DNA from: a virus
IMG/VR virus record: IMGVR_UViG_3300045988_151387
DNA length: 38,763 bases
Direction: 5' to 3' (one strand)
This document shows, in pieces, positions 1-38,763 of this stretch (the stretch's first letter is position 1; the number at the start of each line of letters is the position of its first letter). The notes under the pieces are model-generated. The model was not told where the DNA came from and did not search any database. It saw only the letters and a program-made list of their open reading frames with translations. The position numbers were made by a program, and so were the translations under genes.

Positions 1-55
1 TGGCTCCGCATCTAAAGGAAAGCCAGATGGCAGAGTTAAAAGGGGCGTTGTATAT
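1..55. repeat. Terminal overlap: bases 1-55 are identical to 38709-38763 (circular contig closure or permuted genome)
   Basis: Both ends read tggctccgcatctaaaggaaagccagatggcagagttaaaaggggcgttgtatat. The unique length is therefore 38708 bp. Confidence 0.95.
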
Positions 56-956
56 TTGCCTACAGGATTATGAAATCAGGAAGAAACAGACAGACCTTGC
101 AGTGTATGAGGATAATGCAAGTGTTTATTTAAGGAGATTCTTACTGGAAAGAGGGGCGGCTGGACTGTCTCAGGAAACTTTGGACAATTACAAGCTAACC
201 TTGGAGATGTTTCTCCAGGCTACGAATAAGCCGGTGACGCAATACACAGATGAGGATATTATCTGTTATCTGGAAGTGTACAGGCGTGTAAGAAAGGTAT
301 CTTTTGCACGCATTAAAAACATGCAGAGCGCTATGAGCAGTTTCTTCGGCTGGCTTTGCCGGAGAAAGTATATACAGGCCAACCCAGTGGCACAGATGGA
401 CAGTATCAAAGTGCCAAAGAAAATAAAGCATCCCTTTACTGCAGAGGATATGGAAATCTTGCGTATAAACTGCCAGCAGCTAAGAGACATGGCTATTTTA
501 GAGACTTTGTACAGCACAGCGGTAAGAGTTTCCGAACTGGCAGCCATGGACAGGACGGACATATCCTTTGTAAACAGGGATGTAACGGTAACAGGAAAAG
601 GAAATAAACAAAGGGAAACTTATATCAATGCATCTATGGGGGTGTATTTAAAAATGTATCTAGAGAGTAGGACAGACAACAATCCGGCTTTATTCGTAAG
701 TCTGAAAGCACCGCACAAAAGACTAAGCAAGAGGGGGATAGAAGCGCTAATAAAAAGAATTGGCATAGCTGCAGGGGTAGAAAACGTGCATCCGCACCGA
801 TTCCGGCGCACAGCGGCAACAGATTTATTAAGAAGAGGGATGCCGATAGAGCAGGTTAGTAAGTTATTAGGACATGTAAAACTGGATACTACACAGATTT
901 ATTGTACGGTAGACCAGGAATCGGTAAGAATGTCGCACAGAAAGTATTGTGCATAA
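1..956 (+). CDS. Tyrosine site-specific recombinase (XerC/D- or Rci-like), 3' part. The gene starts at ATG 38672 and wraps across the window junction (about 330 aa in total).
   Basis: The frame of ORF 27..956 stays open back to base 3 and continues in frame from 38672 (38735 corresponds to base 27; 63 nt apart). Catalytic signature: AVRVSEL (Arg), GKGNKQR (Lys), HPHRFRRT (His-x-x-Arg), LGHVKLDTTQIY (His and Tyr nucleophile). An N-terminal SAM-like core-binding region is present. Confidence 0.9.
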   Translation, partial: APHLKESQMAELKGALYICLQDYEIRKKQTDLAVYEDNASVYLRRFLLERGAAGLSQETLDNYKLTLEMFLQATNKPVTQYTDEDIICYLEVYRRVRKVSFARIKNMQSAMSSFFGWLCRRKYIQANPVAQMDSIKVPKKIKHPFTAEDMEILRINCQQLRDMAILETLYSTAVRVSELAAMDRTDISFVNRDVTVTGKGNKQRETYINASMGVYLKMYLESRTDNNPALFVSLKAPHKRLSKRGIEALIKRIGIAAGVENVHPHRFRRTAATDLLRRGMPIEQVSKLLGHVKLDTTQIYCTVDQESVRMSHRKYCA

Positions 957-1051
957 ATTTAAGGAGATAAGAAGGATATTACAAAAGTCCGGCCAGAGGT
1001 GGGGCTTTTTTACTATGCACAGAAGAAAAAAGAGAAGATAAAAAAGGGAAA

Positions 1052-1066
1052 TGCGCTAAATAGTAA
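1052..1066 (+). repeat. Candidate recombination site S3 (TGCGCTAAATAGTAA), direct orientation
   Basis: Matches the 15-bp consensus TGNNCTAAATAGTAA shared with 37910-37924, 38601-38615 (reverse complement) and 1667-1681 (reverse complement). It reads gcg cta aat agt = ALNS in the frame of ORF 999..1373. Confidence 0.75.
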
Positions 1067-1373
1067 TACTTACAATAAAAAACCAGCAACATTAAAAGGC
1101 TTAGAAACTTTTGCAGCAGATGTAAAACCAGGGCACTATATCATTACAGACGGATTAAGCATAGCCAAAGACTGGCCAATGAACGATACAAATACGCTGG
1201 CCGCAACATTACTGGTCATTGGAAACTTAAATAATCCATCCACCATGCAGGGCTACCGTGTTTATTTGCTTTTCACAAACAAAAAACAGTTCTTTGTCCT
1301 TACGCAATGGTGGAGCAAAGAAGATGTAAAAGCAGACAACTGGAGAAAGATAGATTTAAATGTTATTAATTAA
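1052..1373 (+). other. Silent C-terminal cassette C (about 102 aa after ALNS) for the 37719 tail protein
   Basis: ORF 999..1373 has no RBS. Its first 18 codons run over the T-run that follows the recombinase stop. From ALNS onward it is a roughly 100-aa domain (NTYNKKPATLKGLETF...WRKIDLNVIN), similar in length and ending to the C-terminus of 37719..38267 (...WVRFATTQVINE). Confidence 0.65.
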
Positions 1374-1681
1374 GTATTTCCACTTTTTCTCCTGCACCAA
1401 GATTGCAATTTTTATAGGAGAAGGTATTTTTGCTTATTTCTAACCGTCCAATAATCAAATTTCCATATGGGCCACAGGCAGCAACAATATCACACATATC
1501 CGTGCTTTGCTTGCAAATGAACCCTCTGGAACTAGAAGAAATCTTACCTCCTGTTAAATCAGAAATTACATCATTGGAGCGACCATGAAAAAACCACACA
1601 TCACTGTCTTTGTGCTTTTTAAAATTATCTAGTAATTCTTTTAACGTGTACACACAAATCGGAGAATTACTATTTAGTTCA
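1366..1681 (-). other. Silent C-terminal cassette D (about 100 aa after LNS), inverted orientation
   Basis: The frame of ORF 1366..1653 (-) is open upstream through site S4. The reverse complement reads ttt tgt gaa cta aat agt aat tct ccg att tgt gtg tac = FCELNSNSPICVY. There is no RBS. It ends ...GEKVEILN. Its stop overlaps the cassette C stop in the palindrome TTAATTAA (1366-1373). Confidence 0.65.
1667..1681 (-). repeat. Candidate recombination site S4 (reverse complement TGAACTAAATAGTAA), inverted orientation
   Basis: The plus strand reads ttactatttagttca. It has the same 11-bp core, CTAAATAGTAA, and the same codon phase (gaa cta aat agt) as the other three copies. Confidence 0.7.
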
Positions 1682-1757
1682 CAAAAGAAGAGTTTATACC
1701 AAAGGACATCTGCAAAGATGCCTTTTGTTATAGATTTTTCGGAAAGGAGGAAAAGAA

Positions 1758-3185
1758 TTGCGGTTTGAAAAAGAAGTAAACATATACGGAGATGAAGCCG
1801 TGCTGAAACGCTTCAAGGCAGCGGAAACCAGCATAGCAGTTGTGCAGGGGAATATATCCGCTATCATCTCCGAATCAGAGTTAGTAGAATTGGTAAACAG
1901 CAAGGCAACTATGTACAGCAAACTTGCATCCGCAGTCATGGATATCAAAAGCCTTACCATCAATTTCTCCGACTTGACCACGAAATACAATACTGTTTCT
2001 GGCCAGTACACCGCCCTGGACAGCAAAGTGGCACAGTATAAGCTAAGTGTAGATGGATTGTCGGCAGATATTGCGGCAGTGCAGCAGGACTTAAATAAAA
2101 ATTACAGTACCACAACTGAAATGAATGCTGCTATTAAAGCGAATGTATCAGAGATATCTGCAGAATTGTACGCTGTTAAAACGAACCTGAGCAACAACTA
2201 TTCCACCACCAGCGCCATGAATGCAGCCATTAAAGCTAAAGTAGATGCCTTGTCCTTGTCGGTGTCCTCTACCTACTCTAAAAAAACAGACCTGACAGCG
2301 GCTACCAGCAGGATAAGCACACTAGAGACATGGAGAAAGGAAGCCAGCTTACAGATAACAGACAGCGCGATTGTAAGCACAGTCATATCCTCTTCCTCAT
2401 ACAAAAACAGTGTAAAATCTATGATCACTCAGACAGCGGATGAAATCCGTATGAAGGCAGCAAGGATATCCTGGAGCAGCACTTACTCCAGCATGACATC
2501 AGACGGAAAATTAACCTGTACCAGTGGGAAAATCGGAGGATGGACCATAGGAAGTAATGCTCTATACAGCGGAATGACCTCTTACGGAGACACTGCACAC
2601 AACGGAGTGTGGCTTGGAACCAACGGCATAGCCTGTGGAAAAGGCAGATTTAAAGTAAATACAGCTGGAGATGTCTATTGCAATGATATCAACGCCGATA
2701 GAATCAACTGTACTGGATTTTATGCGGATGGAAGTGTAACTTTTTACGTTCAGGATGTTTGGAACCAGGGGCTTTACACTAATGGAAAATTGACTTGCCA
2801 GACAGGTTTTTATTGCGGGCATGATATTTATGCAGAAGGAAGAATTGCAACACCTAACTGGGCTTCCCCTTCGGATGCAAGATTAAAAGCAAATGTAGAG
2901 GATGTTTCGGAGGCAATGGCAAGGGCATTGCTTCGGGATATGCAGCCGAAAACATATTATCTAAGAAAAGAATATGGAACAAGGCGTATTGGATTTATTG
3001 CACAGGACGTCCAGGCAGTATTGCAGAGAAATGGTCTGGATAACACACTTTTTGTAAAAAACATCACGAATCCTGAGACGGGAGAGCAGTTCTTAGGATT
3101 GGACTATATCGACATGATAGCGGTATTGTGGAAAGGCATACAGATGCTGGATCAGGAAATACAGAAACTAAAGGCGTGTAAGTAA
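1758..3185 (+). CDS. Tail fibre protein with C-terminal intramolecular chaperone / autoproteolytic (peptidase S74-like) domain
   Basis: TTG start with RBS aggagg 8 nt upstream. C-terminus: SPSDARLKANVEDVS...RIGFIAQDVQAVL...LGLDYIDMIAVLWKGIQMLDQEIQKLK, typical of S74 chaperone domains. GGWTIG-type fibre motif. Tandem repeat N(K/N)NYSTT(T/S)xMNAAIKA. Confidence 0.8.
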   Translation: MRFEKEVNIYGDEAVLKRFKAAETSIAVVQGNISAIISESELVELVNSKATMYSKLASAVMDIKSLTINFSDLTTKYNTVSGQYTALDSKVAQYKLSVDGLSADIAAVQQDLNKNYSTTTEMNAAIKANVSEISAELYAVKTNLSNNYSTTSAMNAAIKAKVDALSLSVSSTYSKKTDLTAATSRISTLETWRKEASLQITDSAIVSTVISSSSYKNSVKSMITQTADEIRMKAARISWSSTYSSMTSDGKLTCTSGKIGGWTIGSNALYSGMTSYGDTAHNGVWLGTNGIACGKGRFKVNTAGDVYCNDINADRINCTGFYADGSVTFYVQDVWNQGLYTNGKLTCQTGFYCGHDIYAEGRIATPNWASPSDARLKANVEDVSEAMARALLRDMQPKTYYLRKEYGTRRIGFIAQDVQAVLQRNGLDNTLFVKNITNPETGEQFLGLDYIDMIAVLWKGIQMLDQEIQKLKACK

Positions 3186-3210
3186 AGGAGGTATATATGG
3201 AAATCAGAGC

Positions 3211-3235
3211 AAGACCTTAACGGGTCTTATTTTAT
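3211..3235 (+). terminator. Rho-independent terminator after the tail fibre gene
   Basis: aagacc-ttaacg-ggtctt hairpin followed by atttta. Confidence 0.55.
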
Positions 3236-3263
3236 TGCAGAAAAAAGAAAGGAAAGTGAGGAT

Positions 3264-3734
3264 ATGAAGAAAATGAATTATGCAGATGCGATTATTGACG
3301 GCTACAATGCGGCAGTTGGTGCAATTGTAGCAGTGTTATCTTACATTTTAGGAGAACACTGGGTATTGTTTGTAGCCTTCCTCCTGCTCAATGTAGCAGA
3401 TTGGCTCACAGGATGGATGAAAAGCCGCATGGCGGGGAAAGAAAATTCTATGAAGGGCTGGAAAGGTGTTTTGAAGAAGCTGGGATACTGGCTCATGATT
3501 ATGGTAGCGTTTGGAGCAGGTGCTGTATTTATTGAAATAGGAAAGACTATAGGAATTGACCTGGGGATTACAACACTCCTGGGATGGTTTGTTCTGGCCA
3601 GTTTGTTAATAAATGAAATCAGGTCCATCTTAGAGAATTTTGTAGAAGCTGGATTTAATGTACCTAGGATATTAATTAAAGGCTTAGAAGTAGCAGATAA
3701 AGTTGTGAATAAGGATAACCAGGAGGGCGAATAA
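3264..3734 (+). CDS. Holin (phage_holin_4 / TcdE-like family)
   Basis: RBS gtgagg. Several transmembrane segments. Motifs LLNVADWLTGW and INEIRSILENFVEAG are as I recall them for this holin family. It lies directly upstream of the endolysin. Confidence 0.8.
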   Translation: MKKMNYADAIIDGYNAAVGAIVAVLSYILGEHWVLFVAFLLLNVADWLTGWMKSRMAGKENSMKGWKGVLKKLGYWLMIMVAFGAGAVFIEIGKTIGIDLGITTLLGWFVLASLLINEIRSILENFVEAGFNVPRILIKGLEVADKVVNKDNQEGE

Positions 3735-3782
3735 AGCCCTCCATTTTGTTGCGCCGGCGTAACCGGCAGAAAGGAGAACATT

Positions 3783-3959
3783 ATGGGTTATACAGAAACA
3801 GACATGGAAATGATTAAAAGCTTTGCGTATGGTTACACGCCAGAACAGGTAGCAGAAAGCTATGGTATTTCGGTGGAGGATGCCAGAAACATGCAGAAAA
3901 ACAATGCAAAGGAAATTGAAGAGAGAAAAGCAGAGCTTACAAAAGGAGGGTATATGTAA
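3783..3959 (+). CDS. Small (58 aa) protein with HTH-like segment, between holin and endolysin
   Basis: Not in the ORF track (under 60 aa). Strong RBS gaaaggag. Sequence: [58 protein letters not shown]. Its stop overlaps the endolysin start (ATGTAATG). Confidence 0.55.
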
Positions 3960-4996
3960 TGGCATTAAAAGGAATTGATGTAAGCCAGTGGCAGGGAAAC
4001 ATTGATTGGCAGAAGGTAAAAGGTGCAGGCGTACAATTTGCCATGCTCCGTGCCGGATATGGCCGGAATAACTTAGATACAAAATTCCATAGAAATGCCC
4101 AGGGAGCGGCAGCGGCAGGAATCCCAGTTGGATTGTACTGGTTTTCCTATGCCTTAAATGTGGAGATAGCAAGAAAGGAAGCTCAGTATGCTGTAGAGCT
4201 GGCAAAGAAATATAAAATCACCTGGCCAATTGCTTATGACCTGGAATATGATACCGTATCCTACGCAGTCAAGAATGGCGTGACCATTACAAAATCCCTG
4301 GCTACACAGATGGCTATTGCATTTTGTGAAGAGATTAAACGTCTGGGATATATCCCTATGGTTTATACAAATCTTGATTATCTGAACCGATATTTTGATA
4401 GAAGCAAGCTCCCATATGATCTGTGGTATGCACAATATGCATCCACGGCCTCTGTAGCAGATAAGGAAATCTGGCAGTACAGCAGTAAGGGAAGTGTGCC
4501 TGGGATTGCAGGGAATGTGGATATGAACCATGGGTATAAAGATTATGGAAATGGCGGAGATTCTAAGCCGGATCCAGCACCAACACCAAGCCCTGCTCCA
4601 TCCGGCACAACATTAAATCTGGCAGTTGCAGTTATGCAGGGTAAATATGGTGCAGGACAGGATAGAAAGAACGCCCTTGGTACCAGATATCAGGAAGTGC
4701 AGGACTTTATTAATCATATTGCAAGTGCCTCCACAGACACTTTGGTAGCAGAAGTGATGCAGGGTAAATATGGAAACGGAGAAACCAGAAAAACTGTACT
4801 GGGAGGCAGATACAAAGCTGTGCAAGATAAGATTGACGGAAAAGGCAGCGGAGCTGTGTATTATACAGTACGAACAGGAGATACCTTATCTGGTATTGCT
4901 GCTAAGTATGGAACTACTTACCAGAAAATCGCACAGATGAACGGTATTGCAAATCCAAATAAGATTTATGCTGGGCAGAAAATTAGGGTAAAATAA
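3959..4996 (+). CDS. Endolysin: GH25 muramidase + 2 CW_7 repeats + LysM
   Basis: N-terminus [31 protein letters not shown] (GH25). Two repeats VMQGKYG(A/N)G..RK..LG.RY..VQD (Cpl-7-type CW_7). C-terminus [30 protein letters not shown]...GQKIRV (LysM). Confidence 0.9.
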
Positions 4997-5005
4997 AAGA
5001 AAAAT

Positions 5006-5030
5006 CCTCCCAGACTGGCAATCTGGGAGG
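5006..5030. terminator. 9-bp GC-rich hairpin between the convergent lysis and integrase genes
   Basis: cctcccaga-ctggcaa-tctgggagg. The upstream flank is A-rich (aaaagaaaaat), which gives a U-tract only for the minus-strand transcript. Confidence 0.5.
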
Positions 5031-5069
5031 GAATATTGTATCATCTTATTATATAGATAAAAACACACA

Positions 5070-5113
5070 TCTAGGTTACTGATGTAAGGACCCCCTTATC
5101 CCTGTAACCTAGA
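5070..5113. other. Candidate attP for the large serine recombinase (44-bp dyad-symmetric site)
   Basis: Perfect 10-bp inverted repeat tctaggttac / gtaacctaga (5070-5079, 5104-5113). A nested 5-bp inverted repeat taagg / cctta (5085-5089, 5094-5098) shares the same centre (5091/5092). It lies just 3' of the recombinase gene. Confidence 0.35.
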
Positions 5114-5121
5114 AGTCCCTC

Positions 5122-5147
5122 AAAGCCGCTGTTTATGCGGCTTTTCT
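5122..5147 (+). terminator. Hairpin plus T-run; possible terminator of the plus-strand lysis operon, overlapping the recombinase stop codon
   Basis: aaagccgc-tgtttat-gcggcttt followed by tct. Confidence 0.4.
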
Positions 5148-6566
5148 GGGAGTGTAGAGGTGGAAGATTAGTGTATCATTCTCTTTGTCGTAGATAATTT
5201 CCTCTACAATAGAGCGAATAAACACACCTTTTGTTTCGTTACTGATTTCATCATTTTTTAAAATATCAAAGACGGTTTGGACTTTATCAAGAAACTGCTC
5301 TTTGGTACCAGGTGCAGCAGCAGTCTTGATAAGGTTTACTTTTTTAGCTTCCAGTTCTTCACGCTCTTTTTTTAAACGCTCTTTATTTTCCTTGTATTCC
5401 TCTAAGGAATCCACACCCGTTTCGTAGGCAGTCCGGATTCTCTTTTCTCTAACAGATAAGTTCTCTAAATCCTTTTCCCATTGTTCTTGTTCTGTAAGTT
5501 CTGGGGTGTCTTTTTCTACATAAGAAATAGAAAAATCCATACCATCCAAAATCTGTTCAAGGTATTCTATGACTGCTTTTATCAGGCGATTTTCGGAAAT
5601 GGAAGAGCTGCCTTTGTGGAAACCTTTTGCGTATCGCCAGCACACAAAGTAAGGGTATTTTCCAGTATTGTAAGATAAAGATGCACCACATATAGAACAT
5701 TTCACTAATCCAGACAGCCAGTGCTTACAAGTAGACACACTTCTTCTTTTTTTAGGCTTATATGTAGCAGCGGTAATTTGCTGGGCTTTTTCAAAAAGCT
5801 CAGGAGAAATAAAGGTTTCATGCTGCCCTTTGGTCGAAATACCGTTCCATTCCAAATCCCCTATATAAAATTTATTTTGTAGAATATAGGAAATAGTGCG
5901 ATTTTCAAATAAACCGCCCCGTTTTGTGTGAATGCCCATGTCGTTTATTTGCCTTGCGATAGCAGTAGGTTCCCTGTGATATTGACAATATTGTTGGAAA
6001 ATGTAAGTCACCAGTTTTGCTTCTTCTGGAACTACAACAAAAGGTTTACCTTCTCCAATAGCTTTATATCCCAAAGGCGGTGTGGATTGGTAGCCTCCAC
6101 GCAAAGCCTTTTCTGTCATACCACGGATAACCTCTCCGGAAAGGTTAATAGAGTAGTATTCGTCCATCCATTCAATAATCCTTTCAATCAGGGAGCCAAA
6201 AGGACCATCAATGAGAGGTTCTGAGGTGCTGATTACATCAATACCGCACTGTTTCTTGAGCATGGATTTATACACTATGGATTCTTCCTGGTTCCTAGCA
6301 AACCTACTGAATTTCCAAACAAGAATAACTTGGAACGGTGAAGGGGTGGACTTTGCTAAAGAAATCATTTTTTGAAATTCTGGCCGCTTCTGAGCTTTAC
6401 GTCCGGAGATACCATTCTCTATAAAAATGTAATCTGGATTTACCAGAATCTTATTTTTCTTTGCATAGTCCAGCAGCAACCTTTTCTGAGCATCTGGAGA
6501 GAGCTCTTCTTGTTTATCTGTGCTTACACGAATATAAAGGGCGCCGTCTCGATAATTTTCTGGCAT
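5133..6566 (-). CDS. Large serine recombinase (phage integrase type), 477 aa from the RBS-supported start
   Basis: N-terminus ALYIRVSTDKQEELSPDAQ (resolvase catalytic Ser domain). Central recombinase domain. Cys cluster CKHWLSGLVKCSICG...FVCWRY (zinc ribbon). C-terminal coiled coil. ATG 6566 is preceded by aaaggag. The 34 codons upstream in the ORF track lack an RBS. Confidence 0.9.
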   Translation of the reverse strand: MPENYRDGALYIRVSTDKQEELSPDAQKRLLLDYAKKNKILVNPDYIFIENGISGRKAQKRPEFQKMISLAKSTPSPFQVILVWKFSRFARNQEESIVYKSMLKKQCGIDVISTSEPLIDGPFGSLIERIIEWMDEYYSINLSGEVIRGMTEKALRGGYQSTPPLGYKAIGEGKPFVVVPEEAKLVTYIFQQYCQYHREPTAIARQINDMGIHTKRGGLFENRTISYILQNKFYIGDLEWNGISTKGQHETFISPELFEKAQQITAATYKPKKRRSVSTCKHWLSGLVKCSICGASLSYNTGKYPYFVCWRYAKGFHKGSSSISENRLIKAVIEYLEQILDGMDFSISYVEKDTPELTEQEQWEKDLENLSVREKRIRTAYETGVDSLEEYKENKERLKKEREELEAKKVNLIKTAAAPGTKEQFLDKVQTVFDILKNDEISNETKGVFIRSIVEEIIYDKENDTLIFHLYTPRKAA

Positions 6567-6640
6567 AATATCATCTCCTTTGTTGATTTTATGTATAAAA
6601 AGGTACAAAAATAACAGCCAGCATAGAACATTAGTTCCGC

Positions 6641-6669
6641 TTGCGAGCTGTTTCCGAAGATGATACAAT
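6641..6669 (+). promoter_or_regulatory. Sigma-70/SigA-type promoter: TTGCGA, 17-nt spacer, TG-n-TACAAT
   Basis: -35 ttgcga at 6641-6646. Extended -10 tgatacaat at 6661-6669. Exactly 17-nt spacer. It points away from the recombinase start. Confidence 0.5.
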
Positions 6670-6675
6670 ATTTTA

Positions 6676-6804
6676 TGAACGTACTATTGTATTCTTCGGA
6701 GCAGTAGTCTTATTGAGAGACCCATACTGATTATGGGTGCAAGATTCGTTGGTAGCGAGTCTTGCGATTTGCCGTCCTTGTGCTGGTAACACAGGGGCGG
6801 TTTT
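6676..6804 (+). ncRNA. Candidate structured small RNA of about 130 nt (unknown family)
   Basis: Bounded by the promoter above and a terminator: 11-bp stem ccgtccttgtg / cacaggggcgg (6772-6800) followed by tttt. Three further hairpins: actattg/cagtagt, cccata/tatggg, gcaagattcg/cgagtcttgc. No RBS-led ORF. Confidence 0.4.
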
Positions 6805-6942
6805 CACATTTGACAAATAATCCAGCCTGACATATAATATACTTAACAAGGGAGCCGGAAGGTGACTGCACTTCACCCGTCCCGGCGAATAAGTTTTAAA
6901 CTATTAAGGAATAGCCGTCTACTTTTCTCAGGAGCAGGACGG

Positions 6943-7026
6943 CTATTTCTTATGTGTAAGATTCAGAATTGCAACAATCAGTAGAGCAACGCTTACGATT
7001 AGGCTTAATTCCTCGTATGTACTCAT
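6943..7026 (-). CDS. 27-aa hydrophobic peptide, Hol-Tox-like (putative type I toxin)
   Basis: Not in the ORF track. RBS ggaaggcggtg. Sequence MSTYEELSLIVSVALLIVAILNLTHKK: polar N-terminus, a single TM helix, a Lys-Lys tail. This matches the short 'putative holin-like toxin' peptides of Firmicutes as I remember them. Confidence 0.5.
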   Translation of the reverse strand: MSTYEELSLIVSVALLIVAILNLTHKK

Positions 7027-7114
7027 AATAATCACCGCCTTCCGTAAGGTCTCAGAATAGGTGAGAGCACGTCCCCCAGCTCCCTGGGTAAGTATATTAT
7101 ATTGTCAAGGTGGA

Positions 7115-7780
7115 TTAATTAGTTTTTTGAGTTAAAGATAAAATTTCTTCTTCCACTGGAAGTCCGGATTTTTTAATAAGTCGTGCCAACCTTCCGTACA
7201 TTTTTCCTTTATTTCCATCGTTAATTGCACCTGCCCGAATTGCTTGCACACATATATCAATAGCTTTTTGATATTCTTGTTGTTTTTCATACAACATGGC
7301 TAAACGGACATATGCAGGGACATGGGGTGGAATAGAATTGTCATATCCATATTTTTCATTAACCACAAGCATATCGTGTAAGTCTGACAGGTTTGTATAA
7401 CACTTTTCTATAAATGTATCGGCTTGTTCTCCAGACGTTATTCCAAGGTTATACATAACAGACCACATAGATTCAATCTCATCTAAACCAGAAAAATATT
7501 TGTGAGAAATAGTGTTCATTTCTTCGTACTCTTCAAACCGATTTTTGTATGATTCCGATTGTATAGATGAGGTGGGCTCGATACTAAGAGTAGGTTCCTC
7601 AATATTAAGAGTGGTTTCTTTAAAGGAAATAGATTTCAAAACGTCTATCACCCATCCAATACCAAACAAACCACAAGTAAAAGTATATAAAATACCCATT
7701 CCAATATGCTTATCTAAATATTTATGAAGTCCAAACCATCCCCCGAATATAGTTGCTAATATCCTTGTTCTTTTTGACAT
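7115..7780 (-). CDS. Membrane protein: N-terminal TM2 domain + C-terminal TPR-like helical domain
   Basis: RBS gggggagg. N-terminus ILATIFGGWFGLHKYLDKHIGMGILYTFTCGLFGIGWVIDVL (TM2 signature). C-terminus AYVRLAMLYEKQQEYQKAIDICVQAI (TPR-like). Confidence 0.65.
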   Translation of the reverse strand: MSKRTRILATIFGGWFGLHKYLDKHIGMGILYTFTCGLFGIGWVIDVLKSISFKETTLNIEEPTLSIEPTSSIQSESYKNRFEEYEEMNTISHKYFSGLDEIESMWSVMYNLGITSGEQADTFIEKCYTNLSDLHDMLVVNEKYGYDNSIPPHVPAYVRLAMLYEKQQEYQKAIDICVQAIRAGAINDGNKGKMYGRLARLIKKSGLPVEEEILSLTQKTN

Positions 7781-7826
7781 AAAATTCCTCCCCCATTTGT
7801 AAAATTATTAAAACGTTGATACCGAA

Positions 7827-8036
7827 TTAACCATGTGCGTGATATTCAATATGCTGAACATCTTCCTTTTTAAAGTCGTCTCCTGTAATATGCTTCATAG
7901 CATGGAGATATGCTTTCATTTGCTTTTCATAATTCAGTCTGGAATTAATAAAAATTGTATAACTTCCATCTTCATTTTCTGTCACAACCTCATTTACGGT
8001 CATGTCCATTAAAATAACTTGGTAGCTAATCGACAT
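7827..8036 (-). CDS. Small ImmA/IrrE-like protein with degenerate metalloprotease motif (HAMKH)
   Basis: ATG 8036 with aaggaa upstream. It overlaps the repressor 3' end. SYTIFINSRLNYEKQMKAYLHAMKHI resembles the region around HExxH in repressor-associated ImmA proteins, but with Ala in place of Glu. Confidence 0.4.
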   Translation of the reverse strand: MSISYQVILMDMTVNEVVTENEDGSYTIFINSRLNYEKQMKAYLHAMKHITGDDFKKEDVQHIEYHAHG

Positions 8037-8403
8037 TATTACCACGTTCCTTCTTTTTTAATGCCATAAGCATATTATAAGTTGTTTTTAAATCTTCTGG
8101 TGTAGCATCTTTGGCAGCATCAAATAAAACACGAAGAGGTTTGTTTTTAAACAAAGCCTGTGCCATTTCTGCTGTTTCTTCGTTTATGTAATATTTTTCT
8201 TCACCTTCTTTTTCTTCTCCAGTCATCAAGTATTCTAACGTTACTCCGAAATAATCGGCAATCTTTTGAAGTTTGTCTTGTTTAGGTGTGTAACGTCCAG
8301 CTTTCCAGTTGCTTATTGTTGCAGTAGTTAGACCAGTTTCCTTACATACTCGATAAGGGGTTACATTATTTTTATTACATAAATTCTCAAAAATTTCGTA
8401 CAT
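8026..8403 (-). CDS. CI-like XRE-family HTH repressor (125 aa)
   Basis: ATG 8403 with RBS gagagg. HTH: VTPYRVCKETGLTTATISNWKAGRYTPKQDKLQKIADYFGVTLEYL. It is divergent from a Cro-like gene. Confidence 0.85.
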   Translation of the reverse strand: MYEIFENLCNKNNVTPYRVCKETGLTTATISNWKAGRYTPKQDKLQKIADYFGVTLEYLMTGEEKEGEEKYYINEETAEMAQALFKNKPLRVLFDAAKDATPEDLKTTYNMLMALKKKERGNNVD

Positions 8404-8427
8404 ATAATACCTCTCAAAAAAAATAAG

Positions 8428-8510
8428 TTTGAAAAAGAAGCTAAAAATATTGACAAGCTTCGATATCAATGCTATTATATGTATATAGCTTTGAAAAAGA
8501 AGTTATAAAT
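8428..8510. promoter_or_regulatory. Immunity switch: plus-strand promoter TTGACA-17-TATTAT flanked by two 21-bp direct repeats (candidate operators)
   Basis: Repeats tttgaaaaagaagctaaaaat (8428-8448) and tttgaaaaagaagttataaat (8490-8510). -35 at 8450-8455, -10 at 8473-8478. On the minus strand a TATAAT overlaps the same -10. Confidence 0.6.
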
Positions 8511-8610
8511 TATTTTAGCTAAGGTTCCGATATGACTTTGATTGACACCTTAATTATATTTGAAATCTTAGCTATTGTCAAATATTTTTGAAGATAGTGG
8601 AGGTGAAAAA

Positions 8611-8796
8611 GTGTACGAAAAATTCCAAGTATTATTAGAGAAAAGCAACAAAACAGCATATGGCGTAGCAAAAGATACAGGGATTTCAACGTCAACATTT
8701 TCTAATTGGAAAAATGGAAGATATACTCCGAAAACGGACAAGCTCAAAATCCTTGCTGATTACTTCGGTGTAAGTATTGAGTATTTCCTAGAGTAG
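8611..8796 (+). CDS. Cro-like XRE-family HTH protein (61 aa)
   Basis: GTG 8611 preceded by ggaggtgaaaaa. HTH: KTAYGVAKDTGISTSTFSNWKNGRYTPKTDKLKILADYFGVSIEYF. Confidence 0.8.
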   Translation: MYEKFQVLLEKSNKTAYGVAKDTGISTSTFSNWKNGRYTPKTDKLKILADYFGVSIEYFLE

Positions 8797-9030
8797 AAAA
8801 TGGTATGAGAAAAAAGAAATGAGGCCCTTACCTCAAAATCACGCACAAGGTAAAGGCCAAAATCATGTATCAAGAAAAGCTTTTCTTTGAATTTATTGTA
8901 GCAGAAGAAAAGAAGAAGAACAAGGGGTGTAAAATGTAAGGTTTTGACGAAAAAAGGAGGTGTTCCATATGCCAGTAGTATGTTTCACCAAAGAAATCTG
9001 TCATACATATCATAAACTAGAGGTGAGCTT

Positions 9031-9177
9031 ATGAAGATTATCAGTCAAATTAAAATTGATGGAAAATGGGTAAATCAAGAATTAATTCCGAAAGAAAAGG
9101 CGTTGGAAATCATTGCGGAAACTATCTGTATGGCAGTGAGTAACGCAGGATTTGCAATAAATAAGAAAACCGCCTAG
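9031..9177 (+). CDS. Hypothetical 48-aa protein
   Basis: RBS agaggtgag. Sequence MKIISQIKIDGKWVNQELIPKEKALEIIAETICMAVSNAGFAINKKTA. Not in the ORF track. Confidence 0.4.
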   Translation: MKIISQIKIDGKWVNQELIPKEKALEIIAETICMAVSNAGFAINKKTA

Positions 9178-9200
9178 TGCGGGAAAGGAGGGACAAGCTA

Positions 9201-9419
9201 ATGCACATAGGAGATTGGATTACAGGATTTGGATTTATTGCAATGCTAACTTTTGCCCTGGGACTGGATAGTGAGCACTGGGTATTATTCCTTGCTTTAG
9301 TCATGCTATCCTGCTCCGTTATGGTGCTTGGACAGGCAATAAAAAAAGTCCGCTGGGCGGCAACCCGATTGCGGACAAAGAAAAATAAATACCTCGTCAT
9401 TATTGTAAGGCGAGGATAG
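9201..9419 (+). CDS. Small membrane protein (72 aa from the RBS-supported ATG)
   Basis: RBS aaaggaggg. Two hydrophobic helices and a basic C-terminus. Confidence 0.5.
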   Translation: MHIGDWITGFGFIAMLTFALGLDSEHWVLFLALVMLSCSVMVLGQAIKKVRWAATRLRTKKNKYLVIIVRRG

Positions 9420-9454
9420 GGAAAAGTCAAGAAGCTTTTAGGGAGTGAAACAAT

Positions 9455-9679
9455 ATGACGAAAATAGAGCGTTTACAATGGGAAAACAAGAAAATGAAGG
9501 AAACGTTGGAGAAAATACATGCCATGTGCAATATGACCAGCGAAGAACGGGAAGAGTATCTGAAAACATTTAAGTATGAGGGTGCACAGTTTTATCCAAT
9601 TGCAGTGGGAAGCATTAGCTATATGGCACAAGAGGCTCTTACAGCAGTAAAAATCGGAAAAGAAATGAGGCATACATAA
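9455..9679 (+). CDS. Hypothetical protein
   Basis: RBS tagggagtg. Same strand as the early genes. No recognisable motif. Confidence 0.5.
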   Translation: MTKIERLQWENKKMKETLEKIHAMCNMTSEEREEYLKTFKYEGAQFYPIAVGSISYMAQEALTAVKIGKEMRHT

Positions 9680-9894
9680 TGGGAGAATTTGCCAGTCTGG
9701 AAGAGGACATGATACATGTATTTGAAGAAGTACAGCATGTAAAAGAGAAATACGGGATAAGCTCCCTTACCTTAGAGAGCAACAAGTACACGGAACGTTT
9801 CCACGGGAGCCATGGAGGAAAAGGGAATTTTGTGGGAGAACGGGAACACCGATACGCAAGAAATCACAAGAAACATTTTATACAGATAAAGTAA
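9679..9894 (+). CDS. Hypothetical protein
   Basis: ATAATG overlap with the previous stop (translational coupling). Confidence 0.5.
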   Translation: MGEFASLEEDMIHVFEEVQHVKEKYGISSLTLESNKYTERFHGSHGGKGNFVGEREHRYARNHKKHFIQIK

Positions 9895-9896
9895 AA

Positions 9897-9920
9897 GTCC
9901 AGAGGAAAAAACCTCTGGAC
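9897..9920 (+). terminator. 9-bp perfect hairpin (gtccagagg-aaaaaa-cctctggac) without a U-tract; a terminator, or possibly a replication-origin hairpin
   Basis: The stem-loop was read directly. It lies about 120 bp upstream of the HUH Rep gene. Confidence 0.3.
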
Positions 9921-10043
9921 AAGTCATATGTAGCTTGAAAACGTTAAATAAAGTATAGCATGTATGACTTAGAAATGCAAGGAAACAAGCGGATTTTCCA
10001 CCGCTTTACAACTTGTTAAAAGTATTAAGGATAGGACATACAT

Positions 10044-10850
10044 ATGGCATACAAGAAAAAAACATGGGAGTTCCGGCGGGCTACCGAGGTAATGGAATAT
10101 CATACTGCCAGATATGGAGCGCCAGGACAGAAAAGAGTAAAAAAGGAAAAACCTACCAGAGAAGATATGGAGAAGGTGAACCAGTACACAAAGGAGCGGA
10201 AGGCCAGACACAGGCTAAGGAAGTACTTTTATAAAAATGATTATTTCTCCTGTCTAACTTACAAGGTAGAAGAAAGACCGCCAGATATGCAGACAGCAAA
10301 AAAAGATTGGAGTGCTGCCTTGAAAATAATCAGGAGGGAATACAAAAAACGTGGAGAACCGCTTTTATGGATGCGGAACATAGAAGTTGGGACAAAAGGA
10401 GCCTGGCACATCCATCTGGTTATCAATCGCATACCGGATACCGACGTAATTCTGAAAAAAGCATGGGCAAAAGGAAAAGTAGTCAATCAGCTCCTTTATG
10501 AGCAGGGAGAATATAAAGAGCTGGCCGCATACATAACCAAAACCCCGCGCACAGATAACCGTCTAAGAGAATCCAATTATGACGCATCCAGGAACATGCC
10601 GCTTCCAGAACCAAAGGAAAAAATATATCTGCACTGGAAAACCTGGAACAAAATCAAAATCCCAGAAGGATATTATCTGGATCCGGACAGCATCCATGAG
10701 GGAGAGAACCCAAAGACGGGATATCCATACCGCACCTATACACTTTTGAAATTGGGAGAGGACACAGAAGAAAGAAGTTCAGAAAAACAAAGGAAAACAC
10801 AAAGGAGGGCAAAGAAGCATGAAAAATGTAAGCATATATCTGGAAAGTGA
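10044..10850 (+). CDS. HUH-superfamily rolling-circle replication initiator (Rep)-like protein
   Basis: All three Rep motifs in order: FSCLTYK (motif 1), AWHIHLVINR (HUH, motif 2), LAAYITKT (YxxK, motif 3). Confidence 0.65.
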   Translation: MAYKKKTWEFRRATEVMEYHTARYGAPGQKRVKKEKPTREDMEKVNQYTKERKARHRLRKYFYKNDYFSCLTYKVEERPPDMQTAKKDWSAALKIIRREYKKRGEPLLWMRNIEVGTKGAWHIHLVINRIPDTDVILKKAWAKGKVVNQLLYEQGEYKELAAYITKTPRTDNRLRESNYDASRNMPLPEPKEKIYLHWKTWNKIKIPEGYYLDPDSIHEGENPKTGYPYRTYTLLKLGEDTEERSSEKQRKTQRRAKKHEKCKHISGK

Positions 10851-11289
10851 CAGTACTGCCTTCCAAAAACGGAAACGAATTTGCGGCTATGTTCTGGAAT
10901 ACATAAAAAAGAATGGAGAAACTAAGACAATAGAAGAGTTCCAGGAAGTAGGTGGAACCTACCACCAGGAGATTCTACGTGCTCTGGCAGAGGCATTAGG
11001 ACGTATTCGTGAGCCTTGTGCTATAAGCATTTACAGCCAGGATGCCTTTGTTTGTAATATGCTCACAAATAAGTTACAGGAATGGGCGGACAACGATTTT
11101 ATCTCAAACGGGAAGCCGGTTGCAAATCAGGAAGAATGGCGTGCCGTCTGGGAGAAGATAAAGATACATAAGACTAGCACCTGTATAGGGGAACATTCTT
11201 ATACAGACTGGATGCTGGCAGAAATGGAGGAACGATTTGAAAAAAAGAGAAAAGAAACAAAAGAGCATCCTGCAAAACCAGGAAAATAA
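10819..11289 (+). CDS. RNase H-like (RNase HI-type) protein
   Basis: RBS aaaggaggg. The spacing YLESDS...HQEILRAL...ISIYSQDAF...W......NQEEW..VW....HK......EHSYTDWMLAEM resembles the D-E-D-D arrangement of RNase HI. This is a recollection-level match only. Confidence 0.4.
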   Translation: MKNVSIYLESDSTAFQKRKRICGYVLEYIKKNGETKTIEEFQEVGGTYHQEILRALAEALGRIREPCAISIYSQDAFVCNMLTNKLQEWADNDFISNGKPVANQEEWRAVWEKIKIHKTSTCIGEHSYTDWMLAEMEERFEKKRKETKEHPAKPGK

Positions 11290-11578
11290 ACAGTGTTATC
11301 TCTGTATGCTGCAGGAAGGAAACTATGCCTATCAGACCGTAGAGGACCATCATATTTTCTTTGGCCCGAACAGAAGAAACAGCGAATTATACGGATTTAA
11401 GGTAAATCTCTGCATACGACATCACAGAACAGGAAAAGAAGCAGTGCATTTGAATCGGGAGAATGACCTTATCCTAAAGAAAATGTGCCAGAGAGAGTAC
11501 GAAAGAACCCATACACGCCAAGAATTTGTCCAGATTATCGGGAAATCCTATCTTGGTGGGGGATTCGAGAGAGCTTGA
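11237..11578 (+). CDS. HNH / zinc-finger nuclease-like protein
   Basis: TTG start with ggagg 6 nt upstream. CYLC...EDHHIFFGPNRRNSE...LCIRHH...VHLN (CxxC...HH...N...CxxHH pattern). Confidence 0.45.
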   Translation: MKKREKKQKSILQNQENKQCYLCMLQEGNYAYQTVEDHHIFFGPNRRNSELYGFKVNLCIRHHRTGKEAVHLNRENDLILKKMCQREYERTHTRQEFVQIIGKSYLGGGFERA

Positions 11579-11745
11579 TTTTACTATACGGAACGGCATT
11601 TTGAAAGCTGATTTTTTAAAAACAGGAAGAAAAAATGGGATAGAATCCCCACTTTCCACATTTTTTTGTGTGGATAGAAACCGTAGAAAGATTGTAATTA
11701 CAATACGTGAAGGGGTGGGGGACTTTTTCCAAAAGGAGGGAAATC

Positions 11746-12180
11746 ATGAATAAAGTAGTTTTAATGGGACGATTAACCAGAGACCCAGAGGTACGTTACA
11801 CCCAGGGAGATAACCCTATGGCGATAGCCAGGTACACCCTGGCCGTAGACCGCCGTTTCAAAAGAGAGGGAGAAGCCACAGCAGACTTTATAAGTTGTAT
11901 AACCTTCGGAAAGCAGGCAGAATTTGCCGAGAAATACTTCCGGCAGGGCTTAAAAATAATCGTCTGCGGCCGGATCCAGACCGGGAGCTACACAAACCGG
12001 GAAGGGAAGAAAGTTTACACCACAGATGTTGTGATAGAAGAACAGGACTTTGCTGAGGGTAAAGGTGCGGCAAAAGAATCAAATCAGGGAAATAATTCGG
12101 CAGCAGGACGGCCAATAGAGGATGCAGACGGATTTATGAATATACCAGACGGAATAGATGAGGAGCTGCCATTTAGTTAA
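11746..12180 (+). CDS. ssb: Single-stranded DNA-binding protein
   Basis: RBS aaaaggaggg. N-terminus MNKVVLMGRLTRDPEVRYT...ARYTLAVDR (OB fold). Gly/Asn-rich linker. Acidic tail DGIDEELPFS. Confidence 0.9.
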   Translation: MNKVVLMGRLTRDPEVRYTQGDNPMAIARYTLAVDRRFKREGEATADFISCITFGKQAEFAEKYFRQGLKIIVCGRIQTGSYTNREGKKVYTTDVVIEEQDFAEGKGAAKESNQGNNSAAGRPIEDADGFMNIPDGIDEELPFS

Positions 12181-12189
12181 GGAGGAACT

Positions 12190-12555
12190 ATGAAAGATAG
12201 AAGAAACCGCTGGGAGAGCTGCCTGCACATGATCCTTCCAGGGGAATTGAGGACAAAGAAATCCTGCCCACATGCAAGAAAAAAAGCAGGGAAATATTAC
12301 GTGGAGAAAGGAAAATGCGAAGGCTGCACATACTGGGAAGCATGGGAGTGTGTTCCGGAAAGGACTGTGCAGGAGATCATAACAAAGGACTGCAAGAAAT
12401 GCCAGTATGGCAGCAGGAACTCAGACGGGGCAAGGATGACCTGCGACTACATAGGAGATATGGGGCACAGAAGGCCATGCAAACCGGGAGACTGCCGGGA
12501 AGCAGGAGTTTTTAAGCCCAGGGAGAGTGTCAGGAGAAAACAGTTAAGAGCATAA
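12190..12555 (+). CDS. Cys-rich hypothetical protein
   Basis: RBS aaggagg. 12 Cys in CxxC-like pairs. Confidence 0.55.
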   Translation: MKDRRNRWESCLHMILPGELRTKKSCPHARKKAGKYYVEKGKCEGCTYWEAWECVPERTVQEIITKDCKKCQYGSRNSDGARMTCDYIGDMGHRRPCKPGDCREAGVFKPRESVRRKQLRA

Positions 12556-12565
12556 AGGAGGGAAC

Positions 12566-12907
12566 ATGTTGCAGCAATTATATTCGATACAGGAGATAGG
12601 CATTCTCCTGTTGCAGATAAGCGGTTTTCTCTTCGCATTGCTGGCGATATGGTTCATCATCCTGGCCGGGGCAGAATTGTTCCGGGACAGGATAAATGCC
12701 AGGATAGAAGAGAAACGAAAAGAAATGAAAATTTTGAAAGAAAAAATCCGGGAAGAAGAAAACAGGGGAAAACATCTGGATAAAGAAGTAGCGATCTACG
12801 ATATGGCTCTAAGGAACCTAAGATTCATAGACGAGCATCTGAAAGCAAAGGAAAATAATTACAGGAAGTTACATGGACTTCCGCTGATCAGGAGGAGAAA
12901 AAAGTGA
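12566..12907 (+). CDS. Membrane-anchored coiled-coil protein, hypothetical
   Basis: RBS aaaggaggg. N-terminal TM helix followed by a charged helix. Confidence 0.5.
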   Translation: MLQQLYSIQEIGILLLQISGFLFALLAIWFIILAGAELFRDRINARIEEKRKEMKILKEKIREEENRGKHLDKEVAIYDMALRNLRFIDEHLKAKENNYRKLHGLPLIRRRKK

Positions 12908-13425
12908 ATCGTAAGGAAGAAAAATGGAGAAATGAGGGTGCTGCATATGCCCTCAGAGTAGCAAAAGAAAAAGGCGTAGAACACCTGGAACAGGATTTAC
13001 GAAGACGGGGGGCAGTAGGAATCCCTATGAACATCCCAGAGAAAGCGATTGAAGCTACATACGATATGCTGGCTAAAAGAATCATGAACACTATGAAAAC
13101 GGTAGCCATGTGGGTCTTATATGAAGAACATGGATGGCGTTCTGTCCGTTTACAGAGATTTGAGCAGCAGATGGACAAACACAGTGAAGCGTGTATGAGT
13201 TATGACCGCTATGGCCAGAGTTACGTAAAACTTTCCGATATGGCGAAAACCATGCAGGAAACATGTGGAATCCACCCAGATATGGAGACCTTGGAAACAA
13301 TCGAAAAGGAAAACGAGAAAGCAAATGGGAAATTTGTTTCTCTGGATGCAGTAGTAGAAGTCTTAGAGGAAACAGGCCATGGAGATATTGCAGAGGCCCT
13401 GAAAAGAAAAATAGAAAATGCATAG
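12904..13425 (+). CDS. Hypothetical protein
   Basis: GTG start after aggaggag. Overlaps the previous stop. Confidence 0.5.
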   Translation: MNRKEEKWRNEGAAYALRVAKEKGVEHLEQDLRRRGAVGIPMNIPEKAIEATYDMLAKRIMNTMKTVAMWVLYEEHGWRSVRLQRFEQQMDKHSEACMSYDRYGQSYVKLSDMAKTMQETCGIHPDMETLETIEKENEKANGKFVSLDAVVEVLEETGHGDIAEALKRKIENA

Positions 13426-13434
13426 GAGGACACT

Positions 13435-13545
13435 ATGGGAAGAAATAATTTTACCGCTTTTATCTACGGAAAACAAAGCGGAAGATGTATAGGCAGCAGG
13501 AAACCAAGGAAACAAAGAGTAAGGAATGCAAAGAAGCGGAGGTAG
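13435..13545 (+). CDS. Small, very basic 36-aa protein, hypothetical
   Basis: Strong RBS taggagga. Sequence MGRNNFTAFIYGKQSGRCIGSRKPRKQRVRNAKKRR. Not in the ORF track. Confidence 0.35.
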   Translation: MGRNNFTAFIYGKQSGRCIGSRKPRKQRVRNAKKRR

Positions 13546-13550
13546 AAGAT

Positions 13551-14156
13551 ATGTTTTTGAAGATAAATTGTTTTAAGGCACTGATAAAAAAAGCGTGGAG
13601 CGGAGTCGGATTAACAGTAGGAAATGACGGGACAGGAATTTATCTGCTGGGAGGATATTGGAGCATCTACCTGGACAGTGTATGGATGACAAAGAAAGCG
13701 AAAGCAGCAATCATTGAACTCACAGGGTTTATCCCGGCAGCAGGACAGGCCGTGACCTTCTGGAAAAGCGAAGATAACCAGACAGAAGAAAGGGAACTAC
13801 TCCCGGAAAGATACTATAAACCAGATACCTGTTATTTTAAAACGAAATATAAAGATACAGGCATCCGTATCCGGGATTATGGAAGAGGAGTGGCAGTCCT
13901 TCAGAACACAAACACCATGGGAAATATCATGCTTGCAGAGAACATTGTAGACATGGTGGACAATAGCAGCAGGGAGAAAGGGGAAGACCCGGTGAGTCCT
14001 CCACTAAGTGAAAGCGGACAGGAAGGAATCTACTGGCAGAACGAAACCTGCACATTAAAATGCATGCCGGTGCTTGTGCAGGAAGAGACAAAGGAAGAAT
14101 TCCTGTTAAAGAAACTGGAAGAATATGATTTTGAGGAAAAGAGAAAAAGACCATGA
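13551..14156 (+). CDS. Hypothetical protein (201 aa from the RBS-supported ATG; the ORF track begins at 13485)
   Basis: ggaggtagaagat precedes ATG 13551. Confidence 0.5.
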   Translation: MFLKINCFKALIKKAWSGVGLTVGNDGTGIYLLGGYWSIYLDSVWMTKKAKAAIIELTGFIPAAGQAVTFWKSEDNQTEERELLPERYYKPDTCYFKTKYKDTGIRIRDYGRGVAVLQNTNTMGNIMLAENIVDMVDNSSREKGEDPVSPPLSESGQEGIYWQNETCTLKCMPVLVQEETKEEFLLKKLEEYDFEEKRKRP

Positions 14157-14362
14157 AGAAAGAGAATTTAATCCCAGGGAAAACATATCTCCGCAAGCAC
14201 AAAGCAACTATGCACAGCAGATATGGAAGCAAAGAAGCCGAAGCAGAGGGTTATATCGAATGTATGCAGGTGACACCGGCAGGGGCTGTGTTCTTCCAGT
14301 CGGGGAATTTGCTTAAACTGACGGATGAGGAGATAGAAAGAGAGGTAAGGGAAGATCAGTGA
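14153..14362 (+). CDS. Hypothetical protein
   Basis: Overlapping stop/start with both neighbours. Confidence 0.45.
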   Translation: MKKENLIPGKTYLRKHKATMHSRYGSKEAEAEGYIECMQVTPAGAVFFQSGNLLKLTDEEIEREVREDQ

Positions 14363-15852
14363 AATTTATTGATTTTTTTGCCGGAGTCGGAGGGTTCCGC
14401 AGGGGAATGGAACTGGCAGGACATGAGTGCGTAGGCTTTTGTGAGTTTGACAAGTTTGCAACTGCAAGCTATACGTCCATGCACTTGCTTACACCAGAAC
14501 AGAGAGATTCCATGGGCAAGATGTCACTGAAACAACGACAAAAAGAAATACTAAAGGAGGAATACAGAAATGGAGAATGGTATGCAAATGACATTAGAAG
14601 AGTGTATGCCGGAGACATTCCAAAAGCAGATTGCTGGTGCTTCGGATTCCCTTGTCAGGATATCTCAGTTGCCGGAAAACAACTTGGATTTCAAGGAAAC
14701 CGTTCAAGTTTGTTTTTTAGAGTTATGTACCTTATCGGACAACTCGAAGAAGAAGATAAACCCACTTACCTTTTCGTTGAGAACGTTAAGAATCTGCTTA
14801 GCGTTAATGGAGGATGGGATTTCGCCAGGCTGCTCATTGAAATGGAGCAGGGGGGGTACGATGCAGAATGGCAAGTGCTCAACTCTAAAGACTTCGGAGT
14901 GCCTCAAAATAGAGAAAGGGTGTTCATTATCGGACATCTTAGAGGACGAAGTACCTCAGAAGTATTTCCTGCCGAAGGAGCAAACGGAAAAAATAGTGTT
15001 CACTTAATTTTAGATGGATGTATTAAAGGAAGGAATTCTCAAAGGGGCAGAATATACAATGGTAACGGATTGAGTCCAACAATATCAACAGTTCCAGGAG
15101 GGAATACTGAGCCAAAGGTTTCTGTGATGTTTAACGTTAACACATCAGGAAATGGAATGAACGGAAATGTATATGACGTTGACGGATTAAGCCCTACGCT
15201 CACAACAAACAAAGGCGAAGGTAATAAAGTAGGAATCAAGATTGTAGGCAGAATAAATTCATTTCAAGATGGGCAAGTTCATTCAGTTAATGGAATTTCA
15301 CAATGTTGTTCGGCTAGTTATGGAAATAGCCCCCAAATAGCAATCCAGGTCCTTACACCAGACAGAGCAGAGAAACGACAGAATGGAAGGCGGTTCAAGG
15401 AAGATGGTGAGCCGATGTTCACTCTGGCAGGACAGGACCGGCACGGTGTCGCTATTGAAGTTAAAGAGGCAACGAAACAGGGATATACTGAATGCAGAGT
15501 AGGAATTGACAGTGTAAATTTTGCAGTTCCAAACAGTAAAACGAGAAGAGGAAGAGTAGGACGTGAAATTGCAAATACACTTGATACAGGATGCAATCAG
15601 GGAATATTTGTTCAGGTATCAGAAGAATTAACTGTATATGCAGTTTGGTACGAAAAATATCAATGTTACATAGCAATCAGGAAATTAACACCGAGGGAAT
15701 GCTTCAGACTGCAAGGATGGACAGATGATTATTTTGAGAAAGCAGCATTTGTTAGTTCGGATAGCCAGTTGTACAAGCAGGCAGGAAATGGAGTTACAGT
15801 GACGGTTATTGAAGCAATAGCGAAAAAACTGGGGAGAGTGCATAAAATATAG
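14359..15852 (+). CDS. DNA (cytosine-5) methyltransferase with an enlarged, repeat-containing target-recognition region
   Basis: Motifs I FIDFFAGVGGF, IV GFPCQDIS, VI ENVKNL, VIII QNRERVFIIG, IX RKLTPRECFRLQGW, X YKQAGNGVTV. About 245 aa lie between motifs VIII and IX. Confidence 0.92.
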   Translation: MKFIDFFAGVGGFRRGMELAGHECVGFCEFDKFATASYTSMHLLTPEQRDSMGKMSLKQRQKEILKEEYRNGEWYANDIRRVYAGDIPKADCWCFGFPCQDISVAGKQLGFQGNRSSLFFRVMYLIGQLEEEDKPTYLFVENVKNLLSVNGGWDFARLLIEMEQGGYDAEWQVLNSKDFGVPQNRERVFIIGHLRGRSTSEVFPAEGANGKNSVHLILDGCIKGRNSQRGRIYNGNGLSPTISTVPGGNTEPKVSVMFNVNTSGNGMNGNVYDVDGLSPTLTTNKGEGNKVGIKIVGRINSFQDGQVHSVNGISQCCSASYGNSPQIAIQVLTPDRAEKRQNGRRFKEDGEPMFTLAGQDRHGVAIEVKEATKQGYTECRVGIDSVNFAVPNSKTRRGRVGREIANTLDTGCNQGIFVQVSEELTVYAVWYEKYQCYIAIRKLTPRECFRLQGWTDDYFEKAAFVSSDSQLYKQAGNGVTVTVIEAIAKKLGRVHKI

Positions 15853-15870
15853 GAATAGAGGTACGGGAAG

Positions 15871-16191
15871 ATGGACGAAAAGAAAGTTAGAGAAGCAATC
15901 AAAGCATTAAAAATTACAATTGATATAGGCAAACAAAAGATTGAGCATAACAAAACTTTTGAACCTAAAAATGATAATGAACCGATAGAGAAAAGTGTTG
16001 AACATGCAAAAACTGCAATCAAAGCACTGGAAAAGCAGTTGCCGAAAGAAATTAAGGCTATTAATCCTGAGCGTAGTGAAGAATCTGGAGATGTTGAATT
16101 TTGTTGTCCGAATTGCAACAGTCATTATTTATATGACATAACAGACGTACCGAACTATTGCCCCGAGTGTGGAATTAGATTTGACACATAA
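15871..16191 (+). CDS. Coiled-coil + zinc-ribbon protein, hypothetical
   Basis: C-terminus CCPNCNSHYLYDITDVPNYCPECG. Confidence 0.5.
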   Translation: MDEKKVREAIKALKITIDIGKQKIEHNKTFEPKNDNEPIEKSVEHAKTAIKALEKQLPKEIKAINPERSEESGDVEFCCPNCNSHYLYDITDVPNYCPECGIRFDT

Positions 16192-16207
16192 AAGGAGAGT
16201 GAAATAA

Positions 16208-16618
16208 GTGAGAGAAATCCTTTTTAAAGCAAAGAGAAAAGATAATGGCGAATGGGTGAAAGGATATTATAGAGCAGACCCAGACTTAGATACACATTAT
16301 ATATGTGGTTGGAATTATTATGCATCTGAAAACGGGCTTGAAAGAGAACCGTTTGAAGAAGAAATCGACCCCGACACCCTCTGCCAGTTCACAGGACTTA
16401 CCGACAAGAATGGTCGGAAGATTTGGGAGAATGATATTTGTGATACTTTTGAAAATGTTTCAAAAGAGATGCTGAGAAATGTAGTTAAATTCGAAGATGG
16501 CTGCTTTAAAGTTTTCAAGAAACACTATTTGTCTATGCATTTGGACTGTTACGAAGAATCCGACTTAAAAGTAGTCGGCAATGTGTTTGATAATCCAAAG
16601 TTATTGGAGGTGGAGTGA
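16208..16618 (+). CDS. YopX-family protein
   Basis: GTG start after aaaggagagtg. FKAKRKDNGEWVKGYY...QFTGLTDKNGRKIWENDI...GNVFDNPKLLE. Confidence 0.75.
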   Translation: MREILFKAKRKDNGEWVKGYYRADPDLDTHYICGWNYYASENGLEREPFEEEIDPDTLCQFTGLTDKNGRKIWENDICDTFENVSKEMLRNVVKFEDGCFKVFKKHYLSMHLDCYEESDLKVVGNVFDNPKLLEVE

Positions 16619-16788
16619 TGCACATTACAGTAAAACAAGGAATAGATAATTGCTATCTAGCACACAAATATGAACATCCAGGATATGAAGAAGACAGATG
16701 TGCCGGATTAAGAGGTGAAGGAGAACCAATTGAAGAATGTCAAGAGTGTGCCCTGTACTATGGTAATAGATTTGGAAAGGAAGAATGA
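16618..16788 (+). CDS. Small Cys-containing protein (56 aa)
   Basis: TGATG overlap with yopX. Not in the ORF track. Confidence 0.4.
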   Translation: MHITVKQGIDNCYLAHKYEHPGYEEDRCAGLRGEGEPIEECQECALYYGNRFGKEE

Positions 16789-16791
16789 AAG

Positions 16792-16920
16792 ATGAAAGTA
16801 AATCAAGAAGAGAAAGCAGAAATTGAAGAAGGAGAAGATATAGAAATGTGCCGGGAGCAGTGTTGTAAGGGATGTACTAAGACTTGCGGATACCGATGCA
16901 TGGCAATACAAGGAGGATGA
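16792..16920 (+). CDS. Small Cys-rich protein (42 aa)
   Basis: Sequence MKVNQEEKAEIEEGEDIEMCREQCCKGCTKTCGYRCMAIQGG. Confidence 0.35.
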   Translation: MKVNQEEKAEIEEGEDIEMCREQCCKGCTKTCGYRCMAIQGG

Positions 16921-16924
16921 GATT

Positions 16925-17089
16925 ATGACAGAACAAACAAGAATCTGTGCCACTTGCACAGAAAATGACGGAGGCCTGTGTGATTTAAAAGGGCTTTTAG
17001 TAGAAGATGATGATACATGTGAAAGATGGAGCAATAAACAAGCAGACTGGCGGGAACATATGCTGCATACGTTTCTGGCCGGGCATTAA
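16925..17089 (+). CDS. Small Cys-rich protein (54 aa)
   Basis: RBS aggagga. Sequence MTEQTRICATCTENDGGLCDLKGLLVEDDDTCERW... Confidence 0.4.
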   Translation: MTEQTRICATCTENDGGLCDLKGLLVEDDDTCERWSNKQADWREHMLHTFLAGH

Positions 17090-17119
17090 TGCAAATAAAT
17101 TTATCGGAGGTAAAAGAAC

Positions 17120-17509
17120 ATGAAGAAAAAATTATTTATAGCAGCAGTTATCGGAGTAACAGCATTAGCAGGATGTGATACAGAAGTAAACAGAGTATCT
17201 TACAATCTTTCTCAGGAAGCGGATAATTTTAATGATATCCGGCAGATTACGGTAATTAATTGTTTACAGGGAGATGTTCTCTTCCAAATGACCGGAAAGA
17301 TGTCTATTACAGCAGATACATCAGATAACCAGTTAGAAATCATTGTAGAGGATGAAAACGGGGAATACAAGAAGCATTTCATAGGCCTGAGTGATAATGT
17401 GACCTATGTGGTAGAGGATGTGACAGCAGGAGATGTAGAGAAATATAAATACACATTAAACTTTAATCCTGAAATGTGGCTGCCTTATGAAGTTGAAACG
17501 ATAGATTAA
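17120..17509 (+). CDS. Lipoprotein
   Basis: RBS ggaggt. Signal peptide MKKKLFIAAVIGVTALAGC with lipobox LAGC. Confidence 0.75.
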   Translation: MKKKLFIAAVIGVTALAGCDTEVNRVSYNLSQEADNFNDIRQITVINCLQGDVLFQMTGKMSITADTSDNQLEIIVEDENGEYKKHFIGLSDNVTYVVEDVTAGDVEKYKYTLNFNPEMWLPYEVETID

Positions 17510-17534
17510 AAGGAAGAGACAAAACCAATATTTA

Positions 17535-17741
17535 GTGGAGGTAACAATATATGAAGGATTTACAATTAAAAGATATATATCGCATTATTTAACAACAAGA
17601 CAACCGATCAGGCTTAATTATCCAACGGGCGAAAGCATGATAGCGAGAATATCGGATTTTGATAGTTATGGAGAATATTATGTGACAGAGATATATGTAC
17701 ATAACAATGAGCTGATGCTGGAGCTGAGACTTGAGATTTAA
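17535..17741 (+). CDS. Hypothetical ORF with uncertain start
   Basis: The GTG start has no RBS. The ggaggt at 17537 serves an out-of-frame 13-codon ATG ORF. Confidence 0.25.
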   Translation: MEVTIYEGFTIKRYISHYLTTRQPIRLNYPTGESMIARISDFDSYGEYYVTEIYVHNNELMLELRLEI

Positions 17742-17754
17742 AGAAGGTGACTAA

Positions 17755-18009
17755 ATGGAAGATAGATGCATATGTTGCGGGGAAATAATCCCAGAAGGGC
17801 GGCAGGTATGTAAGGAGTGCCAGGAAGGAGGCCAGATGAATAAAGAAGGATACAAAGACCCAACGGCAGAAATAGCAGTACATAGAGCTAGCCGGATACC
17901 AAAACACATACGGAATGTATTTAATAAGCTAAATCTGGCAGCAGGAAAATCCGGTATGGAAGTAACAGAAATAAGGGACAAGGAGACAGGGAAGAGATAC
18001 AGGAGGTGA
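17755..18009 (+). CDS. Zinc-finger protein, hypothetical
   Basis: RBS gaaggtg. N-terminus CICCGEIIPEGRQVCKEC. Confidence 0.5.
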   Translation: MEDRCICCGEIIPEGRQVCKECQEGGQMNKEGYKDPTAEIAVHRASRIPKHIRNVFNKLNLAAGKSGMEVTEIRDKETGKRYRR

Positions 18010-18449
18010 TTCCATTGGAGAAAAGACTAAGAGACATGACCTGGGAAGATTATGGGATATCCAAGAACCGCTACAAGGAGCTAAAAGCCTTCTGCCTGCA
18101 ATATGACGAAAAGAAAAGCAAGATAAAGTATGGGATATCGGCTATGCAGTATGATGGTCAGCCAAAAGCACATAACACAGGAAGCCAGGTAGAGAACCAG
18201 GCAATAGAAAATGACATCTATAAAAGAGATTGTGCTATGATAGAAGAAGCTGCTATAAGGGCAAACCCTGAGATATGGAGGTACATACTGAAATCAGTGA
18301 CATTGGGACTTTCGTATGAATTTGTAGAGTATGATGATGAACAGGGGAGGATTCCTATATGCAGACACGATTTCTATGGAACCAAGAGGAAATTCTATGC
18401 AATTTTAAATTCATTGAAATTGGGACACAAATTGAACGACATTCCATGA
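18006..18449 (+). CDS. Possible late-gene transcriptional activator (RinA/ArpU-like by position); function unverified
   Basis: Last gene before the packaging module. An alternative TTG start at 18015 lies 8 nt after aggagg. No confident motif. Confidence 0.3.
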   Translation: MIPLEKRLRDMTWEDYGISKNRYKELKAFCLQYDEKKSKIKYGISAMQYDGQPKAHNTGSQVENQAIENDIYKRDCAMIEEAAIRANPEIWRYILKSVTLGLSYEFVEYDDEQGRIPICRHDFYGTKRKFYAILNSLKLGHKLNDIP

Positions 18450-18696
18450 TATTATGATATCAGGTAAAGTTGCAACAGAGGTAGTAACTTGCCACATTTG
18501 ACTATCAGCCTCCTTTATATGTATGGCATGGCAGCAGGGTGTCACAGCCCTGTTGTTGTATCAGGCTCAGACGGTAACGCCTTTGCAGGAAAAAGTATAG
18601 AGACCGTCATTCCCAAAAAATACTTTTTTCAAACACCTTGTAGAAATATGGGGTGTTTTGTTGTATGATAAAGAAAATATATTTGGGGGTATTGTA

Positions 18697-19623
18697 ATGA
18701 AACCAGTTTATTGTTCAGATGATTTTTTATTTCGATATAGAAAATTGGAGGGAGAACAGGCAGAAAAAAATATTGATGCCTTAAAAGCAAATAGATTATA
18801 TTTTTCAAGGCCTCAGTATTTTAATGACCCTTATGATAATCTAATGTATATTAATTCAGAACAAATGTTGCAAACTATGCACACAAATTGGGATAAGGGC
18901 ATGGACTCATACTTAAAAGACCTAAAAAAAAGAAATCCACTTATGGGACTTTTTGGAGAGGCTATGTGGAATTCAGATCAGCGAGAAGAGTATACGAGAA
19001 ATTATGATGCTGCTGTTAAAAAAGCAATCAAAGAAATAAGAAAAAAAACAAAATCAAATATGAAAATAATATGTTTTTCAAAAGATTGCAAGTCAATGTT
19101 GATGTGGGCTCATTATGCTGATGATTATAAGGGATTCGTACTTGTTTATAATAAAACTGATATTAATAATGCAAAAAAATTTGATAAAAAAGAAAAAATC
19201 CTTCAAGATAGAACAATGTTAGCTTCAGTCGAATATAAGAATAAACGTATTGATATGACAGAATATATACATCAATATATTCTTAAATATATTTACCCTG
19301 GAGAACTGGATGTCAGAGGTATTTCGGATTTGCCTCAGAATGTATTGCGTGAGTTTGTTCTTAGAAAGTCTTTGGAATGGAAGTATGAGAGAGAATTCAG
19401 ATTGATACCTGAATACATAGATTTAAATAATGAGAGTCCATTGCATTACATTGAATGCAAGCCAAAGGCTATAATTTTAGGGAGTCGCTGTCAAGAAGTA
19501 TACAAACAGAAAATAACTGAAATAGCTAAAAAGAAGAGCGTATCTGTCTTCCAGATTATTATTAAAGATTCAAACAGTAAATATGAACTAGACATTCATA
19601 AAATATGGGGGCCAACCGATTGA
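18697..19623 (+). CDS. DUF2971-like protein (moron)
   Basis: LYFSRPQYFNDPYDN, WAHYADDYKGFVLVY and EWKYEREFRLI match the DUF2971 signature as I recall it. The gene is AT-richer by eye than its flanks. A 245-bp non-coding stretch lies upstream. Confidence 0.55.
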   Translation: MKPVYCSDDFLFRYRKLEGEQAEKNIDALKANRLYFSRPQYFNDPYDNLMYINSEQMLQTMHTNWDKGMDSYLKDLKKRNPLMGLFGEAMWNSDQREEYTRNYDAAVKKAIKEIRKKTKSNMKIICFSKDCKSMLMWAHYADDYKGFVLVYNKTDINNAKKFDKKEKILQDRTMLASVEYKNKRIDMTEYIHQYILKYIYPGELDVRGISDLPQNVLREFVLRKSLEWKYEREFRLIPEYIDLNNESPLHYIECKPKAIILGSRCQEVYKQKITEIAKKKSVSVFQIIIKDSNSKYELDIHKIWGPTD

Positions 19624-19665
19624 TTATAGATTACGTCCAAAACAAACGAAGAGAGGTGGTAATGT

Positions 19666-20613
19666 TTGGATGGAGAAGTAAAAGCAACAAATGCAGAACT
19701 TGCCTATCAGGATTACCTAAAAGGCATGAAGTACAAAGAAATAGCCGAGAAATATGGCGTGACCATAAATACAGTAAAATCCTGGAAGACCAGATACAAA
19801 TGGTCAAAGGATAGTAAAAAAAGTGTGCACACAAAAACAGGAAAGGTGTGCACACAAAAAAACAATAAAAACAATGTAAAAAAAGAAGCCATTGCAGAAG
19901 CGGTTGATCAGGTGATAGAAAATGCTGAATTAACCGATAAGCAAAGGCTTTTTTGTGTTTTGTATGTCAAGTGTTTTAATGCTACAAAGGCGTATCAGAA
20001 AGCATATGAAGTAGATTACAATACTGCAGCATCTATAGGGTATAGATCGTTGGAGAATGATGGAGTAAAAAAAGAAATACAAAGATTAAAGAAAAACCGC
20101 CTAAACCGGGAAATGCTAGACGAATCCGATATCTTTCAGAAGTACATGGATATAGCCTTTTCAGATGTGACAGATTTTGTAGAATTTGGCCAGGAGGATG
20201 TACCAGCGATGGCAGTTTATGGACCGGTACAGGTAAAAGATGAGGAAACAGGAGAAAAGAAAACCCTCACGAAAAGAGTGAATGTTGTTCGTTTTAAAGA
20301 TTCCTCAGAAGTAGATGGAACCCTAATTGCAGAAGTAAAACAGGGAAAAGATGGTGCAAGCATTAAACTGCCGGACAGAATGAAAGCTCTGGAATGGCTT
20401 GCAGAGCATATGGATATGGCAACAAAAGAACAGCAAATCAGAATAAGACGTGCAGAATTTGCCATGAATCAGGAACTTGGAAATCATGATGAGGATAACG
20501 AAAACATTGCTTCCTTCCTGAAAGCTATGAGCCCAGATCAAGAAGATATAAATAAATTGTTCCAGAAAGAGGAAGAGGATGCCGAAGAAAAAGAAGAGAC
20601 CAGCGAGATTTGA
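19666..20613 (+). CDS. terS: Terminase small subunit
   Basis: TTG start after gagaggtgg. N-terminal HTH ([24 protein letters not shown]). [26 protein letters not shown] (Terminase_2-type). Confidence 0.8.
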
Positions 20614-21892
20614 TTTTAAGCCTTTCTCAGACCAGCAAAGGCGGCTGATACACTGGTGGCGTCCAATGGCATTATCCAGCCAAAATGATATTGTTATCGC
20701 AGATGGGGCAATCCGTTCAGGAAAAACCATTGCCATGATTATTGGTTTTCTTACATGGTCCCAGGAAATGTTTTCTGGACAATCTTTCATCTTAGCTGGA
20801 AAAACTATGGGAGCCTTAAAAAAGAATGTGGTTCGCCCTATGTTGCAGATGTTAGAAGCATGGGGATGGCCTTATGAATATGTCCGTTCTGGCACAGATG
20901 CAAGGATTGAGATAGGGACAAACACCTATTACCTGTATGGGGCAAGTACAGAAGCCAGCCAGGATGCCTTGCAGGGACTTACAGCAGCAGGAGCTTACGC
21001 AGATGAGGCGGCATTGTTCCCACAGAATTTCATAGACCAGATGATGGGGCGCTGCTCTGTAGAAGGTTCCAAAGTATGGATGAACTGCAACCCAGAGAAT
21101 CCACACAACTATATCAATGAAGAGTTCATCAGAAAGGCAAAGGAAAAAAGAGTTTACCATCTGCATTTCATGATGGAGGATAACCTTACATTGTCTCAGA
21201 AGAAAATCGAAGAGTATAAGCGGAAGTGGCCACACAGCAGTGTGTTCTACAAACGCTTTATTTTAGGCTTGTGGGTGGCAGCAGAAGGTTTGATTTATCA
21301 GCAGTTTGCAGATAATGTGAAAGATTATCTGATAACCAGTGAATGGCTTGAGGATAATCCGATTTTATATGCAGTTATCGGGGTCGATTTCGGAGGAACG
21401 AAGTCGGCTCATTCTTTTACTCTGACAGGATTCACAAGAGGCTATAAACAGGTGATTGTCCTGGATGAGTATTATTGTAAAAAACGTATTAATCCAAAAC
21501 AGCTTCAGGATGATTTCATAGATTTTGTTAAGCGTGCTAAGAGTAAATTTAAAGTTTATGAGGCTTACTGTGATAGTGCAGAGCAGACTTTGATTGCTGG
21601 GCTGGAGATAGCCTGCATGGAAGCTCATGTGGCAATTGATATTAAGAATGCAATCAAAGGTCCCATCAATGACAGGATAGCCTTTTACAACAGCCTGATT
21701 GCCCAGCATCGCTGGAAGGTTATGAAACACTGTAAAAATATCAGAGAGGCCTTTGAAAACGCAGTATATGACGATACAAAGAAAAACGAAGATGTCCGGC
21801 TGGATGATGGGTTAATGAACGTGGATTCCCTGGACTCCACAGAATACAGCACAGAAAGCGTCCAGGAGGATATTTTGTATGTAACAGCATAG
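20579..21892 (+). CDS. terL: Terminase large subunit (PBSX/Terminase_3-like)
   Basis: Walker [16 protein letters not shown] (Walker B-like). C-terminal nuclease half IGVDFGG...CDSAEQ. Confidence 0.9.
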
Positions 21893-21901
21893 GAGGAGCA
21901 C

Positions 21902-23416
21902 ATGGACAGAAAAGGACCCATTATACGCCAGTATCTGGCGGAAAATCATTTTAGAACCATTTCAGATAATACTTATGAACATATAGAGGAATGGCTGGAA
22001 TGGTATCAAAACGAAGTAGCAAAGTTTCACCATTACAACATATGGAATGGAATTGTGACAACAAAACATGAGCGTTACCGCCTTGGAATGGCAAAAACCA
22101 TATGCGAAGACTGGGCAAATCTCCTGTTAAATGAAAAAGTAGCAATCAAGGCAGGAAGCTACAGCAACCGGCTGAATGATATCCTTCTGTACAATAAGTT
22201 TCGGGTCAATGGAAACAAACTGGTAGAGAGGGCGTTTGCTCTTGGTACAGGTGCTTTTGTGGAATACAAAGGAGCAGACGGGGAAGTTCTCATTGACTAT
22301 GTGGATGCAGACATGATTTATCCGCTGTCCTGGGATAATGGGGAGATTACCGAGTGTGCTTTTGGTTCTGTTAGGGTAGTAGATGGGAAAGAGACGGTGT
22401 ATTTGCAAATGCACTTACTGGGAGAACCAGAAATAGGAGAACAGCCGGATATCTATTATCTGTACAACAAATACCTGGATGCAGAATCAGGGAAGGAACT
22501 GGAACCGCCAGAAACGATTGTGCCGGTAGTAAACACAGGAAGCAGGGAACCACTCTTCCAGATTCTGACACCGAACATCTGCAACAATGTGGACATGGAC
22601 AGTCCTCTTGGTATTTCTGTATTTGCAAATGCCATAAGCCAGCTAAAAGGATGCGATATTGTATATGACAGCTATATAAATGAGTTTATCCTTGGCCGGA
22701 AACGTGTATTAATTCCCATATCTGCCGCTAAAATGGAGATGGAGAAGGAAGGGTTGAAACCTCCTGCCTTTGACCCAAAAGAGACAGTGTATTTCATGAT
22801 GCCAGGAGACCGACAGGAGGATATGAAACTGACGGAAATCGACATGAATATACGGGCAAATGAGCACGAACTTGGAATACAGCGTTCCCTTGATATCCTG
22901 AGTTTAAAAGTTGGTATGGGAGCTGGAAGATATAAATTTGAAAGCGGCGGCGTAAAAACAGCTACCGAGGTCATATCGGATAAGTCGGATTTGTACCAGA
23001 ACAGACAGAAACACTGCCTTATGGTAGAGGATGCCATTTTAAATATGGTTCGTGCAGTTTCTTTTCTGGACACAGGGGCAGCAGCAGAAGCTACCATAGA
23101 TTTTGATGATTCCATCATAGAGGACAGTAACGCTACCATAGACAAGAATATCAAGCTGGTAAACGCAGGGCTTCGTTCCAAGGTCACAGCCATTATGGAA
23201 ATTAATAAGTGCGAACCGGAAGAGGCGGAAGAGGAGTTACAGAGGATTGCAGAGGATAATCAGATTGATACAGACAATGTCAACTGGACAGATATGGAGG
23301 GTGAGGATGAACCGGAACAGGAACCTGATAAAAAGGATAAGGAGACCAAAGAAGAGGAGAAAGACAGGGAAAGTAAGAAGCCTGGTAAGAAATCTTCTAA
23401 GGAAAATAAAGAGTAG
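21902..23416 (+). CDS. Portal protein
   Basis: 504 aa, immediately after terL. Acidic/Lys-rich tail. Confidence 0.8.
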   Translation: MDRKGPIIRQYLAENHFRTISDNTYEHIEEWLEWYQNEVAKFHHYNIWNGIVTTKHERYRLGMAKTICEDWANLLLNEKVAIKAGSYSNRLNDILLYNKFRVNGNKLVERAFALGTGAFVEYKGADGEVLIDYVDADMIYPLSWDNGEITECAFGSVRVVDGKETVYLQMHLLGEPEIGEQPDIYYLYNKYLDAESGKELEPPETIVPVVNTGSREPLFQILTPNICNNVDMDSPLGISVFANAISQLKGCDIVYDSYINEFILGRKRVLIPISAAKMEMEKEGLKPPAFDPKETVYFMMPGDRQEDMKLTEIDMNIRANEHELGIQRSLDILSLKVGMGAGRYKFESGGVKTATEVISDKSDLYQNRQKHCLMVEDAILNMVRAVSFLDTGAAAEATIDFDDSIIEDSNATIDKNIKLVNAGLRSKVTAIMEINKCEPEEAEEELQRIAEDNQIDTDNVNWTDMEGEDEPEQEPDKKDKETKEEEKDRESKKPGKKSSKENKE

Positions 23417-23426
23417 GTGGTTTTAA

Positions 23427-25043
23427 ATGGGATTGCTGGAAAATCAGGAAGAGGCTGACAGAGTTTCAACGCTATATCGAAATTTAGAAGATAGGCTCAT
23501 GGCAAATATTATACGTCATTGCAGAACCTATAAGCAGCCGATTGATTCTGATAACTGGCTGCTTCAAAGGATGGCTGAGATTGGAAAATTAAACAGGGAA
23601 CATATAAAAATAATTGCCCAAAGCACGGGGATTTCCATGACAGCCATGGAACGCCTTTTAAAAGAAGCGGCTGATAATGCAATTTCAAAAGTAGAGCCAG
23701 GATTGCAGGAGCTGCTCAGGCAGGGGCTGGTGGAAGAAGCTGTGGAAGTAGACAAGAGCAAAGGTATAAAAAGAGTTATGAAAGCCTTCCATGACCAGGC
23801 AAAAGACACTTTAAATATGTGCAATACCACAATGCTATACAAAGCCAGAGATGCATATAAGAGATTGGTGCAAGATATCGCTGGAAGGGCGAAAGAGGTG
23901 GAAAACAAACCTTCTTTCTTGGCAACCATGAATAAACATGCTACCTCTGCTGTATTTGGAGCAGAATCTAGGCAGCAGGTGGTAAAAAACTGCATACAGG
24001 ATTTTAACAGAAAGGGAATTCCAGCTTTTGTAGATAAAAAAGGCAGGGAATGGACACCAGAAGCGTATGTGAATATGGCAATGAGGAACACGGTAAAAAG
24101 TGTTGCGGAACAGGTTCAGGATGAACGCTTTAAGGACTATGGGCAGGATTTAATAGAAATTGACAGCCATCCAGGTTCCAGACCCAAATGTGCAAAAGAC
24201 CAGGGAAAGATTTACAGTCTTTCCAATAAGCGTGGGAAAACAACAGATGCCCGTGGAAGAGAGATTGAGTATATTCCATGGAAAGATAGTAGCTATGGAG
24301 AACCAGATGGAATCCTTGGCATTAATTGCAGCCATCATAAATGGCTGTTCTTTCCTGGGAAAAGTATTAGAAGATACTTCCCTACAGAGGACATGGAAGA
24401 AAACAACCGTCTCTACAAACAGACACAAGTACAAAGAGCCTATGAACGTGCGGTAAGGCGGCAGAAACGGTTATGCATGGAGCTGGACAGTATAGGAGAT
24501 GAAGAAGGTTTCAAAGAAGCATCTGTAAAATTAAAGCAGAAAGAAGCCAAACTAAAAGAATATGTAGACAAGCATGAATTTCTACATAGAAGAAAAGACC
24601 GAGAGCAGGTTATAGGATTTGACCGAAGCAACAGTGCCAAAGCAGTAGCTGCAAAGAAAGCCTATACAAAAGCAATGGAAACTGATACAATACCAGTAAA
24701 GGATATTAAGATTCCAAAGAGTGTTGGAGCAAAATTCAAAAATTATAAGGTTGTGGATAAAACAACAGGGGTAGAATATGAATTTGCTCCGGGAACCAGA
24801 ATACAAAACGGAGAAGTTTTTGCTGGAAAGGGTACCAGGCATCCGCTTCACGAAGGAGTTGCAGAAGGTTTATCGAAGGAATTTGGCGGAACACCATCAA
24901 AATGGCAGCATGCAAAAGGTTTTGGGGTATTGCAGGATGAAGAAACAGGAGAGGAATTACAGGCAGAAGTACACTGGTTCCAGGAAGAAACCGTTGGGAA
25001 GGTTAAGTTTAAGGTGAAGAGGTGGCTGGATGATGAAGGTTAA
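23427..25043 (+). CDS. Minor capsid / head morphogenesis protein (SPP1 gp7 / Mu F-like) with a C-terminal extension of about 115 aa
   Basis: Follows the portal. Conserved core ...PDGILGINCSHHKWLFFPG... Confidence 0.7.
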   Translation: MGLLENQEEADRVSTLYRNLEDRLMANIIRHCRTYKQPIDSDNWLLQRMAEIGKLNREHIKIIAQSTGISMTAMERLLKEAADNAISKVEPGLQELLRQGLVEEAVEVDKSKGIKRVMKAFHDQAKDTLNMCNTTMLYKARDAYKRLVQDIAGRAKEVENKPSFLATMNKHATSAVFGAESRQQVVKNCIQDFNRKGIPAFVDKKGREWTPEAYVNMAMRNTVKSVAEQVQDERFKDYGQDLIEIDSHPGSRPKCAKDQGKIYSLSNKRGKTTDARGREIEYIPWKDSSYGEPDGILGINCSHHKWLFFPGKSIRRYFPTEDMEENNRLYKQTQVQRAYERAVRRQKRLCMELDSIGDEEGFKEASVKLKQKEAKLKEYVDKHEFLHRRKDREQVIGFDRSNSAKAVAAKKAYTKAMETDTIPVKDIKIPKSVGAKFKNYKVVDKTTGVEYEFAPGTRIQNGEVFAGKGTRHPLHEGVAEGLSKEFGGTPSKWQHAKGFGVLQDEETGEELQAEVHWFQEETVGKVKFKVKRWLDDEG

Positions 25044-25191
25044 ATTTATTGGAAAGACCGAGTTTTTGGTTTTAACAAATGGGAAAATATATGATGTGTT
25101 GTCTGTAGAGAAAGGTTTTTACAGAATTGTAGATGATTCAGGAGAGGATTATTTATATCCTCCAAAATATTTTGAAGTTGTAGAAGAATAA
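25030..25191 (+). CDS. Small 53-aa protein, hypothetical
   Basis: Overlaps the upstream stop. Sequence MMKVKFIGKTEFLVLTNGKIYDVLSVEKGFYRIVDDSGEDYLYPPKYFEVVEE. Not in the ORF track. Confidence 0.45.
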   Translation: MMKVKFIGKTEFLVLTNGKIYDVLSVEKGFYRIVDDSGEDYLYPPKYFEVVEE

Positions 25192-25222
25192 CCACCAGTC
25201 ATAATTGGCCGGTGGTATTTTT
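25191..25222 (+). terminator. Rho-independent terminator (weak)
   Basis: accacc...ggtggt stem followed by attttt. Confidence 0.45.
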
Positions 25223-25253
25223 GTACCCATTTTTAGGAGGGAGTGATACAAGA

Positions 25254-25559
25254 TTGATTGTAGTAAACATTACACCTACAGGCCTTACCATAGATGGCCA
25301 TGCAGGATATGCAAAAACAGGAAATGATATCATTTGTGCAGCAGTTTCAGCCTTGGCACAAAACCTGGTAAGTTCCATAGAGGCACTTACCAGGGATAAA
25401 ATTCTTTGCCAGGTAAAAGACGGGCACATGGATATAAAATGGGAGAATCTTTCAGAACAGGGAAAGCTGCTGGTGGATTCTTTTTTTCTTGGCATTTGCG
25501 GAATCTCCAACACATACGGGGAGAACTACGTAAAAGCTACGTCCAGAATGTGCGTATGA
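25254..25559 (+). CDS. prp: Prp-family cysteine protease (ribosomal-processing protease homologue)
   Basis: TTG start after aggaggga. GLTIDGHAGYAKTGNDIICAAVSALAQ contains the His...Cys dyad typical of Prp/DUF464. Confidence 0.75.
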   Translation: MIVVNITPTGLTIDGHAGYAKTGNDIICAAVSALAQNLVSSIEALTRDKILCQVKDGHMDIKWENLSEQGKLLVDSFFLGICGISNTYGENYVKATSRMCV

Positions 25560-25609
25560 CGTAAAACTATGCATGAGAAAGTCGGCGGACATAAAACGGG
25601 AGGTAAAAG

Positions 25610-26206
25610 ATGCCTAAATTTAGGAACAACAGATATGGAGTAAGTATGAACCTGCAGCTTTTTGCTGAGGGAGGAGACACCGGGGCAGATGCCGGGGATG
25701 GTGACGACCAGGACGATACCGAAGGTGGTGCGGACGAAGGCGGGGAAGACGAACCAAAATACACACAGGCAGACATTGACAAGGCAGTGGCCAGAACCAT
25801 TGCAAAGGAAAGGGCAAAGGCTGAGAGGGCTGCTAAGCGGAAGACAGAAAAAGAAAATTCTGGTGGTTCGGACGGGAAGGAAACCAATGAAGAGCTGGAA
25901 GAAGCAAGAAATAAGGCATCCAAAGCAGAGACAAAGGTTGCCTGCTATGAAGCTGGGGTAGCGAAAGATGCGGTGGATGATGTGGCAGCCCTGGCACATT
26001 CTTATATGCAGGCAGATGATTCCCTTGACCTGGAAGATGCCATTGAAAAAGTGGTAAAGAAATATCCTCACTTCAAAGGAAAACCGGAAAAAGAAGAGGA
26101 GGAAGAGGAAAACAAAGCATGGGGAGAACGGCAGCGCAGGGGAGGCAGCAAAATCTCAGGCGTGGAAGCTGCCTTCTTAAAGAAAAACCCAGGACTTAAA
26201 ATCTAG
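25610..26206 (+). CDS. Scaffolding protein with an N-terminal Prp cleavage motif
   Basis: RBS gggaggt. MPKFRNNRYGVSMNLQLFAEGG. Acidic then helical charged body. Lies before the capsid gene. Confidence 0.75.
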   Translation: MPKFRNNRYGVSMNLQLFAEGGDTGADAGDGDDQDDTEGGADEGGEDEPKYTQADIDKAVARTIAKERAKAERAAKRKTEKENSGGSDGKETNEELEEARNKASKAETKVACYEAGVAKDAVDDVAALAHSYMQADDSLDLEDAIEKVVKKYPHFKGKPEKEEEEEENKAWGERQRRGGSKISGVEAAFLKKNPGLKI

Positions 26207-26220
26207 GAGGAAAGCAGAGT

Positions 26221-27351
26221 ATGAAATTTAAATTCTTTTTATTACAGTTATTTGCACATGAGCACCAGGAAAGATGGTCTAAACTGGTGCTTGCAAAGTT
26301 AAGAAACGAACTGGTACTGAAGGATGGCGTGGTATTTAACAATGACTACGAAGGTTCTCCGGCAGCAGGAATTGTAAAAATCCCAGTTCGTGATGAAGAG
26401 GTAGTAGTAAGTGACTACGATAAGGCAAACGGTATCCAGGGAACGCATGGTTCCACAAAATATGAGAACATGCCTATCACAAAAGATAAAGCAATCAACG
26501 AAATCATTGACGGGTATGATTCCAAAGCGGTACCGGATAACCTGGTTGCAGATCGTCTGGACTCTGCCTCTTACATGATGGCAAAACAGATTGATACAGA
26601 TGGCGGCACAACACTTCTGGCAGCAGCTACCGTAGACAATGAAACGGAACTTACAAAGGACAACATCTACGGGAAAATCGTAGATATCCGAACCAGAATG
26701 AATAAAGCCAATATTCCAAATGATGGAAAGCGTTATATCTTGGCTGTACCGGATGCCATGGCATTGATTTTAAAATCCCCGGAATTTATTTCCGCATCTT
26801 CCCTTGGGGATGAAGTGAAAGTAACTGGTGCGGTAGGTAAGATTGCCGGATTCCTGGTAATTGAATGGAATGATACCACTGCCAACTTAATGATGTTAGC
26901 AGGACATCCAAGATTTGCCACACGTGCCATGGACTTTTCCGTTCCAATCCACCTGCAGGATTTATCCGGATCCGGAAAATATATTGGTGCTTCTGCAGTA
27001 CAGGGGCGTAAAGTGTATGACCATAAGGTTCTCCGAAGTGTTGCAATCCGTGCAATTTACTCTCCTGGTTCTCTGGTGCTTTCTGCAGCAGCTGGGGCAG
27101 CGGCAGGAACTACCAAAGTAACAGTAAATGCTGGAAATTCCGGTACTACTTACACTTACAAGAAGAACCCTGCAACAAGAGCCATCTACGATATGACCAC
27201 AGCGAAATATGCAGGTACAGCGCTTACCAGCGGAACCACAGAGATTGCAGTAACAGAAGGGGATATTATTGAGGTAGTAAACCTTGTGGCTGGAAAAGTG
27301 GCAAATGTAGGTTACTTAACCGTAAAAGCAGGACAGATTAAAACATCCTAA
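26221..27351 (+). CDS. Major capsid protein (N-terminal LQLFA propeptide motif)
   Basis: RBS aggagga. 376 aa, after the scaffold. MKFKFFLLQLFAHEH. Confidence 0.8.
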   Translation: MKFKFFLLQLFAHEHQERWSKLVLAKLRNELVLKDGVVFNNDYEGSPAAGIVKIPVRDEEVVVSDYDKANGIQGTHGSTKYENMPITKDKAINEIIDGYDSKAVPDNLVADRLDSASYMMAKQIDTDGGTTLLAAATVDNETELTKDNIYGKIVDIRTRMNKANIPNDGKRYILAVPDAMALILKSPEFISASSLGDEVKVTGAVGKIAGFLVIEWNDTTANLMMLAGHPRFATRAMDFSVPIHLQDLSGSGKYIGASAVQGRKVYDHKVLRSVAIRAIYSPGSLVLSAAAGAAAGTTKVTVNAGNSGTTYTYKKNPATRAIYDMTTAKYAGTALTSGTTEIAVTEGDIIEVVNLVAGKVANVGYLTVKAGQIKTS

Positions 27352-27361
27352 GGAGTAGAAT

Positions 27362-27751
27362 ATGGCATATGTAACACAGGATTACTACTTAAAAGATTTT
27401 CATGGGGAAGCAGTCCAGGAGGCTGACTTTCCCTCCCTTGAGGAACGTGCAGCAGAAATCATAGAAGAACTGTGCATGTACCGTATAAAGGAAAGCAATA
27501 TGGAAAGTTACAGCCCAGATATCCAGGAACGTATCAAAAAGGGCATATGTGCCCAGATAGAGTACCTGGATGCCAATGGAGGCAGTGAGATGGACAATGG
27601 GGTAGATATTCAGAGTGCAGGCCTTGGAAAGTTTAACTATACCAAGGTGTCTGGAACAGCTGGAAATCAGGGACAATCCATCTATTCCCCCAGGGCAAGG
27701 CGGATTCTTGCCCCTACAGGACTTTTATACAGAGGAGGCGGATGTTTATGA
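27362..27751 (+). CDS. Head-tail connector (gp6-like) protein
   Basis: Position and size. Confidence 0.5.
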   Translation: MAYVTQDYYLKDFHGEAVQEADFPSLEERAAEIIEELCMYRIKESNMESYSPDIQERIKKGICAQIEYLDANGGSEMDNGVDIQSAGLGKFNYTKVSGTAGNQGQSIYSPRARRILAPTGLLYRGGGCL

Positions 27752-28089
27752 GGGCAATTCCAAAAGCTCTTCTAATCCATACGATAACGCTGCACAAGAA
27801 AGAAAATGAAGACAGATGGGGAAATGGAAATCTGGATACAGGAATTACCATACAATATGTACGTATGGAACCGTCAAGCAAAATCATCAGGGACAAAAAT
27901 AATGCAGAAATACAGCTTTCCGCCACGTTGTTTTATGACTGTAGAAATAGTTTACCTAGAGATATAAAGTTTGTGAAAGATGATATTGTTTCGTTTAATG
28001 GAGAAAAGTACAGGATAGAAACAATAGAGTCTTTATATGACAGGGAACGCTTACATCATTATGAAATGGGGTTGGTAAAGGGTGGCTAA
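27742..28089 (+). CDS. Head closure / head-tail adaptor protein
   Basis: Position and size. Overlapping start. Confidence 0.45.
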   Translation: MFMRAIPKALLIHTITLHKKENEDRWGNGNLDTGITIQYVRMEPSSKIIRDKNNAEIQLSATLFYDCRNSLPRDIKFVKDDIVSFNGEKYRIETIESLYDRERLHHYEMGLVKGG

Positions 28090-28486
28090 TATAAAGGCGA
28101 AGGTTACATTTGACAAAGCTGCAGCATTGGCCAGATTACATGCGGCCAGCGATAAAGCATTAACCATCATGGGGCAGCAGGCATTAGGAGATATCACACA
28201 ACATGTACCGGTAGACCAAGGAGGTTTACAGAATAGTGGTATTTCGAGTAGTGATAACGTAGCGGAAAACGGAGAATATGTTTTGCGTTGGGATGAACCT
28301 TATGCACAATATCTTTTCCATGGAGAAGTTATGTACGGAAATCCAACAAACCGTACCTATGGTCCTAAAAAGATATCCTTCACAAGTGCCATGGCCAAAA
28401 TGGAATGGACAAAATATGCAGAACAGGTATATGGAGAAGACTGGCAGGCAGTATATCAGGCAGCCTTTAGGGAGGAATTGAGATAA
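28082..28486 (+). CDS. HK97 gp10-like tail-completion / neck protein
   Basis: ITQHVPVDQGGLQNSG...WDEPYAQYLFHG resembles the gp10-family signature. Confidence 0.55.
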   Translation: MANIKAKVTFDKAAALARLHAASDKALTIMGQQALGDITQHVPVDQGGLQNSGISSSDNVAENGEYVLRWDEPYAQYLFHGEVMYGNPTNRTYGPKKISFTSAMAKMEWTKYAEQVYGEDWQAVYQAAFREELR

Positions 28487-28869
28487 TGTTAAAAGAATTT
28501 ATGAACACCCTTGTGGAGACTGCAGAACAGCATTGCAGCCTTAGCGGCTCAATATCTTTAAAAGAACTTCCGGCAGAGGGTGGTCTATATGCAGAGCCAG
28601 GGCAAGGGTTTGAAGTGGCCAAGTATTATGATAAAACAGGAATCCATACTCTTCCAGTGTTGTTTCTTTGTAGAAATAAAGACCAGATAAAGTGTATAGA
28701 CCAGTTGGAGAGCATCTGTAATTATTTTACCCGTTTGAAGGAATACCCAAAAGGAGAACAATTTGCCTGGCTGAATACCGAGGTGGCAAAAGGGGTAAGT
28801 AGGGTAGGACGGGATGCGGATGGAGTGTATCACTATTCTTGTATTTTGAACTGTAAACTATATTTTTAA
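28486..28869 (+). CDS. Tail terminator-like protein
   Basis: Position directly before the tail tube gene. Confidence 0.4.
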   Translation: MLKEFMNTLVETAEQHCSLSGSISLKELPAEGGLYAEPGQGFEVAKYYDKTGIHTLPVLFLCRNKDQIKCIDQLESICNYFTRLKEYPKGEQFAWLNTEVAKGVSRVGRDADGVYHYSCILNCKLYF

Positions 28870-28884
28870 GAAAGGAACATTGCA

Positions 28885-29379
28885 ATGAAAAAGTGGGATT
28901 TACAGCAGTTTGCTGAAGTATTACCTAAAAATACAATTACACCAGAACTGAACTATGAAACAGAAGCATTTATTAATACCAGTCCAGAAGCTGGCGCAGC
29001 CACATGGGAAAGCCTCGCTGCCTTGACTAAGAATATGGCGGAATCTTTAAATGAAGTCCTTTATCAGACTGCTTATTATGCAGATAAGGGATGGGGAAGT
29101 ACAGAAGTTACAGGGGCACAGCTTACGCTTACCTTAACAGGAGATTGCAAGCCTACAGACAAGGCATATGAATATATTACCAGTGAAAAGGTAATGTATG
29201 GATTTGGGGAAGCAAGAAAAACCCATATGAAATTGACAAAAGGTGATAAATATGTGATCTGGCCTATCACATTGGCAAATATCACAAAAGGAAGAGGAGA
29301 TTCTTCTGCCACAAATGCCTTGACAGTAACGATCCACGGAAACGGAAAACCGGTTCTTGGTACCGTGGAAGAGCCTTGA
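28885..29379 (+). CDS. Major tail (tube) protein
   Basis: Position and size (164 aa). RBS gaaagga. Confidence 0.6.
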   Translation: MKKWDLQQFAEVLPKNTITPELNYETEAFINTSPEAGAATWESLAALTKNMAESLNEVLYQTAYYADKGWGSTEVTGAQLTLTLTGDCKPTDKAYEYITSEKVMYGFGEARKTHMKLTKGDKYVIWPITLANITKGRGDSSATNALTVTIHGNGKPVLGTVEEP

Positions 29380-29397
29380 TTTTGGAGGTGACAAATT

Positions 29398-29844
29398 ATG
29401 GCTTATCAAGCGAAAAAGAGAAAAACATTTGCAGAAGATTTGGAGTTAGTAGACGAACATGGAAGTGTAGTACATACACTCCATGTTAGCCTGGATGCGG
29501 ACGATATGGTAGCAAAGCTCAACAGGAAATATGCAGAACTGACTAAGAGCTTGGCGGAAGTATCCGAAATCCAAAGGAATGTAGAAAACAATGAAAAGAT
29601 GAATGAAGCGTTTGAAAAACTGGGAAGTGCAGTGACAAATCTTTTTGAGGCTGTCTTCGGAAAGGAAGATACAGAGCTTATCATATCGTTTTATGAGGGA
29701 AGATACATTGAAATGACAAAGGAGATTACTCCTTTTATTACTCAGTGCGTGATTCCCAGGTGCATTGAGATTAAAAAGGAAAACCAGAAGAGTATTTTAA
29801 ACTCTTATAACAGAAAGCAGAGAATGGCACTTTTCAGAAGGTGA
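29398..29844 (+). CDS. Tail assembly chaperone
   Basis: Lies between the tube and tape measure genes. Acidic/helical. Confidence 0.5.
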   Translation: MAYQAKKRKTFAEDLELVDEHGSVVHTLHVSLDADDMVAKLNRKYAELTKSLAEVSEIQRNVENNEKMNEAFEKLGSAVTNLFEAVFGKEDTELIISFYEGRYIEMTKEITPFITQCVIPRCIEIKKENQKSILNSYNRKQRMALFRR

Positions 29845-29848
29845 GTAA

Positions 29849-30457
29849 ATGGGATTCCTAACAGAAGCAATTGAGGAGAAGGTCGTTTACCAAAAAAGAA
29901 AATACTGGGTTAATGCATCTTTTGACACAGTCTTGCAGATACAGAGCCTGTTCAGGGAAGAGGAACTTCCAGAGAGTTTAAAGCTGCAGCAGGCTCTTAA
30001 AATGCTTCTGGTACATGATAGAACTTTTATGAGACTGCCTACAGAGAGTAAAAAAGAACTTCTCCATTTAATTTTTGAATGCTGCATTAATACACAGAAA
30101 AGACCAGAAACAAGAACAAAAGAGCAGAAAACCTTTGATTTTGAGTATGATGGAGAGTATATTTATGCTTCCTTTATGTTGGACTATGGGATTGACTTGG
30201 TAGATATGCAGGGGAAGCTACATTGGAAAAAGTTCATTTCTTTGTTCCAGGGACTGTCTGAGCGGACTAAAATAAGAGAGGTTATGCGGATACGCACCAT
30301 GGATATTCCAAAGTTTACAGGAAAAAACAGTAAACAGATACAGGAAATCCAGGAACTGAAATCTTATTATGCTCTTCCTGTGAAGGGAGGGGGAGGACAA
30401 CAGGGGTTAGATGCTCTGTTTTCAACGCTGGAAAGAATGGCGGTGAAAAATGGATAG
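29849..30457 (+). CDS. Gp15-like second tail chaperone
   Basis: Own RBS aaggtgag. By position and my recollection of the family (Bacteriophage Gp15). Confidence 0.45.
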   Translation: MGFLTEAIEEKVVYQKRKYWVNASFDTVLQIQSLFREEELPESLKLQQALKMLLVHDRTFMRLPTESKKELLHLIFECCINTQKRPETRTKEQKTFDFEYDGEYIYASFMLDYGIDLVDMQGKLHWKKFISLFQGLSERTKIREVMRIRTMDIPKFTGKNSKQIQEIQELKSYYALPVKGGGGQQGLDALFSTLERMAVKNG

Positions 30458-30608
30458 AACAGACACAAAAACTATGAAAAAGGCAGTGTGCCCGTATTGT
30501 GGCACACCAATCAATGCTTTTTATCGTAAAGACGCCAAGTGTGAGGGCGTCTTTTTTCGGTGCAAAAATAAGAAAAACTGTGGGAAACAATTTGAATTAA
30601 GAATTTAA
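30450..30608 (+). CDS. Small zinc-ribbon protein (52 aa, Cys-rich KTR-like)
   Basis: CPYCG...CEGVFFRCKNKKNCG. Not in the ORF track. Confidence 0.45.
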   Translation: MDRTDTKTMKKAVCPYCGTPINAFYRKDAKCEGVFFRCKNKKNCGKQFELRI

Positions 30609-30660
30609 AAGACGCTGTGCCTTTGTGCCTGTCTTACTAAATAAAGGCAGGTGATATAGC

Positions 30661-33207
30661 ATGGCAAAGAAAGATAGCGAGATTACCTACGTCATAAGTG
30701 CAGACGATAGTAATTTAGAAACGGATCTGGATAAAGCAGAAGAAAAGGTAAAGAAATCTACAAAGAAAGTGGAACAGGCAGCAGAACAGTCGGGAAAGAA
30801 AGTAGAACAAGAGACAAAAAGAAGCGTATCTAAGACAACCAGAACCCACGAACAGGGAAATGAGGATATAGAAAAATCTCATAAAAAATCCGGTGAAGAG
30901 AGAAAAAAGACGGAACGGGACATTGGAGAAGCCATGTCTCAGATTGCAGAATCTGCCTGTGGAGAGATTGGAGTTTCTTTTGAAAAAATAGTTTCCATTG
31001 CAAAAAGCCCTGTGGCAGCAGGAGCAGCTGGGGCAGCGGCTATAGCTGGTGTTGGTGTGGCTGCTGTCAATACTGCTGTGGACATAGACTCTGCTATGAA
31101 TCAGCTACAGGCAAGCACAGGTCTTGCGGCGGAAGAAACCGAGAATTATCGGCAGGTAATGGAAGGGGTTTATAAAAACAATTACGGTGAAAGTTTTGGA
31201 GAGATTGCAGATGTAATTGGAAAAATACGGCAGCAGGTAGGCGGGGTTGTAGATTCATGGGAACCAGAGGCACTACAAGGAATGGTAGAATCTGCTTTTG
31301 CTTTACAGGATATTTCAGGAGGAGCACTAGACGTTGAAAATTCTGTAAGGGCTGCAAGTACAATGATGGAGCAGTTTGGCATTGGCGGAGACGAAGCCTT
31401 AAGCATGATTGCAGCTGGATATCAAAATGGGCTGGACTACTCAGGAGAACTTCTGGACAGCATATCAGAATATTCCGTTCAATTTGAAAAAGTAGGTTTA
31501 GGTGCAGATGATATGTTTGCCATCTTTGAAAAAGGTGCAAAATCAGGTGCATTTAATCTGGACAAAGTCGGTGATGCTGTAAAAGAAATGGCCATTCGTG
31601 TTGTGGATGGTTCCGATACTACGAAGCAAGGATTTGAATTAATCGGTCTTAATGCAGATGAAATGGCTGCAAAATTTGCGGCTGGAGGAGACTCTGCAAA
31701 AGAAGCCTTTAAGCAAACAATTTCTGCACTTGCAGGATTAGAAGACCCATTGGCTCAAAACACTGCAGGGGTAGATTTGTTTGGAACTATGTGGGAAGAC
31801 CTAGGACCGGAGGCAGTAACTGCCCTTGCAGATATAGAGGATGGAGCGTATGACACTGCAAATGCAATGGAAGGCATCAAAGACGTAAAGTATGATGATC
31901 TCGGTTCCCAATTGGAAACACTGAAACGCAATGTAGAGATGCTTCTGGTGCCGCTAGGGGAATCTTTAATTCCTATTTTAAGTGATATGATGGAGGAAAT
32001 CCTGCCACCACTTATGGAAATTTTAGAACCTCTTTTAGGGCTTATAGAAGCCTTGTTGGAGCCATTGTTGGCTATGGCAGGGGAAATCTTAGAGCCACTG
32101 GTAGAAATTCTTTCAGAATTATTAGAACCTCTGATACAGATAATTGAAGAATGTCTGACGCCGCTGTTTGATTTAATAGAACAGTTGCTAGAACCGTTAT
32201 TGGAACTGATTGATACCTGTGTACGTCCGTTGTTGGAACTGGTGATGGAACTCATTGAACCGTTACTGCAGGTAATAACAGAATGTCTGGAACCCTTGAT
32301 AGAAGTTTTTACAGAACTTTTCGACCCTATTTTTAACTTGATAGAAAGTGCGCTGAAACCGCTGCTGGAACTGTTAGAACCATTGGTAGAGTTTATTTCT
32401 ACAGTATTGACACCTATTTTGGAGATTTTAATGCAGGTGTTCCAGGCTGTTTTTGAAACAATAGCAAATTATGTTCTGGAAAAAGTCGAAATTGTGCAAG
32501 GCGTACTAGACAATTTTGTAGGATTTATCAAAAATGTCTTTACTGGAAATTGGAAAGGTGCATGGGAAAATGTAAAAAACATTTTTACAGGAATCATGGA
32601 CCTTTTGCCTGGATATGTCCAGGGAATCATAGGAAACATAGGCGGAATATTAGATAGTCTGATAGATTTCATTAAAAATGTTTTCTCAGGAAACTGGTCT
32701 GGCGCATGGCAAAATATTCTTGATATTTTAAAAGGAATCTGGGATGGCATAGTTGGTGTTTTTAAAGCACCGCTAAACGCCATTGTAGACGCATGGAATA
32801 GACTGGTGAGTAGTATTGGAAGTATAGAAGTTCCAGATTGGGTTCCAGGAATAGGCGGTGGAACCTTTTCGCTGCCGAAACTTCCAAGATTAAAAATTGG
32901 TATGGATTATGTACCAAGTGATTTTTATCCGGCTTTTCTGGATGAAGGAGAGGCTGTTTTGACAAAGGAGGAAAACCGTCTTTATAGAGATTTAGGGGGA
33001 CTGCAAGGTATGTATAATCTGACGGGAATAAAAGATATACCACAGGAGCCTACATCCTTTCCAGATTTTGACTATAAACGGATGGGGGAAGAAACTGCAA
33101 AGTCTCTGGAAGGTATGGGAATATACCTAAATGAAGAAAAAGTAGGGGAAGTCATTACCCCGTCTGTCAACAATAACATGGGTATCATAGAGAGGAGGCG
33201 GCGTTAA
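30661..33207 (+). CDS. Tape measure protein
   Basis: 848 aa. Charged N-terminus, Ala/Gly hydrophobic segment, long (I/L)EPL(L/I) helical repeats. Lies upstream of Dit. Confidence 0.9.
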   Translation: MAKKDSEITYVISADDSNLETDLDKAEEKVKKSTKKVEQAAEQSGKKVEQETKRSVSKTTRTHEQGNEDIEKSHKKSGEERKKTERDIGEAMSQIAESACGEIGVSFEKIVSIAKSPVAAGAAGAAAIAGVGVAAVNTAVDIDSAMNQLQASTGLAAEETENYRQVMEGVYKNNYGESFGEIADVIGKIRQQVGGVVDSWEPEALQGMVESAFALQDISGGALDVENSVRAASTMMEQFGIGGDEALSMIAAGYQNGLDYSGELLDSISEYSVQFEKVGLGADDMFAIFEKGAKSGAFNLDKVGDAVKEMAIRVVDGSDTTKQGFELIGLNADEMAAKFAAGGDSAKEAFKQTISALAGLEDPLAQNTAGVDLFGTMWEDLGPEAVTALADIEDGAYDTANAMEGIKDVKYDDLGSQLETLKRNVEMLLVPLGESLIPILSDMMEEILPPLMEILEPLLGLIEALLEPLLAMAGEILEPLVEILSELLEPLIQIIEECLTPLFDLIEQLLEPLLELIDTCVRPLLELVMELIEPLLQVITECLEPLIEVFTELFDPIFNLIESALKPLLELLEPLVEFISTVLTPILEILMQVFQAVFETIANYVLEKVEIVQGVLDNFVGFIKNVFTGNWKGAWENVKNIFTGIMDLLPGYVQGIIGNIGGILDSLIDFIKNVFSGNWSGAWQNILDILKGIWDGIVGVFKAPLNAIVDAWNRLVSSIGSIEVPDWVPGIGGGTFSLPKLPRLKIGMDYVPSDFYPAFLDEGEAVLTKEENRLYRDLGGLQGMYNLTGIKDIPQEPTSFPDFDYKRMGEETAKSLEGMGIYLNEEKVGEVITPSVNNNMGIIERRRR

Positions 33208-33943
33208 TGGGGCAAAGATAAACGGGAAACATATTGAGAAAGACTACGGATGCAGGCTGTTTGAAATTGAAATTGGAATCCCGGAAACCATCTCGAAAAG
33301 AGAACAGCTTCCTGGCAGCAACCAATACATAAATACAGGAAATCAAGGTATTTATGAGCAGCGCCCTATCCGTCTGGCCGGAGATTGTACCGGTGATTAT
33401 GAGCAGTGGCTCAAACAGATTTCGGAGATTGCAGATGATATCAACGGAAAAGAAGTAACCCTGGAGCTGGATGCAGAACCGGGGTTTTATTATTACGGGA
33501 TTGCTTCGGTATCTACAAAGAAGGAAAACGGCGTGATATCCACCTTTGAAATGAACATCCAGGCCGACCCATTTAAATATCAAAATTACCAGGCAGTCAC
33601 GATTAGCCAGGCGACTAGTACAAAGATGGTTGTTCAGGGGGATTTTGAAACACCCTGTATCATAGAACTCACCCCCATAAACGATACCATATCCTTCACT
33701 ATCAAGGGAGCAGCAAGAAATCCTGTTACCGGACAACCGGAGGATATTACCATTAAGAATCTAAAGCAAGGGAAAAAGGTCATCATAGACGGGGAAGCCT
33801 GCACCGTGCTGCAGGGCGTAACGAATAAGTTTGCAGATGCAGACATGTGGGAATTTCCTTCCCTGTTGCCAGGGAATAACACCCTTACCTTTTCCAGCGC
33901 TTTATGTGAAGTCACTATAAAATATAAACCACGTTATTTTTAA
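33207..33943 (+). CDS. Distal tail protein (Dit); the reading frame is broken 2 codons after the start
   Basis: The Dit-like frame is open from 33191 (…INGKHIEKDYGCRLFEIEIGIPE...LELDAEPGFYYYG...) but has no ATG/GTG/TTG before 33533. ATG 33207, with RBS ggagg 9 nt upstream, is in another frame (atg ggg caa aga taa). One extra G in the GGGG run restores a 245-aa protein. Confidence 0.6.
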
Positions 33944-33956
33944 GGAGGAAAACAGT

Positions 33957-34208
33957 ATGTTAAAAGGCAGTAAAAGTGTATCTTTAAGTTTTCAAAGCAT
34001 GGTAGGGGACCAGGTAGCCATCTACATGAGTGCCCAGATTCTGGAAAACGGAAAAAGCAACTCGAACATGACCATTCAGGACCTGGAACTCTACGAAGCA
34101 AATAAGACAGAGTGCAGAAAAGATATGAATGAATTTAATAACATGCTCTGGGAGCTGGAAGACCAGAATGCGAAGGCAGAGGAACCAGGAACGGAGGAAA
34201 TGGTATGA
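33957..34208 (+). CDS. Hypothetical protein in the tail module
   Basis: RBS aaggagg. Confidence 0.55.
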   Translation: MLKGSKSVSLSFQSMVGDQVAIYMSAQILENGKSNSNMTIQDLELYEANKTECRKDMNEFNNMLWELEDQNAKAEEPGTEEMV

Positions 34209-34594
34209 GAGTGAGCAATTTACAGATTTTGACCTTATCCAAAGCCATGCCGGACATCCGGAAGAAGATGCTGCCTATTAAATTGGGCTTTGCCATCAAC
34301 AAGAATATCCAGGCAGTCAAAGGCATCTCGGAAGCCTACAACGAGGAGCAGGGAAAAATCCTGGATAAATACTGTAATAAGGACGAACAGGGGAATTACC
34401 TTGCAAAAGAGGACCGGTATGATATCACAGACTGGGACGGCTACAACAAGGAAATGAAAGAGCTTTTAAAAATCGAAAATGAGGTAGCTGTCCACACCAT
34501 TCCATTGGAAGAAGTGGAAAAGTGCGGTACCGGAAAATTTGACACCTTAACACCAGAAGAGTTGGAACTTCTGGAATTTATGATTGAGGAATAA
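34205..34594 (+). CDS. Hypothetical protein in the tail module
   Basis: RBS ggagga. Overlaps the previous stop. Confidence 0.55.
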   Translation: MRVSNLQILTLSKAMPDIRKKMLPIKLGFAINKNIQAVKGISEAYNEEQGKILDKYCNKDEQGNYLAKEDRYDITDWDGYNKEMKELLKIENEVAVHTIPLEEVEKCGTGKFDTLTPEELELLEFMIEE

Positions 34595-34612
34595 GCGAAA
34601 GGAGGGGCTTAC

Positions 34613-37600
34613 ATGCTTCGTATCCTGGACAAGAACAAAGCCCCTGTAAAAGGCTTACGGGTATATAAAGATTTGTGCATAGAGAGGGTCTTGGAACTGG
34701 ATGATAAGACACTCTCTTTTTCTGTCCCATACCGCAACATCAGGGACAGCCTGGAGTTGGAAGGCTACATAGAGACCAAAACAGACCGGTTTGTGGTAAG
34801 GGAAATGAAAAAGTCCACAGACGGTTATGTAAATGTAGTGGCACAGCTGGATATGGAGGACCTGGAAGGGAAAGCCTTCCGGGTTTTTAAAACCACAGAG
34901 CAGACCATCCAGGCAGCCTTGCAGCTTGCCTTTGCCGGAACGGGATGGACGATAAAAGAAAGCTGCATCACAAAAAAGCGTACTCTGTCCATGTCCAACG
35001 TGTCTGCTATGGAGATTCTAAAGCAGGCATTAAAAACCTATCGGGCAGAGATTACCGTAGATTCTAAAGCACGTACAATCTCCATTTTTGAGTCGGTTGG
35101 ACAGGACAAAGGAGCCTATTTTGCCAGCAAATTAAATTTAAAGAAGCTGACCGTGCAAAGCACCAGTTACGATTTCTACACAGAAATAGAACCTTACGGC
35201 AAAGACGGCCTCACAATCGAATCCGTAAACGGCGGTAAGAATTATGTGAGCAATTACCAGTACAGCAGCAAGAGCAAACGCCTGATCTGGAAGGATGAAC
35301 GTTACACGGTACCGGAATCTTTAAAAGCAGATGCACAGGCAAAGCTCTTGGACATGAGCAAACCTTACAGCTCCTACAGCGCCGATATCATAGACCTGGC
35401 GAAACAGTCTGAGAAATACTCTATCTTAGAATACGGAATTGGGGACACCGTAACCATCCTGGATGGTATTACAGAGACCAGGGAGAAGCAGCGGATTGTT
35501 GGCATCAAAGAATATCCGGAGGAACCAAGCCGGAACACCTGCACCCTGGCAAATAAAGTCCTGACCTTTGATGAGCTGGCGCAAAAGTATGAGGATGCAG
35601 CCAATACGGTAGATAACATTACAAACGATAACGGGCAGATAGACGGGGACACCATAGACGGCATCCACAGCAGGCAGATTGTAGACCTGGAAAATGCCAT
35701 TGTCCAGTCTGCAACGATTATAGACCTGACAACAAAATACTTGCAGGTAACCGGCAAATTAACCGCTGTAGAAGGTGAGTTCGGAAAGCTGACTGCCAAT
35801 GTGGCCGAGTTTGAGCAGGCCACAATTCAGAAACTGGATGCCTTTGAAGCCACTATCCAGGACTTGAAGGTAACGGATTTAAGTGCCATGAATGCCAAAA
35901 TCCAGGTGCTGGAAGCTACCAGTGCAAATATTAAGTCTCTGTTGTCTGGCAATGCAGGAATCGGGGACTTGCAGAACATCCACCTGACCTCTGCCAATGC
36001 GGTGATTGACAGCGCATTGATAAGAAATGCGGTTATGCAGACCGTAACCATTGGGGATTTGCTTGCCGGAACCATTAGTACAAATAAGTTCCGCATCCAG
36101 TCGGATGATGGCGGTATTTCCATTTCAGGGGCAACCCAGCAGTGGAGAGATGCCAAAGGCACAGTAAGGATGCAGGCCGGAAGAGATGCAAAAGGAGACT
36201 TTACCTTTTCCCTCTTTGACGCAACGGGCAAAGGCGTTTTGATAGATGCCACCGGAATTAAACCAGGAGCCATTGCAGATGGATTGATTGTTAATGACAT
36301 GGTAGCCGACAACGCTGCCATTTCAGGGGACAAGCTGGATATTACCAGTGTGATTCAATCCATTAACGGAAGCAAGGAGACTATCAACAGCAGCCGTATC
36401 TGGTTCGATTCTAAAAGCCAGAATCTGAATCAAATATACAGCCAGATGTCCAATGACATTATCGTAGCCGGAAACGCTGCTGATGCCGCCCAGGATGCCG
36501 CGCAAAAAGCTCTGGACGCCATAGACGGGATAGATACCTTAGATGCCATTAGTGCAGTCCTAGACAACGAAGCTCATGTGGTGCACACCAATCCAGATGG
36601 TTCCGGTGGGGATTATTCTGGTGCTGTGACAAAAATAACGGTGTATTCTGGGGATGCAGACGTTTCCGGTCAGGCAACCTATGAGGTCTATAAGTCTGCT
36701 GGAATAACAGGGACATGGGATGCTAAGACACGCACCTACAGAGTAACCGGCATGACTACAGATAACGGATATGTAGATTTAGATGCTCTGTATGGCACAG
36801 GCGGAAAATACGCTGTTACCAGGACGGGTGCAAAGTTAAAAACAAGAACAGGGAAATACCTGGTGGTCCGTACCGGCGGTTCCCATATCCGAAAGAGATT
36901 TTCTGTAAGCAAAGCCAAGGATGGAAAGATAGGGGTATCTTATACCTTGCAGTGCAGCACTTTAGTTCTTCGGAAACAGCAAAATGGCACCTTACAGCCA
37001 GCATCCGTAACCTTTAGCGCCAAATACAATGACGGAACTTTCTTAACCGCCTACTCCGGCAGATACAAGATTGAGGAGAGTGTAGACGGAACCACTTATG
37101 TACAGAAATATCTCTCTGCAAAAGATGAAGCACAGAAAACCTATACCCCTTCCAGTTCGGGGCTGAAATCCATCCGCTGTACCCTCTACGCATCCGGCGG
37201 AGGTGGGGAACTGGACAGCCAGTCGGTGATTGTTCTGACAGATGCGGAAGGTCTAGCCGAGGATATCCAGGAAGTCCGTGAGGGGATGCAGGTGATTAAA
37301 TCGGATGTGACAAATATCCAGACCGGCATGGAGGGAATACGGGCAAATATCTCCAGCATGAGCACAGAACTGACAGGGCTTACCGACAACACACTGCTGT
37401 ACAACATCCAGTACAACGATAATGAAAATAACACCGTAACTCTAACCGCAAAGGTCTACAAAGATGGGAAAGACGTAACAAAGACCTTCCCAAGCCGGTG
37501 GTTTACCTGGTACGCAAAGAGTGAATCTGGGAACAAATATATCGGATATGGGTACGGGATAACGGTAAACAAGAACAACGTAGGCTTTGGAAGCACCTAC

Positions 37601-37705
37601 ATAGGGCGCTTTACTACCTACGAGACACGCCGCCTTACCACACGGAAAGGGGCATACTTAACCACCAGGACAAAGAAGTATCTCACAACCTGGGTGGAAA
37701 ATTGA
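34613..37705 (+). CDS. Tail-associated (Tal) / minor structural tail-tip protein, 1030 aa
   Basis: The N-terminus MLRILDKNKAPVKGL...LSFSVPYRN is typical of the phage minor structural protein N-terminal / prophage-tail region. Central coiled coil. Lies after Dit. Confidence 0.75.
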   Translation: MLRILDKNKAPVKGLRVYKDLCIERVLELDDKTLSFSVPYRNIRDSLELEGYIETKTDRFVVREMKKSTDGYVNVVAQLDMEDLEGKAFRVFKTTEQTIQAALQLAFAGTGWTIKESCITKKRTLSMSNVSAMEILKQALKTYRAEITVDSKARTISIFESVGQDKGAYFASKLNLKKLTVQSTSYDFYTEIEPYGKDGLTIESVNGGKNYVSNYQYSSKSKRLIWKDERYTVPESLKADAQAKLLDMSKPYSSYSADIIDLAKQSEKYSILEYGIGDTVTILDGITETREKQRIVGIKEYPEEPSRNTCTLANKVLTFDELAQKYEDAANTVDNITNDNGQIDGDTIDGIHSRQIVDLENAIVQSATIIDLTTKYLQVTGKLTAVEGEFGKLTANVAEFEQATIQKLDAFEATIQDLKVTDLSAMNAKIQVLEATSANIKSLLSGNAGIGDLQNIHLTSANAVIDSALIRNAVMQTVTIGDLLAGTISTNKFRIQSDDGGISISGATQQWRDAKGTVRMQAGRDAKGDFTFSLFDATGKGVLIDATGIKPGAIADGLIVNDMVADNAAISGDKLDITSVIQSINGSKETINSSRIWFDSKSQNLNQIYSQMSNDIIVAGNAADAAQDAAQKALDAIDGIDTLDAISAVLDNEAHVVHTNPDGSGGDYSGAVTKITVYSGDADVSGQATYEVYKSAGITGTWDAKTRTYRVTGMTTDNGYVDLDALYGTGGKYAVTRTGAKLKTRTGKYLVVRTGGSHIRKRFSVSKAKDGKIGVSYTLQCSTLVLRKQQNGTLQPASVTFSAKYNDGTFLTAYSGRYKIEESVDGTTYVQKYLSAKDEAQKTYTPSSSGLKSIRCTLYASGGGGELDSQSVIVLTDAEGLAEDIQEVREGMQVIKSDVTNIQTGMEGIRANISSMSTELTGLTDNTLLYNIQYNDNENNTVTLTAKVYKDGKDVTKTFPSRWFTWYAKSESGNKYIGYGYGITVNKNNVGFGSTYIGRFTTYETRRLTTRKGAYLTTRTKKYLTTWVEN

Positions 37706-37718
37706 AAGGAGAAATGAT

Positions 37719-38267
37719 ATGGCAGACCAGATGATTAACGGATTACCAGTAAAGACAGCACCACAGGCAGGGGACAAGCTCTTAGTGATAGGGGCAGCGG
37801 AAGAACAATTGATTGATTATGATAAGCTGGCAGATGCTATCCTGAATAAACTGACAAGTAAATCATTTACTTTAGATCAGGGAACTATGACATTACTTGC
37901 TGCACTGAATGCACTAAATAGTAAAATAGAAAGAAGCGGTGGCGTATATGTTGATTTGGGCAGTTGCCTAAAAACAATTGGTTTAGAAATAAAAGAATAT
38001 ACCTGTGAAACATTATTAAAGGCAATGCCACGTAACACCTATCTTCGCTTTACATACAACAAAGAAAGAGATTTGAAGCATATTAGTAATTTACCTATCG
38101 AATACGGTCTTGTAAGTATCTTTGCTGGTAATACAGAGAACTACAATATCATTTTTGCTGTTAGCAACAGACAGTTAGGCGATATCTATTTATATGAACA
38201 AGATGCAAATATTAACGGAGATGATGGCTGGGTGAGGTTTGCAACCACACAAGTCATCAATGAATGA
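37719..38267 (+). CDS. Small tail fibre / receptor-binding protein: constant N-terminal module (aa 1-68) fused to C-terminal cassette A (114 aa)
   Basis: RBS gaaaggag. Lies directly after Tal. N-terminus MADQMINGLPVKTAPQAGDKLLVIG... Site S1 lies at the codons for A65-L-N-S68. Confidence 0.7.
   Translation: MADQMINGLPVKTAPQAGDKLLVIGAAEEQLIDYDKLADAILNKLTSKSFTLDQGTMTLLAALNALNSKIERSGGVYVDLGSCLKTIGLEIKEYTCETLLKAMPRNTYLRFTYNKERDLKHISNLPIEYGLVSIFAGNTENYNIIFAVSNRQLGDIYLYEQDANINGDDGWVRFATTQVINE
37910..37924 (+). repeat. Candidate recombination site S1 (TGCACTAAATAGTAA) inside the expressed gene
   Basis: A 17-bp perfect inverted repeat with 38599-38615. Same 15-bp consensus as S3 and S4. Confidence 0.8.
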
Positions 38268-38293
38268 TATTTAAGTTTCTTTTTCTCCATTTA

Positions 38294-38615
38294 TCATAGT
38301 AATGTTTTTATATCCAAAAAGCCTGTATGAATAATAAGCATTTCAGAACTTTGTATAAAATTTGCACGAACTTCCCCGGTTTCCTGGTCTACAGACCACT
38401 CTTTCGTACCGGAGGTTCTGGCGACAAAGCCTCTGCCTGGGTCATAATGTGCTGCAACTACCTCATGAATCACTCCGGACGTATTGTCACATCCAACTAT
38501 TATAGCGGAACGTTTCGCCCATGATACTTTTGGAATTTTTAAGGCAAGCCCTTTTCCAGAAGTGCCTAGGCTAATGTGTTTACAGCTCATACCAGAAGTT
38601 TTACTATTTAGTGCA
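38294..38615 (-). other. Silent C-terminal cassette B (about 102 aa after ALNS), inverted orientation
   Basis: The reverse complement reads cgt gca cta aat agt aaa act = RALNSKT, in phase. The only upstream start is a GTG abutting aggag with zero spacing, so independent translation is unlikely. Confidence 0.65.
38601..38615 (-). repeat. Candidate recombination site S2 (reverse complement TGCACTAAATAGTAA), inverted orientation
   Basis: The plus strand reads ttactatttagtgca. It is identical to S1 over 17 bp as a reverse complement. Confidence 0.8.
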
Positions 38616-38620
38616 CGAGA

Positions 38621-38667
38621 CACCTCCTGATTTTGGTATCATAAAAATATCAAAAAAACAGGAGGTG
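38621..38667 (+). promoter_or_regulatory. 9-bp perfect inverted repeat cacctcctg / caggaggtg; the distal arm is the recombinase Shine-Dalgarno
   Basis: Arms at 38621-38629 and 38659-38667 with a 29-nt A/T-rich spacer. The spacer contains a possible extended -10 (tggtatcat, 38634-38642). Confidence 0.45.
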
Positions 38668-38671
38668 CCTT

Positions 38672-38763
38672 ATGAAAACAGAGGTAATAACGGCTATCTT
38701 ACAGCAGATGGCTCCGCATCTAAAGGAAAGCCAGATGGCAGAGTTAAAAGGGGCGTTGTATAT
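38672..38763 (+). CDS. 5' end of the tyrosine recombinase gene (continues at base 1 through the 55-bp overlap)
   Basis: ATG 38672 lies 5 nt after caggaggtg. MKTEVITAILQQMAPHLKESQMAELKG... is in frame with ORF 27..956. Confidence 0.85.
   Translation, partial: MKTEVITAILQQMAPHLKESQMAELKGALY
38709..38763. repeat. Terminal overlap copy (identical to 1-55)
   Basis: See feature 1-55. Confidence 0.95.

What the first reader, a model, noticed from the sequence alone, without database searches (positions are those of the whole stretch)
37719..38763. Candidate phage shufflon: a tyrosine recombinase and four in-phase sites that could swap four alternative C-terminal domains onto one tail protein (locus wraps to 1..1681)
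**Seen in the sequence**
- A 15-bp motif, TGNNCTAAATAGTAA, occurs four times. S1 is at 37910-37924 (+), S2 at 38601-38615 (-), S3 at 1052-1066 (+) and S4 at 1667-1681 (-).
- S1 and S2 are a perfect 17-bp inverted repeat.
- S1 lies inside the RBS-led 182-aa gene that follows Tal, at codons gca cta aat agt (A65 L N S68).
- Each other copy has the same codon phase (gca/gcg/gaa cta aat agt) and is followed by an open frame of 100-102 codons to a stop.
- None of those three frames has a usable RBS or start of its own.
- The four downstream segments (A 114 aa, B 102, C 102, D 100) are divergent in sequence but similar in size. Three end alike (VINE, VIN, ILN).
- Cassettes A/B and C/D lie tail to tail.
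- An intact tyrosine recombinase gene sits between S2 and S3.

**Inference**
- Inversion between S1 and S2, or S1 and S4, would replace cassette A by B or D in frame.
- C needs an S3xS4 flip first.
- This would yield four versions (168-182 aa) of a protein with a constant 68-aa N-terminal anchoring/neck module. The variable part is probably a receptor-binding head, which implies host-range switching.

**Established parallels**
- The R64 shufflon (Rci tyrosine recombinase acting on pilV).
- Serine-invertase tail-fibre switches in Mu, P1 and p15B.
- hsdS inversion loci that carry an embedded tyrosine recombinase.
- I do not know of a tyrosine-recombinase, multi-cassette version in a tailed phage of Firmicutes.
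Basis: partly seen in the sequence, partly recalled or inferred. Interest (0 to 1): 0.95.

Follow-up and report, generated by a model that had tools for sequence, protein, structure and literature searches.

The report
Four-headed tail-protein shufflon in Blautia phage
A common human-gut Blautia prophage carries a working DNA-shuffling switch, of a kind so far described only in Bifidobacterium and Eggerthella phages, that puts any of four unrelated C-terminal heads onto one small tail protein, and all four versions are found in public assemblies.

Summary
The window is a circular 38,708-bp temperate siphovirus genome. TGNNCTAAATAGTAA occurs exactly four times, always in frame. The sites flank two tail-to-tail cassette pairs, [A><B] and [C><D], on either side of an intact Xer-like tyrosine recombinase gene. 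A large serine recombinase elsewhere is the likely integrase.

Decisive evidence: the four predicted fusion proteins (constant 68 aa + A, B, C or D) exist verbatim in public assemblies, in about 504, 3, 14 and 8 contigs. The fetched contigs show four arrangements with every breakpoint inside the 11-bp core. One zero-SNP haplotype occurs in all four.

Sellimonas and Drancourtella prophages share the architecture and core. A 99.6%-identical relative is the exact S2xS4 deletion product, lacking the recombinase. The constant module heads at least 851 protein clusters whose homology ends at the site.

Closest known system: the Rin shufflon of Bifidobacterium and Eggerthella prophages. This is a new variant (Lachnospiraceae host, embedded recombinase, pair swapping, deletion), not a new kind.

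Unexplained: only "double-exchange" arrangements are seen. No single inversion and no inverted recombinase gene was found.

Inferred only: receptor binding, and that this recombinase is the catalyst.

The parts
34613..37705 (+). Tal-like tail-tip protein (1030 aa); context, immediately upstream of the switchable gene
   Evidence: PF06605 Prophage_tail 2.7e-48; PHROG tail families
37719..38267 (+). Expressed gene in this arrangement: constant module + cassette A (182 aa)
   Evidence: ORF with AAGGAG RBS. The exact protein is in about 504 contigs. No Pfam, PHROG or PDB match.
37719..37922 (+). Constant 68-aa N-terminal module, ending ..AALNALNS
   Evidence: Homology of at least 851 protein clusters stops at residues about 68-72, at the motif A(L/I)(N/D)xLN(S/G). 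AF2 gives helix 34-47, hairpin 50-57 and helix 59-73 at pLDDT about 80-88.
37910..37924 (+). Site S1 (TGCACTAAATAGTAA), inside the expressed gene
   Evidence: it is the junction point in all rearranged contigs
37923..38267 (+). Cassette A (114 aa head)
   Evidence: found fused to const, x23rc, lead3 or rightrc flanks in other assemblies
38294..38602 (-). Cassette B (102 aa), silent here, tail to tail with A
   Evidence: const+B is protein P0020, found in 3-4 contigs
38601..38615 (-). Site S2
38614..38674 (+). 5' leader hairpin that buries the recombinase RBS and AUG
   Evidence: RNA fold -25.3 kcal/mol, z -5.4, 0 of 200 shuffles as good. RBS-sequestering stems with different sequences occur at the same place in L285, L288, L001 and L269.
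38672..38763 (+). Tyrosine recombinase gene, 5' part (continues at base 56 of the window; bases 1-55 repeat 38709-38763)
1..956 (+). Tyrosine recombinase gene, remainder (330 aa in all); Xer-like, with no arm-binding domain
   Evidence: PF00589 1e-35 and PF13495. NCBIfam XerA 217.3 bits, just under the 220 cut-off. R-K-H-R-H-Y conserved against XerD 1a0p.
957..1051 (+). Non-coding leader ('lead3') between the recombinase gene and S3
   Evidence: The reading frame into the cassette is not conserved in relatives. The ORFs called here (124 aa) are leader+cassette artefacts.
1052..1066 (+). Site S3 (TGCGCTAAATAGTAA)
1065..1373 (+). Cassette C (102 aa), silent here
   Evidence: const+C is protein P0032, found in 14-16 contigs
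1366..1668 (-). Cassette D (100 aa), silent here, tail to tail with C (stop codons overlap)
   Evidence: const+D is protein P0045, found in 8-9 contigs
1667..1681 (-). Site S4 (TGAACTAAATAGTAA)
1758..3185 (+). Tail fibre with C-terminal S74 chaperone domain; fixed right-hand neighbour of the shufflon
   Evidence: PF13884 1.6e-12; PHROG tail fibre
5133..6668 (-). Large serine recombinase, the likely true integrase of the phage
   Evidence: PF00239 + PF07508 + PF13408; PHROG 95 integrase 2e-111

Best explanation
This is an active site-specific recombination switch (a shufflon) in the tail module of a temperate siphovirus of Blautia, in the B. hansenii group.

**Anatomy**
- One small tail gene is transcribed after Tal.
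- Its first 68 codons are constant and end in ..LNS. Those last codons are encoded by the recombination core CTA AAT AGT AA.
- Four promoterless, unrelated heads of 100-114 codons each begin with the same core, in the same frame.
- The heads are stored as two tail-to-tail pairs on either side of the recombinase gene.

**Proposed mechanism**
- The embedded Xer-like tyrosine recombinase exchanges DNA inside the core. The crossover lies within AAATAGTAA.
- Any cassette can therefore be joined to the constant module, giving proteins of 182, 170, 170 or 168 aa.
- The enzyme is probably made rarely, because its RBS and start codon are buried in a strong, conserved hairpin. Arrangements are thus stable enough to be inherited and assembled.
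- Recombination between directly repeated sites also occurs. In relatives it removes the recombinase plus one cassette pair and leaves a locked two-cassette locus.

**Shown**
- The sites, the frames and all four fusion genes.
- Breakpoints inside the core.
- Four arrangements on identical sequence.
- Deletion products in relatives.
- Conserved architecture in three genera.

**Inferred**
- That this recombinase is the catalyst.
- That the heads bind receptors and change host range.
- How the exchanges are coupled.

The confidence of 0.85 is for the core claim, a programmed recombinase-driven head switch. My estimates for the separate parts are: rearrangement at the sites about 0.97, this enzyme as the catalyst about 0.9, and a receptor-binding role about 0.6.
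For: **Sites and frames.** There are four in-frame sites, against 0.15 expected by chance.

**Predicted products exist.**
- Exact look-up finds const+A, +B, +C and +D in about 504, 3, 14 and 8 contigs.
- The reciprocal leader fusions match: lead3+C, +D, +A and +B in 539, 2, 13 and 7 contigs.

**Four arrangements on the same sequence.** Fetched DNA is 100% identical in sequence but arranged in four ways:
- [A><B]rec[C><D]
- [B><A]rec[D><C]
- [C><D]rec[A><B]
- [D><C]rec[B><A]

**Breakpoints.** All 16 flank+cassette junctions break inside CTAAATAGTAA.

**Recent and repeated.** One zero-SNP haplotype over about 7.7 kb is found in all four arrangements. Each non-reference arrangement also occurs on a second haplotype.

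**Assembly methods.** The contigs come from different samples and assemblers. A long-read assembly (L028) agrees.

**Recombinase.** It is intact and Xer-like. A separate serine integrase is present.

**Conservation.** Sellimonas and Drancourtella prophages have the same layout and core. MT835621 (recombinase 40% identical) has a four-site layout with a different core.

**Deletion.** L286 is the precise S2xS4 deletion product of L285.

**Negative control.** In the recombinase-less relative (P0212 phage, listed in 64 blocks of the collection) the predicted inverted fusion is absent from the collection.

**Regulation.** The leader hairpin has z = -5.4, and leader stems that bury the RBS are present in relatives.
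Against: - No experiment or read-level data link this enzyme to the rearrangements. The recombinase-less control has low power (0 of about 64, where about 3 would be expected).
- The function of the protein is unknown. There is no Pfam, PHROG or PDB match, and the AF2 head model is poor (pLDDT below 50).
- Of 135 family members, only 4 hit adhesin-like or fibre-like domains: H_lectin, BclA_C, Phage_fiber_rpt and DUF6273.
- The simplest expected products are missing: no single S1xS2 or S3xS4 inversion, and no arrangement with the recombinase gene inverted. The mechanism is therefore not a plain independent-inversion shufflon.
- The shufflon block moves between diverged phage backgrounds by homologous recombination. 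Some 'independent' occurrences of an arrangement may therefore be the same event.
Confidence: 0.85

Rival explanations
1. The four arrangements are old, fixed alleles. Each arose once by rare events and is spread between phages by homologous recombination. On this view there is no ongoing programmed switching.
For: The block 37625..1775 is identical in contigs whose Tal and fibre flanks differ by 4-5%. This shows block transfer by homologous recombination. About 95% of contigs are in one arrangement. No sample was seen with two cleanly assembled arrangements.
Against: All four arrangements occur on the same zero-SNP haplotype and have zero SNPs in the cassettes. Every breakpoint is at the 11-bp core. 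The intact recombinase and the four-site layout are conserved across genera. The long-read consensus at slot 1 in L021 and L028 is garbled, as expected for a mixed population.
Confidence: 0.1
2. The switch is real, but the variable protein is not a receptor-binding protein. It could be, for example, a tail decoration, an assembly factor or a counter-defence module. Switching would then not change host range.
For: No family, structure or fold match supports any function. A separate 475-aa tail fibre with an S74 chaperone domain lies just downstream and could be the real receptor binder.
Against: The gene sits between Tal and the tail fibre. The family has a conserved anchor plus hundreds of unrelated small heads, which is the pattern of adhesins under diversifying selection. 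A few heads are H-type lectin or BclA_C. The known analogues (Rin, Min, Gin, Cin) all act on receptor binders (PMC6109161).
Confidence: 0.25
3. The tyrosine recombinase is a Xer-type dimer-resolution or integration enzyme of the phage. On this view the rearrangements are made by a host or other enzyme.
For: The best family matches are XerA, XerC and XerD. Xer-like genes sit between tail and lysis genes in Terrisporobacter phage TPELB_ph1 and Clostridium phage phiCp-D, with no obvious repeated sites.
Against: All Xer scores are below the curated cut-offs. The gene is always bracketed by the four sites in Blautia, Sellimonas, Drancourtella and MT835621. The precise deletion product loses the gene together with one cassette pair. 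The inverted fusion is absent where the gene is absent. The phage has its own serine integrase.
Confidence: 0.05
4. The alternative junctions are assembly artefacts at short repeats.
For: The junctions lie at repeats, and most contigs are short-read assemblies.
Against: The repeats are 11-17 bp, shorter than any assembler k-mer. The junction k-mers therefore need real reads. The same junctions recur in more than 25 contigs from different studies and pipelines, including a long-read assembly.
Confidence: 0.01

Closest known systems
Rin shufflon of Bifidobacterium prophages (Mavrich et al. 2018, PMC6109161) and of Eggerthella lenta clade-1 prophages (PMC8778435)
   Same: - A phage-encoded tyrosine recombinase without an arm-binding domain, distinct from the integrase.
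- A constant N-terminal coding region (Rc) joined to promoterless, mutually dissimilar C-terminal cassettes (Rv).
- Short (8-11 bp) asymmetric crossover repeats at the start of each cassette and inside the expressed gene.
- Location in the tail module.
- Variant arrangements seen between genomes.
   Different: - The host phylum is Bacillota (Lachnospiraceae) rather than Actinomycetota.
- The recombinase gene sits inside the shufflon, between two tail-to-tail cassette pairs, and not at one end of a tandem cassette array.
- The constant part is only 68 aa and the whole protein 168-182 aa.
- The core sequence differs (CTAAATAGTAA against TTCCCTAACCC or ttccgtat).
- Pair swapping and precise deletion are documented here.
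- Only double-exchange arrangements are seen.
- Homology of the recombinase to Rin was not tested.
R64 / IncI1 plasmid shufflon (Rci acting on sfx sites, pilV)
   Same: - A tyrosine recombinase.
- Invertible segments that each carry two opposed partial ORFs.
- A constant N-terminus with variable C-termini of an adhesin.
- Sites with one conserved and one degenerate arm.
   Different: - It is a plasmid pilus gene, not a phage tail gene.
- From my own knowledge, Rci gives inversions only and its segments invert independently or in groups.
- Here deletion between direct repeats occurs, and single-segment inversions were not seen.
Serine-invertase tail-fibre switches (Gin of Mu, Cin of P1, Min of p15B, Pin of e14)
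   Same: Programmed DNA inversion replaces the C-terminal part of a phage tail-fibre protein. Min is a multi-cassette version.
   Different: - The enzyme there is a small serine invertase with an enhancer/Fis requirement.
- Here it is a tyrosine recombinase (PF00589), and no serine invertase lies near the locus.
- The hosts there are Proteobacteria.
Phase-variable type I restriction hsdS loci with an embedded tyrosine recombinase (for example the pneumococcal ivr locus)
   Same: An embedded tyrosine recombinase, silent partial genes, and in-frame domain swapping at short inverted repeats.
   Different: The target there is a specificity subunit of a restriction enzyme in a bacterial chromosome. 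No hsdS-like domain is present here.

Membership tests
Rin-type phage tyrosine-recombinase shufflon | Phage-encoded tyrosine recombinase lacking an arm-binding domain and distinct from the phage integrase | tested here: met
   Only PF13495 and PF00589 are found, and the catalytic residues are intact. A separate large serine integrase lies at 5133-6668.
Rin-type phage tyrosine-recombinase shufflon | One constant N-terminal coding region plus several promoterless, dissimilar C-terminal cassettes in the tail module | tested here: met
Rin-type phage tyrosine-recombinase shufflon | Short repeated crossover site at the 5' end of every cassette and inside the expressed gene, rare elsewhere in the genome | tested here: met
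   Four matches in the genome, all at these positions; 0.15 expected by chance.
Rin-type phage tyrosine-recombinase shufflon | Alternative arrangements observed, with breakpoints at the repeats and all predicted full-length genes represented | tested here: met
Rin-type phage tyrosine-recombinase shufflon | Cassettes lie in an array flanked by the constant gene on one side and the recombinase gene on the other | tested here: not met
   The recombinase gene lies between two tail-to-tail pairs and is itself flanked by sites S2 and S3.
Rin-type phage tyrosine-recombinase shufflon | Recombinase and constant module homologous to Rin and Rc | not tested
   No Rin or Rc sequence was on hand. No Bifidobacterium phage appeared among the best tblastn hits.
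R64-type shufflon (Rci/sfx) | Recombination restricted to inversion; no deletion between direct repeats | tested here: not met
   L286 is the precise S2xS4 deletion product of L285. The P0212 phage has the same structure. The pair swap without inversion (arrangement 3) is easiest by excision and reintegration.
Serine-invertase tail-fibre switch (Gin/Cin/Min/Pin) | Small serine invertase (resolvase fold) next to the invertible segment | tested here: not met
   The adjacent enzyme is PF00589. The only serine recombinase is a 511-aa integrase-type protein about 3.5 kb downstream of S4.
XerC/XerD/XerA dimer-resolution recombinases | Score above the curated equivalog cut-off | tested here: not met
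   XerA 217.3 against 220; XerC 178 against 335; XerD 161 against 330.
Phage receptor-binding protein | Recognisable receptor-binding or adhesin fold, or demonstrated presence at the tail tip | tested here: inconclusive
   No Pfam, PHROG or PDB hit. The head model has pLDDT below 50. Fold searches found nothing. Four of 135 relatives carry H_lectin, BclA_C, fibre-repeat or DUF6273 domains.

The most novel reading that the evidence does not exclude
The recombinase never makes a single exchange that survives.

- **What is seen.** The four sites are recombined two pairs at a time, possibly in a four-site synaptic complex, or by obligatory coupling through a short-lived state. Only the arrangements corresponding to the three perfect pairings of the sites appear, a Klein-four set. 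The recombinase gene keeps its orientation.
- **A mobile module.** Recombination between direct repeats would release a circle carrying 'recombinase + cassette pair + two sites'. That circle could reinsert at any phage gene carrying the ..LNS core. It would then behave like a mobile cassette platform, distributing hundreds of head types among Lachnospiraceae phages.
- **Basis.** All of roughly 20 phased non-reference contigs are double-exchange arrangements. Precise deletion products exist.
- **Caveat.** As few as three independent events could underlie the pattern, because the block also spreads by homologous recombination.
Probability: 0.18. Interest if true: 0.9.

Novelty: new variant of a known kind. 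Interest (0 to 1): 0.68.

Why it matters
- **Taxonomic reach.** This shows that tyrosine-recombinase shufflons on tail proteins are not an Actinobacterial curiosity. They operate in a prevalent human-gut Firmicutes phage. The expressed form is listed in 873 blocks of the assembly collection, and relatives occur in Sellimonas and Drancourtella.
- **A new protein family.** The finding defines a large, unannotated family: at least 851 clusters at 90% identity, and 173 representatives at 50% identity with E <= 1e-10. Members share a conserved 68-aa anchor whose last codons double as the recombination site, followed by unrelated heads.
- **Practical consequences.** If the heads bind receptors, one prophage carries four host specificities. 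Host-range prediction, phage-host matching from metagenomes and phage engineering for Lachnospiraceae would all need to take the arrangement into account.
- **An experimental system.** The locus is compact: 2.8 kb, one enzyme and an 11-bp core. It could be used to test how a simple Xer-like recombinase chooses among inversion, deletion and pair swapping.

Tried and rejected
1. **Concatenated protein query.** A query of const+A+B+C+D in the search for homologous proteins returned only three distant hits, an artefact of word-based candidate selection. The native protein alone gave 851.
2. **Site-pattern scans of IMG/VR.** This used two scans for nothing.
3. **60-nt recombinase-gene pattern.** It found nothing in JGI metagenome contigs or GTDB genomes, and only the L001 contig in IMG/VR. 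No unbiased sample of arrangements was therefore possible.
5. **Structure route.**
   - AF2 of const+A gave a head with pLDDT below 50.
   - The N-module model is decent, but Foldseek against PDB and BFVD found only an uncharacterised family member.
   - A profile search of PDB sequences found nothing.
6. **Promoter and terminator scans.** Results around the locus were no better than shuffles.
7. **A hidden site between the tail-to-tail cassettes, or similarity between the pairs.** Neither was found beyond chance 10-12-mers.
8. **Models for the even-only pattern.** I worked through inversion-only, excision-reintegration-only and site-class models by hand. None reproduces the observed set without adding a rule that arrangements with the recombinase gene inverted do not persist.
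9. **Related phage 'integrases'.** Terrisporobacter TPELB_ph1 and C. perfringens phiCp-D have a related gene between the tail and holin genes but no convincing repeated sites. I do not count them as shufflons.
Full report
**1. Checking the observation**

The window ends in a 55-bp copy of its start, so it is a circular contig of 38,708 bp and the locus does wrap.

TGNNCTAAATAGTAA, allowing one mismatch, occurs only at 37910-24(+), 38601-15(-), 1052-66(+) and 1667-81(-). Shuffles give 0.15 matches on average and never four. S1 and S2 are a perfect 17-nt inverted repeat.

The gene 37719-38267 (182 aa, AAGGAG RBS) reads ..A65 L N S68 through S1. At the other three sites the same frame (CTA AAT AGT) continues for 102, 102 and 100 codons to a stop. 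The expressed cassette has 114 codons.

A/B and C/D lie tail to tail. The four heads have no detectable similarity to each other.

**2. Genomic context**

The genome is that of a temperate siphovirus. The gene order is:
- tape measure (30661-33207);
- Dit-like gene;
- Tal (34613-37705, PF06605);
- the small switchable gene and the shufflon;
- a 475-aa tail fibre with an S74 chaperone domain;
- holin and a GH25/LysM endolysin;
- on the other strand, a 511-aa large serine recombinase (PHROG integrase, 2e-111).

Names attached to identical proteins point to Blautia hansenii and Blautia sp. GBKS_5 as hosts. One copy lies in a 3.2-Mb contig.

The ORF between S2 and S3 (38672..956, 330 aa) is a Xer-like tyrosine recombinase:
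- It has PF00589 and a SAM-like core-binding domain, and no arm-binding domain.
- Its best NCBIfam score is XerA, 217 bits, under the 220 cut-off.
- Its catalytic R, K, H, R, H and Y residues align with XerD.

**3. The decisive test**

I wrote out the proteins that recombination at the sites would create and looked them up by exact sequence in about 15 billion public proteins. All exist.

| Fusion | Length | Contigs |
|---|---|---|
| const+A | 182 aa | about 504 |
| const+B | 170 aa | 3 |
| const+C | 170 aa | 14 |
| const+D | 168 aa | 8 |

The spurious ORF that gene callers place on the leader upstream of S3 gives matching counts with C (539), D (2), A (13) and B (7).

I then fetched the contigs and mapped them to labelled segments. 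The sequences are 100% identical to the window but occur in four arrangements:
1. const[A><B]-rec-[C><D] (the window).
2. const[B><A]-rec-[D><C].
3. const[C><D]-rec-[A><B].
4. const[D><C]-rec-[B><A].

At every junction the 4 variable bases upstream of CTAAATAGTAA stay with the flank, and the bases downstream stay with the cassette. All 16 flank-cassette combinations are seen.

In the related L001 family, inversion occurs even though one site lacks the CTA. This places the crossover within AAATAGTAA.

A haplotype with zero SNPs over Tal, recombinase and fibre (about 7.7 kb) is found in all four arrangements. Each non-reference arrangement also occurs on a second haplotype.

The samples and assemblers differ, and one long-read assembly agrees (L028). 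The repeats are far shorter than assembler k-mers, so artefact is excluded.

**4. Relatives**

- **Same architecture and core.** S1+, S2-, recombinase, S3+, S4- with core ..AAC(T/A)AAATAGTAAGA is present in prophages of Sellimonas intestinalis and Drancourtella sp..
- **Distant version.** The human-gut contig MT835621 (recombinase 40% identical) has four copies of a different core, TAAATGATAATTTAG, around its recombinase.
- **Precise deletion.** L286 is 99.6% identical to L285 but lacks exactly the DNA between S2 and S4. Its junction is right-flank + core + slot-1 cassette, which is the product of recombination between direct repeats.
- **Recombinase-less relative.** The P0212 phage (A' 94% and B' 90% identical at nucleotide level) has the same recombinase-less two-cassette structure. 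Its predicted inverted fusion is absent from the collection. This is a weak natural control.
- **Decayed locus.** L277 has a truncated recombinase gene and a flipped slot 1.
- **Different pairing.** L001 pairs a B-like cassette with a C-like one, so the pairs themselves are reassorted over evolutionary time.

**5. The protein family**

A search of 1.84 billion representatives gives 327 hits, 173 of them at E <= 1e-10. Nearly all are 145-180 aa. Their homology stops at residues 68-72, at the motif A(L/I)(N/D)xLN(S/G), and is followed by unrelated sequence. The 90% clusters number 851.

The recombination core therefore encodes the last conserved residues of a widespread anchor module.

AF2 models the module as helix, beta-hairpin, helix at pLDDT about 80-88. 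The second helix runs through the crossover point. The head is not modelled.

No Pfam, PHROG, PDB-sequence or fold match gives a function. Only 4 of 135 relatives carry H-type lectin, BclA_C, fibre-repeat or DUF6273 domains. Receptor binding is therefore an inference, resting on gene position, on this pattern of variation and on analogy.

**6. Regulation**

The 56 nt between S2 and the recombinase start fold into a hairpin that buries the RBS and AUG (-25.3 kcal/mol, z -5.4). Stems with different sequences that also bury the RBS occur at the same place in the L285, L288, L001 and L269 leaders. This fits rare synthesis of the enzyme and the roughly 95% dominance of one arrangement.

**7. What is not explained**

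Describe each arrangement as a matching of the four flanks to the four cassettes. The observed set is then the identity, (AB)(CD), (AC)(BD) and (AD)(BC).

These are the products of recombining the four sites two pairs at a time. They always leave the recombinase gene in its original orientation.

The following were not found among roughly 20 phased non-reference contigs:
- contigs with const+B and lead3+C;
- contigs with const+A and lead3+D;
- arrangements with the recombinase gene inverted.

The paired counts (3/2, 14/13, 8/7) agree with this.

Arrangement 3 swaps the pairs without inverting them. It needs four inversions, or one excision plus one reintegration. Yet it is the commonest variant.

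Candidate explanations are coupled double exchange, short-lived intermediates, or selection.

The caveat is that the shufflon block also moves between backgrounds by homologous recombination: it is identical from 37625 to 1775 while the flanks differ by 4-5%. The number of independent events may therefore be as low as three.

**8. Comparison and verdict**

The closest described system is the Rin shufflon of Bifidobacterium and Eggerthella prophages (PMC6109161, PMC8778435). It shares the type of enzyme, the logic of a constant region plus cassettes, and the short asymmetric sites.

It differs in host phylum, layout, core sequence, size of the target protein, and the pair swapping, deletion and even-only behaviour documented here.

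I found no description of such a system in Firmicutes phages in the paper library.

The novelty is a new variant of a known kind.

Noticed in passing
window 1-55 and 38709-38763: There is a 55-bp terminal direct repeat, so the contig is circular (38,708 bp). The recombinase gene is split across the window ends.
   Followed up: yes
window 38614-38674; also L285:5560-5635, L288:5222-5297, L001:5935-6015, L269:4912-5010: A strong hairpin buries the recombinase RBS and start codon (z -5.4). Equivalent RBS-sequestering stems with different sequences occur in every related locus examined. This is probably translational attenuation of the invertase.
   Followed up: partly
L007, L010, L011, L013-L017, L022-L025, L027, L028 (the four sites of each): Only 'double-exchange' arrangements occur: identity, (AB)(CD), (AC)(BD) and (AD)(BC). 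No single inversion and no inverted recombinase gene was seen. This is unexplained.
   Followed up: partly
L013:4524-4527 and L016:3880-4342 (window 13529|37242 and 14356|..|37060): Two contigs from different samples join the replication module directly to the 3' end of Tal. About 23 kb of packaging, head and tail genes is missing, and the end points differ. Both are in arrangement 3. They may be defective deletion derivatives or chimeric assemblies.
   Followed up: partly
proteins P0063 and P0013: P0063 (363 aa, from a 2.1-kb contig) fuses a bacterial nucleotidyltransferase-like protein to ..LNALNS + cassette A. P0013 fuses the first ~270 residues of Tal to the last 19 residues of the recombinase. 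These may be off-target recombination or chimeric contigs.
   Followed up: no
window 37625..1775 compared with L005, L021, L028: The shufflon block, including the constant module, is identical in phages whose Tal and tail-fibre genes differ by 4-5%. The boundaries lie about 95-290 bp outside the sites, so the block is exchanged by homologous recombination.
   Followed up: partly
L021:2014-2965 and L028:2554-2895: Long-read (polypolish) assemblies show a garbled consensus in slot 1, with overlapping matches to A and C at about 84%. A mixed population would give this. In these contigs the tail fibre is followed by HTH and DUF6017 genes instead of holin and lysin.
   Followed up: partly
L003:2814-3964 / L006:1-858; L284:7461-8708: Insertion sequences interrupt related prophages. 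A DDE_3 transposase with an HTH gene sits in the Dit region of one Blautia copy. An IS256-type transposase (PF00872) sits inside slot 2 of the Sellimonas shufflon.
   Followed up: no
L269 (MT835621.1) 3683-7114: In this distant relative, a 368-aa ORF begins right after the recombinase gene and spans S3. The first slot holds a single 220-aa reverse cassette. Two different genes may therefore be switchable there.
   Followed up: no
L266 (Terrisporobacter phage TPELB_ph1) 4899-5894; L267 (Clostridium phage phiCp-D) 4986-5963: Xer-like 'integrase' genes sit between the last tail gene and the holin; TPELB_ph1 also has a second annotated integrase downstream. No convincing repeated sites were found, so the role of these genes is unknown.
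   Followed up: partly
window 38579-38607: A weak sigma-70-like match (TTTACA-17-TACTAT) has its -10 element inside site S2 and its -35 element in the start of cassette B. If it is real, the recombinase promoter would change with the cassette next to it. The match is no better than shuffles give.
   Followed up: no
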